64,000 nucleotides of DNA from Betaproteobacteria bacterium (lineage in GTDB: Bacteria > Pseudomonadota > Gammaproteobacteria > Burkholderiales > SHXO01): positions 4,195 through 68,194 of the forward strand of contig JANXRW010000026.1 of assembly GCA_025356655.1 (NCBI GenBank), in the 5' to 3' direction. The translations under genes were made by a program, and so were the position numbers. Shown here in pieces: positions 1-64,000 of the stretch (the first letter of the stretch is position 1; every line of letters begins with the position of its first letter). A model generated the notes under the pieces. That model saw nothing but the letters and a program-made list of their open reading frames with translations, had not been told where the DNA came from and searched no databases.

Positions 1-3000
1 GCGTCCCGTCTCCCTGCGCGACACCAACAGCTATTCCGTGATCCTGGGTCTATTTCACAACGCCGGCTACGACCAGACGGTGACGATCGCCCAAGTGTTT
101 TGGATGAAGGAGCCGCTGGGGCAGCCAGCTCGATTTTTCGTGTGCGCGGAGCGCGAGCTCTCCATCACCAAGGATTTCTCCAGTTTTGGGACTGAGATCG
201 CCGCCCTGCGCAAGCGGCTGCGTGCTCGCGGTGCCGAGGTGGAGGACACCTTTCCCAAGTACGGTGCGTGGTTCCGGCGCCGCTTCGGCATCGACAACGA
301 CCAAGCGCTGGAACTGTTCCACCAGACCGTGTCCATGAAATCCATAGGCAACCTCACCGAGTTCGTCCGCAGCCACATGCTGGAAGCCTTCGACGTAGCC
401 CCGCGGATCGCTGCGCTCATCAGTCACTTCGATGACCTCAGCCGCGCCCATGGCGCTGTGGTCAAGGCCAAGCGGCAGGTGGACCTGCTGACCCCTCTGG
501 TCGCCGACTGCGAGCAGCACGGCGCATTGGTCGGCCAAGCCGAGGCGCTGCGGCGGTGCCGGGAAGGGCTGCGCGCGCACTTCGCGGCGCTCAAGCTGGC
601 CCTGCTGGACAAGCGCCTGACGAACTTGGGTGGGGTGTGGGTACGCCTGGACGCTCAGGCAGCTCGCCTCGACGCACGCCGGGCCGAGCAGCGGGTTCGC
701 GTCGATGAGATCCGGCGCGCCATCTCCGACAACGGCGGCGACCGCCTGGAGCGACTGGCGGTGGAGATCCGCCGGCTGGAACAGGAACGCGACCGGCGCC
801 GCCAGCGGGCGGACCGCTATGGCGAGCTGATCCTGCGCGTGGGCGAGGTACCGGTTTCGGATCAGGCCGCCTTCGCGCGGCAGCGTCAGAGCCTCGCGGA
901 GCGCGCTCAGGTGCTCGTGGAGGAATCCGTTGATTTGCAGAATCAGGAGCGCGAGCAGGATTTTTTAATGCGTAAGGGCCGCGACGAGCACGCCGCGCTG
1001 GCCTCGGAACTCACCAGCCTGCGGCGCCGCCGAAGCAACATCGACGAGACCCAGGTGCGCATCCGTTCGGCCCTGTGCGCGGCGCTCGGTGTGAGCGAGG
1101 AGCAGATGCCCTTTGCCGGCGAACTGGTCCAGGTGCGCGAGGACGAGCGCGACTGGGAAGGGGCGGCTGAGCGCCTGCTGCGCAACTTCGGCCTGTCCCT
1201 CCTGGTCCCCGATGCCTTGTACAAAGAGGTTGCCGACTGGGTCGACCGCAGCCCCTTGCGTGGGCGCCTGGTCTACTTCCACGTCCGCGCGCGCCGAGCG
1301 GCGGAATTACCCAGCCTGCATCGCGATTCGCTCGTGCGCAAGCTAGCAGTAAAGCCCGATTCGCCCTTCTATGACTGGCTGGAGCGCGAGCTTTCTCACC
1401 GCTTCGATGTCGCCTGCTGCCTGGCGCAGGAACAATTCCGACGCGAGACCCGTGCCATCACCCGTGCGGGGCAGATCAAGGACCCCTCTGGCAGGCACGA
1501 AAAAGATGACCGCCACGCCATCGATGACCGCGCCCGCTACGTGTTGGGCTGGACCAATTCGGCGAAGATCGCCGCCCTGGACGCGCGAAGCCAGCAGCTG
1601 CAGGGGCAACTCCAGGAAGTGGGCGAGCGCATCGTGCGCCTGCAGGCACGGCGCAAAGCGCTGGCGGACAGTCTTGACGCGCTCGCCCGCCTGCAGGAGT
1701 TCGGGGACTTCGAGGATCTGGACTGGGCCTCCCTGGCCACCGAGGTGGCGCAACGGGAGGACGAGCGCAGGGCCTTGGAGTCGGCCTCGGACGTCCTGAA
1801 ACAACTCAATGAGCGATTGGCTGAGGCGGCCCAGGCGCTTGCCGCCAACGAGGCGGACCTGGAGGTGGCGCGCGACCGTCGCTCCAAGATCGAGCAGCGC
1901 CGCAGCGACGCACAGGCGCTGCATCACGCCACCGCCCGGGAGTGCGAGGAGAGCAAACCGGACGCCGGTGTCTCCGAACGCCTGGCCGAACTGTGTGCGG
2001 AGACGCTAGCCAGGCAGCCCTTGACCGTCGAGTCCTGCGACAGTCGCCAGCAGGACGTCCGCGGGCTCTTGCAATCTCGCATCGAGGCCGAAGAGAGGAA
2101 GATCGCCCGCCTGCGCGACAAGATCGTGCAGGCCATGATGGCGTTTAAGGCGCAGTTCAAGCTGGAAACCTCGGAGTTCGATGCCAGTGTCGAGGCAGCG
2201 TTCGAGTATCGGGGGCTGCTGGACCAACTCCACAGTGATGACCTGCCGCGCTTCGAGGCGCGCTTCAAGGAACTGCTCAACGTCAACACCATCAACGAGA
2301 TCGCGAACTTCAACGCGCAACTCTCGCGCGAGCGCGAGACCATCAAGGAGCGCATCGGTCGGATCAACGAGTCGCTTACTCAGATCGACTACAACGCGGG
2401 ACGCTACATCGTGCTCGAGTTCCAACCCAGCCCGGATGCGGAGATCCGGGATTTCCAGGGAGAGTTGCGGGCCTGCACGGAGGGCGCGCTGACCGGATCC
2501 GAGGACTCTCAGTACTCAGAGGTGAAGTTCCTGCAGGTTAAAGCCATCATCGACCGCTTCCGCGGCCGCGAAGGGCTCTCCGAGCAGGACCAGCACTGGA
2601 CGAAGAAAGTGAGCGACGTGCGCAACTGGTTCCTGTTCGCCGCCAGCGAGCGTTGGCGGGCCGACGGTGTGGAGCACGAGCACTACTCGGACTCCGGGGG
2701 CAAATCCGGGGGGCAGAAGGAGAAGCTCGCCTACACCATTCTGGCCGCCAGCCTCGCCTACCAATTCGGCCTGGAGTGGGGTGCTGTGCGTTCGCGCTCC
2801 TTCCGCTTCGTCCTCATCGACGAGGCCTTCGGCCGCGGTTCGGACGAGTCCACGCAGTACGGGCTGAAGCTCTTCCGGCAATTGAACCTGCAGCTTTTGA
2901 TTGTCACCCCACTGCAGAAAATCCACGTCATCGAGCCGTTTGTGTCCAGCGTGGGTTTTGTGCACAACGAAGGCGGTCGGGCTTCCAAGCTGCGCAACCT

Positions 3001-3046
3001 GTCCATCGAGGAATACCGCGCACGTAAGGCGGAACTTGGCGCGTGA
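1..3046 (+). CDS. jetC: Wadjet JetC-like SMC-family ATPase, 5'-truncated by the window edge
   Basis: The frame is open from nt 2, with no stop before the listed GTG at 38. The product exceeds 1000 aa and has a long E/R/L/A/Q-rich coiled-coil middle. Near the C-terminus are the ABC/SMC signature-like 'SGGQKEKLAY' and the Walker B/D-loop 'FRFVLIDEAFGRGSDEST'. Walker A is expected upstream of the window. A GTGA overlap joins it to the JetD-like gene. Confidence 0.75.
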   Translation, partial: RPVSLRDTNSYSVILGLFHNAGYDQTVTIAQVFWMKEPLGQPARFFVCAERELSITKDFSSFGTEIAALRKRLRARGAEVEDTFPKYGAWFRRRFGIDNDQALELFHQTVSMKSIGNLTEFVRSHMLEAFDVAPRIAALISHFDDLSRAHGAVVKAKRQVDLLTPLVADCEQHGALVGQAEALRRCREGLRAHFAALKLALLDKRLTNLGGVWVRLDAQAARLDARRAEQRVRVDEIRRAISDNGGDRLERLAVEIRRLEQERDRRRQRADRYGELILRVGEVPVSDQAAFARQRQSLAERAQVLVEESVDLQNQEREQDFLMRKGRDEHAALASELTSLRRRRSNIDETQVRIRSALCAALGVSEEQMPFAGELVQVREDERDWEGAAERLLRNFGLSLLVPDALYKEVADWVDRSPLRGRLVYFHVRARRAAELPSLHRDSLVRKLAVKPDSPFYDWLERELSHRFDVACCLAQEQFRRETRAITRAGQIKDPSGRHEKDDRHAIDDRARYVLGWTNSAKIAALDARSQQLQGQLQEVGERIVRLQARRKALADSLDALARLQEFGDFEDLDWASLATEVAQREDERRALESASDVLKQLNERLAEAAQALAANEADLEVARDRRSKIEQRRSDAQALHHATARECEESKPDAGVSERLAELCAETLARQPLTVESCDSRQQDVRGLLQSRIEAEERKIARLRDKIVQAMMAFKAQFKLETSEFDASVEAAFEYRGLLDQLHSDDLPRFEARFKELLNVNTINEIANFNAQLSRERETIKERIGRINESLTQIDYNAGRYIVLEFQPSPDAEIRDFQGELRACTEGALTGSEDSQYSEVKFLQVKAIIDRFRGREGLSEQDQHWTKKVSDVRNWFLFAASERWRADGVEHEHYSDSGGKSGGQKEKLAYTILAASLAYQFGLEWGAVRSRSFRFVLIDEAFGRGSDESTQYGLKLFRQLNLQLLIVTPLQKIHVIEPFVSSVGFVHNEGGRASKLRNLSIEEYRARKAELGA

Positions 3047-4236
3047 ATTGGACCGGTCCCAGGGAAATCAAGGCGCAGCTCTCGCGCCTGTGGGAGCGCG
3101 GGGATCTGCTGCGGTCCGTCGACGACCCCGCGGCCGCGTTCCCCTTGCGCCTATCCCTGCGCGGGCCGGGCTCGAATGATCTCGCAGACCGATTCCAGGA
3201 AGTGCGAGCGTGGGTGGATCGGCTGGTCGCCACTCCCCGTGTGCGGCTCCAATGGCGTGAGGTGAACCACCGGGTTCAGGGGGCCCAGAGGCTGCCCGAG
3301 GCAGCTTGGATGGATAATCTGGACGACGCGCTGGCCCTGCTGGGGCGCCAGGCCGAGGCTCGCGGGTTCGAGAGCTTGGTCGCACTGACCCGGGCGCGCA
3401 ATCCCGCGCTATTGCCCTGGCTGCATAAGCGGCCGCTGCAGGGCTTGGTACTCCGTGAGTCCTGGTCACGCCTGCTGGACATCGTGGCCTGGGTCCAGGC
3501 CCATCCGCGCCCGGGCGTCTTCCTCCGCCAGGTGGATATCCCCGGGGTGCACAGCAAGTTCATCGAGGCGCATCGCGCCACGCTGGCCGAATTGCTGGAT
3601 CTGGTGCTTCACGAGGGCAGCACCGAGAGCGCGCAACGGGGTACGGCCCGCTTTGCCGCCCGTTATGGATTCCGGGACAAGCCCACGCGGATCCGGTTCC
3701 GCGTCCTCGACCCCACGCTTGCGCTCCTTCCGGGTGCGCCATCGCCGGACGTGACGCTGGACGAACTCAGTTTCTCGCGCCTGGAGCTTCAGGTCGAGCG
3801 GGTCTTCATCACGGAAAACGAGGTCAACTTCCTCGCCCTGCCGCCGGTGTCCGGAGCCATCGTGGTGTTTGGCGCAGGCTATGGCTGGGACGCCCTAGCC
3901 AGGGCGCAATGGTTGTCGCGCACCGAATTGCACTATTGGGGTGACATCGACACCCACGGATTCGCCATCCTTGACCAGTTGCGTCGGCGGTTTCCGCAGG
4001 TCGTGTCCTTCCTTATGGACCGGGACACTCTCTTTTCTCACGAGGCCCTCTGGGGTAGCGAGCCGGAGCAGGTGACTCACAACCTGGCCGGCCTGACCCC
4101 GGCCGAGGCGAACCTCTATGACGAGCTCCGGGATAATCGCATTCGGGCGAACCTCCGCCTGGAACAGGAGATGATCGGCTTCACTCGGGTGGCCGGCGCG
4201 CTGGACGAGATCGTCGCAGGGGCCTTCCGGGGCTAG
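3043..4236 (+). CDS. jetD: Wadjet JetD-like protein (DUF3322 N-terminal, DUF2220/Toprim-like C-terminal)
   Basis: GTG start overlaps the jetC stop (GTGA). The C-terminal Toprim-type motifs are 'VFITENEVNFLALP' and 'LHYWGDIDTHGFAILDQLRRRFP'. The size of 397 aa is typical of JetD. Confidence 0.8.
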   Translation: MNWTGPREIKAQLSRLWERGDLLRSVDDPAAAFPLRLSLRGPGSNDLADRFQEVRAWVDRLVATPRVRLQWREVNHRVQGAQRLPEAAWMDNLDDALALLGRQAEARGFESLVALTRARNPALLPWLHKRPLQGLVLRESWSRLLDIVAWVQAHPRPGVFLRQVDIPGVHSKFIEAHRATLAELLDLVLHEGSTESAQRGTARFAARYGFRDKPTRIRFRVLDPTLALLPGAPSPDVTLDELSFSRLELQVERVFITENEVNFLALPPVSGAIVVFGAGYGWDALARAQWLSRTELHYWGDIDTHGFAILDQLRRRFPQVVSFLMDRDTLFSHEALWGSEPEQVTHNLAGLTPAEANLYDELRDNRIRANLRLEQEMIGFTRVAGALDEIVAGAFRG

Positions 4237-4315
4237 TGCCCCCAAGTCTTGCTATCCTTGCGCCCCTGCGCCGTCCTGGAAACACGGAGCCGAACTTCCA
4301 ACATAACAACGGGAC

Positions 4316-4339
4316 CCGCCGAGACCCCTTCGGCGGTTT
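4316..4339 (+). terminator. putative intrinsic terminator after jetD
   Basis: The hairpin has a CCGCCGA / TCGGCGG stem of 7 bp and a 7-nt loop, followed by TTT. It lies about 80 nt after the jetD stop and before selD. Confidence 0.4.
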
Positions 4340-4366
4340 CCGGACCTGCGGCCGGAGCTAGGCATC

Positions 4367-5422
4367 ATGAGCGAACCCACCCCTGCGTTGCGACTGACTT
4401 CCCTAGCTCACGGGGGAGGCTGCGGTTGCAAGATCCCGCCGGGCATTCTCGCGGAGATTCTGCGCAAGGCGCCCGTACGCTTGCCTCCGGCCGCCCTGAT
4501 GGTGGGCACGGAGAACAACGAGGATGCGGCGGTCTATCGCTTGAACGACCAGCAGGCGCTTGTTGCGACCACGGATTTCTTCACGCCCATCGTGGACGAT
4601 CCCTATGCCTTCGGGCGCATCGCCGCCACCAATGCGATCTCGGATGTTTACGCCATGGGGGCGCAGCCGATTTTCGCGTTGGGCCTGCTGGGCATGCCGA
4701 TCGGCAAACTGCCGCTGGAAGTGATCCAGCGCATCACCGAGGGGGGCGAGTCGGTTTGCGCGGAGGCCGGGATTCCCGTGGCGGGTGGCCACTCAATCGA
4801 CACGGTAGAACCCATCTACGGTCTGGTGGTACTGGGCCTTGTTCACCCGGACAAGGTCAAGCGCAACAATTCAGCGCGCGCCGGCGACGTGCTGGTACTT
4901 GGCAAGCCCCTGGGCGTGGGGATCCTGAGCGCTGCATTGAAACAGGGGCGGCTGAGCGCCTCAGGCTACGAAGATATGCTGCGCTACACGACCCAGCTCA
5001 ATCGTCCGGGCATCGACTTTGCCGAGATGGAAGGGGTGCACGCGCTCACCGATGTCACCGGCTTCGGGCTGGCTGGGCACCTCCTGGAGCTTTGCCGAGG
5101 GGCTGGGCTCTGCGCCGAGGTCCGCTGGGACGATCTTCCCTTTATCCCCGAGGCGCTGCAACTGGTTCGCCAGGGTGTCTATACCGGCGCGTCCACGCGC
5201 AACTGGGCGGGCTACGGCGAGCAGGTGGCCCTGGCCGCGGGGATGCAAGAATGGCAGCGGCAGTTGCTCACTGATCCGCAAACCAGTGGCGGGCTGCTGG
5301 TCGCCTGCGCGCCCAACACCCTTCACCGGGTGCTCGATATCTTCGAGCGGCAAGGCTTTGGCGATGCCAGCGCTATTGGCGGCTTTGTCGAGGGCCCAGC
5401 GGGTATCCGCTTGATCGCCTGA
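4367..5422 (+). CDS. selD: selenide, water dikinase (selenophosphate synthetase), Cys-type
   Basis: ATG start. The N-terminal active-site loop is 'HGGGCGCKIPPG', with Cys and no in-frame TGA. PurM/AIR-synthase-like motifs present are 'EDAAVY' and 'TTDFFTPIVDDPYAFGRIAATNAISDVYAMG'. Confidence 0.9.
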   Translation: MSEPTPALRLTSLAHGGGCGCKIPPGILAEILRKAPVRLPPAALMVGTENNEDAAVYRLNDQQALVATTDFFTPIVDDPYAFGRIAATNAISDVYAMGAQPIFALGLLGMPIGKLPLEVIQRITEGGESVCAEAGIPVAGGHSIDTVEPIYGLVVLGLVHPDKVKRNNSARAGDVLVLGKPLGVGILSAALKQGRLSASGYEDMLRYTTQLNRPGIDFAEMEGVHALTDVTGFGLAGHLLELCRGAGLCAEVRWDDLPFIPEALQLVRQGVYTGASTRNWAGYGEQVALAAGMQEWQRQLLTDPQTSGGLLVACAPNTLHRVLDIFERQGFGDASAIGGFVEGPAGIRLIA

Positions 5423-5480
5423 GCTCATCCGCCGGCCAGGGGCTCCTCTTGCGTAACCGTTCAGCCAGCGGCGTTCTTGC

Positions 5481-5945
5481 TCAACGCTCCAGGGTATGCA
5501 GTACCGAGCGAAGCGGGTTGGCCGCACAGTGCTGCTTCCACAGTCGTGGGCTGAGCCCCGCGACCCGTGATGCGGGGTGATCTCCGGCCCGCTGCAGCAC
5601 GTCGACCAGGTAGGTGTAAGGATCGATGTCGTGCAGGCGGCAGGTCACCAGCAGGCTTTGCACGATCCCCACGTGTTTGGCGCCGAGTTCGGTCCAGGCG
5701 GATAGCCCACTTTTTGCGACCCATGGGTATCGCCCGCAAGGCGCGCGTGCTAGGTGGTTCGTGTCCACCGCAACGTCCGGGTCGGTGAGGAATACTTCCA
5801 GCACTGCACGCCGCGTACCGGCATAGGCCAGCGCCTGGGTCATCGGGTTGCTCGGCAGCAGTCCCTGGTCCTCGAACGGACGCTGCACCCGGGCGAAGAA
5901 CTCCTCCACGACCGGCTTCGCGTGCTTCGCGCCGGTGCTCGCGCT
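5481..5945 (-). pseudogene. IS66-family transposase C-terminal remnant (5'-truncated, frameshifted)
   Basis: 'AKPVVEEFFARV..LLPSNPMTQALAY' and 'LHDIDPYTYLVDVLQRAGDHPASRV' are in one frame. 'RALRAIPMGRKKW' is in another frame. Together they reconstruct the conserved IS66 Tnp C-terminus. The N-terminal two thirds of the transposase are absent. Confidence 0.7.
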
Positions 5946-5958
5946 TCTGCGCAGCCGC

Positions 5959-6333
5959 GAACACGAAGCCCTGGATGGTGGTGTTGCCCAGGGCGTCGGC
6001 GGTGGACTTCAGGTTGCTCTGGGCGTCGTAAGCGTAGCGCGTGATCTCCGAGCCCGGGACCACGGCGCCCACGTCCTGCGCCAACTGGTTCAGCCCATTG
6101 ACCACCCGCGTGTGCGACTGGCGCAAAACTCCGGACGGGTCGGTGACGCGCTCCTGGAGCCGGTTGCACATGGCGTCCAGGGTATCGGCGATGGTGTCGC
6201 CCACGGCATCCTGGATCTGCGTGAGCCAGTGTGCCGCGTCGTAGCTGTAGGAGAGATAGGAGCCGTCGGGAAACTGCACCTTGATCAACTGCCCCACGGC
6301 GTCGTAGTTGAATTGCGTGAGCTCCGTGCCCTC
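5959..6333 (-). pseudogene. RHS/YD-repeat core fragment without start or native stop
   Basis: YD-repeat signatures are present: 'LTQFNYDAVGQLIKVQFPDGSYLSYSYDAAHWLTQIQD' and 'ITRYAYDAQSNLKSTADALGNTT'. The piece is about 125 aa, embedded between the integrase and IS66 remnants. Confidence 0.65.
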
Positions 6334-6367
6334 GCTGCGGGAGCAAGTCGCCCCCGAGACGCCGACA

Positions 6368-6634
6368 CTCCTTGGCCGCCCGCTGCTCGGCGGAGGGGTT
6401 ACGCCCGTCGTCGATCGTCTGGCGGGCCTCAGCCGCGCGCCGCCTGGCCTCGGGTGCCCGGACGGCCGGGTACTTGCCCAAGGCCAACATCTACTCCCGG
6501 CCGTCGGAGCGACAGCGCAAACGCCAGAGCTTGCCGCCGGCCGCAGAGACCTCGAGGTGCAGGCCGGCGCCATCAGCAAGTCGGTACAGCTTGTCCCGCG
6601 CCTTGGTAGCCTGGATCTCCCGGTCGGTCAGCAT
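6368..6634 (-). pseudogene. tyrosine (P4-type) integrase N-terminal remnant with in-frame TAG
   Basis: Translation reads 'MLTDREIQATKARDKLYRLADGAGLHLEVSAAGGKLWRLRCRSDGRE*MLALGKYPAVRAPEARRRAAEARQTIDDGRNPSAEQRAAKE'. This matches the arm-binding N-terminal domain of tRNA-associated integrases. A TAG lies at 6491-6493 and the catalytic domain is missing. The remnant starts 126 nt from the tRNA-Thr 3' end. Confidence 0.7.
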
Positions 6635-6759
6635 GAGCGGCTACCCGTGTGGGTAGATGTTACGGGCCACTATGGGACGTTGTCGCACAGGAGAATCGCC
6701 TCAACGCCCTGATATTACGAGGCTTAGCGGACGTTATGGAGCATCTTTGGAAGGGGTGC

Positions 6760-6835
6760 TGGTGCCGGATAGAGGAATCGAACCCCCGACCTTCGCATTA
6801 CAAGTGCGCTGCTCTACCGACTGAGCTAATCCGGC
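6760..6835 (-). tRNA. tRNA-Thr (anticodon UGU)
   Basis: The 76-nt cloverleaf is GCCGGATTAGCTCAGTCGGTAGAGCAGCGCACTTGTAATGCGAAGGTCGGGGGTTCGATTCCTCTATCCGGCACCA. The acceptor stem is 7 bp, the anticodon loop is CT-TGT-AA, the T-loop is TTCGATT, and CCA is encoded. Confidence 0.93.
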
Positions 6836-6862
6836 AACGGGCGTCGGATGAAATCCGGCACC

Positions 6863-7255
6863 CTACTTCACGACCTGCAGCCGGGGCCGGCCTGGGGCAG
6901 GCGGCTCCGGCGGTGTTGGCTCGGTGGGCGTGACCTCACCATCCTGGGGACGGAAGGCGAGCCCCTGACCGTTCTCTTTGGCGAATACGCCCTCGACCGC
7001 AGTAATGGGAACGCTCACTTCCAGCGAACTGCCATTGAAGCGAGCCGAGAACTGGATGACGTCGTTTCCGATCTTCAGGTTGCGCGTGGCATCGGGGCTC
7101 AGGTTGAGCACGATCTCCCCATTGCGCACGTACTCAAGAGGAACCCTTGTGGAGTCGTCCACCCGGACCGCCATGTACGGGGTAAAGCCCTGGTCCACGC
7201 ACCACTCCCAGATCGCGCGAATGAGATAGGGGGTGGTGGTGGCGGCCGGCTTCAC
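6863..7255 (-). CDS. sspB: stringent starvation protein B (ClpXP adaptor)
   Basis: 'PYLIRAIWEWCVDQGFTPYMAV' is the conserved SspB N-terminal domain. The C-terminal tail is Pro-rich. The GTG start overlaps the sspA stop (GTGA). Confidence 0.88.
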   Translation of the reverse strand: MKPAATTTPYLIRAIWEWCVDQGFTPYMAVRVDDSTRVPLEYVRNGEIVLNLSPDATRNLKIGNDVIQFSARFNGSSLEVSVPITAVEGVFAKENGQGLAFRPQDGEVTPTEPTPPEPPAPGRPRLQVVK

Positions 7256-7851
7256 TTGCGCATCACCTTCTCGGAGGGCGTCAGTGCCTCGATGTAAGCG
7301 GGGCGGCTGAAGATCCGTTCAGCGTATTTCATCAGCGGTGCCGCGGGCTTGGGCAATTGGATACCGTAGTAGTCAAGGCGCCAGAGCAGCGGGGCAATAG
7401 CCACGTCGAGCATGGAGAATTCGTCGCCAAGCATGTACTTTTGCTTTACGAACACGGGCGCGATCTGGGTCAGACTATCGCGGATCGTATTACGCGCCTT
7501 CTCCACCGCCTTGGGCGCACCTTTTTCGATGACGTCGATATTGCTGAAGAGCTCCTGCTCAAAGCGAAACAAGAAAAGGCGCGCCCGAGCCCGCATAACT
7601 GGGTCTGCGGGCATCAGTTGGGGGTGCGGGAAGCGGTCGTCGATGTATTCATTGACAATATTGGATTCGTACAGAATCAGGTCGCGCTCCACGAGTACGG
7701 GAACCCGGTTGTACGGGTTCATCACCGCCAAGTCCTCCGGCTTGTTGTAGAGATCAACATCCACGATCTGGAAGTCCATGCCCTTCTCGTAGAGAACGAT
7801 CCGGCAACGCTGGCTGAACGGGCAGGTAGTGCCCGAGTACAAAGTCATCAT
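7252..7851 (-). CDS. sspA: stringent starvation protein A (GST-like)
   Basis: The start is taken at 'MMTLYSGTTCPFSQRCRIVLYEKG', codon 48 of the listed ORF. The fold is GST-like and synteny with sspB is conserved. Confidence 0.9.
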   Translation of the reverse strand: MMTLYSGTTCPFSQRCRIVLYEKGMDFQIVDVDLYNKPEDLAVMNPYNRVPVLVERDLILYESNIVNEYIDDRFPHPQLMPADPVMRARARLFLFRFEQELFSNIDVIEKGAPKAVEKARNTIRDSLTQIAPVFVKQKYMLGDEFSMLDVAIAPLLWRLDYYGIQLPKPAAPLMKYAERIFSRPAYIEALTPSEKVMRK

Positions 7852-7876
7852 CGTGCTGTTTCCTCGCAGTTGCCGC

Positions 7877-8617
7877 TCAGTGAATGTCTTTCCAGAATTC
7901 CTTCTTGAGGCTGTAGACCAGCACGAATAGCCCCCCCAGGAAGATAAGCACAAGGCAACCCGTCTGATAGCGCTGCGTGAGGAAGGGCTCACTCATATAG
8001 ACCAAGTAGTTCACCAGATCCCCCACCATCGCGTCGTACTCAACGGGCGACAGGGTTCCCGGCTTGTTCAGGACTAGGTGGGACTCAGCGTGGTGCGCCT
8101 CGCCGCCCTCCTCGCCCTTGGCCGCCGCCTCGGTCTTGAGCGTCTGTTCGCCCTGCAGCCGATAGAGCACGTGCGGCATGGCGACCATGGGGAACACTAG
8201 GTTGTTCCAGCCGGTGAGGGTCTTCTCGTCCCGGTAGTAGGTCCGCAGGTAGGTGTAGAGCCAGTCCGCGCCACGGGAACGTGCAATCACGGACAGGTCC
8301 GGCGGTGCATTGCCGAACCACTCCCGGCCGTCCGCCTTGCGCATGGCCACGGTCATGGTATCGCCCACCTTGTCGGTGGTGAACAGCAGATTCTCGCGGA
8401 TCTGCTTCTCGGTCAAGCCGAGATCCTGCAGGCGGTTGAACCGCATGGACTGGGCGCCGTGGCAATTCAGGCAGTAGTTGACGAAGGCCCGGGCGCCGCG
8501 CTGGAGCGAGGCGCTGTCGTGCACATCACCGGGAGCGCGATCGAGTTTCACCGTCTCCGATGCGTTCGCCCCGAGGCAGAGCGTCGCGGCAAGCAGGAAC
8601 AGGAGGATCTGTTTCAT
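7877..8617 (-). CDS. petC: cytochrome c1 of the bc1 complex
   Basis: It has a signal peptide, the heme motif 'CLNCHG' and a C-terminal TM anchor. It lies downstream of cytochrome b. Confidence 0.9.
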   Translation of the reverse strand: MKQILLFLLAATLCLGANASETVKLDRAPGDVHDSASLQRGARAFVNYCLNCHGAQSMRFNRLQDLGLTEKQIRENLLFTTDKVGDTMTVAMRKADGREWFGNAPPDLSVIARSRGADWLYTYLRTYYRDEKTLTGWNNLVFPMVAMPHVLYRLQGEQTLKTEAAAKGEEGGEAHHAESHLVLNKPGTLSPVEYDAMVGDLVNYLVYMSEPFLTQRYQTGCLVLIFLGGLFVLVYSLKKEFWKDIH

Positions 8618-8656
8618 CGTTGGGATCCTAGCAGTCTCGAGTGTGGTGTTGGCAAT

Positions 8657-9937
8657 CTAGCCGGTGACCCGGTCGGGCTCAGGCAGGGTCCGGTCGGCCT
8701 TGGTGTACCAGGGCATCAGCACGAAGAAGGCGAAATACACCACCGTGAACACGCGCGCGAGGATCACGGCCACGTCCATCTTGTTCACCTGTCCGAGGAA
8801 GTCGGTGGGCTGGGTGCCCAGGACACCAAGGACCAGGAAGCTCACCACGAAGGCGGCGAGCCAGCCCTTGTAGAGCGTCCCCCGGTAGCGGATGGACTTG
8901 ACGGCGCCGCGGTCCAGCCAGGGCAGCAGGAAGAAGATCATCACCGCACCGCCCATCACCAACACGCCCCACACCTGTGTCCCCAGCAAGGCAGGCACCG
9001 CCCGCAGCATGGCGTAGTAGGGCGTGAAGTACCAGACAGGGGCGATGTGCGGCGGCGTCTTCATCGGATCGGCCGGGATGAAGTTGTTCGCTTCCAAAAA
9101 GTAGCCGCCCATGTCGGGGACGAAGAAGATGATGAAACTGAACACGGCCAGGAACACCACCACGCCCACCAAGTCCTTGATCGTGTAGTAGGGGTGGAAA
9201 GGGATCCCATCGAGGGGGATGCCGGTCTTCGGGTCCTTCTTCTTTTTGATCTCGACCCCATCCGGGTTGTTCGATCCCACCTCGTGCAGCGCGATGATAT
9301 GCGCCGCGACCAACATCACAAGGACCAGGGGAATCGCGATCACATGGAAGGCGAAGAACCGGTTCAAGGTCGCGTCGGAGACCACGTAGTCACCGCGAAT
9401 CCATACGGCCAAGTCTTCGCCGACGATCGGGATGGCGCCGAAGAGGTTCACGATCACCTGGGCGCCCCAATAGGACATCTGGCCCCAGGGCAGCAGGTAA
9501 CCGAAGAAGGCCTCGCCCATGAGCGCCAGGTAGATGATCATCCCGAACAGCCATATCAGTTCGCGCGGCTGGCGGTAGGAGCCGTAGATCAAGCCTCGGA
9601 ACATGTGCAGGTAGATGACCACGAAGAACATGGACGCGCCCGTGGAGTGGATGTAGCGGATGAGCCACCCACCGTAGACGTCCCGCATGATGTACTCGAC
9701 GGACTGGAAGGCATGTTGCGCGTCCGGCTTGTAGTTCATGGTCAAGAAGATGCCACTGACGATCTGGATGACCAGAACGAACATGGCCAGCGATCCGAAG
9801 TAGTACCAGAAGTTGAAGTTCTTCGGCGCGTAGTACTCGGAGATGTGCTGCTTCCAAAGGGCCGTCAGTGGGAAGCGCGCATCGATCCAGTCGAGGATCG
9901 CGTTGCCGCTTTGGGGCTGTGCGGGACTCTTGCTCAT
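8657..9937 (-). CDS. petB: cytochrome b of the bc1 complex
   Basis: The start is taken at 'MSKSPAQPQSGNAILDWIDARFP', codon 47 of the listed ORF. It is a multi-TM protein with conserved 'YYAPKNFNFWYYFGSLA' and 'PEWYF'-type 'APVWYFTPYYA' motifs. Confidence 0.92.
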   Translation of the reverse strand: MSKSPAQPQSGNAILDWIDARFPLTALWKQHISEYYAPKNFNFWYYFGSLAMFVLVIQIVSGIFLTMNYKPDAQHAFQSVEYIMRDVYGGWLIRYIHSTGASMFFVVIYLHMFRGLIYGSYRQPRELIWLFGMIIYLALMGEAFFGYLLPWGQMSYWGAQVIVNLFGAIPIVGEDLAVWIRGDYVVSDATLNRFFAFHVIAIPLVLVMLVAAHIIALHEVGSNNPDGVEIKKKKDPKTGIPLDGIPFHPYYTIKDLVGVVVFLAVFSFIIFFVPDMGGYFLEANNFIPADPMKTPPHIAPVWYFTPYYAMLRAVPALLGTQVWGVLVMGGAVMIFFLLPWLDRGAVKSIRYRGTLYKGWLAAFVVSFLVLGVLGTQPTDFLGQVNKMDVAVILARVFTVVYFAFFVLMPWYTKADRTLPEPDRVTG

Positions 9938-9939
9938 GC

Positions 9940-10539
9940 TCAAGCTCCTTTGCCGTCGCTGCCGACGATAAGGCGGGTGTCGCTGACAAATACGTAGGGC
10001 GGCACGACCAAGTTGATCGGCGCGGGCACACCCTTGAACACGCGCCCAGCCAAGTCGAACTTCGAGCCGTGGCAAGGGCAGAAGAATCCACCGGGCCAGT
10101 CCTCACCCAGGCCGCTTTCTCCGCCGGGCTTGAGTTTGTCCGTGGGCGAGCAACCCAGGTGGGTACATATGCCCACCACCACCAGAAATTCCGGCTTCGT
10201 GGATCGGTGCTCGTTTTTCGCGTACTCGGGTTGCACGGATTGCTCGGACGCCGGATCAGCCACGCGCTCGTCCATCGCCTTCAGCGCGGTGAGCATCTCG
10301 GGTGTACGGCGCACGACCCAGACCGGCTTGCTCCGCCATTCGGCGCGCACCATCATGCCCGGCTCGAGTTTGGATATATTCACCTCGACCGGCGCGCCGG
10401 CAGCGCGCGCACGCGCACTGGGCTGCATGCTCCCCAGGAACGGCACAGCCACTGCCGCTGCCGCTGCCCCTCCTGCCAGACCGCTGGCAACCAGAAGCAG
10501 TCGCCGCTTGCCGCCGTCAACCTTCTTTTCTTCACCCAT
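9940..10539 (-). CDS. petA: ubiquinol-cytochrome c reductase Rieske iron-sulfur subunit
   Basis: The Rieske boxes 'CTHLGCSP' and 'CPCHGSKFD' are present. The N-terminus has a Tat-like/TM segment. Confidence 0.92.
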   Translation of the reverse strand: MGEEKKVDGGKRRLLLVASGLAGGAAAAAVAVPFLGSMQPSARARAAGAPVEVNISKLEPGMMVRAEWRSKPVWVVRRTPEMLTALKAMDERVADPASEQSVQPEYAKNEHRSTKPEFLVVVGICTHLGCSPTDKLKPGGESGLGEDWPGGFFCPCHGSKFDLAGRVFKGVPAPINLVVPPYVFVSDTRLIVGSDGKGA

Positions 10540-10969
10540 GGACCGATTCCTTGTTTCGAGTCTACAGCCCGCGAAAAACCGCTATTCTAATCCTAACCGC
10601 CGGAAAAATCCCAGGGATAACTACATAATATGTTGATTTATCACAACATTAAGTATCTGGATTTTACGCGGCCAAGGGCGAATGGGCGCGTTTCAGCCCC
10701 AGCGATGACGGCGGCGGCCGTCAGGTTGCGGCAGCATGCCGTGTGACGGTGCCCAGGGAACGCATTTTTCTGCCCTCCGTTGGCAACCGGACGAAAAAAA
10801 TGCGCAACCCCGCAGGATTGCGCGAATTTCCACCAAAGGAGGAGGATGGAGGAAAACGCGATTGGGCGCTCGCGCCCCCATACGTCACCGCTATTTTCCC
10901 GCACTTGATGTTGCAGCGCAAGATTTCGCCGCTGCCCCCACTGTATGCGCTGATGGATCCCCAACGCCA

Positions 10970-11737
10970 ATGCACCTGACCACGCTCGCCGGCTTCCTCG
11001 GCGAATTGCTGTCCCCCCCCTGGAGCCCGCTGCTCATGGTAGCGCTTGGCCTGGCGCTAGCCCGGCACGGGCTCACGGGTGGGCGGGCCCTCGCATGGGG
11101 CGGCGTGGCGCTCCTCTGGGGCCTATCCACGGGCCTGTGCTCCGGGCTGCTTTTAGCGGGGCTTGAGGCCCCGGTCCTCTCGGCGGCGGCTGCGAAGGGG
11201 GCCGGAGCCATCGTCATCTTGGGCGGCGGCGCCTACCGCGACGCACCAGAGTTCGGCGGCGATGACCTAGCCGGTGCGGGGCTGGAGCGGGTGCGCTACG
11301 GCGCCGACGTGCAGCGTCACACCCACCTCCCCGTCATGGTCACGGGCGCCGTGACCTCGGGGGCCCTTTGGAGCGAGGCGCATATCATGGCGACGGTGCT
11401 GCAACGCGATTTCGCGGTACCGACGACCTGGGAAGAGGACCGGGCACGCAACACGCTCGAAAATGCCCGCTACGCTGCCCGCCTGCTGAGGGCGGCAGGC
11501 ATTCACCGCGTGCTCCTGGTCACGCACGCGTGGCACATGCGTCGCTCGCTCTGGGCCTTCCGCCAGACCGGCATCGAGGTCGTGGCGGCACCCCTGGGGT
11601 TTGACACCCGTCCGGTCGGGGCACGCTATTCTCCCCTCCCCTCCCTCGACGCCCTCGTGCACACACGGGTCGCCCTGCATGAGTACGCGGGATTAGCTTG
11701 GTATGGGCTAAGATGCGCGTTTTCCGAGTGCGGATGA
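10970..11737 (+). CDS. DUF218 (YdcF/ElyC-like) membrane-associated protein
   Basis: The ATG lies at codon 79 of the listed ORF. Two N-terminal TM segments are followed by the DUF218 core: 'AIVILGGG', 'RVRYGADVQR', 'TWEEDRARNTLENA', 'VLLVTHAWHMRRS'. Confidence 0.75.
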   Translation: MHLTTLAGFLGELLSPPWSPLLMVALGLALARHGLTGGRALAWGGVALLWGLSTGLCSGLLLAGLEAPVLSAAAAKGAGAIVILGGGAYRDAPEFGGDDLAGAGLERVRYGADVQRHTHLPVMVTGAVTSGALWSEAHIMATVLQRDFAVPTTWEEDRARNTLENARYAARLLRAAGIHRVLLVTHAWHMRRSLWAFRQTGIEVVAAPLGFDTRPVGARYSPLPSLDALVHTRVALHEYAGLAWYGLRCAFSECG

Positions 11738-12171
11738 ACGCGGACCAGCCCATGAAAGTACGAATTAAGTGGATCGAAGGCGTCGCCTTCCTGGCGGAAA
11801 CGGGGAGCAACCATACCCTTGTCATGGATGGCGCCCCCGAGGGAGGCGGGCGCAATCTGGCTCCGCGCCCCATGGAAACCTTGTTGGCGGGCGTGGGCGG
11901 GTGCACGGCTTACGACGTCGTAACCATCCTGCACAAATCTCGGCAGAAGGTGCAGGACTGCGTGGTGGAGATCGACGCGGAGCGGGCACCCGAGGATCCC
12001 AAGGTCTTCACACGCATCCACTTTCACTTCATCGTCACCGGGACGGGGGTGGACACGCGGCACGTGGAGCGCGCCATCGGACTGTCAGCGGAAAAATACT
12101 GCTCGGCAACAATCATGCTGGGCAAGACCGCTGAAATCACTCACGATTTCGAGATTCGAGAGCCCGGCTAG
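11734..12171 (+). CDS. OsmC-family peroxiredoxin-like protein
   Basis: 'GRNLAPRPMETLLAGVGGCTAYDVV' and 'LSAEKYCSATIML' carry the two conserved OsmC Cys motifs. The start is uncertain, at either 11734 or 11752. Confidence 0.8.
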   Translation: MNADQPMKVRIKWIEGVAFLAETGSNHTLVMDGAPEGGGRNLAPRPMETLLAGVGGCTAYDVVTILHKSRQKVQDCVVEIDAERAPEDPKVFTRIHFHFIVTGTGVDTRHVERAIGLSAEKYCSATIMLGKTAEITHDFEIREPG

Positions 12172-12181
12172 ACCCCGTCGC

Positions 12182-12805
12182 CTAGAGCCAGCGCGCGGTG
12201 CCCGTCATGAGCCGCGCGCCGAGCCGCATGCCCTCGCGCACGGGCCTAGGCAGTGTTTGGGCGCCCTGTCCGCGCGCGCTCAGCGCATGCGCCGCCTCAT
12301 CGGACTGCATCTGCGCGAGCACGGCTTGGCTGCGAGGGTCGCCTTCCGGGAACACGGCCAAGTGGCGGCCCAGGTGCGCCTCCACCTGTTTCTCCGTCTC
12401 CTCAAGGAACCCCAGGCTCACGCGATCCCCTAGAAGCCCGCTGGCGGCACCCAGTGCGAAGGAGAGCGCGTACCACACGGGATTGAGCGCACTGGTGCGC
12501 CCACCCAGTTCATCCAAGCGCTGGGCCGTCCAGGCTAGGTGATCACGCTCCTCGCGCGCCGCCCGCTCCAACAGGTCCCGCGTTGCGGGCTCCTGTACGC
12601 CGAGCAACTGGCCCTGGTAGAGCGCCTGGGCGCAGATTTCACCGACGTGATCCACCCGCATCAGCCGCACCGCCTCGCGACGCTCGTGATCGTCCAGGGC
12701 AGCCGGGGGCAGGGCTGCGCCCGGACAGGGTCTGGACGCCGCAGGCGCGGCGCAGAGTGTGCGCAGCGCGTTGTCCAGGGCATTGATGACGCGATCGGGG
12801 AGCAC
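12182..12805 (-). CDS. coq7: demethoxyubiquinone hydroxylase (Coq7 family di-iron carboxylate)
   Basis: 'RLMRVDHVGEICAQALYQGQ', 'REERDHLAW', 'EETEKQVEAHL' and 'DEAAHA' give the EXXH di-iron motifs. The start is proposed at GTG 12805, just after the tusA-like stop. ATG 12844 is an alternative. Confidence 0.8.
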   Translation of the reverse strand: MLPDRVINALDNALRTLCAAPAASRPCPGAALPPAALDDHERREAVRLMRVDHVGEICAQALYQGQLLGVQEPATRDLLERAAREERDHLAWTAQRLDELGGRTSALNPVWYALSFALGAASGLLGDRVSLGFLEETEKQVEAHLGRHLAVFPEGDPRSQAVLAQMQSDEAAHALSARGQGAQTLPRPVREGMRLGARLMTGTARWL

Positions 12806-12809
12806 GACG

Positions 12810-13049
12810 CTATTTCTTCCGCAGCAGAAAGGTGAAGACGCCATCCCGGTCAGAACGCTCGAGCAGTTCGTGTCCGGTCTGCCGAGCAAAAGCGAGGAAG
12901 TCCCGCACGGAACCCGGGTCAGTGGCTAAAATGCGCAGAACCTCGCCGGACTGCATTTCGTTCAAGGCCTTTTTCGTGCGTAGGATGGGAAGAGGGCAGT
13001 TGAGCCCCTGCGCGTCGAGTTCGCGCTGATGGATCACCGGGTCATTCAT
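12810..13049 (-). CDS. tusA: TusA-family sulfur carrier protein
   Basis: The 79-aa product has 'LDAQGLNCPLPILRTKKAL', the conserved Cys-Pro-x-P motif of TusA/SirA. An ATGA overlap joins it to the upstream rhodanese gene. Confidence 0.85.
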   Translation of the reverse strand: MNDPVIHQRELDAQGLNCPLPILRTKKALNEMQSGEVLRILATDPGSVRDFLAFARQTGHELLERSDRDGVFTFLLRKK

Positions 13050-13396
13050 GGCGAAGGAACGTCAACGGGCAGACCGGCGCGCTGCCAGGCCAAGATGCCC
13101 CCCTGCAGATTGTAGACGCTCGCGAAGCCGCGCTCCTGAAGGTAGGCGCAAGCTTGGTAGGAGCGCGCCCCGGACTGGCAGTAGATGATGAGCGGCGCGG
13201 CCGGATCGAGTTCTTGCCAGCGCTGCGGCAACTGGTTCAGTACCACGTGCTCGGAGCCGGCGAGGAGGCCCCGGGCACGCTCGGCATCCGTACGCACATC
13301 GAGCAGGCGGCATCCCGGCTGCGCGCGCAGGGCCTCGATCTGCTCGGGCTGAATCTGCACAACGGACATATAAGGTGTGTCTCCAGAGAATTCCAT
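13046..13396 (-). CDS. single-domain rhodanese sulfurtransferase
   Basis: The active-site loop is 'IIYCQSGARS', and 'LLDVRT..E' and 'GGILAW' motifs are present. The start is either 13396 or 13369. Confidence 0.85.
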   Translation of the reverse strand: MEFSGDTPYMSVVQIQPEQIEALRAQPGCRLLDVRTDAERARGLLAGSEHVVLNQLPQRWQELDPAAPLIIYCQSGARSYQACAYLQERGFASVYNLQGGILAWQRAGLPVDVPSP

Positions 13397-13415
13397 CGGC
13401 CTGGCCCTGGAGGAC

Positions 13416-14711
13416 TCAGGTCACGACGCTACGTTCCAACATGAGGTCCGACAGCCGCACGTCCGCCGCCTCAAGGCGCTCAACGAGTAGGCGGAGAAAG
13501 GCGGCGGTGAACTGGTGACGACAACTCTCGGTGGCACCATTGAGCGCCTCGGCGCGCAGTTCGATGACGGTGACCTCGGTGAGCGAGATGATCGTTGCGC
13601 TGCGCCGGAACTCCTGCTGACCCAATATCGCCATTTCGCCGAAGCATTGGCCGGTACGCAGCACATTGAGCAACTTTCCCTTCTTGGTAACCTTTACGTC
13701 GCCGGCGGCAAGGATGAAGAAAGACTTCCCTGTCTCCCCTTCGGAAATCAGCCGGGTCAAGGGCGGATGCAAGGTCCACACCGCGATATGGACGACCTGC
13801 CAAAGGTCCACATCGGAGAAATCGCGGAAGAACTCCAACCGCCGCAGCGTGCTGAACTTCTCCGCCTCCGGCACCGGTTGCTCTGGCGTGTGCAAAACAT
13901 TAAAGACACGCGCGAGGTCCTGCGCGAACTCCTCCCAGGTGGCGTAACGGTCCTGGGGACGTTTCTGCATGGCCCGGGCGACGATTTCGTCAACCCGACC
14001 GGGGATCTCGGTGCGGAAGATACTGGGCGCAGGCGGCTCCACATTCAGGATCTGGAACGCCATTCCATAGTTGTTGCTCGCCTTGAAGGGGAGGACGCCG
14101 GTGAGTAGTTGATACATCACCACGCCCAGCGAGAAGATGTCCGTCTGGTGGTTGAGCGGTAACTCCTGCATCTGCTCCGGCGACATGTAAGCGGGAGAGC
14201 CGACCCCGGAGAGCTGAGTCGTCTCCATGGTCATAGTCAGCGCGGCGCCGAAGTCGGAGATCTTGATATCCGTGCCCCCGGCCACCAAGATGTTGGCCGG
14301 CTCGATGTCGCGATGAACGACGCCGTGACGGTGGGCGTAGTCGAGTGCTTTGCAGCACTTGAAGGCGATCTCGATGACCTGCTCGACGCTGAGCAGCGAA
14401 TCCGGGCGGGTGCGCTCCTCCAACGTGCCACCGGACACGTACTCCATGACGATGTAGCTGCCATCCTCGTGCGCCACCGCGTCGAAGATCGCGCAGATGT
14501 GCGGGTGGTTGAGCTTGCCGGCGAGCGAAGCCTCAGTCAAAAATACCTTGCGGAAACGTGAGCGGTACTCGCTATCCCCAACCACCGGTTGCTGTACCAA
14601 CTTCACCGCAACCTTTCGGCTGGCGAAGGGATCCAAAGCAAGGTACACGGCACTGGTCGCGCCACGCCCGAGTTCCTTTAGGACCTGATATTTGCCGATC
14701 TTTTCGACCAT
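13416..14711 (-). CDS. Hanks-type Ser/Thr protein kinase fused to a C-terminal cyclic-nucleotide-binding domain
   Basis: The start is taken at 'MVEKIGKYQVLKELGRGATSAVY'. Kinase motifs are 'VAVKLV', 'HRDIEPANIL', 'SDFG' and 'SPAYMSPEQ'. The C-terminal cNMP domain shows 'GETGKSFFILAAGDVKV...GQCFGEMAIL..RRSATI'. Confidence 0.85.
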   Translation of the reverse strand: MVEKIGKYQVLKELGRGATSAVYLALDPFASRKVAVKLVQQPVVGDSEYRSRFRKVFLTEASLAGKLNHPHICAIFDAVAHEDGSYIVMEYVSGGTLEERTRPDSLLSVEQVIEIAFKCCKALDYAHRHGVVHRDIEPANILVAGGTDIKISDFGAALTMTMETTQLSGVGSPAYMSPEQMQELPLNHQTDIFSLGVVMYQLLTGVLPFKASNNYGMAFQILNVEPPAPSIFRTEIPGRVDEIVARAMQKRPQDRYATWEEFAQDLARVFNVLHTPEQPVPEAEKFSTLRRLEFFRDFSDVDLWQVVHIAVWTLHPPLTRLISEGETGKSFFILAAGDVKVTKKGKLLNVLRTGQCFGEMAILGQQEFRRSATIISLTEVTVIELRAEALNGATESCRHQFTAAFLRLLVERLEAADVRLSDLMLERSVVT

Positions 14712-14817
14712 GGTGCGCCGTCCGCCGCCGCGTCCCCGGAAGGAATTCAAGCACCGTAGTCTACCGGGAAGCTTCCCCGGTGTAACGAATCTCGCGCGCC
14801 GAACTTGGGCCCTGCCC

Positions 14818-16242
14818 TCACCGACGCTTCTTCAGTTCCTCTTCGACGCGACGCAGTTCCCGCAGGCGTGCCTCTGCGCTGGAGAGCTGATAGAAGTCAC
14901 CATCCTTGGCCCGCAAGCCCAACTGCAATTGCTCGATGGCCGCGGGAACGGCCCCCGAAAGAACGTAGGCCTCCGCCTGGGATCGGTACTGCTGAAGGTG
15001 CTGGCCCAAGGCCGCGTAACTCTCGGCCTGCAGCGCGTAAAGGCGGGGGTCGTGCCGGGACGACACCAGGGCCCCGCTCACGAGGGCGAGCGCGTCCTTG
15101 GGCTGCCGTGCTTCCAGCATGGCGCGCGCGCCGTCGTATACCAGCGCCCGCCGCCCAGGGAAGCGCGCCAGCCCCTCCCGGTAGTAGGCCACCGCCTCCT
15201 TGACCTGCCCGGATGCGCTCTTCACACGACCCGCGAGCACCCAGACCATGGGCTGGTCTGGCGCCAGCGCCTGCAACCGCGCCATTTCGGTTGCGGCGCG
15301 AGGATAGCGCTTGGCCCGCAGCAACGCCGAGACCAGCCCGTAGCGGGGCGCCGCCTCGCCCACGGATTTGTGCTGCACCAGGATGTCGTCGAAGTAATTG
15401 ACGGCCTCCTGCGGGTCACGTTCCTGCGCCTGCAAGCGGGCGCGCACCAGTAGAAACTCCAGACTGTCGGGCACTTGCCGGTAAGGCATCGCGTCGACGC
15501 GGTTCTGCACGTCCGCGATCCGCTCGTAGGTGAGCGGGTGGGTACGGGCGTAGCTGGGTGCATTGGTCTCGTAGATCCGGTAGGTCCGCTGCAAGCGCTC
15601 GAGGAAGGCCGGCATGGCGTGCGGATCGAACCCCGACCGCTCCAGGATCTGGAGTCCCACCCGATCGGCGTCGCGCTCGTTATCCCGGGTGAAGTTCAAC
15701 GCCGTCTGCAGGCTGGCGTACTGCGCCCCGGCAATGGCCGCTTGGGCAAGGTCGGGGCTGGACCGCGCGGCAAGGATCGCCAGCGCCATGGCGGCTAGCG
15801 ACACCAGCCCCGCCTGCTGCTGCTGCGCAAAGAGGCGCGCTATGTGCTTCTGCGTCACGTGGGCAATCTCGTGCCCAAGCACGGCGGCGAGTTCCGACTC
15901 GCTTGCCGAGGTGAGCAGTAGTCCGGTGTGAACCCCCACGAACCCACCGGGCAGGGCAAACGCATTGACGGTGTGATCATCTATGCCGAAGAACTCGAAA
16001 TCCTGCTGGGCGTCCGGACTCACTGCCACCAGCTTGAAGCCGAGCTCATTGAGGTAGTCCGTGACCTCGGGATCATCGACGAACTGGGGGCTTCCTCGGA
16101 TCTGCTGCATGATCTGCTCGCCCAGCTGGCGCATCTGCGCAGGCGTGACCACGGACTGGGAGGAATCCCCAAGGTCGGGCAAACCCTCTGCGGCACAGGG
16201 CGGCAAGAGCCAAACGAACAGTAGAAAAAGGGCACTTCTCAT
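14818..16242 (-). CDS. bepA: M48-family periplasmic metalloprotease with TPR domain (BepA/YfgC-like)
   Basis: It has a signal peptide, the zinc motif '[10 protein letters not shown]' and a TPR-like C-terminal half. Confidence 0.85.
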
Positions 16243-16374
16243 GGTGCTATGATAGCCATTCAGTGCAGTAAGTTCTTGTCACAATGCTGCAGTGGCGGAA
16301 TTTCCCACGCAGTCGGCCCGGGCGCCCCACGCCGCCGTAGGTCAGGCGAATCCAAACGCGCATTTCGGAGCACC

Positions 16375-16854
16375 ATGCCAAGCGATCTCACTCATTTTGA
16401 CGGCGCCGGCCAGGCACACATGGTCGACGTCGGCGGTAAGACGCCCACCCATCGCGTGGCGGTGGCTCGCGGCCGGATCCGGATGTTGCGGGATACGCTC
16501 GCGCTTATCCTGCGGGGCGACGCCAAGAAGGGGGACGTGCTGGGGATTGCTCGCATCGCCGCGATCCAAGGTGCGAAGCGTACCTCGGACCTGATCCCGC
16601 TATGCCATCCACTGTCGCTCACGCGGGTGACGGTGGATTTCCTGATCGACCAGGAAGGCTCCTCGGTCGACTGCGTAGCCCGAGCGGAGACGCTTGGGCC
16701 CACCGGGGTGGAAATGGAGGCACTGACAGCGGTCGGCGTGGGCCTGCTAACCGTCTATGACATGTGCAAGGCGGTGGACCGGGGAATGCGCATCGAGGAC
16801 ATCCACCTGGAGGAGAAATCCGGGGGCCGCTCCGGACACTGGACCGCCGCTTGA
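16375..16854 (+). CDS. moaC: cyclic pyranopterin monophosphate synthase
   Basis: The ATG lies at codon 43 of the listed ORF. '[18 protein letters not shown]' and '[15 protein letters not shown]' are conserved MoaC motifs. Confidence 0.9.
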
Positions 16855-17252
16855 TCGAACGCTTGAACTTGGCCCCTCGGTCGTGGTCCCAGCCGGAGCG
16901 GCATCAGCGCCGCCGCGCGGCGGGACTGCTGTTCGCACTGTGGTTACAAGGGGCTGCGGCGGCCGATCCCGACAGGGCGCAGCAGGGGCGGCGCCTCGCG
17001 CAGGCGGGCGACAAAGGCAACTGTCTCGCCTGCCACCAGATCCCCGGCGACACCACAGGCGTAAGCCAAGCGAACATCGGTCCGCCGCTGATAGGACTGC
17101 GCGAGCGGTTTCCGCGGCGGCGTGCGTTGGAATTGCAGATCTGGGATGCATCCCAGGCCAACCCGGACACCGTCATGCCGCCATTCGGCCGGAACCAAAT
17201 CCTCAGCGCCGAGGAGATCGAGCGCATCGCCGAATATCTCTACCAGTACTGA
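16851..17252 (+). CDS. soxX: sulfur-oxidation c-type cytochrome SoxX (start uncertain)
   Basis: It has the single heme motif 'CLACH', the conserved '[21 protein letters not shown]' and a signal-like '[19 protein letters not shown]'. Candidate in-frame TTG starts lie at 16851, overlapping the moaC stop, and at 16863. The track's GTG at 16764 lies deep inside moaC. Confidence 0.75.
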
Positions 17253-17266
17253 ATCGAGGAGACACC

Positions 17267-17713
17267 ATGCGCAAGGCGCGACGGATTTTGCTGCAGGCGT
17301 TGCTTCTGCCCGCGCTGGCCCTGGTGCCGCTGCGACTGCTGGCCGCCGTCTGGAACCGGGCGGCCTTTGAGGCGCGGGATCTTGCCACTGCCCTGCGCGA
17401 AGCCGGGGTCGGGGAGCCGGCGCGCAGCGAGGACATCGTGATCAGGGCACCCGAGATCGCAGAAAACGGTGCACAGGTTCCGGTGGAAATCCAAAGTCGG
17501 CTGGTTGGGACGGAATTGATCCAGCTCTTTGTTGAGCGCAACCCGCAGCCCCTGGCGGCAAGTTTCCGTTTCCTCGGCGGGACCGAAGCCTTCATCTCGA
17601 CACGCATCAAGATGGGGGAGACCTCCGAACTTCGCGTGGTCGTGACCGCGGCCGGCCGCACCTGGTTCAACAGCCGCGAAGTGAAGGTCACCATCGGCGG
17701 CTGCGGGGTATAA
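17267..17713 (+). CDS. soxY: sulfur carrier protein SoxY
   Basis: The ATG is preceded by GAGGAG. It has an RR-containing signal and the diagnostic C-terminal 'VKVTIGGCGV' motif. Confidence 0.92.
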   Translation: MRKARRILLQALLLPALALVPLRLLAAVWNRAAFEARDLATALREAGVGEPARSEDIVIRAPEIAENGAQVPVEIQSRLVGTELIQLFVERNPQPLAASFRFLGGTEAFISTRIKMGETSELRVVVTAAGRTWFNSREVKVTIGGCGV

Positions 17714-17722
17714 GGACACGTC

Positions 17723-18046
17723 ATGGCAGAGCCCATCCGCATCCGCATCAAACTCGACGGCGATCTGGCCGACGTGCGCGTCCTCATCGGCCACCCAATG
17801 GAAACGGGGCTGCGCAAAGACTCGAAGACGGGTGAAATGATTCCCCTGCACTTCATCCAGACCGTAACGGTCACACTCAACGACCGACCGGTGCTGGAGA
17901 TGCAGTGCAACCAGGCCGTGGCCCGCAATCCCTACCTTCAGTTCCGCGTCCGGGGAGCTAGCGCGGGCGATGAACTGGCGGTCAACTGGGCGGACAGCCG
18001 GGGGGAGAGCAATGGAATCAAGGCGAAGGTCCCTGCAGGCAGCTAG
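17723..18046 (+). CDS. soxZ: SoxZ (SoxY partner)
   Basis: The 107-aa product has 'IRIRIKLDGDLADVRVLIGHPMETGLRKD' and lies immediately after soxY. Confidence 0.9.
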   Translation: MAEPIRIRIKLDGDLADVRVLIGHPMETGLRKDSKTGEMIPLHFIQTVTVTLNDRPVLEMQCNQAVARNPYLQFRVRGASAGDELAVNWADSRGESNGIKAKVPAGS

Positions 18047-18863
18047 CGGGCTGCTTCTTGCTCTGGCACTGCTCGCGCCGGCGCTGGAGCCTGCCCACGC
18101 AGACCCGGAAGCGGATCGGCAGCAGTTCCTCGCGGTGTATGCCGAGCGCTTTCCGGGGATCCCGGTCCGGGACTACGTGTACGGCGCACTCATCGCAAGT
18201 CCGGACGCTCGCGCGCAGTATGAGCAGATCATGGACTTCCCCCCCTTCCTCACCGAAGTGGACCGCGGACGTGCCCTCTGGGAGATGCCGCTCGCCGATG
18301 ACAGCCACCTGGCCGACTGCTTTCCCAACGCGGCCCGCGGGCAGGCAGGGCGCTATCCCCGCCTCGACGCGGACGGAGCAAGCCTCATGACCTTCGAGAT
18401 GGCCATTAACCGATGCCGTGAGCGTGCAGGGAATGTTCCCTGGCCCTACGCCACGGGCCCCATGGCGCTGGCCACGGCATACGCACGCGGCCTCTCCGAC
18501 GCAATGCTCATGGACGTCTCGGTGCAGGGCACGGCGGCGCTGGCCCACTATGAACGGGGGAAGGCGCTGTTTTTCCGGCGTATGGGACCCCTCAATTTTG
18601 CCTGTGCGTCCTGCCATTTGCAAAACGCCGGCCGCATACTGCGCACGGAGATTCTCTCGCCCGCCATCGGGCAAGCCACCCATTGGCCAGTGTTTCGCGG
18701 TGGCGAAACCCTAACGACCCTGCAGGGCCGTTACCGGCGGTGCATGGAGCAGATACGGGTCGTACCCTTCGCACCGGGCAGTGAGGAAATGAACGACCTG
18801 GAATATTTCCATTCTTATTTAAGCAATGGCCTGCCCCTGCAGGCTTCGGTGTTCCGCAAATAA
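18012..18863 (+). CDS. soxA: SoxA cytochrome c, monoheme type
   Basis: The ATG lies at codon 15 of the listed ORF. It has a signal peptide and only one CxxCH motif ('CASCH'). The conserved 'GRYRRCMEQ' contains the heme-ligand Cys. Confidence 0.85.
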   Translation: MESRRRSLQAASGLLLALALLAPALEPAHADPEADRQQFLAVYAERFPGIPVRDYVYGALIASPDARAQYEQIMDFPPFLTEVDRGRALWEMPLADDSHLADCFPNAARGQAGRYPRLDADGASLMTFEMAINRCRERAGNVPWPYATGPMALATAYARGLSDAMLMDVSVQGTAALAHYERGKALFFRRMGPLNFACASCHLQNAGRILRTEILSPAIGQATHWPVFRGGETLTTLQGRYRRCMEQIRVVPFAPGSEEMNDLEYFHSYLSNGLPLQASVFRK

Positions 18864-18873
18864 GCCTCCCGGG

Positions 18874-20574
18874 ATGAACCGCCGCGATTTCCTGGGGGTA
18901 CTCCTAGCCTCGGGCGCCTGCCTGCCTGAGGCAGGGAGCGCTGCTGCAGCGGGCTTCTACGACCTGCCCCCCGTCGCCAACTGCGCCACCTTGTTTCACC
19001 TCACCGACTGCCATGCCCAGTTGCTCCCGCTGCACTACCGTGAACCCTCCGACAACCTGGGGCTCGGAACCCGGGCGGGCCAGCCGCCGCACTTGGCAGG
19101 CGAAGCGCTGCTACGACGCTACGGAATTCCATCGGGGGGACGCCTCGCCCATGCCTTCTCCCACATCGACTTCGTGGAAGCTGCCCGCCAGTACGGGCGA
19201 ATGGGAGGCTTCGCCCACCTGGCGACGCTGTTGAACCGGCTTCGCGACCAGCGTCCCGGCGCCGTCCTCGTCGATGGCGGAGACAGCTGGCAGGGCTCGG
19301 CCACAGCGCTGTGGACGCGCGGTGCGGATATGCGCGAGGCCTGCCTAGCCCTGGGGGTCGAGGTCATGACCGGCCACTGGGAATTCACCTATGGCGCGGA
19401 CGAGGTCCTGGAACACGTGGCGGCCCTGGCCCCCCGACTGCGCTTCCTGGCACAAAACATCCGCACCACGGAGTTCGAAGACCCAGTGTTCGAACCCTTT
19501 GTGCTACGGTCGATCAACGGTCACCTCATTGCCATCATCGGTCAAGCCTACCCTTACACGCCTATAGCCAATCCACGTCACTTCGTGCCGGAGTGGCGCT
19601 TCGGCATCCAATCCGAGGAATTGGCGAAGCAAGTGCGCTCGGTACGCGCGGCTGGCGCGCAGGCGGTGGTACTGCTTTCGCACAACGGTATGGACGTGGA
19701 CCTCAAGCTTGCCTCGCAGGTGAGCGGGCTCGATGCCATCCTGGGCGGGCACACGCACGACGCGGTTCCCGCCCCGGTGCGCGTGCGCAACGCCGGCGGC
19801 GAAACCCTGGTGGCCAACGGCGGCAGTCACGGTAAATTCCTGGGCGTGCTGGATATGGAATTCGCCGACGTTGGCCTGGCCCAAGTCAATTACCGGATCC
19901 TGCCGGTATTCTCCGACCTGCTCCCACCGGATCCCGGCATGCAGGCGCTGGTGGCGCGCCTGCGCACGCCCTTCCTCGACCGGTTGCGGGAGCCTCTGGC
20001 CATAAGTGACGGCCTACTCTACCGGCGCGGCAACTTCGGCGGCACCTTCGATCAGTTGATCCTGCAGGCCCTCCTGGAAACCCAGGATGCCCAGATCGCC
20101 TTCTCACCAGGCTTCCGCTGGGGCGGCTCCCTACTGCCGGGTCAAACCATCACTCGGGAGGATCTGCTGGGCCAGATGGCCATTACCTACCCGCAGATGC
20201 ACGTGGACTGGTACACCGCCGTCCAGCTCCACGCGCTTCTGGAAGACCTAGGCGACAACTTGTTCAACCCGGACCCCTACCGGCAACAGGGCGGCGATCT
20301 GGTCCGAGTAGCGGGCCTCAGCTTCACCTGCGCCCCGCGCGCACCCGTGGGCCAGCGCTTCAGCGACCTGCGCCTGAAGGGGGAACTCCTCTCGCCTAGC
20401 CGCCGCTACAAGACGGTCAGCTGGGCACCGGTGGCGGAAGGAGTGGTCGGCCCCCCCGCGTGGGAAGCCGTCGAGCAGTGGCTGGTGGCACGTCGCCGGG
20501 TCCCAGTTTTGCGGCCGCCCGCCCCTGCCTTGGTCGGGGTGGGGAACGACCCCGGGCTCGCCGTAGGCTCCTAA
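18874..20574 (+). CDS. soxB: thiosulfohydrolase SoxB
   Basis: It has the Tat signal 'MNRRDFLGVLLA'. Metallophosphoesterase and 5'-nucleotidase-like motifs are 'LTDCHAQL', 'VDGGDSWQGS' and 'GHWEFTYG'. The size is about 566 aa. Confidence 0.92.
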   Translation: MNRRDFLGVLLASGACLPEAGSAAAAGFYDLPPVANCATLFHLTDCHAQLLPLHYREPSDNLGLGTRAGQPPHLAGEALLRRYGIPSGGRLAHAFSHIDFVEAARQYGRMGGFAHLATLLNRLRDQRPGAVLVDGGDSWQGSATALWTRGADMREACLALGVEVMTGHWEFTYGADEVLEHVAALAPRLRFLAQNIRTTEFEDPVFEPFVLRSINGHLIAIIGQAYPYTPIANPRHFVPEWRFGIQSEELAKQVRSVRAAGAQAVVLLSHNGMDVDLKLASQVSGLDAILGGHTHDAVPAPVRVRNAGGETLVANGGSHGKFLGVLDMEFADVGLAQVNYRILPVFSDLLPPDPGMQALVARLRTPFLDRLREPLAISDGLLYRRGNFGGTFDQLILQALLETQDAQIAFSPGFRWGGSLLPGQTITREDLLGQMAITYPQMHVDWYTAVQLHALLEDLGDNLFNPDPYRQQGGDLVRVAGLSFTCAPRAPVGQRFSDLRLKGELLSPSRRYKTVSWAPVAEGVVGPPAWEAVEQWLVARRRVPVLRPPAPALVGVGNDPGLAVGS

Positions 20575-20613
20575 CGGAGTAGGACCTTCACCTCTGCGCG
20601 GCGCAGATAGCGA

Positions 20614-20635
20614 AAGGGGTGCGGTAGCACCCCTT
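20614..20635. terminator. GC-rich hairpin between convergent soxB and pilin genes
   Basis: AAGGGGTGC-GGTA-GCACCCCTT forms a 9-bp stem with a 4-nt loop. On the minus-strand transcript it is followed by TTTCG, and on the plus strand by no T-run. Confidence 0.4.
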
Positions 20636-20710
20636 CCTGGATAACCCAGGGACGTCGCGCAGTACTGTCCCCGAGGAGAACGGCGCGCAGCGCCGTCCCT
20701 GATCAGGCGA

Positions 20711-21196
20711 TTAGGCCTTGCAAGAGGAGGGAACCCAGCGGGCCTTGTCGCCCGTGAAGTCCGACGCGTCCGCGGCCGGTGCTGTGTTCACGCTGGCGGG
20801 CACTGCGGCCGTGCCACAGACCCAGACGATGTCGTTGTTCTTCGACAGCCCCGCCGAGATATCGAGCTTTAGGCCCTTGAGGTTCTTGTTGGCGTTGTTG
20901 CCGTAGGTGATGATGATCTGGCCGTTGGTAGCGCCGATATCCACCGACGTCACGTAATTACCGGCGGGCGGAGAACTGACGTTCATGGCGGCCAAGTTGG
21001 CGGGCCAGGTACCCTTGTTTTGGTAGTAGTCGGCCATGGCCGTCTTCAGGCCTTCCGCCAAGTTCGGACCCTCAGACACCTGGGCACGCATGGTGTAGTC
21101 CTGGTAAGCGGGCAGCGCGATGGCCGCGAGGATGCCGATAATGGCAACGACGATCATCAGTTCGATCAGGGTAAAACCTTGTTGCAGGCGTTTCAT
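20711..21196 (-). CDS. type IVa major pilin, copy 1
   Basis: The class III signal 'MKRLQQG|[27 protein letters not shown]' is present. A C-terminal Cys pair occurs at 'VWVCG...PSSCKA'. Confidence 0.92.
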
Positions 21197-21212
21197 GGTT
21201 TGAGCGCTCCAA

Positions 21213-21236
21213 GTAATGAGTAATGACTGGTAATGA
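21213..21236. repeat. three copies of the heptamer GTAATGA in the pilin copy-1 leader/promoter
   Basis: GTAATGA occurs at 21213, 21220 and 21230. On the plus strand the TAA and TGA triplets fall in all three frames. The segment is AT-rich in an otherwise GC-rich locus. Confidence 0.6.
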
Positions 21237-21238
21237 GG

Positions 21239-21253
21239 GCCATGCAGTTGCCA
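21239..21253 (-). promoter_or_regulatory. degenerate sigma-54-type promoter upstream of pilin copy 1
   Basis: The minus strand reads TGGCAA-CTGCA-TGGC. The GG-N10-GC spacing is correct and the -12 box is TGGC instead of TTGC. It lies about 45 nt upstream of the ATG. Confidence 0.35.
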
Positions 21254-21535
21254 CCTACGCTCCCAAGCAACTCATGTACCAATTGACTCTGACTAGTTTG
21301 GCCCGCCGCCGCGCAATGGGCGGGATTCGGACCAGCGCGGAATTTTACCCGCAAATCATGCACGCTACGACGCCGAGCAAGCACCACCCGCCGCATGGCA
21401 ACCGGCGGGCCTTCGCTACACTTGGTTGCTAGCCGCCCACACCGGCGCGAGGGAGTATTCTCCTGCGGCGCCGCAGCCCCTAAGTCCTTGTTCTCCTGCG
21501 TTCCGCATCGCCCTAAGCAATCGCGCAAGGGTACT

Positions 21536-21559
21536 GGGGGGATGCGGCAGCATCCCTCC
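21536..21559 (-). terminator. hairpin downstream of pilin copy 2
   Basis: GGGATGC-GGCA-GCATCCC forms a 7-bp stem, extendable to about 10 bp with G-U pairs. It lies about 40 nt after the copy-2 stop. Its stem and loop resemble the 20614-20635 hairpin. Confidence 0.4.
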
Positions 21560-21596
21560 AGTGCCTGCGGCGCCGGGGCGCCACCGGTTCAGATCA

Positions 21597-22082
21597 TCAA
21601 GCCTTGCAGGAGGAGGGAACCCAGCGAGCCTTGTCGCCCGTGAAGTCCGACGCGTCCGCGGCCGGTGCTGTGTTCACGCTGGCGGGCACCGCGGCCGTGC
21701 CACAGACCCAGACGATGTCGTTGTTCTTCGACAGCCCTGCCGAGATGTCGAGCTTCAGGCCTGCGAGGTTCTTGTTGGCATTGTTGCCGTAGGTGATGAT
21801 GATCTGGCCGTTGGCAGCGCCGATATCCACGGACGTCACGTAATTACCCGCGGGCGGTGAACTGACGTTCATGGCGGCCAAGTTGGCGGGCCAGGTACCC
21901 TTGTTTTGGAAGTAGTCGGCCATGGCCGTCTTCAGCCCTTCCGCCAGGTTCGGGCCCTCGGAGACCTGGGCACGCATGGTGTAGTCCTGGTAGGCAGGCA
22001 GCGCGATGGCCGCGAGGATGCCGATAATGGCAACGACGATCATCAGTTCGATCAGGGTAAAGCCTTTTTGCATGCGTTTCAT
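21597..22082 (-). CDS. type IVa major pilin, copy 2
   Basis: The ATG lies at codon 47 of the listed ORF. It reads 'MKRMQKG|[10 protein letters not shown]...' and differs from copy 1 at 5 of 161 residues. Confidence 0.92.
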
Positions 22083-22161
22083 GGCAAACTCCTTGAACGG
22101 GAAAGACACTACGGTTTTTTTGGCAGTCGCACACGCGGAGACGTGTCCTGGACTTCGATAC

Positions 22162-22177
22162 AGCAATGGTCGTGCCA
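22162..22177 (-). promoter_or_regulatory. sigma-54 (RpoN) promoter of pilin copy 2
   Basis: The minus strand reads TGGCAC-GACCA-TTGCT. This is a perfect match to the TGGCAC-N5-TTGCW consensus, about 80-95 nt upstream of the ATG at 22082. Confidence 0.65.
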
Positions 22178-22291
22178 GTTTAGGCTCTTCCCCTTCGCAC
22201 AACCGCGCGGCGGCCTCCACTTCCCGCCGCTGCGCTACGCGGCCTGCCGATTAGCGCGGATGACCGACTCGGGAGGCCAGGGCTTGCCCTC

Positions 22292-23941
22292 CTACGTCAA
22301 CATATCCGCCGGGATACCTGGAATCGTTGACAAATCCACCTCGTCGATCTGCTCGCGGTCGAGATATTGTTCCGCGTAGCGGAGGTACACCTTATCGCGA
22401 ACGAAGACGTCGAACAAGTCGGCGTCGATGTGCCCATTGAGCTTGAACCGCCCCAGGATGGTCAGTGCCTCTGTGAGGGTCTTGCCCTTTTTGTAAGGCC
22501 GATCCTTGGCGGTCAATGCCTCGAAAATGTCCGCGATGCCCATGACGCGCGCTTGAACGGACATCTCGTGCCGGCGCAGCCCGCGCGGATATCCCCTGCC
22601 GTCCATGCGCTCATGATGACCCCCCGCGTACTCCGGCACGTTCTTCAGGTGCCTGGGCCAAGGCAGGGACTCGAGCATCATGATCGTCACTTCGATATGG
22701 TGGTTGATGATCTTGCGCTCGGCGTCAGTGAGGGTTCCCGCCCGGATGGTCAGGTTGTCCATCTCCTCCTGCGTCAGGAAGGGCTGATCCTCATTGTCAT
22801 CGGCATCGTGCCAGCGATGACCGAGGCCGATGGCGAAGACCCGCTGCTGATCCTCGGGCTCCATGCGCTCGGATCCAATGTTGCAAAACCGCAAAAACTC
22901 CCGGTCCGCTTCGATTTGCGCCCGGTCCGCCACCAGCCGCTGCTCGATCTCGGGCAGCAGGCTAGGGTCATGGCGCTCAAGCGCGGAGAACCGAGCCTTC
23001 AGCGCGCGGATCTCCGCGTCACGTTTGATTACTTCGAACCGCGTATCCACCAACCCGACTCGATCGTAGATGGTCTGCAGTTTCGTGGCCTTGTCCACCA
23101 CGTGCACGGGCGTGGTTACCTTGCCACAGTCGTGCAGCAGGCCGGCAATCTTGAGCTCATAGCGGTCCTTATCCGTCATGAGGAACTCGGCCAAGCCGCC
23201 CTGAACGCTTTTGCTGGCGGCTTCGGCCAACATCATGGTGAGCGTGGGGACCCGCTGGCAGTGCCCCCCCGTGTAGGGGGACTTGTCGTCGATCGCGGAG
23301 TTGATCAGTCCGATAAAGGACTCGAACAGTTCCTCCAACTGGTTTATCAGCAGCCGGTTGGTGAGCGCCACCGCCGCCTGGGAAGCCAGCGACTCCACCA
23401 GATGCTGGTCCGAGTCGGAGAAGGGCAGAATCTCACCGCTGGTACGGTCCGTGGCATTGATCAACTGCAACACGCCGATGATCTCATCCTCGTGGTTCTT
23501 CATGGGAACGGTCAGGAAGGACTTGGAACGGTAACCGGTGGTGCGATCGAAGCGCTTCGTGCCCGAGAAGTCGAAGCCTTCCTCGGTGTAGGCGTCGGCA
23601 ATGTTGACCGTCTGATCATTCAGCACTGACCAAGCCACCACGAGGGAGTTGTTGGGCTGTGCGGTGTCGTCGTACAGACGCAGTGGCGGGAAGGGTATTT
23701 CCTGCCCGCTGGTTCCTCCCATGGCGATGCCCAGGGAGTCGGTCAGCATGATTTCGAACTTCAATTCCCGCTCGTTATGAACCCGGTAGAGCGTCCCGCC
23801 GTCGGCGTTTGTAATCTGCTTGGCGGCAATGAGGATCTTTTCGAGCAGGTGCGTGATGTCCTTTTCCTTGGACAACAGCACGCCGATCCGGTTGAGTTCG
23901 GTTAGGCGACTCAGTGGATCCTGGGAAATGGCTTCGGTCAT
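22292..23941 (-). CDS. GAF domain - HD-GYP domain protein (putative cyclic-di-nucleotide phosphodiesterase)
   Basis: The N-terminal GAF shows 'FDRTTGYRSKSFLTVPMKNHEDEIIGVLQLINA'. The HD motif is 'LLHDCGKV' and the GYP motif is 'GGHHERMDGRGYPRGL'. A long insert separates HD and GYP. The start is ATG 23941 or TTG 23965. Confidence 0.85.
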   Translation of the reverse strand: MTEAISQDPLSRLTELNRIGVLLSKEKDITHLLEKILIAAKQITNADGGTLYRVHNERELKFEIMLTDSLGIAMGGTSGQEIPFPPLRLYDDTAQPNNSLVVAWSVLNDQTVNIADAYTEEGFDFSGTKRFDRTTGYRSKSFLTVPMKNHEDEIIGVLQLINATDRTSGEILPFSDSDQHLVESLASQAAVALTNRLLINQLEELFESFIGLINSAIDDKSPYTGGHCQRVPTLTMMLAEAASKSVQGGLAEFLMTDKDRYELKIAGLLHDCGKVTTPVHVVDKATKLQTIYDRVGLVDTRFEVIKRDAEIRALKARFSALERHDPSLLPEIEQRLVADRAQIEADREFLRFCNIGSERMEPEDQQRVFAIGLGHRWHDADDNEDQPFLTQEEMDNLTIRAGTLTDAERKIINHHIEVTIMMLESLPWPRHLKNVPEYAGGHHERMDGRGYPRGLRRHEMSVQARVMGIADIFEALTAKDRPYKKGKTLTEALTILGRFKLNGHIDADLFDVFVRDKVYLRYAEQYLDREQIDEVDLSTIPGIPADMLT

Positions 23942-24005
23942 GGCGCTGCGTAGGTTCCCATGCAATGGCGGCTGTGTGTGGGGGGCTGCGTGGGACGGTG
24001 CGAGC

Positions 24006-26393
24006 CTATTTGATACAGACCGCGCGCACCTGGTGCATGTCGGTTATCCCTTGCAGGACCTTCTCAATGCCGTCCTGCTTTAACGTGCGCATGCCTTCCT
24101 CCAGCGCGGTGAGCAGCATCTCCGCCACCCTGGAGTGCTCCTGGATGTGCTTCTTGATGCTGTCCGAGCCGAGCAAGAGTTCATGCAGGCCCACCCGCCC
24201 CTTGTACCCGGTACCCGAGCACACTTCGCAGCCGACCGGTGAATAGAGCGTGATCTGCCCCTTCTCGTCGCCGTAGGTCTTGCTCCAATCGCGGTAGGTG
24301 CCCTCATAGGCCGCCTTGGGGTCGCGCCGAAAGGTCTCCGTGGGCTTAAGCTCCTGGCAGAATTCCTCGAGCATCAACTTCAACTCATCGGGCGTGGCCA
24401 CATGGGGGGCCTTGCACTTGGAGCAAAGGCGCTTGGCCAGGCGCTGAGCAAGGATGCCGAGTAGCGCGTCGGCAAAGTTGAATGGATCCATACCCATATC
24501 CAGCAGTCGGATGATGGACTCCGGCGCGCTATTGGTGTGTAGGGTGGCAAATACCAAGTGACCCGTGAGCGACGCCTCGATACCGATGGAGACGGTTTCC
24601 TTGTCGCGCATCTCACCGACCATGATGATGTCGGGATCCGCCCGCAGGAAGGCGCGCATTGCCGTGGCGAACGTGAGGCCGGCCTTCGGGTTCATCTGCA
24701 CCTGGCGCAGGCCCTTCTGCGTGATCTCCACGGGATCCTCGGCAGTCCAGATCTTCGTCTCCGGTGTGTTCAAGTAGCCCAGGACGGAGTGCAGGGTGGT
24801 GGTTTTACCCGACCCGGTGGGTCCGCACACGAAGAACAAGCCGTAGGGCTTGGAAACCGTTTCCTTGAGTCTTGCCAGGTTGCGCGGCAGAACGCCGAGT
24901 TTGTCGAGCGGGATCGGCTCCCCGGCGGCCAGGATACGCATGACGATATCCTCGACACCGCCGGCGGAGGGGACCGTCGCCACCCGCAGCTCGATGTCCA
25001 GGGGACCGAAACGCCGGAACTTGATTTTCCCGTCCTGCGGCTTGCGCTTCTCCGAAATGTCCAGGTCGCACATGATTTTGAGGCGTGCGACGATGGCGCT
25101 ACGGTAGCTCGCCGGGACCGAAATGTAGGGCATCAGCGTGCCGTCCTTGCGGAAGCGGATCTCCGTCTTGGACTTGCCTGGATAGGGCTCGATGTGGATA
25201 TCCGAGGCGCCCTGATGGTAGGCGTCGACGATGATCTTGTTGACCAGCTTCACCAGTTCATTGTCGGCGGCAAGCGAGGCCTCATCGACGCCCGTGGACT
25301 GGTCCTCGATAGCGCCTTCGGCGTCGTCCATTCCAGAGAGCAGGTCACCGATGGAGGTCACGTCCTCCAGCGTGGCGCCGAAGAACTGGTCCAGCGTGGC
25401 CTGAAACTCTCTGGTCGTGCACACCCGGTACTCGATACGGCTTTTCGGGAAGATGTTGTTCACCACCCGCGAGGCCCGCACCCGCTCGGGGTCCGTGGTG
25501 AGCACCACCAGCCCCTCCTTGGTATCCTCCAGCGGCAACCAGGCGCTGCTCTCCAGGAAATCCCGCTTCAGGTTGCGCAGGAGATCCAGGGGCTTAACGC
25601 GATTGGGGAGGTAGGGCTCATAGGGAGCGCCGAAGAACTCCGACAGGGCCGCACCGATGGCCTCGGGCTTGACCTGGAATTCATCGAGCAGCACCGACTC
25701 GATGTCGGTCCCCTTACGCCGCGCGGAGCGCAGCGCGAGTTCCATCTCTTCGGTGGACAGCACCGCATTGGCCACCAGGGCGTCGTACTTGCTGCGAACC
25801 AGCGTATGGGGCTTCTGACGCTGCCGTAGTGCAATAGCCAGTGTCTCGCACAGATTGACGATGCCTTCCTCGCCAACCTGGGTGAAGGCCATGCCGTCGA
25901 TGGTGTTGATGGCCTGCACCACACCGATGAGGTCGCTGGTGCCGTTCTCCACGATGGGCGCGACCAGGATCTGTTTGGTACGGTAGCCGGTGCGCTTATC
26001 CACTTCCTTCAGAAAGCGCAGCTGTGGCGAGAGGGCACGCAGTTCGTTGTCGTCGTACACGTCCTGAAGATTGATCAGGATGCGGTTCTGGGCGACGAAT
26101 CCGGCGATGGACTGCTCGTTGATGGGGAGCTTCAGGTCCTTGAAGGACGTCAGCCCCGTTTTCACTTTGGAAATGATTGACGAGCGGTCGTCGGAAATAA
26201 TATAAACGGTCAGGCGGTCTGCGCCGAGCAGACTGCAGATGTCCTGCGACAACTCCAACATGATCTCGTCGATGTTGGAGGTGGCGTGAATCTTGTTGGT
26301 GACCGCCTGTAGCTGGCGCTGGAACTCCAGCTTGACGGTGATATCCGCCAAGCTGGGCTGCGGCTGCGGCTTCATTTCCATCACGGTGCTCAT
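24006..26393 (-). CDS. GspE/PilB-family secretion ATPase with N-terminal GAF domain
   Basis: The GAF region, aa about 30-190, shows 'VDKRTGYRTKQILVAPIVENGTSDLIGVVQAINT'. A T2SSE_N-like region follows. The ATPase core has Walker A 'GPTGSGKTTTL', Walker B 'DPDIIMVGEMRD' and His box 'GHLVFATLHTN'. The tetracysteine is 'CSKC...CEVC'. Confidence 0.85.
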   Translation of the reverse strand: MSTVMEMKPQPQPSLADITVKLEFQRQLQAVTNKIHATSNIDEIMLELSQDICSLLGADRLTVYIISDDRSSIISKVKTGLTSFKDLKLPINEQSIAGFVAQNRILINLQDVYDDNELRALSPQLRFLKEVDKRTGYRTKQILVAPIVENGTSDLIGVVQAINTIDGMAFTQVGEEGIVNLCETLAIALRQRQKPHTLVRSKYDALVANAVLSTEEMELALRSARRKGTDIESVLLDEFQVKPEAIGAALSEFFGAPYEPYLPNRVKPLDLLRNLKRDFLESSAWLPLEDTKEGLVVLTTDPERVRASRVVNNIFPKSRIEYRVCTTREFQATLDQFFGATLEDVTSIGDLLSGMDDAEGAIEDQSTGVDEASLAADNELVKLVNKIIVDAYHQGASDIHIEPYPGKSKTEIRFRKDGTLMPYISVPASYRSAIVARLKIMCDLDISEKRKPQDGKIKFRRFGPLDIELRVATVPSAGGVEDIVMRILAAGEPIPLDKLGVLPRNLARLKETVSKPYGLFFVCGPTGSGKTTTLHSVLGYLNTPETKIWTAEDPVEITQKGLRQVQMNPKAGLTFATAMRAFLRADPDIIMVGEMRDKETVSIGIEASLTGHLVFATLHTNSAPESIIRLLDMGMDPFNFADALLGILAQRLAKRLCSKCKAPHVATPDELKLMLEEFCQELKPTETFRRDPKAAYEGTYRDWSKTYGDEKGQITLYSPVGCEVCSGTGYKGRVGLHELLLGSDSIKKHIQEHSRVAEMLLTALEEGMRTLKQDGIEKVLQGITDMHQVRAVCIK

Positions 26394-26453
26394 CGGCGCG
26401 ACTCTCCCTCGACCCGCCTCAAGCGGCCAGGCCGACTTGCCCGCCCCGTCATG

Positions 26454-27218
26454 CTAGAACTTGAGCACTTGTCCATTGGACAGCATGCGCGGGCTGTATT
26501 GCTCCGCGCTCTCCTCTATTTCCGACATCGTGACAGCGCCTTCTCCCGGCTTGAGGTGCGTGACGAAAATCCGCGCCGGACGCCTGAGTTTCGCCAGCTC
26601 GGCAGTGAGTAGCGCCGGGCAGAGGTGCTTCGAAAGCGCGGCTAGCTGGGCCTCAGCGTTGCTGAAAGCCGTTTCAATGATGAGGTACTTCAGGTTCTCG
26701 ATCCCATTCACTTCCTCCCAGAGCGCATCATTGGAGGTCGTGTCCCCGGTAAACACCAGACTCGAGCGCCCACTGTCCAAGTGGTAGCCCACGGCGGGCA
26801 CCACGTGGTTCGCTGGGACCGATCGTATCACCCGGTCGCCCAGTGTAACCCGGCCGCCCAGTTCCATAGCGACCAAGCGAAGAAAGGGGGTCTCCGGCGA
26901 GGGGATCGCTCCGAAATCCGGCCAAATCTTCCAGTTGAAAATATGGTCCTTCAGGCACTGTATGGTCTCTGGCAGCGCGTATACGGTCAGCGGCCGATCC
27001 CGCATTCCGCCCACGGAATCCACCAGGAATGGGATGCAGGCGATATGGTCCAGATGGGAGTGGGTGACGAAGATATGGTCAATCTGGACCAATTCATCCA
27101 GGCTCAGATCCGCGACGCCGGTGCCCGCGTCGATGAGGACATCGTGATCAACCAGAAGCGCCGTGGTGCGGAGGTTGCCGCCGATGCCTCCACTGCAGCC
27201 GAGAACGCGAAGAAGCAT
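26454..27218 (-). CDS. MBL-fold class-II-like 3',5'-cyclic-nucleotide phosphodiesterase
   Basis: 'LRVLGCSGGIG' and 'THSHLDHIACIPFLVDS' are present. The HxHLDH core is as in CpdP-type enzymes, though the full class II signature matches only partly. Confidence 0.7.
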   Translation of the reverse strand: MLLRVLGCSGGIGGNLRTTALLVDHDVLIDAGTGVADLSLDELVQIDHIFVTHSHLDHIACIPFLVDSVGGMRDRPLTVYALPETIQCLKDHIFNWKIWPDFGAIPSPETPFLRLVAMELGGRVTLGDRVIRSVPANHVVPAVGYHLDSGRSSLVFTGDTTSNDALWEEVNGIENLKYLIIETAFSNAEAQLAALSKHLCPALLTAELAKLRRPARIFVTHLKPGEGAVTMSEIEESAEQYSPRMLSNGQVLKF

Positions 27219-27221
27219 GAA

Positions 27222-29435
27222 TCACTTCGACTCGAAGGTATACGCGCCGTCCCACCCGGGACCGGGCGGGATGCTGCGCAGGGCTGGCAGCCGATCCAGA
27301 AAGATCCGGTAAAGGGCTTCACCCGGATACAAGCGGGTGAGATTCATGAGTTGCAGTTCTGCCATATCCCACTCCTGCGCCCGGTACAGACGCAACGCCT
27401 TGTGCCACAGGCCCAGTTCCTCCTGGCGCGCCTTCGTGGCCACGTCAGGGGGGCCGAGGGGTTCAAAAATCGGTACGGCCTCCTGGCGGCCCTTCACGCG
27501 GACGAAGTCCAGTTCGCGGTACACCAGATCCGGCGCGGCCTTCCGCGTATTGTCTCCGACCACCATGCCGACGCCGTATTGCTTGGTGATCCCCTCGAGC
27601 CGGGACGCGAGGTTGACGGTGTCACCCATGACCGTATACGCCAGACGAACCTCCGAGCCCATGTTGCCCACGGTCATGCGTCCGGAATTAACCCCGACGC
27701 CGATGTGCAGCGCAGGCCAGCCGCGCGCCTTAAACTCCGGCTCCAGTTCACGCATCCGCGCCTGCATCTCCAAGCCGGTGAGCACGGCGTGGCGGGCGTG
27801 GTCCTGATCGGGTAGGGGCGCACCCCAGAAAGCCATAATACAGTCGCCCATGTATTTATCAATGGTCCCACGCTGGCGGTAGATAACCTGCGTGAGCGGG
27901 GTGAGAAAACCATTCATCAGCCGCGCCAGATCTTTCGGGTCCAGGGACTCCGAGATCGTCGTGAACCCCCGGACATCCGAAAAGAGCACCGACATTTCGC
28001 GGCTCTCGCCCTCGGTTGAGACGGAGTCCGGGTTCAGAGCCATTTCATCGACCAATTCAGGCGGAACATAACCCTTGAAGAGGCCCGTGATCTGTCGTTT
28101 TGCGCGCGACTCCACAAAAAATCCGTAGGACATGTTGAGCGCAAACAACCCAGAGACCATAAACATGCCCGACGCAAGCGGCAGCACCAGTCCACCCTTC
28201 TGCCAAATGATCAGGTTGACCGCGGGCACCCCGATCAGCATCACGCCCGCGAGCACGGTGGCCCGTAGAGGATTAAGCAAGGGGAAGGCCAGGGCCAGCG
28301 CAACCCCCGGCAAAAGAAGCAGGACGACCTCGGCGCCCAGCACATAGGGGGGGTTCTGATGGATGGTACCGTCGAGCATGCCGGAGATGAGGTTGGCATG
28401 GATCTCCACCCCGGGGTAGACGGAAGCTACTGGAGTGGCCCGGAGGTCCTGCAGGCCCGGGGCCGAGGTGCCTACCAGTACGATGCGATCCTTTAGATCC
28501 TGGGGCGGGACCTTGCCGTGGATCACGTCGGTGGCCGATATGTAGGGGAAACTGCCCTGCTTGCCACGGTAGGGCACCAACGCGGCCACGTCGGCGTCCA
28601 CCGGGATGCGACGGTCACCGAGGTCTAGCCACTCCAGCCCCGGGTAGTTTTTAGTCCAGCCAGGGGCATCCGTAAACCCGGGGCGCAGTTCCGGTGAGCC
28701 CTGCAGCAGTCGAACCATGGCAACGGACAGGGGCTCGTAGAACGCACCTTCATATTCTGCCAACATGGGTACCCGCCGCACAATGCCGTCCTCGTCGGGC
28801 AAGGGGGTGAAGTGGCCGGCGCTGGCCGCGGCGCTCTGGAGTTCCTCCAGGTTTGCGCCGTAGCCGGTGTAACGCGTGACCACGACGTTGCGGCCTTGGA
28901 ATATCCCCTTGGCGAGCGCGGGCTTGGGGAGCTGGCCCGCGCGCTGCGCGGCGTCTGCCGAAAAGTAATAGCCGAGGACGACGGGACGCGAGCGCAGGTG
29001 ATCGGCAAAGATTCGGTCGAACTGCAGCCGAGGCTCCAAGGCCTGGAGCGTCTGCTGGTAGCGCAGATCGTCCTTCAATTCGTTGCGGGCGAGTTCCTGC
29101 ATCACTCCCAGACCGGAACTCTCGTCGCGTTCCGCCCAGACCACGTCGAACCCCACTAGGGCTACGTGGTAGCGGTCGAAGAGTTGATCCATCATCGTGG
29201 CCATCCGGTCACGGCGCCACGGCCAGTGGCCTTCCGCGGCGAGGCTCTTCTCGTCGATGTCGACGATGACGATTCTGGGATCGACCGTGCCGGGGAGCGT
29301 CATCCGCAGCCGCAGGTCGTAGGCGAGGTGTTCGAACCGCGTCAGAAAGGCGAGGTCGAGATAACGCGCTGCATGCCCCAGGAAGACCGCGACGATCAGC
29401 AGCCCGAGCACGATCCGCACGGCTTGTTTTTTCAA
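27222..29435 (-). CDS. CHASE2 sensor - class III adenylate/guanylate cyclase
   Basis: N-terminal TM segment followed by a CHASE2-like periplasmic region ('VIVDIDEKSLAAEGHWPWRRD'). A TM cluster comes next. The cyclase domain shows 'VLFSDVRGFTTISE', 'IDKYMGDCIMAFWG' and 'YTVMGDTVNLASRLE'. Confidence 0.88.
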   Translation of the reverse strand: MKKQAVRIVLGLLIVAVFLGHAARYLDLAFLTRFEHLAYDLRLRMTLPGTVDPRIVIVDIDEKSLAAEGHWPWRRDRMATMMDQLFDRYHVALVGFDVVWAERDESSGLGVMQELARNELKDDLRYQQTLQALEPRLQFDRIFADHLRSRPVVLGYYFSADAAQRAGQLPKPALAKGIFQGRNVVVTRYTGYGANLEELQSAAASAGHFTPLPDEDGIVRRVPMLAEYEGAFYEPLSVAMVRLLQGSPELRPGFTDAPGWTKNYPGLEWLDLGDRRIPVDADVAALVPYRGKQGSFPYISATDVIHGKVPPQDLKDRIVLVGTSAPGLQDLRATPVASVYPGVEIHANLISGMLDGTIHQNPPYVLGAEVVLLLLPGVALALAFPLLNPLRATVLAGVMLIGVPAVNLIIWQKGGLVLPLASGMFMVSGLFALNMSYGFFVESRAKRQITGLFKGYVPPELVDEMALNPDSVSTEGESREMSVLFSDVRGFTTISESLDPKDLARLMNGFLTPLTQVIYRQRGTIDKYMGDCIMAFWGAPLPDQDHARHAVLTGLEMQARMRELEPEFKARGWPALHIGVGVNSGRMTVGNMGSEVRLAYTVMGDTVNLASRLEGITKQYGVGMVVGDNTRKAAPDLVYRELDFVRVKGRQEAVPIFEPLGPPDVATKARQEELGLWHKALRLYRAQEWDMAELQLMNLTRLYPGEALYRIFLDRLPALRSIPPGPGWDGAYTFESK

Positions 29436-29551
29436 GGGGCCCCTTTTACCGGCAGCACAGGCATCCCGCTAGGCCATGAGGCGCCCCGGTCGCCACCCAT
29501 GCTTGGGGCATAGCCCGCAGGGCCTAGACGCTGCGTAAACACGACCAAACT

Positions 29552-30400
29552 TCAGCCGACGGGCTTGAGATAGAACTCCATCTTCACGCCCGCCAACTCG
29601 ATCACGTCGTGATCGTGCAGGGCATGGGCCTGCCCGTCAAGCGGGTGGCCGTTGACCACCGGGTAGTTAGTGCCTTCCACGTGGGTGATGAAGTAGCCTT
29701 GGGGCCGTTTGGCTATCACGGCCACCTGTACACCCGGCTTGCCCAGGGTCGTGAGCGCCTTCACGAGAACCATTTCCTTGCCGGCGCTGGGGCCGGACAA
29801 GATCTGCACCGTTCCCTGGGCCTGGGCGGCTGCCGGGGCGGGCGTGGGGGCTGAGGCAGGTGCGGGAGGCAGGCCGCCGGCCTGGGGTTCGTGGACCGGT
29901 GCTCCGGAAGCCATGGCACGCGCGACCTCGGCGGGGGTTGGCCCGTTGGCGGGGGCGCTGAGATCCGGGTTGACGACCGTGTCCGTGAAGTGACGGACCA
30001 CGGGAGGCGCCGGAGCCGGAACCGGGGCTGCCGGGACCGCCTCGGGGCGGATGGTGTTCCGCCGCAGCACCATGGTCTTCTCGAAATCTGCCGGTGCGGG
30101 CTGGGCGGCGGAGACCTCCGAAACGTACTTGAGCTTGTATTTGCCCAGTTCGATAAGGTCGCTGTTCTGCAGGAAGTGGCGCTTGATCGCCTGGCCGTTG
30201 ACCAGAGTACCGTTGGTACTGCCAAGGTCCTCGAGAAAGGAATCGTTGAGAATGGTCATGATCATGGCGTGCTCGCCACTCACGGCTAGATTCTCGATCT
30301 GAATATCGTTGTGCGCCTTCCGGCCGATCGTGGTGCGTTCCTTGGTGAGGGGATACTCCCGGATCACCATGCCGTCGAGGCTCAATATCAACTTCGCCAT
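29552..30400 (-). CDS. double FHA-domain protein with Pro/Ala-rich linker
   Basis: The N-terminal FHA domain shows 'TIGRKAHNDIQIENLAVSGEHAMI...GSTNGTLVNG'. The linker is PAPAP-rich. The C-terminal FHA-like domain shows 'LTTLGKPGVQVAVI...YPVVNGHPL...HDHDVIELAGVKMEFY'. Confidence 0.8.
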   Translation of the reverse strand: MAKLILSLDGMVIREYPLTKERTTIGRKAHNDIQIENLAVSGEHAMIMTILNDSFLEDLGSTNGTLVNGQAIKRHFLQNSDLIELGKYKLKYVSEVSAAQPAPADFEKTMVLRRNTIRPEAVPAAPVPAPAPPVVRHFTDTVVNPDLSAPANGPTPAEVARAMASGAPVHEPQAGGLPPAPASAPTPAPAAAQAQGTVQILSGPSAGKEMVLVKALTTLGKPGVQVAVIAKRPQGYFITHVEGTNYPVVNGHPLDGQAHALHDHDVIELAGVKMEFYLKPVG

Positions 30401-30418
30401 AGCTCGATCCCCATTACT

Positions 30419-31243
30419 TTAGCTAAACCATGACCTAAGCAGGCTCAGGAACCCGTGGGAAGCAGCAAAATCCTTCCTGACGCGCACCAGTACGACTGAG
30501 ACGTTATCCCGCCCGCCGTTGTCGTTGGCCATCTGTATCAACTGCTCCGCCGCCAGCGCGAGGTTTGCCCGCAGCGTGACCAGAGTGAGTTGAATATCGT
30601 CATCCGGCACCATGTCATTGAGGCCGTCGGAACACAAAAGGAAAATATCTCCCTCCTGCGCGTCGTAGGTGTGGATTTCCGGCTCCACCTCCGGTTCGAT
30701 CCCTACCGCCCGGGTCACCAGGTTCTTGTTCTGGGACTTTCGCGCCATTTCGGGCGTGATCATCCCCGCATCGATTTGTTCCTGAAGCAGGGAATGGTCC
30801 CGCGTCACCTGCTCGAGCGTATCTCCACGGAGCCGATAGAGGCGCGAATCCCCGATGTGCGCCACGCTCAACCGGTTGTCGAACAGCAGGGCAACCACCA
30901 GGGTGGTCCCCATCCCCGCGTATTGGGCTTGGCTGTTCGACGTGTCGTAGATGGAGCGGTTAGCCCGCCCGACCACATCGCGCAGCACCTTGACGGCCCG
31001 CGGCTCGCCGGTATCCCGGTCCCGCTGGTGCATCGGACCCTCGCCGACGGCCTCACGCATGTCCTTGGTGATCAACGCCACGGCGATACCGCTGGCCACC
31101 TCGCCGGCGTTGTAGCCACCCATGCCGTCAGCCAGGACTGCAAGGCCGATGGTCGGGTCGACGGCGATGCTGTCCTCGTTGTGCGACCGGACCATCCCGG
31201 TGTGGGTGGCCGTCGCCATTTCCATTGACTTGGCTAGATCCAT
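30419..31243 (-). CDS. PP2C-family Ser/Thr protein phosphatase
   Basis: 'GMVRSHNEDS', 'VLADGMGGYNAGEVAS', 'LLCSDGLNDMV' and 'GGRDNVSVVLV' are present. Confidence 0.9.
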   Translation of the reverse strand: MDLAKSMEMATATHTGMVRSHNEDSIAVDPTIGLAVLADGMGGYNAGEVASGIAVALITKDMREAVGEGPMHQRDRDTGEPRAVKVLRDVVGRANRSIYDTSNSQAQYAGMGTTLVVALLFDNRLSVAHIGDSRLYRLRGDTLEQVTRDHSLLQEQIDAGMITPEMARKSQNKNLVTRAVGIEPEVEPEIHTYDAQEGDIFLLCSDGLNDMVPDDDIQLTLVTLRANLALAAEQLIQMANDNGGRDNVSVVLVRVRKDFAASHGFLSLLRSWFS

Positions 31244-31261
31244 TATGCGCAGGCCCCGCGG

Positions 31262-33805
31262 CTATAGGCTGACATCAAGTTCACCGTAGGAGGCGGCGCA
31301 CTCCCGGATGGCCTTGGCCATCTCCGCGCCGGTCTTGAACCGCTTCTCCTTGTCCTTGGCAAGTGACCTGTCGATGATGGCCGCAAGGCAATCGGGCAAG
31401 GTGGGATTCAGCGTGAGTATATCAATGGGCGTCTCGTTGGCGATCTTGTACATGAGTTGCGTCATGGACTCGCCCTGGAAAGGCAGGCTTCCGCTGGCCA
31501 TCTGATAGAGCATCACGCCCAGAGAGAACAGGTCAGACTGGCCGTCGATCTTCTTTCCCGCCAATTGCTCCGGGGACATGAAGGACGGCGTGCCCAGGAC
31601 CAGGCCGGTTTTGGTCTTGCTGGAGTCGGTGATGCGGGCGATACCGAAGTCCGTCACCTTGACGTTGTCCGCTCCGGTGTCGTACATGATGTTCGCGGGC
31701 TTGATGTCGCGATGGACGACGCTCTGCCCGTGGGCGTAGTCCAACGCGTCGGCAACGCGGGCGCAGATGCTCATCGCCTGCTGCAGGGGTAGTAGCGAGC
31801 CCACCTTGGTGAAGGGCACCAAGTCGCGGCCCTTCAAGAATTCCATGGCGATGTAGGCCAGGTCGTGCTCCTCGCCCGCGTCGTAGATGGTGACGATGTT
31901 CGGGTGGGTCAGCCGGCCGGCGGTCTCCGCCTCGCGGAAGAACCGCTCCTTCACGTCCTGCAGTTCGTCTGCGTCGAACTCCTGGGACAGTGCCATGGTT
32001 TTGATGGCGACCACCCGGCCAATCTTCGGATCCTTGCCAAGGTAGACGACGCCCATGGCGCCTTTGCCCAATTCCTTCTCCACCTGGTAGCGCCCCAGCA
32101 TGGGCTTTTCAACCTCGCCGCCGGTCGTGGTGAGCAGGCTCGCGTTGGTGCGAGTGCTCGCACCGCCCAGAATGACCGTCTCGGCCATGGCTTTGGCGCG
32201 GCTCAGCTTCTGCTCCAGATCGCGGAACTTCGGGTTGTACGTGGCCATGTAGTTGAACACGGCCTCAGCCTTGTTGAACTGGCGCTTACGCTCGAAGTCC
32301 AGGGCCAAGTTGTACATGTTGTCCATCAACTGGTCGTCGAGGGGGCACTTTTTGAATTTGTCGAAGGCCATGTCCAACTGACCCTGCCCCTGAAAGGCCA
32401 AGCCCAACATCCGATTGCTCTCAGCCGACTCAAGGTCGGATCGGACCTTGCCGCGCTCGGTCACCAGGAAGCGCTTGGTCGTCAGCGTGAGGTGACCCAG
32501 CACCAGCAGGACCACCGAAATCATGAGTTCGATCCAGAGCAGCTGGCTCACCATCAATAGGAAATGGGTCCCGACCAGCAGCACGAGGAGGCCGGCGGTG
32601 GCCATGGCGCCACGCCCCGCATCCAAGCGCGGGAGGAGCAGGATCACGTAGAGGGCGATCAGTAGGTAGGCCACCCAGGAAACCGCGCCCGCCCACCCCG
32701 GGGTCAAGAAAAAATGCTCCTGGAGGATGCTGGAGATCACGTGGGCCTGCACCAAAACCGCTGGCATGCTGGCACTGATCGGCGTCGGGAAGGAGTTGGC
32801 AATGCCCGACGCAGTCGGCCCCACCAAGACGATCTTGTCCCGATACTTCTCGAGAGGGATCTTTCCGCTGACCACGTCGAAGAAGGAATCGACCGTGAAA
32901 GCCGGCCTACCGTCGCGGTCCTTGTAGAAGTAGGTGTTCATGCGTAGTTGGGGATCGGTCTGGATGTTCAGCCGCCCCACGGACACGCGTTCACCGAGTT
33001 GTGCCTTGATGTCTGCCACGCCGAGGTTGAGGCTGCGCGCGGCAATCTGCAGGGACATGGCGGGGTAGAGCTCGCCGAAATACGCCAAGGCCAGGGGCTC
33101 CGTACGGAGCGCGCCGTCCGCGGGGTCCAACGCGGAGTTTAGGTGCCCGATCGCCGCGACCTTCTCGGCGATCTCAGCAACGATGCTCACGTCGACACTG
33201 CGCGCCTGGGTGGGAACCATGTCCTGGTTGCCCTTGGCGCCAATCACGTTCTTGCGCAAAAAACCGGGCAACTCCTTATCGGGGTTGCCCTGCGGATTTC
33301 CTAGCTGGAATAGCACGGGAAGTACCACATTGCCGGCCTTGCCGAAGCTCTCGGCCAGCCGATGGTCGGTGTTCAGCCGGTCCTCCGCCTCCTTGAGCAC
33401 GGCGTCAAACTGGGGCAATTGCTGGGGCCCGGCCTCACCGAGACCGGTGTAGAGCCCGCGCAGCTTTTGAATGTAGCCGAAGCCGGCGTCTACCTGGGGC
33501 TCGGAGAAGAAGACTTGGTAGGCGATGACTTTGGCCTGCGCCTGCGCAAGGCCGTCCACGAGTTTGGCGTGGATGTCCCGCGACCAGGGCCAGCGGCCCA
33601 TGTTGGCCAAGCTGTTGTCGTCGATGGCGATCACGGCCACCCGCTCGGAGGGGGGGCGACTCGAGGCGCGCACGCCAAGGTCATAGGCCTTGCGCTCGAG
33701 GCTCTGCACAAGGTCGCTCGCGCCCAACAGGAGTACGACCGCCGCAACGATCAGCCCGAGGAACCAGTCGGTCTTCCAGAAGCCCTTCGCCGTTACCCTT
33801 GCCAA
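31262..33805 (-). CDS. CHASE2 sensor - Hanks-type Ser/Thr protein kinase
   Basis: TTG start. The CHASE2-like region shows 'VIAIDDNSLANMGRWPWSRD'. A TM cluster and a TPR-like linker follow. The kinase domain has 'LGKGAMGVVY', 'VAIK', 'HRDIKPANIM', 'DFG' and 'PSFMSPEQ'. Confidence 0.88.
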   Translation of the reverse strand: MARVTAKGFWKTDWFLGLIVAAVVLLLGASDLVQSLERKAYDLGVRASSRPPSERVAVIAIDDNSLANMGRWPWSRDIHAKLVDGLAQAQAKVIAYQVFFSEPQVDAGFGYIQKLRGLYTGLGEAGPQQLPQFDAVLKEAEDRLNTDHRLAESFGKAGNVVLPVLFQLGNPQGNPDKELPGFLRKNVIGAKGNQDMVPTQARSVDVSIVAEIAEKVAAIGHLNSALDPADGALRTEPLALAYFGELYPAMSLQIAARSLNLGVADIKAQLGERVSVGRLNIQTDPQLRMNTYFYKDRDGRPAFTVDSFFDVVSGKIPLEKYRDKIVLVGPTASGIANSFPTPISASMPAVLVQAHVISSILQEHFFLTPGWAGAVSWVAYLLIALYVILLLPRLDAGRGAMATAGLLVLLVGTHFLLMVSQLLWIELMISVVLLVLGHLTLTTKRFLVTERGKVRSDLESAESNRMLGLAFQGQGQLDMAFDKFKKCPLDDQLMDNMYNLALDFERKRQFNKAEAVFNYMATYNPKFRDLEQKLSRAKAMAETVILGGASTRTNASLLTTTGGEVEKPMLGRYQVEKELGKGAMGVVYLGKDPKIGRVVAIKTMALSQEFDADELQDVKERFFREAETAGRLTHPNIVTIYDAGEEHDLAYIAMEFLKGRDLVPFTKVGSLLPLQQAMSICARVADALDYAHGQSVVHRDIKPANIMYDTGADNVKVTDFGIARITDSSKTKTGLVLGTPSFMSPEQLAGKKIDGQSDLFSLGVMLYQMASGSLPFQGESMTQLMYKIANETPIDILTLNPTLPDCLAAIIDRSLAKDKEKRFKTGAEMAKAIRECAASYGELDVSL

Positions 33806-33965
33806 CCTGATCTCCCAGCGGGTTTAAAGGGGGATTCCCTTGTTTTCTAGGTAGTTAACGGTTTACCCTGATCGATTGTACGACATTTACCTCTAAAGTC
33901 CATGTTTTTTTTGCGAAACCGTCATTTCCTGCGAACCAAGCCACGGCCAGGAAAGTCGGTGGGTC

Positions 33966-34253
33966 TCATGCGCCTTCTACCAACACAAGGCTCCCGCGCG
34001 AGGCCGCTTGGCGAAGCGCGCGGGCGCTGGCGTAGGCCGGTGAGTCGTAGAATGCTCTGGCTTGGTCCGTGCTGTGGAAGACCAACACGACGACGCGACT
34101 GGGCTGCCAATCACCCTCCAGCGACTGTGGGTTGCCGCCGCGAACAAGGAACCGCCCGCCGAAGCTAGCGAGGATGGGACCCACTTGATCGCGGTAGGTC
34201 GCGTAGGCGGCAGGATCGGTAACTTCCACGGTGGCAATAATGTACGCGCTCAT
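33966..34253 (-). CDS. DUF1330 domain protein
   Basis: The 95-aa product reads 'MSAYIIATVEVTDPAAYATYRDQVGPILASFGGRFLVRGG', which is typical of DUF1330. Confidence 0.75.
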   Translation of the reverse strand: MSAYIIATVEVTDPAAYATYRDQVGPILASFGGRFLVRGGNPQSLEGDWQPSRVVVLVFHSTDQARAFYDSPAYASARALRQAASRGSLVLVEGA

Positions 34254-34375
34254 GCGGGAGCCTCTGTTGTAGGGGGTTTAGGCGGCGTTCAGACAGCGCG
34301 CAGGCTCCGCCTCAGCGCCCATTGTCCACGTCTCGGGTTCGCCCGTCACCCCCCCACAGTGCCGGTGAAGGCCCG

Positions 34376-35572
34376 CTACCAGTGGCGCGGGAGCTTCTCT
34401 GCGTGGGCCAGCGTTTCCAAAGCCAGCGAAAAGCGCTCGTTGACCCCAGCCCAGTCCATCGGCTCGGCGGCCTGCCGGGCCGCGCGGCCCATCGCAGGTA
34501 GATCGCGCCCGCCGGTGCCCAAGTCCGCGGATTGCCGACAGAAGGCGTCGGCATCGTCCAGGGGCGCAAGCAGGCCCGCGGTGCCGTGCGCGATGTGCTC
34601 GCGCCCTGCCGCGTAGTCGTAGGCAACCACGGGGAGGCCGCTTGCCAACGCCTCGAGAATCACGTTGCCGAAGGTTTCCGTCGTGCTTGGGAACAGGAAC
34701 AGGTCAGCCGAAGCATAGTGGCGAGCCAGATCCACCCCTTGGCGCATGCCCGCGAAAACGACATCGGGGTTGCGCGACTGCAGGTCCCGGCGCAGCGGGC
34801 CGTCGCCCACCAGAACCAGCCGCGCGGACGGAGCGCGCTCGCGCAGGGCGGCGAAGGCCGCGAGCACCAGAGGCAAGTTCTTCTCGGGGGCCAGGCGGCC
34901 GACGAACAAGGCCACGGTCTCCTCCGCGCAAGCGCCCCATTCTCGGCGCAGGGCGGCATCACGGCGCTGCGGCGCAAACAATGTGGTGTCAACGCCTCGC
35001 GCAATCACCGCCAACTCGCCGAATCCACTGGCCGCGAGGAAGTCCGCCAACTCTCTCGTCGGCACGAAGGTGCACCGGGTATGCCGATGAAAAGCCTTCA
35101 GGTAGGCGCCCACCAGCCCGGCAAGAAGCCCGATGCCGTAGTGGGAGCTATAGCGGTCGAAACGCGTGTGGAAGTCTGAACTCACTGGGATGCGGAGGCG
35201 CCGGGCGACGCACAGGGCACCGGCCCCGAGCGGTCCCTCGGTCACTAGATGGACGATGTCCGGAGGACGCGCGAGCCAAAGTCGGCGCAGCCGCCCGATC
35301 GACGGCAATCCGAGCTTGAGTTCGGGGTAGCGCGGGATGGGCAAGCCGCCCACCAGCGCCTGGCGAAGGAGGCCGCGCGGAGCAGGCGTTGACTCTCCGG
35401 CTTGACGCGGACGCACGAGGTCGACCTCGTGACCCCGCGCGAGAAGGCCCTCCACCATGTGCGAGAGCGTCATGGCTACGCCGTTGACCTCCGGCGGATA
35501 GGTTTCGGTTACCACGGCGATGCGCAGACGGGGCCGCATCAGCCCCGGCGCCTGGGCGGCGGGCTCGATCAT
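34376..35572 (-). CDS. glycosyltransferase family 4 (GT-B fold)
   Basis: 'RIAVVTETYPPEVNGVA' lies at the N-terminus. The C-terminal motif is 'ETFGNVILEALASGLPVVA'. The start may be M12. Confidence 0.8.
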   Translation of the reverse strand: MIEPAAQAPGLMRPRLRIAVVTETYPPEVNGVAMTLSHMVEGLLARGHEVDLVRPRQAGESTPAPRGLLRQALVGGLPIPRYPELKLGLPSIGRLRRLWLARPPDIVHLVTEGPLGAGALCVARRLRIPVSSDFHTRFDRYSSHYGIGLLAGLVGAYLKAFHRHTRCTFVPTRELADFLAASGFGELAVIARGVDTTLFAPQRRDAALRREWGACAEETVALFVGRLAPEKNLPLVLAAFAALRERAPSARLVLVGDGPLRRDLQSRNPDVVFAGMRQGVDLARHYASADLFLFPSTTETFGNVILEALASGLPVVAYDYAAGREHIAHGTAGLLAPLDDADAFCRQSADLGTGGRDLPAMGRAARQAAEPMDWAGVNERFSLALETLAHAEKLPRHW

Positions 35573-35644
35573 GTAGGCGAAGCCTGCTGGCGCCGCGCTT
35601 CAGCCCGATGACGAAACGGTGACGCTTAGATTACGGGCATCAGC

Positions 35645-36037
35645 TCAGCCCGTTAACACCAATAGCCAGGTGACGGCGACGTTAACCAGGGAGATCAACA
35701 CCGCCGCACTGGCCATATCCTTGGCGCGACCAGCGAGGCGGTTATCCTCGAGTGAAATCCGGTCTACCGTCGCCTCGATGGCCGAGTTAAGGAGTTCCAC
35801 CATCAAAACCAATAGAACGGACCCCACCAGCAGAGCCTTTCCCACACCAGAAGCGCCACTGAGCAGCGCCACCGGCATCAGCACTAGAGCGGCCAGACAT
35901 TCCTGCCTGAAGGCATCCTCGTGGCGCAGCGCAGCGCGCAGCCCAGCAAGGGAGTTGACGAGCGACGCTGCCAGGCGGTGCAGGCCTCGCTTGCCCTTGT
36001 GCGGACTGACCTGCTCGCCGTCGACCACCCGGGGCAC
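35645..36037 (-). CDS. dgkA: diacylglycerol kinase
   Basis: The 130-aa, three-TM protein has 'LRHEDAFRQE', 'ELLNSAIEATVDRIS' and 'AKDMASAAVL'. Confidence 0.88.
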   Translation of the reverse strand: MPRVVDGEQVSPHKGKRGLHRLAASLVNSLAGLRAALRHEDAFRQECLAALVLMPVALLSGASGVGKALLVGSVLLVLMVELLNSAIEATVDRISLEDNRLAGRAKDMASAAVLISLVNVAVTWLLVLTG

Positions 36038-36062
36038 TGCCCCCGCCGCTCGCGCTCCGCTC

Positions 36063-36563
36063 TCAGGCCAGAGCGGCCAGGGCTGCGTCGTAGTCCGGCT
36101 CCTGGGCGATCTCCGGGACCAGTTGCGAGTGCAATACTTGGTTGTTCGCGTCCAGCACCACCACGGCGCGAGCGGTGAGGCCCTTCAGCGGGCCCGCAGC
36201 GATGTCCACACCGTAGTCATGGTGGAACTCGTGGTTACGGAAGGTGGACAGGGTCACCACGTCCTTCAGCCCCTCGGCGCCGCAGAAACGCCCCATCGCA
36301 AAGGGAAGGTCCGCCGCCACCACCAGCACGACCGTGTCCGCTAGGGATGACGCCCTGGCATTGAATACGCGCGTGGACTGCTGGCAGGTAGGAGTGTCCA
36401 GGCTGGGGACGATATTGAGCACCTTGCGCTTGCCCGCGTAATCAGCCAGCGTGACGTCACTTAGATCGGCGCTCACTAGCGTGAACCCGGGGGCGGTGGA
36501 GCCCAGGGTGGGGAGGTCTCCGTGCACAGGTACAGGGTTTCCCTTCAGGGTAACGGTGGCCAT
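36063..36563 (-). CDS. tpx: thiol peroxidase (atypical 2-Cys peroxiredoxin)
   Basis: 'VTLKGNPV', 'APGFTLV' and '[16 protein letters not shown]' are present. Confidence 0.9.
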
Positions 36564-36694
36564 GGTCCTATCTCCTTGAAAATTCCGCCCCGGGGATGGG
36601 GCGAACGAGTGTCTGGGCGGTCGCTCGCGGCATTAGCCCGCGCGCGGCGGCAGGTGCCAACGGCATTCTACCAAGTTAACTTGGGTGGTCACCC

Positions 36695-37519
36695 TCAGCC
36701 GAAAAACAGGTAAAGCCGGTAGGACGTAGGGTGCAACTCCCCCGAGTCCAGGTACAGACGCACCGCCAGTTCCTGGTTGGGGTTGAGGGGATCACCCCGA
36801 TGAGCGGCCGTCTTTTGATCGAGGTAATCCTCGGGTCGCAGGACGCGCCGGGCGGGCGCCTGCCCTGCCTCCCCGCTCAAGGTCACTTCGAGCGCGGGGA
36901 GTTCCTGGGGCAGACTGCTCCGGTTTCGGATGGCGGCCGTCAGCAAGATCTGGCCCGGGCGCGCGGGATCGACCAATTGCAGGTCGGAGGCCTCGATGGC
37001 CAGGGCTTCTGGCTGCCGGGCATACCCCACCCGGCATCGCGCAAGGCCACAGAACGCCTCCAACACCGGGCGGACCTCAGGCGCCTGAAGGGCGATGGCG
37101 GTGGCCTGGAACCAAGCCCCTTGGATGGCGAGGAGTATCAGCGCGGCGGCGTTCGCTGCCAGCCACGGCCACCGCGGCCCGGGCCTGGCCTTGGCGAAAA
37201 GGTCCAAGGGAAGGGCCAGCGCGGGCGACTCCGGCGGCGAGGCAGTTTCCGAGGGGCCTAGCGCATCGACGCTAACTGCCGGTTCGTGAGAGACCGGTGA
37301 TTGGGGTTGGGGTTGGAGTGGCGACGCGCGCTCGAGGACCGCTTCCAAGGCTTGGATCGGCGGCTGGGCCGCGCCGATCTCGGGCGGTCGGGAGCTAAGA
37401 CTGGAAAAGGCATCGAAAACCGTTTCGCAGTGGCCGCAGCAGACCTGCCCACCGCTCGCGTGGAGCTGCGCGCTGGTGACCCGGAAGTAGGTCTCGCAGT
37501 GCGGGCATCGGGTGTACAT
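36695..37519 (-). CDS. MJ0042-type zinc-ribbon / DUF3426 protein
   Basis: The start is taken at 'MYTRCPHCETYFRVTSAQL...CGHCETVF'. It has one TM segment and a DUF3426-like C-terminus. The position downstream of prmA is conserved. Confidence 0.75.
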   Translation of the reverse strand: MYTRCPHCETYFRVTSAQLHASGGQVCCGHCETVFDAFSSLSSRPPEIGAAQPPIQALEAVLERASPLQPQPQSPVSHEPAVSVDALGPSETASPPESPALALPLDLFAKARPGPRWPWLAANAAALILLAIQGAWFQATAIALQAPEVRPVLEAFCGLARCRVGYARQPEALAIEASDLQLVDPARPGQILLTAAIRNRSSLPQELPALEVTLSGEAGQAPARRVLRPEDYLDQKTAAHRGDPLNPNQELAVRLYLDSGELHPTSYRLYLFFG

Positions 37520-37530
37520 ATCCAGTCGGC

Positions 37531-38427
37531 TCAGTGCTCGTCGGGCCGGCGCGCTCCACCCACACAGGCCCACCCGTCATCGGTTGACTGCACTGCCAGG
37601 GTGAACCAGGGCTGGTAAGCCCGCACCACATCCGCGGCCTGACGCGCTAGGATCCCCGAGAGCAGCAGGGCACCACCGGGCCGGGTACGGCTGGCGAGCA
37701 GCGGCGCCAGCACGCGCAGGGGGTTGGCCAAGATGTTGGCGACGACGAGGTCAAAACACCCCTCCGGCAATTGGTCAGGCAACAGGAATCGGCCCCCGAC
37801 CCCATTGGCCAAAGCGTTGGCCTGCGCTGCCTCCACTGCACTAGGGTCGATGTCCACGCCTGTCACCGGACCGGCGCCCAGGCGTGCACAGGCGATGGCG
37901 AGGATGCCGCTGCCACAGCCGTAGTCGAGCACGCTCGCCCCGGGTTCCACATGGCGCTCGAGCCAGCGCAGGCACTGAAGGGTCGTGGGGTGGCTCCCTG
38001 TCCCAAAAGCGAGCCCGGGATCGAGCCTCAGATTTATCGCCCCTGGCACCGGCGTATCGGACCAGGATGGAACCACCCAGAGCCGCTCTGAGACCATCAC
38101 GGGGCCGAACTGCCGCTGGCTTGCGCGCACCCAGTCGGCGTCAGCCACGCCCTCCACTGTCAAATCCAACGGCCAGGCGGCACCGTCGAGTGCCACGCCC
38201 AAGGCCTCCTCCCAGAGAGCCCCCTCGGGGAACAGCGCCGCCAAGCGGGTACGCGCCCACAGGGCCTCGACGAGTTCCCCGGGCTCGCCAAAGCGCGGCT
38301 CCTCGGCTTGCGTGCCCGCGTGTGCATCGCTGGCGTCCACGCTGAGCGCCCCGGACTCGAGCAAGGCGTCGGCAAGAGCCTCCGCGTCCGACTCGGCAAC
38401 CGTGAAACTGATATTGACCCAGGCCAT
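37531..38427 (-). CDS. prmA: ribosomal protein L11 methyltransferase
   Basis: 'FGPVMVSERLWVVPSW', 'LDPGLAFGTGSHPTT' and 'VLDYGCGSGILAI' are present. Confidence 0.9.
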   Translation of the reverse strand: MAWVNISFTVAESDAEALADALLESGALSVDASDAHAGTQAEEPRFGEPGELVEALWARTRLAALFPEGALWEEALGVALDGAAWPLDLTVEGVADADWVRASQRQFGPVMVSERLWVVPSWSDTPVPGAINLRLDPGLAFGTGSHPTTLQCLRWLERHVEPGASVLDYGCGSGILAIACARLGAGPVTGVDIDPSAVEAAQANALANGVGGRFLLPDQLPEGCFDLVVANILANPLRVLAPLLASRTRPGGALLLSGILARQAADVVRAYQPWFTLAVQSTDDGWACVGGARRPDEH

Positions 38428-38458
38428 GGCCGGCTCCTGCCTCCCGGTGGCCGCCAGT

Positions 38459-39814
38459 TCAGTCTGGCCGCGCCTGCTTGGAGAGTTTCTGTTCGAGATA
38501 GTGAATGCTGGTTCCGCCCCGAGTAAAGGCAGAGTCGAGCATCAGTTCCTGGTGCAGCGCAATGTTCGTCTGAATGCCCTCGACGATCATCTCTGAGAGC
38601 GCGACGCGCATCTTGGCGATCGCCTGCTCGCGCGTATCCGCCCAGACGATGACTTTGCCGACCAGGGAATCATAATGCGACGGTACGGTGTAATTCGTGA
38701 AGACATGGGAATCAACGCGCACGCCGGGCCCCCCGGGAACGTGGAACTGCGTGATGCGGCCCGGCGAGGGTGTGAACTTGTAGGGATGTTCCGCGTTAAT
38801 ACGACATTCGAGCGAGTGCCCCCGAAAAACGATGTCCCGCTGCTTCATGGGTAGACGCTGGCCCGCGGCGACGAGAATCTGCGCCTGGACCAAATCGATA
38901 CCGGTGATCATCTCGGTCACCGGATGTTCCACCTGGATGCGCGTGTTCATCTCGATGAAATAGAACTCCCCGTTCTCATAGAGGAATTCGAAGGTACCGG
39001 CGCCACGATAACCCAGTTTCCTGCAGGCCTCCGCACAGCGCTCGCCAATTCGTGCCTTGACCCGCGGGTTGATATCCGGCGCGGGCGCCTCCTCGATGAT
39101 TTTCTGGTGTCGGCGCTGCATGGAACAATCGCGGTCACCCAGGTATACCGCGTTGCGGTGCTCGTCGGCTAGGACCTGGATTTCCACGTGACGGGGATTT
39201 TCCAGGAACTTTTCCAGATAGACGGTGGGGTTGGAGAAGGCCGCCTGCGCCTCCGCGCGGGTCATCATCACCGCGTTGACCAGTGCCGCCTCGGTGTGCA
39301 CCACGCGCATGCCACGCCCACCCCCGCCCCCGGAGGCCTTGATGATGACCGGGTAGCCCACCGACCGGGCGATGCGCAGGACCTCGTCCGGAGCATCGGG
39401 TAGGGCCCCTTCAGACCCCGGCACCACCGGCACCCCCGCCTTGACCATCGCGATCTTCGCGCTGACCTTGTCACCCATGATGCGGATGGTCTCGGGACGC
39501 GGCCCGATGAACACGAAGCCGCTCTTTTCCACACGCTCGGCGAAGTCAGCATTCTCGGAGAGGAATCCGTAACCGGGGTGGATGGCCTCGGCATCGGTGA
39601 CCTCCGCCGCGCTGATGATCGCGGGAATGTTCAGGTAGCTCTGGCCTGGCGCGGCAGGGCCGATACAGACCGATTCATCAGCCAGACGTACGTACTTCGC
39701 TTCCGCATCCGCCTCGGAGTGCACTGCAACAGTCTTTATGCCCATCTCGCGACAGGCACGCTGGATACGCAGGGCGATTTCGCCCCGGTTGGCGATCAGG
39801 ATCTTTTCGAACAT
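38459..39814 (-). CDS. accC: acetyl-CoA carboxylase biotin carboxylase subunit
   Basis: '[17 protein letters not shown]' and ATP-grasp motifs are present. The size is 451 aa. Confidence 0.95.
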
Positions 39815-39863
39815 GGAACCTCGGATGCACCCGAAGCCGGCCTGCGCCGCGCCCCGGCCCTCT

Positions 39864-40313
39864 TCAAGCGATCAAGAACAGCGACTCGCCATACTCCACG
39901 GGCTGGCCGTTTTCGACGTAGACCTCCTTGATCACGCCCCCCTGGTCCGCCTCGATCTCGTTGAGTAGTTTCATCGCCTCAATGATGCACAGCGTGTCGC
40001 CGGGGCTCACCCTGTCGCCAACCTCGACGAAGGACTTGGCGCTCGGCGAGGCTGCGCGGTAGAAGGTGCCGACCATGGGGGACTTGACGATGTGTCCGTC
40101 CGGAACCACCGCAACAGCGTCCGCCGCAGGGACCGCCGCCGCAGGCGCCGCACCCAAGGTGTGGTGCTGCATGAATTGACCCGCCATGGCCGGCATCATC
40201 ATGGGCCCCACGCGGCTGATGCGGACTTTTTCCTCACCTTCGGTCACTTCCAGTTCCGCAATACCGGATTCCTGGACCAGATCGATGAGCTTCTTGAGCT
40301 TCCTCAGATCCAT
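39864..40313 (-). CDS. accB: acetyl-CoA carboxylase biotin carboxyl carrier protein
   Basis: The biotinylation motif is '[11 protein letters not shown]'. The linker is Ala/Pro-rich. Confidence 0.93.
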
Positions 40314-40682
40314 CGTATCTCCTGCAGAGTTCCTTGGTCGCCGCGCCCCATCAAACAGGACTGCCGCAGACCACGCCCAACTCGCTCACGTCGGCGGGCA
40401 GGCGCGTCGGCGAAGAGAACCAGATCGGCGAAGTTGCCGCGCAGTTCCGGTGCGATACGGCACAGGCGACGCGTGCCGGGAGAGCGCGGCCCGTCCGCTC
40501 GCGCGCTGGGCGCCCGACACATCCTCGCCCCCACTGACGGGGGCTACAAGGCGGCGAAAGAGGGGTTTCAATGGGGGTCGCCAGCACGCCGGCGCCCTTC
40601 AGTGGTACGGCCATAGCCGTCAAGTTTGCCGCAACTTCCCGGCTGATGTCCAGCTTTTACCGGAACTTGTGCCCTTGCAGCT

Positions 40683-41222
40683 TCAGATCAGCGGCTTCAC
40701 CAAAGCTTCGAGCTTGCCGCGCGTGAGGCGACCCACGTGGGATTTCACCACACGACCCTTGCGGTCGAGGATGACCGTAAAGGGCAGGCCACCCATCACA
40801 TTGCCGGCCTGCCGGGCAATGTCCATGGCCTCAATCTCGCCCACCAGGACCGGGTAATTGATCTTCATCTGCGCCGCGTAGGGCCGCACCTTGTCTGGGT
40901 CGTCGGCGGCGATGCCGAGGATCTGCACACCCTGGCCGGCCAAGACGGTCTGCACTTGCATAAAGTCGGGGATCTCCTGTTGGCAAGGAGCGCACCAAGT
41001 CGCCCAGAAATTCACCACGACGATCTTCCCGCGCCACTGCGCGAGAGGCTGCACCTTGCCCGCCAGATCGGGCAGCGATGCAGCGAGCAGGTCAGGGCCG
41101 TCCGCGGCCACCGCCCCCTCGCCCTCCTGCACCGGGGCGCGCCATTGCTCAACCACAATGCCCAAGGCGAGTGCCATCGCCCCGACGACCAAGAAAGTGA
41201 GAACCAACCGGAAGCGACTCAA
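40683..41222 (-). CDS. TlpA/ResA-like periplasmic thiol:disulfide oxidoreductase
   Basis: The thioredoxin motif is 'NFWATWCAPCQQEIP'. A TM/signal segment is present. The proposed TTG start at 41222 overlaps the dsbD stop (TTGA). A later ATG is an alternative. Confidence 0.8.
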   Translation of the reverse strand: MSRFRLVLTFLVVGAMALALGIVVEQWRAPVQEGEGAVAADGPDLLAASLPDLAGKVQPLAQWRGKIVVVNFWATWCAPCQQEIPDFMQVQTVLAGQGVQILGIAADDPDKVRPYAAQMKINYPVLVGEIEAMDIARQAGNVMGGLPFTVILDRKGRVVKSHVGRLTRGKLEALVKPLI

Positions 41223-43588
41223 GACCCCCCCAGCGCCGCATCCAGGGAGTGGGCGAAGTGCTCTGCATCCTGAAACCCGATCACGCGACGGCCCGGCAGT
41301 TCCTTGCCCCCCCCGAAAAAGATCAGCCCGGGCGGCCCGTAGAGCCCGAAACGCTTGAGGAGCGCCGTGTCTTCTTCCGTATTGGCGGTCACATCGACCT
41401 GCAACAACGCCATTCGCTCCAGGCGCGAGCGCACCGGTTGGCTGGTGAAGGTGTAGCGCTCCATCTCTTTGCACGCCACGCACCAGTCGGCGTAGAAATC
41501 CAGCAACACCACCCGTCCCGCCGAGGCGGCCAGGACTTGGTCCAACTCGCGCACGTTCTTGACCCGGCGGAACTGCGGCGCCCGTCCCACCTCGGCCGAG
41601 GCGGCTCCTGCGGGCCGCAACCCGGCAAGGGGTTGCAGGAGGTCCGTCCCGCCGGAGAGCGCGCCGACGAGCAACGCGGCGCCCAGCAAGAGAGCGAGCA
41701 CCCCGATACCCTTCCAGAGTTTGCGCACGCCGCCCGCGCGCTCAGGCAGAGGATCAAGGGCGTGCAGGTGGATGGCGCTCACGACAAGGAGGACTGACCA
41801 GGCCAGCATATGCACGGCCGGCGGGATCACCGGCGAGACGATCCAGATAGCCAGCCCGAGCAATAGCACGCCGAAGAAGTTCTTCACCGCCTGCATCCAG
41901 CCGCCGGCGCGTGGCAAGAGCGCGCCTGCCGACACGCCGACAACCATGAGCGGCACCCCCATGCCCAGGGCCATGGCGAATAGGGCGCTTCCCCCGAGGA
42001 CGACATCGCGGGTCTGGCTGATGTAGAGCAGCGCGCCGGCCAGTGGCGCCGCCACACAGGGCCCAACGATGAGCGCGGAGAGCACGCCCATCACGAACAC
42101 CCCGCCCAGATGTCCGCCCTGCACCTTGTTGCTGGCGTCGTTGAACCGGCTCTGCAGGGCTGCGGGGAGTTGCAAATCATAGTAGCCGAACATGGAGAAG
42201 GACAGGGCGACGAAGACCAGCGCGAACCCACCCAGAACCCAGATGTTCTGCAGCGCATTGGAGAGCAAGGTCCCCGAGAGCCCTGCGGCCACTCCCGCCG
42301 CCGCATAGGTAAGCGCCATACCCAGGACGTAGACAGCGGACAGAACGACGGCTCGGAGCCGGTCCACGGCCTTGCCCTGCCCGACGATGATGCCCGAGAG
42401 GATGGGAATCATGGGAAAGACGCAAGGCGTCAAGGAAAGGAGCAGGCCGAAGCCGAAGAAACTGACCAGCACCCACCAAAAATTGCCCGAGCGCAGGATC
42501 CGCGAGGCGCGCGTATCTTCGCCGCTATCGGTATCCGCGGCCGGGCTGGCGGGCAAGGTCGATGCGGCCGGAGCCGCCACAGCGACCGGTCCGGCAATTG
42601 TCGGTTGGGGAGTGAGCGCCACCCCGGTGGATGGCTCCTGCGCCGCATGCGACCGCGCCGGTTCCGCGGCGGTCGACGGCCCACCCGCGAACGCAATCTG
42701 GAAGGTTTTTTGCGTAGGGGGATAGCACAGGCCCTTGTCACTGCAGCCCTGGTACTTGACCTCCAGACCCACCACCGCGCTCGCACCGGCGGGGCGATCC
42801 AGGCTCACCAGTGCCTCGAAGGCGTCGTGGAACACCTCGGTCTGACCGAGGTTCGGGTCTTTTTTAGGTTGCCCCCGGGGCAGACTGACACGGCTCACCC
42901 GCACGCCCCCTGCTGCAGCGAATCCCAAGCGCTCGCGATACAAGTAGTAACCGGGGGCCGGCGTAAATCGCACCACTACGGTTTTCGCATCGCGGGCCTG
43001 CGCCTCAACCGCGAAGGCTTGCTCTGCTGGCAGGAAGTCCGCCCCTGCCACCGCCGCAGCGGGCTCTGCGCCTGCCATACGTCGCAGTTCGGTGATCAGC
43101 CCCGGGGCGGGCCCCTTCGCCAGGGGCAGCGCCGGCTCGCCCGCCAGGGTCAACTGCACGGTCTGCTTCACCGGCGCGTAGCACAGCCCCGCATCAGCGC
43201 AGCCTTGGCCGATTACTTGCAGGGTAAACCCGGTAGACGGTGCGTTGCTCACCGGCAGCCTGAGGACCAGGTCCTGCCGATAGGTCTCCGTCTTCCCGAA
43301 ATACTCGTCCTCATGGGGCTGCCCGGGAGGAAAGTCGGGCTTGCCCAAGCTCACACCCGCCGTTTGCGCGGAGAAGCGGAACTTCTCCCGGTACATGTAA
43401 TAGCCCTCGGCGATTCGGTAGCGAACCTCGACCGTGGACTGATCCACGGCGCGCGCCGAAAATGCGAAGGCCTGTTCGGGCGAGAGCAGGTCGTCCGCTG
43501 CCCGGCTCCCCGAGGCTATCAGGCAGACAGCCGTAAGGGCTAGCGCGAACCAAGCGCGCGCGGAAATTGCAGGGCAAAATAGGGTCAT
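41219..43588 (-). CDS. dsbD: thiol:disulfide interchange protein DsbD with duplicated N-terminal domain
   Basis: The ATG lies at codon 17 of the listed ORF. There are two nDsbD-like domains, each with 'QGC(A/S)D(A/K)GLCY'. The TM core carries 'TPCVFPMIP' and 'GPCVAAPLAG'. The C-terminal thioredoxin motif is 'DWCVACK'. Confidence 0.88.
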   Translation of the reverse strand: MTLFCPAISARAWFALALTAVCLIASGSRAADDLLSPEQAFAFSARAVDQSTVEVRYRIAEGYYMYREKFRFSAQTAGVSLGKPDFPPGQPHEDEYFGKTETYRQDLVLRLPVSNAPSTGFTLQVIGQGCADAGLCYAPVKQTVQLTLAGEPALPLAKGPAPGLITELRRMAGAEPAAAVAGADFLPAEQAFAVEAQARDAKTVVVRFTPAPGYYLYRERLGFAAAGGVRVSRVSLPRGQPKKDPNLGQTEVFHDAFEALVSLDRPAGASAVVGLEVKYQGCSDKGLCYPPTQKTFQIAFAGGPSTAAEPARSHAAQEPSTGVALTPQPTIAGPVAVAAPAASTLPASPAADTDSGEDTRASRILRSGNFWWVLVSFFGFGLLLSLTPCVFPMIPILSGIIVGQGKAVDRLRAVVLSAVYVLGMALTYAAAGVAAGLSGTLLSNALQNIWVLGGFALVFVALSFSMFGYYDLQLPAALQSRFNDASNKVQGGHLGGVFVMGVLSALIVGPCVAAPLAGALLYISQTRDVVLGGSALFAMALGMGVPLMVVGVSAGALLPRAGGWMQAVKNFFGVLLLGLAIWIVSPVIPPAVHMLAWSVLLVVSAIHLHALDPLPERAGGVRKLWKGIGVLALLLGAALLVGALSGGTDLLQPLAGLRPAGAASAEVGRAPQFRRVKNVRELDQVLAASAGRVVLLDFYADWCVACKEMERYTFTSQPVRSRLERMALLQVDVTANTEEDTALLKRFGLYGPPGLIFFGGGKELPGRRVIGFQDAEHFAHSLDAALGGS

Positions 43589-43957
43589 GGGTTCCGTGGG
43601 CCGGTTGCCGGCGGGTCGAGGTCGTCCGCGGCACACTGCCGGCCTACCCAGCCTAGGTAGGCCGGGGGCCCCGCTCGCGTTTGGACTGCCAGCAGTTCAG
43701 GAAGTTCGTAGGGGTGGAGGCTCATCACCAACGCCTCCAACTCGGGGTAGCGTCTTAGCACAGGTCTTCAGGAGCACCGGAACCTCGCGCGCCTGCTCAT
43801 GCGCGCCCTGCCACCGGTAGACGCTGTCGCATTCGGCCTGAATGCTCGCGCAGGCCGCCAGTCCACTGTCCACAACCTGTCGCGCCAGATCCCGTGCGCT
43901 CTGCGCATCCGGCAAGGTGGTCAAAACCAGTAGCACGGTGTCCGGCGCGGCCATCAT
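43585..43957 (-). pseudogene. cutA: divalent-cation tolerance protein CutA, interrupted by an apparent +1-nt frameshift
   Basis: The N-terminal frame reads 'VLLVLTTLPDAQSARDLARQVVDSGLAACASIQ..SVYRWQG...VLLKT'. From about 43750 the conserved C-terminus 'YPELEALVMSLHPYELPELLAV..YLGWV' continues in the next frame. It ends in an ATGA overlap with dsbD. The span is 373 nt, which is not a multiple of 3. Confidence 0.75.
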
Positions 43958-44823
43958 GCTCCCCGGCCGGCCAAGGTCTCGGCAACGGAAGGATAGCGCA
44001 GTCTGACCCGCAATTCCCGGAACATCCGCTCCGGGTCGATCCGGCGGGACTCGCGCATGAACGACAGTAGGGTCTCGGGGAGCGTCTGCGCCGCGAGGCC
44101 GCGAGGGATGCGCGGCGGCCGTGGCAAGCCGAAATGATCGGCGACGAGGTCGAAATAGTCCCCCATCCGCATCCATTGACCGTCGCTGGCGTTGTAGACC
44201 CGGCCTGGACGGCCGCGATGCAGTGCGGCCAGGACCACGCGCGCGAGATCGTCACCGTGGATATGGTTGGTAAACGCATCCTGGTCGGCACAAAGGGCCG
44301 GGGTACCCGCGCGCAGGCGGGCGAGGGGCAAGCGTTCCCAGGCGTAGATTCCGGGCACGCGCAGAATGACCAAGCGGGTCCCGCGGCGGGCCGCGAACGC
44401 CCGCAGGCGCCGCTCCGCATCCACCCGCCGACGCGCACGCGCGCTCTGCGGGTTGACCGGCCGGGTCTCGGCAACCACGGCACCCGCACAATCCCCGTAG
44501 ACCCCAGTGGTGCTGATGTAGACCAAGCGTTGTGGTATCCTCGGGTGAGACTCAAGGGCGCGGAGCAAGTGGGCCGTGCGCGAGTCTCGGTCACCCTCCG
44601 AAGGCGGGGGAGCAAAGTGGAGTAGGTCGTCGGCCAGCCCTGCCAAGCGCTCCAAGCTGTTGACGAGGTCTAGATCGCCGGGCACCGGGGTTACCCCTGC
44701 CCGGCGCAGTTCCACGGCCCTCTCGGCGGTCCGGGCGAGTGCGAAAAGGCGGTAGCGTCCCCGTAAAAGCGGAAGCGATCGCCTAGCGATGTCACCGAAA
44801 CCGACGATCAGGAGTTTTCGCAT
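43954..44823 (-). CDS. NAD(P)-dependent SDR-family oxidoreductase/epimerase-like protein
   Basis: It has an N-terminal Rossmann 'KLLIVGFGDIARR' and extended-SDR length. Its stop overlaps the cutA start (ATGA). Confidence 0.65.
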   Translation of the reverse strand: MRKLLIVGFGDIARRSLPLLRGRYRLFALARTAERAVELRRAGVTPVPGDLDLVNSLERLAGLADDLLHFAPPPSEGDRDSRTAHLLRALESHPRIPQRLVYISTTGVYGDCAGAVVAETRPVNPQSARARRRVDAERRLRAFAARRGTRLVILRVPGIYAWERLPLARLRAGTPALCADQDAFTNHIHGDDLARVVLAALHRGRPGRVYNASDGQWMRMGDYFDLVADHFGLPRPPRIPRGLAAQTLPETLLSFMRESRRIDPERMFRELRVRLRYPSVAETLAGRGA

Positions 44824-44896
44824 TCTTCGTCTGCAACGACAACCCTGCTAAATCCCGCGTCGCGGCCGCTTGGCCGACTGCGGGCAAATCTAACTC

Positions 44897-45937
44897 ATGC
44901 CCTTCTCCGTCACCCTCCGCCCCAGCAACCGACAATTGAGCCTGGAAGCGGGCGAAACCGTACTGGAAGGTGCACTGCGCCAAGGGATATCGCTCCCCTA
45001 CGGCTGCCGCAACGGTGCCTGTGGCGCCTGCAAGGCAAAAATCCTGGAGGGACGGGTCGACTACGGCGACCATGCGGCCTACCTGCTTCCCGACTACGAG
45101 AAGCAACTGGGTTTCGCTTTGTTCTGTCGGGCCAAGGCATTGACTGACCTGACGCTGGAAGTGCGGGAGATTACCACCGCCGGACAGGTCGTACCGCGCA
45201 AGCTACCCTGCCGGGTGCGGGAGATTCTACGGCCGACCGCCGATGTGGCCGTCCTGCGTCTAACCCTGCCGACCAACGAACGCCTGCAGTTTCTTGCCGG
45301 GCAGTACCTGGAAATACTCCTCCCCAGCGGGAAGCGGCGTGCCTACTCCATGGCGAACGCGCCCGAGGACGACACATTTGTCGAGTTGCACGTGCGCAAC
45401 ATGGCGGGGGGCGCTTTCACCGAATACGTCTTCAATCAGCTGAAGGAGCGCGATATCCTGCGCTTCGAGGGTCCGCTGGGAAGCTTCTTCCTGCGCGAGG
45501 ACAGTCCGCGGCCCATGCTCTTCGTGGCCAGCGGAACGGGCTTTGCCCCGGTGAAGAGCATCATCGAGCATGCGCTGCATGTCGGCATCTCGCGCGAGAT
45601 CATCTTCTATTGGGGGGCGCGCAGGCGTGATGAACTCTATCTCCCTGACCTGGCACAACGCTGGCAGGACGAGAACGCCAACGTGAGCTTCATCCCCGTC
45701 CTCTCGGAACCCCTGCCCGAGGATGCGTGGCAGGGCCGTCGGGGGTTCGTGCACCAGGCGGTGATGGAAGATTTCCCCGATTTAGCGGGTTACGACGTTT
45801 ACAGCTGTGGTGCGCCCGCCATGGTGGAAGCCGCCCATCGCGACTTCACCGCGCAGCGCGCCCTGCCTTCCGAGCAGTTCTTTTCCGACGCGTTCACCCC
45901 CTCGCCAGACGCCGGGAAGGCGCCCAGCGGGGGCTGA
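44897..45937 (+). CDS. 2Fe-2S ferredoxin / FNR-family flavin reductase (AscD-like)
   Basis: The plant-type ferredoxin motif is 'CRNGACGACKAKI'. The FAD motif is 'RAYSMAN' and the NAD(P) motif is 'FVASGTGFAP'. Confidence 0.82.
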   Translation: MPFSVTLRPSNRQLSLEAGETVLEGALRQGISLPYGCRNGACGACKAKILEGRVDYGDHAAYLLPDYEKQLGFALFCRAKALTDLTLEVREITTAGQVVPRKLPCRVREILRPTADVAVLRLTLPTNERLQFLAGQYLEILLPSGKRRAYSMANAPEDDTFVELHVRNMAGGAFTEYVFNQLKERDILRFEGPLGSFFLREDSPRPMLFVASGTGFAPVKSIIEHALHVGISREIIFYWGARRRDELYLPDLAQRWQDENANVSFIPVLSEPLPEDAWQGRRGFVHQAVMEDFPDLAGYDVYSCGAPAMVEAAHRDFTAQRALPSEQFFSDAFTPSPDAGKAPSGG

Positions 45938-45943
45938 CCCCAC

Positions 45944-48718
45944 TCAGCCACTGTTGCGAAGGCCGGCGGCGATGCCGTTCATCGTGAGCAGGATCGCCCG
46001 CTTGACCTTATCGTCCTTGTGCCCAGCACGGTAGCGTCGCATAGCTTCGACTTGCAGGTGGTTGAGCGGGTCGATGTAGGGTGACCGGTTCCGGAAACTT
46101 CGAGCCAGCATTGGATTGGCCTCCAGCAACTCCGTTTGGCCCGTGATGTTGAGCACGTGGGCGACCGTGGTCTCCATCTCGCGGGCAATCCGCCCAAAGA
46201 TTTCCTCGCGCAGCGCGCGGTCGGGCACCAACTCCGCGTAGCGCGAAGCGATGCCGAGGTCGGCCTTCGCGAGCACCATGTCCATATTGGACAGCAGCGT
46301 TCTAAAAAATGGCCACTGGTTGCGCATTTCGCGCAGGCGCTGCATACCGGCCTCGCCGTGGGTTGACAGAAAGCCATCCACCGCACTGCCGAAGCCATAC
46401 CAGCCGGGCAACATCACGCGACTCAGAGACCAGCTGAACACCCAGGGAATAGCCCGCAGATCCTCGATGCGCTCGGACTTGCGCCGGGAGGCCGGGCGGC
46501 TACCGACATTGAGGTCCGCGATCTCGCTGATGGGAGTGGCCGCGCGGAAATAGCGCACGAAACCTGGCGTGTCGTAGACGAGGTCGCGGTAGGCCGCAAA
46601 GGAACGCGCGGAGAGATCGGCCATGACCTCGCCAAACGCCTCGGGCTCGCTTGCCAGCGCCTCCGGCGGGCGCAAGCTAGCGGCGAGGGTTGCAGCAACC
46701 AGCGTCTCGAGGTTGCGTCGGCCGATATCCGGATCAGAGTATTTGCTGCCGATGACCTCACCTTGCTCGGTGATGCGGATTTGACCGGCCACGCTACCCG
46801 GTGGCTGGGCCAGGATCGCCTCGTAGCTAGGTCCGCCACCACGCCCCACGGTGCCACCGCGGCCGTGGAACAGGCGCAACCCCACACCGGCGCTGCGACA
46901 GACGTCGACCAAGGCTTTTTCTGCCTGGTAGAGCTCCCAGTTGGAGGTGAGGTAACCGCCGTCTTTGTTGCTGTCGGAATACCCCAGCATCACCTCCTGG
47001 GTTCCACCCCGCTCGGCCAGGAGCTTGCGATACAACGGCGTGGCCAGGAGTTGCGTCATGGTCGCGCCGCAGCCGCGCAGGTCCGATATGGTCTCAAACA
47101 GCGGGATGATGTTCATGTGCAGCCGCGGCGAGTCGCCGGGCACCATGAGCCCCGCCTCCTTAAGGAGCAACGCCACCTCCAGAACGTCGCTCACCGCCGT
47201 GGCGTTGGAAATGATGTAGTTGGGCAGGGCTTGACGCCCGTGGCTGACTTGGAGCGCGGCAGCGGTGTCCATTACGGCGAGTTCACCCACCGCCAGTTCC
47301 GAGTGCCCGGCAAAGGGGGAGCGCAGCGGCCGCGGCAGGTCCAGTTCCTCTAGAAGCCACTGCTGGCGCCCCGCTTCGTCGAGGTCCAGGTATCCATCCC
47401 GGCGGGCGCCCACGCGGAACAATTCGGCCACCACCTGCTCGTGAACGCCGCTGTGCTGGCGCAGATCGAGCGGTGCCAAATGAAAGCCGAAAACCTGGGC
47501 CGCGCGCCGAAGCAATCGCAGGCGACCGCGCGCCAACCGGGAGGCACCATTGACGGACAAGGAGTGGGCAATCACTTCCAGGTCGGCCTCGAACTCGCTA
47601 GCTTCCAGGTAGGGACTAGCTTCTACGGAGCCGGTGCGGTGCGCAAGCTCAGGGTCAAGACGCCGGGCGGTGGCCACCAGCCGCGCATGGATCCCCGCCA
47701 GTGCCCGACGGTAGAGCTCGTCGCGACGTTGTTCGGACTCGTCGGGAGAAGCCTCGGCCAGTTCTCGCAGCGTTTCAGTTACCGCGACAAGGCGCACCGA
47801 CTGGGACAGTTCGCGCCGCAATTGTCCGACCTCGCCCTGGTAGAACTCCAGGGCTGTGAGTGCTTGGCGTGCCAGCGCGTAGTGAGTCACCTCGGGGGTG
47901 ACGAAGGGATTGCCGTCGCGGTCGCCGCCGATCCAACTGCCCAAGCGCAGAAAGGGCGGCAGCGTGATTCCGAGCCCTGGCCAACGGCTCTCCAGGATGT
48001 CCTCCAGGTTCTCGTAGATTCTGGGAACTTCGCGCAGGAAGGTGTAGCGGTAGTAAGAGAGCCCATTCTCGATCTCATCGCGCACCGTCAGCTTGAGCTC
48101 GCGAAGGATCCGCGTCTGCCACAGGCTGAGGATGGCTCGGCGCAGGGCCTCCTCCCGCTGCTGCAATTCCTCCGGCGCCAATTCCATCCGGCTGCGCTCC
48201 TCCATCAGGTGGGAGATGTCGCGCTGGAGGTCGAGGATGCTCTTCCGCTGAACCTCGGTCGGGTGCGCCGTGAGCACCGGGGAGATGAGGGCTTGCCCGA
48301 ACAGGCGCGCCAGTCCCGCCACGTCGACGTGGGTCGCTGCCGCATCTCCCAGAACCGCCGGCAGGCTCGCGGCCGGCGCGGCGGAGCCGGCCCGCAGATG
48401 CGCCCGGTGGCGCCGGTTGTGGTGGATGTCTTCGGCTATGTTGGAGAGCTGGGAGAAATAGGAGAACGCCCGGATGACCGATACGGAGACAGCGGGCGAG
48501 AGCATGCTGAGGATGGCTTCCAGTTCCGCCCGAGCCGACACATCATCCTCGCGCCGGAAGCGGATGGAACTTCGCCTGATCTGCTCGATGAGATTGAAAG
48601 TCTCCGCCCCCTCCTGCTCACGGAGAGTGTCCCCCAGCAGCCGTCCCAGCAGACGAATGTCTTCTCGCAGGGGAAGGTCCTTGTCCTGTGTTTCAGCGGA
48701 CGTCGTGGGTTCGTTCAT
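45944..48718 (-). CDS. ppc: phosphoenolpyruvate carboxylase
   Basis: The start is taken at 'MNEPTTSAETQDKDLPLREDIRLLG', codon 118 of the listed ORF. 'VLTAHPTE', 'GYSDSNKDGG' and the C-terminal 'GIAAGLRNSG' are present. Confidence 0.93.
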   Translation of the reverse strand: MNEPTTSAETQDKDLPLREDIRLLGRLLGDTLREQEGAETFNLIEQIRRSSIRFRREDDVSARAELEAILSMLSPAVSVSVIRAFSYFSQLSNIAEDIHHNRRHRAHLRAGSAAPAASLPAVLGDAAATHVDVAGLARLFGQALISPVLTAHPTEVQRKSILDLQRDISHLMEERSRMELAPEELQQREEALRRAILSLWQTRILRELKLTVRDEIENGLSYYRYTFLREVPRIYENLEDILESRWPGLGITLPPFLRLGSWIGGDRDGNPFVTPEVTHYALARQALTALEFYQGEVGQLRRELSQSVRLVAVTETLRELAEASPDESEQRRDELYRRALAGIHARLVATARRLDPELAHRTGSVEASPYLEASEFEADLEVIAHSLSVNGASRLARGRLRLLRRAAQVFGFHLAPLDLRQHSGVHEQVVAELFRVGARRDGYLDLDEAGRQQWLLEELDLPRPLRSPFAGHSELAVGELAVMDTAAALQVSHGRQALPNYIISNATAVSDVLEVALLLKEAGLMVPGDSPRLHMNIIPLFETISDLRGCGATMTQLLATPLYRKLLAERGGTQEVMLGYSDSNKDGGYLTSNWELYQAEKALVDVCRSAGVGLRLFHGRGGTVGRGGGPSYEAILAQPPGSVAGQIRITEQGEVIGSKYSDPDIGRRNLETLVAATLAASLRPPEALASEPEAFGEVMADLSARSFAAYRDLVYDTPGFVRYFRAATPISEIADLNVGSRPASRRKSERIEDLRAIPWVFSWSLSRVMLPGWYGFGSAVDGFLSTHGEAGMQRLREMRNQWPFFRTLLSNMDMVLAKADLGIASRYAELVPDRALREEIFGRIAREMETTVAHVLNITGQTELLEANPMLARSFRNRSPYIDPLNHLQVEAMRRYRAGHKDDKVKRAILLTMNGIAAGLRNSG

Positions 48719-48770
48719 GGGCGGCCTCAGCTCCGGATAAGTGGATTGCTGCGTCGCATCGACTATACCC

Positions 48771-49979
48771 CTAAAATGACTGGCGGCGCCGTCCCCCCGT
48801 GGCTTCCTTAAGATGTGCAAGCGCAAGGTCAAGCGCTCGGCGGTAGGCGGTCGCGGCCATTTCCGGATGGCCGGTGCGCTCGAACAACTCGGCCAGGGCC
48901 ACCTGCGCGGTGTGGGTCTCCTGGAGGGCCTGGCTGGCTTCCAGGTAGCTGCGTGCCTTCCCCCAGAGCGCTTGATGCATGCATAGCTGGCCGAGCACGA
49001 GCAGCAGGGTGGGGTCGGCTGAGTGTTGAATGAGCCAGCGCTCGGCGCGCTCCAGACTGCGCCGCCCATTTTGTGGCAAGTACTCCGCGTAGAGCAGCAG
49101 GAGTTCGGGATCCCAGTTCGCCTCCAAGGCTTTCTCCACCACAGCCTGCGCCTCGCTCACCGCGCCGAGTGAACGCAGACACTCCGCCGCCGTGGCCGCG
49201 ATGCGGGTGTCGTGGCGATCCTCCGCCGGCATCCGGTCCCATTGGGCGAGCAGTGCCTTGGGCTCCAGCGCCAAGCGCTTGAGATTCTCAACTAGGGCGT
49301 AGCGGCGGACCTGTTCCAGGGCGCTGGGCTCCAGCGCCCGTCTGCGCTCGAGTTGCGGCAGCAACGCCAGCACTTCGGGCCAGTTGCGCGCCTGCTGGTG
49401 CGCGCGCAGTTCCAGGCGCAGCGCCGCCGTGTGCTTGTTCTGCAAAAGCGACAGTGCGCGCAGGGCGTCGGCGTAGCGCCGCTCGCCCAGGAGAAGTTCC
49501 GCCTGCGTCATGAGACGCAAGTAGGTCTTTTCGGGGGCAAGTTTCTCCATCTCCAAGAGGGCGGCGTCCCTGCCGCCATAGTCGCGCAGTTCATCCGCCG
49601 AGCGAGCAGCCAGGGCTAGGGCCAGGGCCGGCACCTCCCCCAGAGCGAGGGCCTGGCCCGCCGCCTGCCGGGCGCGGCCGAACCGTCCCTCCAGATAGGC
49701 TTCGAGCGCGTTTTGGAAAGCCCGACGTGCCCGCAAGCGCCCTTGGTCGCGGCGGAATTCGCGGGCGCGTTCGGGCAAGCCTAGGGCCAGCACCAGCGCG
49801 CGCACCAGGGTGTAGAACAGGCCTAGCGCCCCCAGAGCCAGAAGGATCGCCAAGTACAAAGGCAACTCCACGCGTTCGCCGGGAAGCACGATGAGCACGT
49901 AGCCCACAACGAACCGCGCACCGACCGTGAGGCCGACGGCGAGCGCAAAAAGGCCCAGAGCCCAGAGCAGTAGTCGCAT
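48771..49979 (-). CDS. hemY: HemY-like TPR membrane protein (heme biosynthesis-associated)
   Basis: Two N-terminal TM segments precede a TPR-rich region. It follows hemX in the hemCDXY arrangement. Confidence 0.8.
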   Translation of the reverse strand: MRLLLWALGLFALAVGLTVGARFVVGYVLIVLPGERVELPLYLAILLALGALGLFYTLVRALVLALGLPERAREFRRDQGRLRARRAFQNALEAYLEGRFGRARQAAGQALALGEVPALALALAARSADELRDYGGRDAALLEMEKLAPEKTYLRLMTQAELLLGERRYADALRALSLLQNKHTAALRLELRAHQQARNWPEVLALLPQLERRRALEPSALEQVRRYALVENLKRLALEPKALLAQWDRMPAEDRHDTRIAATAAECLRSLGAVSEAQAVVEKALEANWDPELLLLYAEYLPQNGRRSLERAERWLIQHSADPTLLLVLGQLCMHQALWGKARSYLEASQALQETHTAQVALAELFERTGHPEMAATAYRRALDLALAHLKEATGGRRRQSF

Positions 49980-49988
49980 GGCGGCGGC

Positions 49989-51125
49989 CTAGCGCAGCCC
50001 CCGCTCGCGCACGAGACGTTGGCTGCGAACCGCCTCCAGGCTGGCAGCAATATCGGGGACTTCGACGGCCACCTCGGCTTGGGCCAGTTGCTTGAGCATG
50101 GCGAGCGCACTTCCTACGCCCTTCTCGCGGATATCGTAGTAGCGCGCCAACCAGTCCGCGCTCGCTCGGGCTTCGGAGCGGAATCCGGCCTGGTCGTGCG
50201 CCAGCAACGACACCCGCGCGAACAGCAGCCGCAAGCGCAGGTTCTCACGCAGGAAGTAGGTTTGCGAAGGCGTGAGCAGCGGCACGTCATCCGCTCCGGA
50301 ACGCTGCACGCGCACCAAACCGGCGAGATCCTGCCAAACCTCGCGCAGCATGCGCACGAAGGCCGGATCCTGGGCGCCCGGCTTTGCCGGGTTGGGATCC
50401 GCCGGCCGCGCGTACATCGCAAGCGGAAGGCTCTCGACCTGGTGCGCCAGGGTATCCAAGCGCAGTCCGATACCCACGACATCCACGTAGGGTGCAGACT
50501 TGAGTTGTTCCATATCTCGCGACAATGCGCGACGCACTGCAGTGAACTGTGGGCTGTCCGCACGCTGCAACCGGTAGTCGGCGGACTCCAGCGCGATCAG
50601 CGCGGCCTTGACGTTGCCCGCCAGTTGCAATTGTTCGCTGCCGATCAGAAGGATCTGTTCGACCTCGGAGAGCACGCGTTCGTCACGGCTACGCGAGAGT
50701 TCCAGGTACAGGGCTTCGAGAGCAAGTCGTTGGTTCTGGGTCTCCGCCAGACGACTGTCGAGCATGCCCACCTTGTACTCGAGTTGATGAACGGCATCGC
50801 GGGCGGCGCTGGCCACCTGGTGCGTATCCCGGTTGTAGGTCTCCGCGTCGGCGAGCTTGCGCGCCAACTCCAGGCGCAGTTGCGCTACCTGGGAGCGGGT
50901 GTCTACCCACAGACCCAGAAGGCCAGCCAGTGCCAACAGCGCCACAGCCCACAGCGGGTTCACCCGGCGGCGCAAGCGCGTCCAGGGCGATGCAGCTGGT
51001 GCGGCGGGCGCCGGCGCAGGGGTCACAGGCGGTGGCAGATCAGGTTCGGCTGACATTGGGACGGCTTGCTGGGTTGCACTGAATTCAGGTGGAAGTGCGG
51101 GCGCGCGAGCGGGCGAGCGCCTCAC
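49989..51125 (-). CDS. hemX: HemX-like membrane protein (annotated uroporphyrinogen-III C-methyltransferase family)
   Basis: A Pro/Ala-rich N-terminus, one TM segment and a coiled-coil periplasmic part are present. The start is GTG 51125 or ATG 51056. Confidence 0.75.
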   Translation of the reverse strand: MRRSPARAPALPPEFSATQQAVPMSAEPDLPPPVTPAPAPAAPAASPWTRLRRRVNPLWAVALLALAGLLGLWVDTRSQVAQLRLELARKLADAETYNRDTHQVASAARDAVHQLEYKVGMLDSRLAETQNQRLALEALYLELSRSRDERVLSEVEQILLIGSEQLQLAGNVKAALIALESADYRLQRADSPQFTAVRRALSRDMEQLKSAPYVDVVGIGLRLDTLAHQVESLPLAMYARPADPNPAKPGAQDPAFVRMLREVWQDLAGLVRVQRSGADDVPLLTPSQTYFLRENLRLRLLFARVSLLAHDQAGFRSEARASADWLARYYDIREKGVGSALAMLKQLAQAEVAVEVPDIAASLEAVRSQRLVRERGLR

Positions 51126-51146
51126 CCCCGTTAGTGTAGCCTAGGC

Positions 51147-51962
51147 TCAGGCTCCCGGCGGGTTGATTGCTACCGGAACCAACCGCGCGCAAAGGTGCCG
51201 CAGCAGTGCCGCATCGCCGGGCCCGGTGACGGTGATGTCGCGTAACCCCCACTGACGGGCACGCTCGGCCACCCGCGGATGCGGTACAAACAGGGCCGTG
51301 GCGCTAAGCAAGCGCTGCCCCTCGGCGCCCACCATCTCCCGCAGGTTGGACAGGCTCTCGGCACTGGCGCTCACCACGGCCGCCAGCCCCGCCGAGCGCC
51401 AACGTGCCAGTAACGGGCCGGGATCGGCCTTCGGTTTGCACCGCCGGTAGCACTGTGCGTACTCGACAACGGCGCCCCGTTGGCGCATTTCAGTCGCCAA
51501 CGCCTCACGCCCACCGTCCCCACGAAAAATCACCACGCGACGTCCCCGTAAGTCCTGCAAGGCGGGCAGGGCCAGCAAGGCCTCCGTGTCCGCGCCCTCG
51601 ACGGGGACGAGAACGGGTCCCAGGCCAGCCGCCGCCATGGCTGCCGCCGTCGACGGGCCGACGGCGGCAAGACACGGCCCCGTCGGCCAGCCTCCGCTGG
51701 CCATCACCGCCGCTAGGCCACAGGCCACCGCATTCGCACTCACAAAAACCGCCCAGTCAAAACTGGATAGCCGGGATAGCACCTCACGCAAGGCACCGGG
51801 ATCCTGCGCTGGTGCGATCTCCAGCGTCGCAAATTCTACCGGCTCGCCACCGGTGGCGCGTATCAGGCCCGCCAGGGGAGCCAGTTGTGCCGTCGGCCGA
51901 GTGAGAAGGATTGCCTGACCCTGCAGCCGTGCGAGGTTCACCTCAATCACTGACCGCCTCAA
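51147..51962 (-). CDS. hemD: uroporphyrinogen-III synthase
   Basis: 'AILLTRP' is present and the length is HemD-like. It overlaps the hemC stop. The listed start is TTG, and the internal GTG codons at 51950 and 51941 are alternatives. Confidence 0.8.
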
Positions 51963-52894
51963 TCAATGCCCGTCTCGGCGAGCAGGGCTGCCGCCCCCAG
52001 CGCCAGAAGATCCGCCGCCATTGCGGCGGCGAACTCCTCGGGCACTCCGGGGGTGAGCGCTTCGCGCGTCAGGCTGATGGAGCGCCGGCCCTCGGCGTCC
52101 GCGACGAAGGCCCGTAGGCGTACGCCCTGGCGCGTGTGCTCGGCAAACGCGCCCACCGGGGACACGCAACTCGCACCCAGGGCCCGGCTCACCGCGCGCT
52201 CTACGCGCACGCACCAAGTCGTCTGGGGATCGACCAGCGGGGTCAACAGGGTCACGACATCCGCGCGGCCAGCCAAGCACTCGATTCCGAGGGCACCCTG
52301 CCCGGCCGCCGGCAAGGAGTCCGACGGATCGAGCAGGGCACGGATGCGCGCGGCGAGGCCCAGGCGCTTGAGTCCGGCTGCAGCCAGGATGATGGCATCG
52401 AACCCCCCCTCATCGAGCCGGGCCAGGCGGGTTTGGACGTTTCCACGCAACCCGTCGACGCGCAAGTGCGGAAAACGCAGGCGCAGTTGGGTGGCCCGCC
52501 GCAGACTGGACGTTCCCACCCGCGCCCCCTCGGGCAATTTCGCCAGACTGGCATAGTCGTTGGAGACGAAGGCGTCGCGAGCATCCTCGCGCTGCATCAC
52601 CGCGGCCAAAATGAAATCTGCGGGAAGGCTCACCGGCACGTCCTTGACGGAGTGCACCGCGATGTGGGCGCGTCCATCGAGGAGTGCCTGCTCCAGTTCT
52701 TTCACGAAGAGCCCCTTGCCACCGATCTTCGCCAGGGAGGAGCCTAGCTGCCGATCACCTTCCGTGGTCATCCCGAGTAATTCCACCACTAAGCCGGGAT
52801 ACAAGCGCATCAGCCGGTCGCGCACGTGGTGGGCCTGCCACAGGGCGAGGGGGCTTTCCCGGGTAGCAATGATCAAGTGGTCGGGACGGGGCAC
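51959..52894 (-). CDS. hemC: hydroxymethylbilane synthase (porphobilinogen deaminase)
   Basis: '[15 protein letters not shown]', '[12 protein letters not shown]', '[10 protein letters not shown]' and 'AVHSVKDVP' are present. Confidence 0.94.
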
Positions 52895-53016
52895 GGCGGC
52901 GCGCAGGGAGGGGGTACGGCAAGTGTACCACTGCGCCGCCGGCCCCCCGGGGACCCGCGCCCGGGGTTCTGTCCTATACTGGCGCCGCGCCGCTCCTGGC
53001 CTCTTTGGACAAGCCC

Positions 53017-54405
53017 ATGGCAGAACCCACCGCGAAAAACTGGTCCGGTCGCTTCAGCGAACCGGTGGACGAACTGGTAAAGATCTATACCGCCTCCGTG
53101 GGCTTCGACTACCGGCTGGCCGAGTGCGACATTCAGGGCTCGCTCGCGCACGCGCGCATGCTCGCGCACTGCGGCGTCATCAGTGGAACGGACCTGCAAG
53201 ACATCGAGCGCGGGATGGCGCAGATCACGGGCGAGATCCAGTCAGGGTCCTTCACGTGGTCCGTGGACCTGGAGGACGTCCACCTGAACATCGAGCGCCG
53301 CCTCACGGATCTGGTGGGCGACGCCGGCAAGCGATTGCACACCGGCCGCTCGCGCAACGACCAGGTGGCCACCGACCTGCGCCTCTGGCTTCGCTCGGCG
53401 ATCGACGGCATCGACGGCCTGCTCCACGCCCTACGGGAGGTGCTGCTCACGCTGGCGCAAGCGCACGCGGACACGGTCATGCCAGGCTTCACGCACCTGC
53501 AAGTGGCGCAACCGGTGAGTTTCGGGCACCACCTTTTGGCTTACCACGAGATGCTGGGGCGTGACCGCGAACGGCTAAGCGACTGCCGTCGCCGGGTCAA
53601 CCGCTTGCCCCTGGGCGCCGCGGCATTGGCTGGCACCACCTACCCCATCGAGCGCCAGATGGTGGCAACCGAACTGGGTTTTGAAGCCCTGTGCGAGAAC
53701 TCGCTCGACGCCGTGTCGGATCGGGACTTCGCCATCGAGTTCTGTGCTGCAGGTGCGCTCATCATGACCCACCTGTCGAGGTTCTCGGAAGAACTCATCC
53801 TGTGGATGAACCCCCGGTTCGGCTTCATCCGGCTGGCAGACCGCTTCTGCACCGGATCCTCCATCATGCCGCAGAAGAAGAACCCGGATGTGCCCGAATT
53901 GGTAAGAGGCAAGACGGGGCGAATCAATGGCCACTTGGTCGGCCTGCTCACCCTCATGAAGGGCCAGCCCCTGGCCTACAACAAGGACAACCAGGAGGAC
54001 AAGGAACCCGTGTTCGACACGGCGGATACCCTCGTGGCTACGCTGCGCATCTTCAGCGCCATGCTGGGCGGACTCACCGTGGACGCCGCTGCTATGCGCC
54101 GCGCCGCACAGGAAGGCTTCTCCACCGCCACCGACTTGGCCGACTACCTGGTCAAGCGGGGTCTGCCGTTTCGCGAGGCCCACGAGGCCGTCGCGCTGGC
54201 CGTACGCTTTGCTGCGGCGGAGGGGCGCGACTTGGCCGCACTCACGCTCGAGGAACTGCGCGGGTTCGACGCCCGGATCGAGGAAGACGTCTTCGCGGTG
54301 CTCAGCGTCGAGGGCTCGCTCGCCGCCCGAAACCACCGCGGCGGGACGGCCCCGGAGCAAGTGCGCGCCGCCATCGCGCGCGCTCGGAGCAGCGAGCAGG
54401 GCTGA
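53017..54405 (+). CDS. argH: argininosuccinate lyase
   Basis: The ATG at 53017 is used because the track start at 53005 is TTG. 'WSGRFSEP', '[15 protein letters not shown]' and '[16 protein letters not shown]' are present. Confidence 0.94.
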
Positions 54406-54452
54406 GGCCCGTGTCCACAGGAGGATCGGCCGTGCACTACATCAAAACCGCG

Positions 54453-54935
54453 ATGCACCCGCACAAGAAGATCGCCTTGGTGGCCCACGATAACAAGAAG
54501 GCCGACCTCCTCGCCTGGGCGCGTTACAACCGCGACCTCCTAGCTCGGCACAGCCTGTTCGCCACCGGTACGACGGGTGGCCTGTTGGAGCGGGAGTTGG
54601 GAACCCAGGTCACCAAATTCCAGAGCGGCCCCCTGGGCGGTGACCAGCAGATCGGCGCGGCCATCGTCGACGGCTTGATCGACTTCATCATCTTCTTCTG
54701 GGATCCACTCGAGGCGCTGTCCCACGACCCGGACGTGAAAGCGCTGCTGCGCATGGCCGTGGTCTGGAATATCCCCATGGCCTGTAACCGCGCCTCAGCG
54801 GATTTCATGATCTCCTCGCCCATCATGGACGGCGAATACGAGCGCCTCGTGCCGGACTATGCGGACTACAGGAGCCGGAAACTGCCCGGCGTGCCCACCG
54901 GTGACGAGACCCCCGAGACGGCAAGCGCGGACTGA
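54453..54935 (+). CDS. mgsA: methylglyoxal synthase
   Basis: 'KKIALVAHDNKKADL', 'LFATGTTGGLL', 'SGPLGGDQQIGA' and 'FFWDPL..HDPDVKALLR' are present. It forms the last 160 codons of the listed 414-aa ORF. GTG 54432 is a possible alternative start. Confidence 0.9.
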   Translation: MHPHKKIALVAHDNKKADLLAWARYNRDLLARHSLFATGTTGGLLERELGTQVTKFQSGPLGGDQQIGAAIVDGLIDFIIFFWDPLEALSHDPDVKALLRMAVVWNIPMACNRASADFMISSPIMDGEYERLVPDYADYRSRKLPGVPTGDETPETASAD

Positions 54936-55069
54936 AGCGGCCGAGGCCCGGTGAAAGACACCCTGCACTGCCAGCCTGGCCCTACGGGGCCGCCTGAATC
55001 AGCACTTGGAGCTTCTTTCGCGACCACAATCGGAGTTGCTGGCCCGCTAGGCGCTCGTCGGGCCCTCGC

Positions 55070-55097
55070 TTGACAAATTTGTGCTAACTGTTAGATT
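55070..55097 (+). promoter_or_regulatory. sigma-70-type promoter upstream of the ABC transporter operon
   Basis: TTGACA at 55070-55075, a 16-nt spacer, and TAGATT at 55092-55097. This leaves a leader of about 85 nt before the GGGGGGAG RBS and the ATG at 55189. Confidence 0.45.
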
Positions 55098-55188
55098 CCC
55101 CTGCCGGTTCGGGCCGCTGGGCGTTCGCTCGCTAGCCGACGCTGGACCCGATCCAGTCTAAAAAATTACCATCTGAGGGGGGAGACCC

Positions 55189-56544
55189 ATGGTCAAGCGC
55201 AGCCTTAAAGTCACTATTGCGAGTGCCGCCGTCGCGCTGTCGAGCCTCGCCGGAACGTCCGCACAGGCCGCAGACGTCAAGCCCATCCGGATCGGCTTCG
55301 TCACCTTCCTCTCGGGCCCGGCGGCCGGCCCCTTTGGCGTCCCCGCCCGCATCGCTGCGGAGGCGGTAGTGGAGGCCATCAACACGGGCAAAGCCCCCGC
55401 CCCCTATAACAGCAAGGGGTTCGGCGGCGCACCCATCGAGCTGGCCATCATTGATGAAGCCGGTGGCGCCACGAAGCAGGTCAGCGAATTCCGTAACCTG
55501 ATCGAGCGGCAGAAAGTGGACTTCGTCATCGGCTACATCGGCAGCGGCGACTGCCTCGCCATTGCTCCCGTGGCTGAGGAACTGAGAAAGCTCACCGTGT
55601 TCTTCGACTGCGGAACCCCGCGCGTGTTCGAGGAAGGCAGCTACAAGTACGTCTTCCGCACCCGGTCCCACGCCACCATGGATGCGGTCGCTGCGGCCAA
55701 GTACCTGCAGGAGCGGACCCCGGGTGCCAAGACCCTGGCGGGCATCAATCAGAACTACGCCTACGGCCAGGACTCCTGGAACGACTTCTCCGCGGCCATG
55801 AAGACGCTGCACCCGGAGATGACTACTACCACGTCGCAGATGCCCAAATTCGGAGCCGGCCAATACGGCGCGGAGATCTCCACACTGCTGCAGACCAATT
55901 CCGACATCATCCACTCGAGCCTCTGGGGCGGAGATCTGGAAGCTTTCATGCTCCAGGCCAACCCGCGCGGCCTGTTCAAGAAAGGGCAGCTGGTGCTGGT
56001 GGCGGGCGAACCCTACCTCCACCGCCTGGGCTCGAACATCCCCGACGGGACGCTAATCGGCGCCCGCGGCCCCAACGGGGCCTATGCGCCCGACGTACCC
56101 ATCAACCGCTGGCTCAAGGACCTGTACAAGACGCGCACGGGGCTTCTGCCGAACTACCCTGCCTACAGCGCGACCATGGCACTCCTGGGCCTGAAAGCCG
56201 CCTACGAGAAGGCGAAGGTTGCCAAGCTCGGCAGCACCATTCCCATGGGTGACAACAAGGGCGTGAAGGAAGAGATGGAAAAGGCCTATGCACAGGGGCC
56301 GAGTACCGAGGACGTCATTGCTGCCTTCGAGCACCTCACCTTCGACTCACCTGCGGGCAAGGTACGCATGGCACTAGGCAAGGGACACCAAGCGGTCACC
56401 GGTACCGCCTACGGGGTCACCAAACTGGTCAACGGCGTGGTCACGCTCACCGACATCAAGTACTACGCCGCGGACCAGGTCCAGCCCCCCGAAGGCGCCA
56501 GCAGCATGGACTGGATCAAGGCCGGGATGAAGCCGCAGAAGTAA
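55189..56544 (+). CDS. ABC transporter periplasmic substrate-binding protein (Leu/Ile/Val-binding-protein superfamily)
   Basis: The signal peptide ends at 'AQA|AD'. 'IRIGFVTFLSGPAAGPFG' is typical of type I PBPs. It is followed by LivHMGF-type genes. Confidence 0.82.
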   Translation: MVKRSLKVTIASAAVALSSLAGTSAQAADVKPIRIGFVTFLSGPAAGPFGVPARIAAEAVVEAINTGKAPAPYNSKGFGGAPIELAIIDEAGGATKQVSEFRNLIERQKVDFVIGYIGSGDCLAIAPVAEELRKLTVFFDCGTPRVFEEGSYKYVFRTRSHATMDAVAAAKYLQERTPGAKTLAGINQNYAYGQDSWNDFSAAMKTLHPEMTTTTSQMPKFGAGQYGAEISTLLQTNSDIIHSSLWGGDLEAFMLQANPRGLFKKGQLVLVAGEPYLHRLGSNIPDGTLIGARGPNGAYAPDVPINRWLKDLYKTRTGLLPNYPAYSATMALLGLKAAYEKAKVAKLGSTIPMGDNKGVKEEMEKAYAQGPSTEDVIAAFEHLTFDSPAGKVRMALGKGHQAVTGTAYGVTKLVNGVVTLTDIKYYAADQVQPPEGASSMDWIKAGMKPQK

Positions 56545-56566
56545 TCGCGGCATCCGGGGCGGGATC

Positions 56567-57463
56567 ATGAACCAGTTGCTTGCAGTCATCATCGACGGGA
56601 TCCTCTATTCGTCGTGGCTATTCGTGATCGGCGTCGGTCTCACCCTGATTTACGGGGTGATGCGGATCCTGAACGTTGCCCACGGGAGCCTCTACGCCCT
56701 GGGGGCCTATGCCGGCAGTTCCCTGGCGGGGTACTGGATCAGCCACGGCTACCCGCCATTGGGTAGCTACGCTGCCCTACTGGTGGCCGCGATCCTCGTG
56801 GGCCTCGTGGCATCGCCCATCATCGAGCGTGGCCTGCTGCGGCTGGTTTATGGCAAGGATGAGGTGGTACTGGTGTTGGTCACCTATTCCGTGTTCCTGA
56901 TCCTGGAAGATCTCATCAAGCTGATGTGGGGTGTGGATCCCATCTTCGTGCCGGAGCCCTACGGGCTGCTGGGCAGCTTCTCGGTGGGCGATCTCAGCTA
57001 CCCCATCTACAGCCTAGCCCTGGTACTGGTATCGGTGTTGGCGGGCATCGGCCTGACCTACATCCTCAATTACACCCGCCAGGGCAAAATCCTGGTGGCG
57101 GTGATCCATGATCGCGAAACCGCCGCTACCCTGGGTGTGAACGTACGCTTGGTGTATTTCCTCACCTTCACTGCCGGGGCCATGTTGGCGGCACTGGGCG
57201 GATCACTCACCGCGCCCACGATCTCCGTGCAGCCGGGCATCGGTGTCGAGGTCATCGTGCTCGCCTTCGCCGTGGTGGTCATCGGTGGCCTGGGCAGCCT
57301 GGGCGGAGCAGCCCTGGGCGCCCTCATCGTCGGCATGGTCCGTTCGGCTGCCGTGCACTACGTACCGCAAGTGGAACTCTTCAGCATCTACGTGGTGATG
57401 GCCCTAGTGCTCATCATACGGCCCAAGGGCCTATTCGCCGTCCCGGAAGCACGCCGCATATGA
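56567..57463 (+). CDS. branched-chain-amino-acid-type ABC permease (LivH-like)
   Basis: It is a multi-TM protein with 'GLTLIYGVMRILNVAHGSLYALGAY' and 'GGLGSLGGAALGALIVG'. Confidence 0.85.
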   Translation: MNQLLAVIIDGILYSSWLFVIGVGLTLIYGVMRILNVAHGSLYALGAYAGSSLAGYWISHGYPPLGSYAALLVAAILVGLVASPIIERGLLRLVYGKDEVVLVLVTYSVFLILEDLIKLMWGVDPIFVPEPYGLLGSFSVGDLSYPIYSLALVLVSVLAGIGLTYILNYTRQGKILVAVIHDRETAATLGVNVRLVYFLTFTAGAMLAALGGSLTAPTISVQPGIGVEVIVLAFAVVVIGGLGSLGGAALGALIVGMVRSAAVHYVPQVELFSIYVVMALVLIIRPKGLFAVPEARRI

Positions 57464-58398
57464 AACGCGACACCACGCTGCTGATTTACCTCCCGCTGCT
57501 GGTACTGCTTCTCGCAGCCGGCCCCCTACTGCCCAAGTGGGCGGGATTCCTGGTCAACGTCTCCCTCTGTTTCGGCACCGTAGTGCTGGGGATGTTGATC
57601 TTGATGCGCACGGGTCTGGTGTCCTTTGGGCAGGGCCTTTACTACTGCCTGGGCGCATACGCAGCCGGAACGCTGGACCACTTCTTCAAACTCTCCGACG
57701 TGCCGCTGATGATCCTCTGCGGCACGCTGCTCTCCGGGCTGGTGGCTTTCGGCTTGGGCTTCCTGTTGGCGCGCTACCGCGACATCTTCTTTGCCATGCT
57801 GAGCATGGCCTTTTCCATGATCCTGAACGGCTTGCTGGTCAAGACGTCCGAACTGGGAAGCACCGACGGGTTCAACGTCTCGGTGCACAGTTTCGCGGGC
57901 ATCGCCCTGGCCGAGCAGTCCGTGCGCTATGTGACCTACTCCACCACGGTGACGCTGACCGTTCTGGTGGGCGTGGGGGTGCACCTCTACCTGCGCTCCC
58001 ACCTGGGCCGCATGGCCGAGGCGGTGCGCGACAACGAACTGCGCCTGGAATACATGGGAACCTCGGTCAAGCGGCTGATCCATATCAATTACGTGCTCGC
58101 GGCCGCGCTGGCGGGCATGGGCGGGGCAATGATGGCCGTGACGGTGGGCCACATCGACCCGGAGATGGCCTACTGGACCACCTCGGGCGAGTTCGTGTTC
58201 ATCGCCATCCTGAGCGGCACCGGCAGCACGCTGGCCCCCTTCCTCGGCTCGACCGTCTTCGAAACCGTGCGCAGTTTCGCCTACGAATACTCCCCCAACA
58301 CGTGGCAAATGACGCTGGGCATCACCATGCTCCTGGTGATCCTGTTCCTACCGGGCGGGCTTTGGTCGATGTTCAACCGTCAGAGCGGGACGGCCTGA
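57460..58398 (+). CDS. branched-chain-amino-acid-type ABC permease (LivM-like)
   Basis: It is a multi-TM protein with 'GLVSFGQGLYYCLGAY' and has a 4-nt overlap with the upstream permease gene. Confidence 0.85.
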   Translation: MKRDTTLLIYLPLLVLLLAAGPLLPKWAGFLVNVSLCFGTVVLGMLILMRTGLVSFGQGLYYCLGAYAAGTLDHFFKLSDVPLMILCGTLLSGLVAFGLGFLLARYRDIFFAMLSMAFSMILNGLLVKTSELGSTDGFNVSVHSFAGIALAEQSVRYVTYSTTVTLTVLVGVGVHLYLRSHLGRMAEAVRDNELRLEYMGTSVKRLIHINYVLAAALAGMGGAMMAVTVGHIDPEMAYWTTSGEFVFIAILSGTGSTLAPFLGSTVFETVRSFAYEYSPNTWQMTLGITMLLVILFLPGGLWSMFNRQSGTA

Positions 58399-58399
58399 G

Positions 58400-59191
58400 A
58401 TGGCACAGCAGACAGGCGAGTTCTTCCTTGAGGCGCGCGGCGTCAACAAGAAATTTGGCGCCGTCACGGCCGCCTCCGACATCAATGTGGGCATCACCCA
58501 GCACAGCGTGGTTGGGCTGATCGGCAGTAACGGCGCCGGCAAGACAACCTTCATCAACATGGTGACGGGGTACCTGAAGCCCAGTTCGGGTTCCATCCTG
58601 TTCCAAGGCCGCGACATCACCTCACTGATCCCTCGGCAGGTGACCAACCTGGGAATCTGCCGTTCTTTCCAGATCCCCCAGCTCTTCGGCACCATGACCG
58701 CACGGCAGAACCTCCGGATCCCGGTGGGCATCGGGGCACGCCACCCCGGCGCTCAGCGCATGACCGATGCCCAGGAGATGGCCACGGTAGCGGCGGTGCT
58801 GGAGCGCTTCGGCCTGACCGGCTGCGCCGATCAGGTGAGTGCGCAACTGCCTGAAGGTACGCGCAAGCTACTTGATATTGCGATGGCCATGGCAGGCAAC
58901 CCCGAGATCCTGCTCCTCGATGAACCCACCAGTGGTGTTTCTGCCGAAGAAAAGTTCCTCATCATGGACATGGTCATGGGCGCGCTGGCAGCTTCGCGGA
59001 CGACAGTGCTCTTCGTCGAGCACGACATGGAGATCGTCGAGCGCTACGCCAGTCGGGTACTGGCCTTCTACGACGGGCGGATCATCGCCGACGGCAACCC
59101 GCAGACGGTGTTGACCGACCCCGAGGTACGCCGCTACGTGATCGGCGAGCACGTGCTCGGGCAGGGCCACGCGGGGGGATCCCATGCTTAA
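58400..59191 (+). CDS. ABC transporter ATP-binding protein (LivG-like)
   Basis: Walker A is 'GSNGAGKTT'. The signature-like region is 'LPEGTRKLLDIA' and Walker B is 'LLLDEPTSG'. Confidence 0.88.
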   Translation: MAQQTGEFFLEARGVNKKFGAVTAASDINVGITQHSVVGLIGSNGAGKTTFINMVTGYLKPSSGSILFQGRDITSLIPRQVTNLGICRSFQIPQLFGTMTARQNLRIPVGIGARHPGAQRMTDAQEMATVAAVLERFGLTGCADQVSAQLPEGTRKLLDIAMAMAGNPEILLLDEPTSGVSAEEKFLIMDMVMGALAASRTTVLFVEHDMEIVERYASRVLAFYDGRIIADGNPQTVLTDPEVRRYVIGEHVLGQGHAGGSHA

Positions 59192-59834
59192 GGTGGAATT
59201 GCTGGACGTGGCCATTGGCCGCGTGGGCATCCTCAGGGGAATCAGTCTGGAGGTGGGCACGGGCCGCTTCACCGGTCTTGTGGGACGCAACGGTGCGGGC
59301 AAGACGACGCTCCTGCGCGCCATCATGGGCATCCTGCGCGCACAGAAGGGCCAAGTGCATTTCGACGACAAACCCCTGGAGAGCATGCCGGTGCACGCTC
59401 GCGCCCGGCTGGGCATCGGCTATATGCCCGAGGACCGGCGCCTGGTGCCCAACCTGAGCGTCCAGGACAACGTGCTTATCCCCGCCTGGGCATCTGGCCT
59501 ACAGGACCCGAAGCGGCGCCTGGAAAAGATATACGCCATGATCCCGGAGGTGGAGCAGTTCTCCGGGCGCAAAGCCATGCAGCTCTCCGGCGGCCAGCAA
59601 AAGCTGGTAGCGCTGGCCCGCGCGCTCATGTCCGGCACGCAATTGCTTCTGCTCGACGAGCCCTTCGAGGGCGTGGCTCCTGTGCTCGCCCGGCGCCTCG
59701 CCGAGGTGATCGGCGGGCTCAAGCAGGAGGGCCTGTCGGTTCTGATCACCGAATCTGACCTGTCCCACTCGGAAGAAGTCCTCGACTCGCTTTATGTGAT
59801 CGATAGGGGCGAGGTTTCCCCCCGCCCCCTTTAG
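59184..59834 (+). CDS. ABC transporter ATP-binding protein (LivF-like, short)
   Basis: Walker A is 'GRNGAGKTT', the signature is 'LSGGQQKLVALA' and Walker B is 'LLLDEPFEG'. It overlaps the previous gene by 8 nt. Confidence 0.88.
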   Translation: MLKVELLDVAIGRVGILRGISLEVGTGRFTGLVGRNGAGKTTLLRAIMGILRAQKGQVHFDDKPLESMPVHARARLGIGYMPEDRRLVPNLSVQDNVLIPAWASGLQDPKRRLEKIYAMIPEVEQFSGRKAMQLSGGQQKLVALARALMSGTQLLLLDEPFEGVAPVLARRLAEVIGGLKQEGLSVLITESDLSHSEEVLDSLYVIDRGEVSPRPL

Positions 59835-59847
59835 AGCGGGTCCCTGG

Positions 59848-60579
59848 CTAGCCGCGCGCCCTGCGGCGCAGCCCGACAAGCAAACAGGCCAAGGCCGCGA
59901 GGGCGGTGGTTGAGGGCTCCGGCACTGCCGCAACCCGCAAGCTGACATCCGCGTCGCCGCGTGCCGCGCCATCCCACGCACCGGCCTCGGTAGTCAGCGT
60001 GATCTGTAGTTCGCCTTCGCCGCCCGGCGCCACCTCGAAGTAGCGCTTGAATGCCCGAGCCGTGGTCGGGCTGAAATCCGTGACGCTGACCCCTCCCTGC
60101 GCATCCACGGACCTCCAGGCCAGTTCCAGGACGCTGGTCGCCATGCCATCACCCAGTAACCCACTGCTGCTCGCTAGGTAGTCGAAGGAGAGTTCGGCAA
60201 AGCAGGTGCGCTGCGTGCACCCCAAGCCCGTCGAATCGAAAAGTGCTCCATAGGTGAGCGTCTGCGTGGCCTGCGTGGCCTGCGCGGTCGCGCTGAAGCC
60301 CACGGCAGTGGCCGCGGCGACCAGTTCCACGCCCTGGGGCCCGAGCGCGTCAACGCTGCCCACGGCGAGTGCCGAGTTGCGCGGATCGATCGCTCCACTG
60401 AGATCGGAGACACTGGTTACGGGAAAGGCGGGGCGGTCTCCTGACAGCGTCCCGGAGTGGTCCTCTGCCGCTTCCACAACGGTGTCGCTGCGGGCAGTGG
60501 CGGTGTCCGCGTAGCTAGGCGAGGCGAGCGGGGCAAGCAGTCCGAGGGCAGAAAATAGGGCAAGTGTCTTGGTTTTCAT
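59848..60579 (-). CDS. PEP-CTERM sorting-domain secreted protein
   Basis: The start is taken at 'MKTKTLALFSALGLLAPLASPSYA'. The C-terminal 'VPEPSTTALAALACLLVGLRRRARG' gives PEP, a TM segment and a basic tail. An ATGA overlap joins it to the upstream gene. Confidence 0.8.
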   Translation of the reverse strand: MKTKTLALFSALGLLAPLASPSYADTATARSDTVVEAAEDHSGTLSGDRPAFPVTSVSDLSGAIDPRNSALAVGSVDALGPQGVELVAAATAVGFSATAQATQATQTLTYGALFDSTGLGCTQRTCFAELSFDYLASSSGLLGDGMATSVLELAWRSVDAQGGVSVTDFSPTTARAFKRYFEVAPGGEGELQITLTTEAGAWDGAARGDADVSLRVAAVPEPSTTALAALACLLVGLRRRARG

Positions 60580-61895
60580 ATAAGGCCTCCGATGGATCGT
60601 GAAAGGAATACGCCGAGTCCGGCGAGGGTAAGGCTCACAGCTGCAAACCGGTTCGCCCGCAGATACCAGCCGCTGCGCGCGCCCAGGGCCAGTAGCGGCA
60701 CGATCAGCAGCACCAGCCCCACCTGGAAAGTCTCGATGCCCAAGTTGAAGGCGAGGAGGCTCAGGACTAGGTTCAGACCGCCCAGCGATTGGCCACCGGA
60801 CGGCATCGCCAGCGCGCCGGCAAAGCCGAAGCCGTGCACGAGCCCGAATCCGAAGGCCAGGATCACGCCGTGACGCCGGCCGCGCCCGAGGAGGTTGAGG
60901 AGTCCCACGTAGGCGATACTCAAGGCGATGGCCGGCTCCACCCAGGTCCCCGGCGGGCTCACCCAACCCAGGGCGGCAGAGGCTAAGCTCAGGCTATGGG
61001 CCACGGTAAAGGCGCTGACCACCGCCACCGTCTGCCGCAGCGGCAGGCGCAGAAGCAGAAGCCCCAACAGAAAGAGCAGATGATCCCAGCCCGTGGCGAT
61101 GTGATACATGCCCAGGTGGAAGTAGCGGCTGAGGAAGTGGTCATGCGGGGCGGCCGCCGGGGCAGCCGCGGGGGCCCCGGCCGGTACGGCCGACGGTGCA
61201 AGAACGGCTTCCCTCTCCGCGCGCGCGGCGGGGGGCGGGGCTAGGACGCTTGCAGGGGTTGCAGCACGCACCGCCGGGGACGCCTGCGCCGCTATCGCGC
61301 CAGGGCGCAGGCGCAGGCTACCGTGCAGGAGCCGGGGCACGTCGGCGGCGTCCAGCCGCGTCAGCCTCGCGCTGCGGTCCTGCCGCGGCAGCCCGCTCCA
61401 AGCCACACGGGCGCCGGGATCCGCGCGCAGCAGCAGTTCCTGCCAGCCGGGGGCGAAGGCCTCCGACCGGTCCTCGTAGTCCAGCGTGATGCCCCCGCCT
61501 GAGGCGTCCTCTGGCAGTTGCGCGTGCAGCCGCCCCTCGAGTCGCAGCACCTGGAGACCGGCCTCTGCCTCGCGTAGCGACCAGCGTGCGTTGCCAGGCC
61601 GCAGGCTCAACGCCTTAGCGCCAGCGCGCAGGCTGATCTGCCCGGAGAGTTCGCGCAGCCACCGCTGAGCATGGGCGCTCCACTCCGCGACACTGACTTC
61701 CCCGTCCCCGTCGATATCCGCCGCCGCGCTCTGGAGCAGGGTGGGCAACTCCGCCATCTCCAGCACGTAGTCCACAGTGAGTTCGTGGGCTCCCAGATCC
61801 AGCGCAGCCCAACGGTTGACGCTGCTGTTGCCCAGCGGGTGGGCGAGCGCGGGCGCCGCGAATACAAACCAGAGAAGCGCCGCCCAGGACTTCAT
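60576..61895 (-). CDS. HupE/UreJ_2-like membrane protein with periplasmic N-terminal domain
   Basis: A signal peptide is present. The C-terminal TM bundle shows 'GMYHIATGWDHLLFLLGLLLL', 'FTVAHSLSL' and 'FGFGLVHGFGFAGAL'. The N-terminal domain contains 'DIDGDGEVSVAE'. Confidence 0.75.
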   Translation of the reverse strand: MKSWAALLWFVFAAPALAHPLGNSSVNRWAALDLGAHELTVDYVLEMAELPTLLQSAAADIDGDGEVSVAEWSAHAQRWLRELSGQISLRAGAKALSLRPGNARWSLREAEAGLQVLRLEGRLHAQLPEDASGGGITLDYEDRSEAFAPGWQELLLRADPGARVAWSGLPRQDRSARLTRLDAADVPRLLHGSLRLRPGAIAAQASPAVRAATPASVLAPPPAARAEREAVLAPSAVPAGAPAAAPAAAPHDHFLSRYFHLGMYHIATGWDHLLFLLGLLLLRLPLRQTVAVVSAFTVAHSLSLASAALGWVSPPGTWVEPAIALSIAYVGLLNLLGRGRRHGVILAFGFGLVHGFGFAGALAMPSGGQSLGGLNLVLSLLAFNLGIETFQVGLVLLIVPLLALGARSGWYLRANRFAAVSLTLAGLGVFLSRSIGGLI

Positions 61896-62965
61896 GGCTG
61901 GCCAGCCGTCAGTGCCGCCACACGCTGGCGAAACACCGGGTCGGGCGTTCCCAAGCGCAGCGCAGATGCTGCCACGCGGGCGGCCTCCGCCTTCGCCCCC
62001 GAGCGGAATAGCGCCTCGCCCAGGACCAGTTCGCTGTAAATGTCCGGGCGGTCCTCATACTCCGCCCGCGCCAGTTCCAGGGCACGCGCCTGGCCCTGCG
62101 GCTGCAGGCTCAAAAAGGCGGCAAAGCTGCGGCGGTAGAGCCGCGCGGACTCGAGCCTCGCCATTGCGCCCAGCATCACTGTCATCCGGCGTTGCGCGGG
62201 CCGATCGCCCGCCGCCAGCGCGGCGAGATAAAGCTCGTAGGCCGTATCGGGCGCGGGCTGTCGGCGCAGCAATTCAGCGAGTAGCGCTTGCGCCTCGCCC
62301 GCGCGTCCCTGCGCCATGCGCAGGCGGGCCAGCAGACTCTGCGCCGCGGCAGGCGCGTCACTGCGGGCGGCCAGTATGTCTTCCTGCGCGCGGGCACCCT
62401 GCCCGAGCGCAATCAAGTATTCGGCACGTTGCAGGCGCACGAAAGCGCGAGCGGGGACGTCGGCGCCGGCATCGGCAAGTGCCCTGGCGGAAAGCTCCAG
62501 AGCACCGTCCCCGTCCCCGTAAAGGTAGCGCAAGTGCGCGGCCCGACTATAGGCGGGAAGCCCCGGATAATGGTCCAACATCGCCTGGACCACGTCCACA
62601 GCCTCCTCGTAGCGCCCAGTCTCCACCAGAGCGTCTGCCAGCAGACCCAACGCGCGGGCGTCCGTCCGGCGCGCCGCGCGCAGCGGCTCGAGCAGGCGCA
62701 AGGCCGCCTTGAAATTGTGCTGGCTCATCTCATACCAGGCGTGTAGTACGGCACTCGCCGGTTCTGCCGCGCCGCTGGCATCAATCCGCGCCAGTGCGGC
62801 CTCGATATCCTTGTAGAGCGCGGGGTCACTGCTCCCTCGGGCACGCTGGAGCAGGGACTCTACCCGCGCGATGTCGGCGCGCGGCTCGATCGCCTGCGCC
62901 AGGGCCGGCAAAGCGCTGGCAAACCAGAGCAGGATCACGGCGTAGCGGCCCAGGTAACGCGGCAT
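61892..62965 (-). CDS. periplasmic TPR-repeat protein
   Basis: The ATG lies at codon 16 of the listed ORF. The signal peptide is 'LLWFASALPALAQA'. The rest is TPR-like Ala/Leu/Arg-rich repeats. The stop overlaps the next gene by 4 nt. Confidence 0.7.
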   Translation of the reverse strand: MPRYLGRYAVILLWFASALPALAQAIEPRADIARVESLLQRARGSSDPALYKDIEAALARIDASGAAEPASAVLHAWYEMSQHNFKAALRLLEPLRAARRTDARALGLLADALVETGRYEEAVDVVQAMLDHYPGLPAYSRAAHLRYLYGDGDGALELSARALADAGADVPARAFVRLQRAEYLIALGQGARAQEDILAARSDAPAAAQSLLARLRMAQGRAGEAQALLAELLRRQPAPDTAYELYLAALAAGDRPAQRRMTVMLGAMARLESARLYRRSFAAFLSLQPQGQARALELARAEYEDRPDIYSELVLGEALFRSGAKAEAARVAASALRLGTPDPVFRQRVAALTAGQP

Positions 62966-63025
62966 GGCAATTCTCCTTAGGGCAAGCGCCACCAGGGGCC
63001 GGGGAAACACCCCGGCCCCTGGGAC

Positions 63026-64000
63026 TCAGTTACAGGGGTTCGCGCCGAACTCGTCGCAGTTCGCCGACCGACTGTTCCGCCCGTCATGCGGCGTGGGCAG
63101 GAAGGGGAAGATCTTCGCGATGCCGTTGACGGTGATCGGGATGCCGTCGCTGGTCTTCGCCCCGGGCGCATCAAGCACACCGTTCACGCCGTCGCCTGCC
63201 TGGCCCGCGATGTAGTTGGCCCCCCCCACGACACGGATAGCGATATCCGTTACATCGTCGTTGGGCCGACGCCCGTTGGGCCAACCCGCGGCGTCCGGCG
63301 TAGCAGTGCCAGCCGCATCGTGGGCGAACGGTCCCAGGCGGCGTTGACTATCCGCCGGCGTGGGCGGCACACCCAGGTTCAAGCGCAGCAGATCCGCACA
63401 GGGTTTGCCGCACTGCGTGCCAGCCAAGGCCTGACCGGGGTACTTGAGCAGGACCGAGAGGAGGTCCGTGCGCGGGGTTGCCGGGACCGGCACGCCAAAG
63501 CGCAGTTCCATGGCCACCGCCAGGATCGGGGTGCGGTAGAAGTTCTCGAACTGGGCCTCTTGCGCGGGCGCTTGGGTGTTCCAGTAGTCCTTGCTGGGCG
63601 TGTTGATGATCAATTCGTTCACCAACGGATTCGCCAAGCGGCTCACCTGCACCCAGGGCCCGGTTTCAACGGCATCGCCCTGTGTGCGCAGGACGCGGAC
63701 CTTCTGCCGGCTGGTGCTAGCGTAGACGCCGATCTGGGCATTGGCAGCCTGCGCATTCGCCACCGGCTGGTGATCGGAAGTAAGGCAACTGGCCGGGACT
63801 TCGATCGCGATGCTGTTCACGTTGGCGCCGCTGAACCGATTCACGCCGAAGGGGTTGCGGGTATCGTCGGCATCCTCCGCCACCGTCAGCAGGGGCAGGT
63901 TACGACGGAAATTCAGGGTGTCGAAGGCCGCCCCGAGGTCGATGGCGAAGGTTTCCGCCCGCTGCCCGGCAAACACCCGGACCCCGGCCGTGCCATCGGC
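63026..64000 (-). CDS. DUF4331 family protein, 5' end beyond the window
   Basis: The frame stays open to nt 64000, and the track 'M' at 63976 is an internal GTG. 'VFAGQRAETFAIDLGAAFDTLNF' and 'NVNSIAIEVP' resemble the DUF4331 core. Confidence 0.65.
   Translation of the reverse strand, partial: ADGTAGVRVFAGQRAETFAIDLGAAFDTLNFRRNLPLLTVAEDADDTRNPFGVNRFSGANVNSIAIEVPASCLTSDHQPVANAQAANAQIGVYASTSRQKVRVLRTQGDAVETGPWVQVSRLANPLVNELIINTPSKDYWNTQAPAQEAQFENFYRTPILAVAMELRFGVPVPATPRTDLLSVLLKYPGQALAGTQCGKPCADLLRLNLGVPPTPADSQRRLGPFAHDAAGTATPDAAGWPNGRRPNDDVTDIAIRVVGGANYIAGQAGDGVNGVLDAPGAKTSDGIPITVNGIAKIFPFLPTPHDGRNSRSANCDEFGANPCN

Follow-up and report, generated by a model that had tools for sequence, protein, structure and literature searches.

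A predicted cAMP- and phosphothreonine-signalling block around a PilB/GspE-type ATPase in Burkholderiales

Seven adjacent genes in a 64-kb stretch of Burkholderiales DNA (the window) encode the enzymes and binding domains of two signalling pathways around an orphan PilB/GspE-type ATPase. We give roughly even credence to their forming a vertically inherited operon of Burkholderiales type in which a PilB-like motor would be gated by cAMP and by phosphothreonine, with cross-talk from cAMP to c-di-GMP. No paper describing such a circuit was found in the literature. The initial annotation had proposed a phosphorylation- and cyclic nucleotide (cNMP)-gated controller of a pilus or secretion motor. 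Of that proposal the signalling logic, the synteny and the cNMP reading are supported, and the indivisibility of the block and the second of two claimed FHA domains are not.

Composition of the block

The open reading frames were assigned domains with Pfam and NCBIfam (Table 1). All seven are present on one strand, and their intergenic gaps, counted from the HD-GYP end to the kinase end, are 40, 60, 3, 116, 18 and 18 nt, in agreement with the range of 3 to about 115 nt given earlier. Each of the seven proteins keeps its domains and catalytic motifs intact and, at that level, the proposed logic of writers, erasers and readers holds. A consensus scan placed a weak sigma70-like promoter upstream of the kinase, at a site density across the region equal to chance; the promoter and terminator scan as a whole stands at chance level, so the operon structure of the block is a prediction.

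Table 1. Features of the block and its surroundings, by position in the window
Feature	Position	Strand	Basis or detail
Possible satellite: Ser/Thr kinase-CAP-type cNMP-binding fusion (13416-14750), then rhodanese (13046-13396)	13046-14750	-	
Type IVa pilin copy 1, 161 aa	20711-21196	-	Pfam Pilin (2.3e-19), N_methyl
Sigma54-like site TGGTACatgagTTGC	21267-21281	-	1 mismatch; ~70 nt upstream of pilin copy 1
Type IVa pilin copy 2	21597-22082	-	Pfam Pilin, N_methyl; aa 48-74 of the long ORF
Sigma54 -24/-12 site TGGCACgaccaTTGC	22163-22177	-	Perfect consensus; ~80 nt upstream of pilin copy 2
GAF/HD-GYP phosphodiesterase, 557 aa	22292-23965	-	Pfam GAF, HD, HD_5
GAF (aa ~20-205)/degenerate MshEN (~205-350)/PilB-GspE-type ATPase (~350-795)	24006-26393	-	Pfam T2SSE (7e-118), MshEN, GAF
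MBL-fold class-II-type cyclic-nucleotide phosphodiesterase, 254 aa	26454-27218	-	Pfam Lactamase_B_2, PDEase_II
CHASE2/transmembrane region/class III nucleotidyl cyclase	27222-29435	-	Pfam CHASE2, Guanylate_cyc
FHA adaptor: canonical FHA (aa 23-86), degenerate FHA-like C-terminal domain (~aa 197-280)	29552-30400	-	Pfam FHA (2.5e-21), N-terminal domain
PP2C-type Ser/Thr phosphatase, 274 aa	30419-31243	-	Pfam PP2C_2, PP2C
CHASE2/transmembrane region/Hanks-type Ser/Thr kinase, 847 aa	31262-33805	-	Pfam CHASE2 (7e-54), Pkinase (2e-55)
Sigma70-like promoter match, weak	33875-33902	-	~70 nt upstream of the kinase start; 9/12 consensus matches

The kinase translation contains VAIK, HRDIKPAN, DFG and SPE, and a SET(V/I)xLGG motif lies just N-terminal to the kinase domain; its SETxxL core is kept by 28 of 29 listed orthologues. 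The phosphatase exceeds the NCBIfam equivalog cut-off for Stp1/IreP (250.5 versus 230 bits). The adaptor had been read as a double FHA protein. One canonical FHA domain stands, and a Pro/Ala-rich linker joins it to a second domain that is only FHA-like: at 18.7 bits this misses the Pfam threshold of 20.7, and hhalign matches it to the N-terminal FHA profile at 93.6% probability. It has lost the SxxH loop, and Lys mostly replaces Arg. Among the loci examined, the two-domain protein appeared only beside the GAF-ATPase family.

Synteny and distribution

Besides the window, 17 species-level Betaproteobacteria (Burkholderiales) loci carry all seven families in this order, an arrangement beyond chance and a positive outcome for the synteny test proposed in the initial annotation. 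Order and orientation are kept across these loci while the flanks differ and the N-terminal regions of the ATPases are 57 to 65% identical to that in the window. The nearest relatives also carry the full block (ATPase identity, 77 to 78%). An eighth gene, cNMP_binding-rhodanese, lies between the phosphodiesterase and ATPase genes in most full-block loci and in 31 of 50 loci overall.

Across 51 betaproteobacterial loci, with denominators restricted to those with enough flanking sequence, PP2C was found in 36/42, FHA in 37/42, the cyclase in 37/45, the phosphodiesterase in 41/50, HD-GYP in 31/41 and the kinase in 24/37. The kinase, cyclase, phosphodiesterase and HD-GYP genes are each absent from some lineages, and the block as an indivisible system was not upheld. 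In Desulfobacterales the GAF-ATPase stands alone among housekeeping genes, so the ATPase family can work without the circuit.

These losses bear on the most credible of the alternatives, which we nevertheless consider unlikely: two or three independent modules kept adjacent by inheritance, namely a generic envelope-sensing triad of kinase, PP2C and FHA with targets elsewhere, a cAMP module of cyclase, phosphodiesterase and GAF effectors, and the pilA genes. The kinase is absent from two loci that keep PP2C and FHA (L019 and L050), the phosphodiesterase is missing from seven loci and the cyclase from three, and Nitrosomonas retains only the phosphodiesterase and ATPase. Modularity would also fit the largest gap, which falls exactly at the FHA/cyclase boundary, and the separate sigma54 promoters predicted for the pilins. 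Against it stand the order and orientation held through 17 full-block loci with differing flanks and diverged ATPase N termini. Even at loci where the cyclase has been lost (L005, L030 and L050), PP2C and FHA are still joined to the phosphodiesterase-ATPase pair, and Methylobacillus keeps nothing but the ATPase and two-domain FHA genes; the restriction of that FHA protein, in the loci examined, to the neighbourhood of the GAF-ATPase points the same way.

An anti-phage defence island, combining Pycsar-like cyclase signalling with a PD-T4-6-like kinase, is a far weaker contender that we consider extremely improbable. It is suggested by PADLOC matches of the kinase domain (PD-T4-6, 5e-93) and of the cyclase (Pycsar PycC models, 5e-30), and by a Wadjet JetC/JetD pair elsewhere in the window. 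The PADLOC matches span generic catalytic domains only, however, with none for the phosphodiesterase, FHA or HD-GYP proteins and one of only 1e-4 for the ATPase, and the block encodes no known kind of defence effector. Unlike patchy defence islands, the block sits in a conserved core-genome context (gcvP, sox, prmA and accC) with 77 to 82% protein identity across many lineages.

Cyclic nucleotide signalling

The cyclase carries the adenylyl-type pair, Lys in IDKYMGD and Thr in AYTVMGD, which is the same as in its aligned relative Pseudomonas aeruginosa CyaB and is kept in 45 of 45 orthologues; Cya2 and CyaB are its best PDB matches. It is therefore probably an adenylate cyclase that makes cAMP, and the proposed cNMP can be narrowed to, probably, cAMP. 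In the phosphodiesterase the class-II signature HxHLDH is present, and the closest PDB entry, yeast PDE1 (4ojv), aligns through THSHLDHI.

The earlier observation of a shared GAF core holds: the GAF domains of the ATPase and HD-GYP proteins align over 114 aa at 30% identity, a span that takes in D(K/R)xTGYR(T/S)K...IGV(V/L)Q. Among solved structures, both lie nearest to cNMP-binding GAFs, those of CyaB2 and PDE2/5/6/10. The best match of the ATPase GAF is CyaB2 (3e-23), followed by PDE2A and PDE10A; the HD-GYP GAF is closest to the GAFs of PDE5A and CyaB2 and to PmGH. The CyaB2 GAF-B domain contacts cAMP through R291, T293, I308, D356 and N359 (PMC4411481). Three of these five are identical in the ATPase GAF (R291, T293 and D356), with I308 replaced by V and N359 by T, and across 16 aligned members sharing 24 to 45% identity the positions matching R, T and D are either invariant or conserved to at least 90%. 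Foldseek with an AlphaFold2 model (pLDDT, 78.7) returned the GAFs of PmGH, PDE10A, PDE2A, CyaB2, PDE5A and Lcd1 among the top matches. Non-cNMP GAFs (PtsP and an MCP) ranked close to the cNMP GAFs, so fold alone does not specify the ligand. Since the Arg equivalent to CyaB2 R291 is also found in PDE5, which binds cGMP, the choice of cAMP over cGMP draws mainly on the cyclase.

The possible satellite (Table 1) comprises a kinase with Pfam Pkinase and cNMP_binding domains and a neighbour with Pfam Rhodanese; the CAP-type domain has an FGEMAI...RRSAT phosphate-binding cassette. In two other loci (L001 and L003) this pair lies roughly 8 kb away from the block; most other lineages have a cNMP_binding-rhodanese fusion within it.

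That the GAFs recognize a ligand other than cAMP (for example cGMP, a pyrimidine cNMP or some other metabolite), or only mediate dimerization, appears quite improbable to us. Besides the Foldseek ranking, it would accord with the PycC match of the cyclase, with matches of phosphodiesterase orthologues to Anti-Pycsar_Apyc1 and with the HD-GYP GAF, which reads ADGGT and lacks the Arg matching CyaB2 R291; the PmGH GAF itself has no known ligand (bioRxiv 10.1101/2021.11.05.467447). Against it, every solved GAF nearest in sequence binds a cNMP, the R/T/D contacts persist across the ATPase family, the cyclase pair is of adenylyl type, and CAP-type cNMP-binding proteins linked to the block have intact phosphate-binding cassettes. 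Both GAFs, the cyclase pair, the phosphodiesterase, the cNMP-binding protein inserted in sister lineages and the lone phosphodiesterase-ATPase pair of Nitrosomonas together favour the cNMP reading, and cAMP is probably read directly by the ATPase GAF and the HD-GYP enzyme.

The HD-GYP domain contains an insertion and shows LLHDCGK and HHERMDGRGYP, which are kept in orthologues. Its pairing with a GAF resembles that of Tlr0485, a GAF-HD-GYP enzyme shown experimentally to be activated by cAMP (bioRxiv 10.1101/2021.11.05.467447; PMC8846402). The MshEN c-di-GMP motif, RLG..G..Q (PMC12943098), was found in none of 81 ATPase family members. The suggested cross-talk to c-di-GMP thus has a precedent for the HD-GYP enzyme and, given this loss, would run through that enzyme and not through the motor.

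ATPase and pilin genes

The ATPase translation contains Walker A GPTGSGKT, DPDIIMVGEMRD, LHTN and CxxC...CxxC cysteines. It scores below both NCBIfam equivalog cut-offs (PilB, 499 versus 675 bits; GspE, 452 versus 630 bits), so the pilus as the driven machine is putative. The block ends, as first annotated, at duplicated pilin genes. The two copies form a tandem duplication (93% identity over 300 nt), and copy 2 probably starts at the ATG at 22082, within a mechanically called ORF of 21597-22220. The site upstream of copy 2 is the only zero-mismatch sigma54 match in the window. Of the 30 loci whose flanks were long enough, 17 have pilins within 8 kb and 13 do not.

The link of the ATPase to a pilus is drawn from its adjacency to these pilA genes, which have their own predicted sigma54 promoters. 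The ATPase could instead drive another pilus-like or secretion machine, or regulate or compete with the canonical PilB in a cAMP-dependent manner, with the pilA adjacency incidental. We regard this as rather unlikely, though it would agree with the sub-cut-off scores, with the orphan status of the family in Nitrosomonas and Desulfobacterales, and with relatives that have tandem GAFs or other N-terminal extensions. Platform and secretin genes are likewise absent nearby, with no pilC, pilD or pilMNOPQ found in the 64-kb window. On the other side, the core's nearest solved structures are PilF and PilB, marginally ahead of GspE, and type IVa pilin genes follow immediately downstream, both in the window and in many relatives. 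In the nearest relatives, the pilin is followed by a Wzy_C (O-antigen-ligase-like) gene, a type typical of pilin glycosylation.

Proposed mechanism

At the core of the preferred reading, a cAMP- and phosphothreonine-gated motor, is the orphan hexameric ATPase with its N-terminal cNMP-type GAF. The CHASE2-class IIIb cyclase, with its Lys/Thr pair and intact catalytic residues, would convert a periplasmic cue into cAMP, which the class-II MBL-fold phosphodiesterase, judged by its family signature, would reset. On the strength of GAF homology and the retained contacts, cAMP may bind the ATPase GAF and alter, in either direction, its activity or its engagement of a putative type IVa platform, which would polymerize the adjacent PilA pilins. 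By analogy with Tlr0485, cAMP on the HD-GYP GAF would stimulate c-di-GMP hydrolysis. The loss of the MshEN motif suggests that cAMP may have replaced c-di-GMP as the direct motor input. In most sister lineages, the CAP-type cNMP-binding-rhodanese protein would be a third cAMP reader.

In the second branch, the CHASE2 kinase may autophosphorylate its conserved SET(V/I)xL site, on which the canonical FHA domain would dock and from which PP2C would erase the mark; the degenerate FHA-like domain would contact a partner, most plausibly the ATPase. What points to this kinase-FHA-PP2C step is synteny, including the ATPase-FHA pair of Methylobacillus. If the proposed circuit is correct, phosphorylation and cAMP signals would jointly gate a PilB-like motor, with c-di-GMP coupled through the HD-GYP enzyme.

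Gene content and conservation of the block

Domains were called in the seven ORFs of the signalling block with Pfam and NCBIfam (table). From the kinase to the HD-GYP gene, the gaps calculated from the coordinates are 18, 18, 116, 3, 60, and 40 nt. The initial annotation had listed these ORFs, their domains and gaps, a GAF motif shared by two products, and pilin genes downstream, and it was accurate apart from its "double FHA" protein. The translations contain the catalytic motifs VAIK, HRDIKPAN, and DFG (kinase), FSDVRGF, IDKYMGD, VNLASR, and AYTVMGDTVNLASR (cyclase), and GPTGSGKT, DPDIIMVGEMRD, (AT)LHTN, and CSKC...CEVC (ATPase). The GAF domains of the ATPase and the HD-GYP protein are 30% identical, and the previously quoted motif is common to both. 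Judged by domain content and catalytic motifs, the suggested circuit of writers, erasers, and readers holds.

Features of the block, its surroundings, and related loci (positions are those of the window unless a locus is named; the last column counts loci containing the component among retrieved loci with enough flanking sequence)
Feature	Position	Strand	Basis or remark	Loci
CHASE2 + Hanks Ser/Thr kinase, 847 aa	31262-33805	-	Pfam	24/37
PP2C, 274 aa	30419-31243	-	NCBIfam Stp1/IreP equivalog, above cut-off	36/42
FHA protein, 282 aa	29552-30400	-	Pfam	37/42
CHASE2 + class III cyclase, 737 aa	27222-29435	-	Pfam	37/45
PDE, metallo-beta-lactamase fold, PDEase_II match, 254 aa	26454-27218	-	Pfam	41/50
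GAF + MshEN + T2SSE ATPase, 795 aa	24006-26393	-	Pfam	
GAF + HD/HD_5 (HD-GYP), 557 aa	22292-23965	-	Pfam	31/41
Pilin copy 1	20711-21196		Pilin + N_methyl	
Pilin copy 2	21597-22082		Pilin + N_methyl	
Tandem pilA duplication	20698-20997 and 21584-21883		93% identity over 300 nt	
Sigma54 -24/-12 element TGGCACgaccaTTGC	22177-22163	-	upstream of pilin copy 2	
Sigma54 site, one mismatch	21281-21267	-	upstream of pilin copy 1	
Sulfur-oxidation genes	16900-20574		directly flank pilins	
SoxA cytochrome	17970-18863			
SoxB-like 5'-nucleotidase/metallophosphatase	18826-20574			
Ser/Thr kinase-cNMP_binding	13416-14750	-	FGEMAI...RRSAT; about 7.5-8 kb from block	
Stand-alone rhodanese	13046-13396	-	after kinase-cNMP_binding gene	
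IS66-family transposase fragment	5481-5909	-	adjoins Wadjet genes	
End of Wadjet-type defence operon	38-4236	+	SbcC/JetC-like ATPase (1002 aa in window), then JetD (DUF3322 + JetD_C)	
cNMP_binding-rhodanese (example)	L012, 8782-9876		FGE...RNAT	
GAF-ATPase and FHA gene, Methylobacillus MAG	L045, 9905-13613		convergent	
cNMP_binding-PilZ fusion	L072, 3307-3993	+	deltaproteobacterial	

Over 120 database clusters represent the GAF-ATPase at 77-82% identity and share one architecture; at 50% clustering it has many full-length relatives with 38-57% identity. A set of 185,579 genomes, each standing for one species, was scanned for the GAF motif of the ATPase family with a 6-member N-terminal alignment, a 16-member version being too diverse. 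The motif was found at 577 loci, the best 80 of which were retrieved and mapped with the window's domains by blastp. Among these best 80, all seven families occur with their order kept at 17 betaproteobacterial species-level loci; the gene-neighbourhood check proposed in the initial annotation thus revealed synteny. Pilin genes lie within 8 kb at 17 of 30 loci with enough flank. The two nearest relatives, L001 and L003 (77-78% ATPase identity), carry the seven genes in unchanged order, followed by a pilin, a Wzy_C gene, and sox genes. Their pilin is single, and the Wzy_C/O-antigen-ligase-like gene is missing in the window.

Elsewhere the block is modular. In some lineages the kinase is absent and unrelated metabolic genes precede PP2C, the first gene of the block, and PDE and cyclase are missing from seven and three loci, respectively. 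In Noviherbaspirillum the cyclase, HD-GYP, and PDE genes are divergent from the ATPase gene, Nitrosomonas retains only PDE and ATPase amid unrelated genes, and in Methylobacillus the ATPase and the two-domain FHA protein alone persist, in housekeeping surroundings. In the Methylobacillus MAG locus L045, an Rrf2 regulator lies between these two genes, with argJ, nusB, and ribH around them. Desulfobacterales and Rokubacteria have a lone ATPase (33-37% N-terminal identity) beside asd, maf, tatD, and ychF; a search for conserved partners in the Desulfobacterales neighbourhoods returned only these housekeeping genes. Because components are lost in several lineages and the ATPase stands alone in these last groups, the GAF-ATPase is the ancient core around which the circuit was elaborated in Betaproteobacteria.

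Second-messenger branch

The cyclase has the two metal-binding Asp residues, the Lys and Thr, and the transition-state Asn and Arg expected of a class III (IIIb) adenylate cyclase, its predicted activity. The closest solved relatives of its catalytic domain are Synechocystis Cya2 and Pseudomonas aeruginosa CyaB (3r5g, 1.5e-33). The substrate-specifying positions are Lys (IDKYMGD) and Thr (AYTVMGD), as in the adenylate cyclase CyaB; in the guanylate cyclase Cya2 these positions are occupied by Glu and Gly. The Lys/Thr pair is present in 45/45 orthologous CHASE2-cyclases. In the PDE, THSHLDH(I) aligns to yeast PDE1 (4ojv), its best solved match and a class II cAMP/cGMP phosphodiesterase. Pfam PDEase_II matches residues 46-104 with the HxHLDH signature (54.6 bits; cut-off, 23.7), although the match is confined to the signature region and yeast PDE1 is a far longer protein. 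Orthologues of this PDE also match cNMP hydrolases of the Anti-Pycsar Apyc1 family.

The best match of the ATPase GAF domain is the Anabaena CyaB2 tandem GAF, a cAMP binder (3e-23), followed by PDE2A, PDE10A, PmGH, PDE6, and PDE5; the HD-GYP GAF domain matches PDE5A (4e-18), CyaB2 (1e-12), and PmGH. By sequence, the closest solved GAF domains are thus those of tandem-GAF sensors (CyaB1/CyaB2 and PDE2/5/6/10) and of Lcd1, a cAMP-GAF-GGDEF protein. The (F)xxxVDxxTG(Y/F)(R/K)T region and the ADR.T contact residues are conserved, but the window ATPase has a single GAF domain and a secretion ATPase as its output. Some longer GAF-ATPase relatives (P0126, P0133, P0134, and P0162; 940-1125 aa) have extra N-terminal domains, and P0126 is GAF-GAF-MshEN-T2SSE, the tandem layout of the CyaB and PDE sensors.

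In CyaB2 GAF-B, cAMP is contacted by R291, T293, I308, D356, and N359 (PMC4411481). The ATPase GAF domain has R, T, V, D, and T at these positions in a pairwise alignment. Across a diverse 16-member alignment of the family (24-45% identity), R, T, D, and the threonine of TG(Y/F)(R/K)T (alignment positions R46, T48, D118, and T125) are invariant or at least 90% conserved. The HD-GYP GAF domain lacks the R291-equivalent Arg and has Gly there (ADGGT). With cNMP-binding GAF domains as closest relatives and conserved contact residues, the ATPase domain is predicted to be of the cNMP type, as is the HD-GYP domain save for that Arg. An AlphaFold model of ATPase residues 1-201 (pLDDT 78.7) has a GAF fold whose top matches include PmGH, PDE10A, PDE2A, CyaB2, PDE5A, and Lcd1-cAMP. 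Non-cNMP GAF domains rank nearby; the fold search cannot separate the two kinds, so the ligand argument rests on sequence and contact residues. The earlier proposal of cNMP signalling can therefore be narrowed: the cyclase Lys/Thr pair, the PDE, and the GAF relatives point to cAMP as the most likely messenger, with cGMP or another cNMP less likely.

The second predicted cAMP reader is an HD-GYP phosphodiesterase, as judged from its HD_5 match (9e-41), its HD, HHE, and GYP motifs, and the fused GAF domain. LLHDCGK is kept in 37/38 orthologues and HHERMDGRGYP in 35/38. An insertion of about 100 aa splits the domain (Pfam matches at residues 234-303 and 401-517) and resembles the GAF-associated HD-GYP insertion described for Leptospira LIC_11189 (PMC12943098). 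Tlr0485 is a cAMP-activated GAF-HD-GYP c-di-GMP phosphodiesterase (2020 work cited in bioRxiv 10.1101/2021.11.05.467447 and PMC8846402). The block enzyme resembles Tlr0485 and the solved PmGH in its GAF-HD-GYP architecture with intact HD, HHE, and GYP motifs, and PmGH (4mcw) is among the sequence or fold matches of both block GAF domains. By analogy, cAMP would lower c-di-GMP through the block enzyme too. Unlike Tlr0485 and PmGH, it lies beside a dedicated cyclase and PDE, would share its signal with a motor ATPase, and has the HD-GYP insertion and a GAF domain without the R291-equivalent Arg.

Motor ATPase

The ATPase belongs to the T2SSE secretion ATPase superfamily (Pfam T2SSE, 7e-118) and has Walker A, Walker B/Asp box, His box, and tetracysteine Zn motifs, with Walker A present in 80/81 family members. 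It scores below the NCBIfam cut-offs for both the PilB equivalog TIGR02538 (499.4 versus 675.65 bits) and the GspE equivalog (452 versus 630.25 bits), and its core is marginally nearer to PilF/PilB than to GspE structures. We predict that it works like a PilB/GspE ATPase and assign neither equivalog. Among the window genes scanned, there is no pilC, pilD, or pilMNOPQ; only pilA genes adjoin the block.

Regulation of Vibrio cholerae MshE and PilB-type ATPases by c-di-GMP through MshEN is established, with binding by two RLGxxL..G..L..Q motifs (Wang et al. 2016, summarised in PMC12943098). The block ATPase shares the MshEN and T2SSE core and a predicted N-terminal nucleotide-messenger site with these proteins. 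Its MshEN has the Pfam fold, but KYDALVANAVLS (KYD...) and DIESVLLDEFQV (DIE...) stand in place of the c-di-GMP motifs, and a phmmer search with MshEN found PilF/PilB GSPII domains only and no MshE. The RLG-type motif occurs in 0/81 family ATPases, arguing against c-di-GMP binding by this MshEN, and the GAF TG(Y/F)xT motif in 81/81. On these counts, we read the messenger input of the motor as having been swapped from c-di-GMP to a cNMP. The family would then differ from MshE by the absent RLGxxL..G..L..Q motifs, the cNMP-type GAF domain in front, and cAMP as the predicted messenger.

Phosphorylation branch

The "double FHA" of the initial annotation was half right. The N-terminal domain is a canonical FHA domain whose TIGRK, SGEH, and STNGT segments (the GR, SxxH, and NG loops) are invariant in the FHA-protein alignment. 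The C-terminal domain, also conserved, is degenerate: hhalign detects an FHA-like fold (93.6%), but the SxxH loop is deleted and GK mostly replaces GR, so it probably does not bind phosphothreonine. A SET(V/I)xLGG motif is conserved in the kinases immediately before the catalytic domain. Many FHA domains prefer pT-x-x-(I/L); since the motif fits this preference, it is a candidate FHA docking site. An N-terminal MS(T/A)V tail of the ATPase was also considered as a phospho-site correlated with the FHA partner and was dropped, as the correlation is confounded with phylogeny. The CHASE2 domains of the kinase and the cyclase are paralogous and 26% identical, so the same cue is not required for both.

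A related threonine phosphorylation pathway, that of the P. aeruginosa H1-T6SS, uses the PpkA kinase, the PppA PP2C, and Fha1 for post-translational gating. In the block, too, genes for a Hanks-type membrane kinase, a PP2C, and an FHA adaptor lie together, but the kinase sensor is CHASE2, the adaptor has a second, degenerate FHA-like domain, and a PilB-type ATPase takes the place of the T6SS baseplate as candidate target. Linkage to the T6SS pathway itself is disfavoured, as the window contains no T6SS genes and NCBIfam TagH scores only 43.9 bits (cut-off, 120).

Pilin genes and transcription

The proteins encoded by the duplicated pilA genes differ at few positions. In the whole 64-kb window, TGGCAC-N5-TTGC is matched without mismatch at a single site, TGGCACgaccaTTGC. 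Having their own sigma54-type promoters, the pilins are neighbours of the signalling operon and not part of it. As for the block, a weak sigma70-like site precedes the kinase gene, and no terminator-like site turned up between the genes; the two scans performed at chance level and say little on whether the block is transcribed as one unit.

Flanking genes

The commonest layout of the block has eight genes, with a 364-aa cNMP_binding (CAP-type) and rhodanese protein between PDE and ATPase (31/50 loci); its phosphate-binding cassette is intact. This gene is absent inside the block of the window and its nearest relatives, L001 and L003, but a kinase-cNMP_binding gene and a rhodanese gene lie near the block in all three. 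The sox-pilin-block arrangement is likewise common to the three loci. This repeated cNMP-binding/rhodanese pairing beside sox genes hints at a link between cAMP and sulfur metabolism. The neighbours suggest that the window comes from a sulfur-oxidising betaproteobacterium of the Burkholderiales type. In L072, the cNMP_binding-PilZ fusion, about 6 kb upstream of an orphan GAF-ATPase gene, is a possible further meeting point of cAMP and c-di-GMP signalling. The window begins with the Wadjet genes and the transposase fragment. Anti-phage defence (Pycsar and others) was rejected as a function of the block; PADLOC matched generic kinase and cyclase domains only, and the context is conserved core genome, not a patchy island.

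Proposed function and significance

In P. aeruginosa (CyaB/CpdA/Vfr) and in Synechocystis (Cya1/SYCRP1), cAMP controls type IV pili by way of a transcription factor of the CRP family. Like these systems, the block combines a membrane cyclase, predicted to be a class IIIb adenylate cyclase, with a PDE of its own and, putatively, pili as output. It differs in that the motor itself carries the predicted receptor, the cyclase sensor is CHASE2 and not MASE2, and the PDE is class II (metallo-beta-lactamase fold) and not CpdA-type. Our literature search found no published account of a GAF-fused PilB/GspE ATPase or of this gene cluster, and no description joining CHASE2, FHA, and PP2C to pili or CHASE2 to twitching.

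We tentatively propose that GAF-PilB-type ATPases are cAMP-gated pilus or secretion motors, in which a cNMP-binding GAF domain would have taken over the second-messenger input given by c-di-GMP-binding MshEN in MshE/PilB. The Burkholderiales motor would be hard-wired to a self-contained two-receptor switch, with a CHASE2-adenylate cyclase and its PDE as one receptor arm and a CHASE2-kinase with PP2C and the FHA adaptor as the other. Through a cAMP-activated HD-GYP enzyme the switch would also lower c-di-GMP, and a single extracellular cue would tie pilus extension directly to falling c-di-GMP, with no transcriptional step. Within this scheme, pili as the output and a part for phosphorylation are inferences.

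The block joins known kinds of control, namely second-messenger and phosphothreonine control of secretion ATPases, and is widely conserved. To our knowledge, type IV pilus and type II secretion ATPases are controlled by c-di-GMP acting on MshEN or adaptors, or by cAMP via transcription factors. If the proposal is true, direct post-translational cAMP gating by a motor-fused cNMP-type GAF domain, with the c-di-GMP motif lost, would be a third route. The GAF-ATPase family is large and highly conserved, and the Burkholderiales cluster, which supplies cyclase, PDE, two or three readers, and a kinase/phosphatase/FHA input, is experimentally tractable. Two paralogous CHASE2 receptors in one operon also offer a concrete setting for finding the ligands of CHASE2 domains. 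The carrier lineages include sulfur oxidisers and ammonia oxidisers, in whose ecology we would expect surface attachment to matter.
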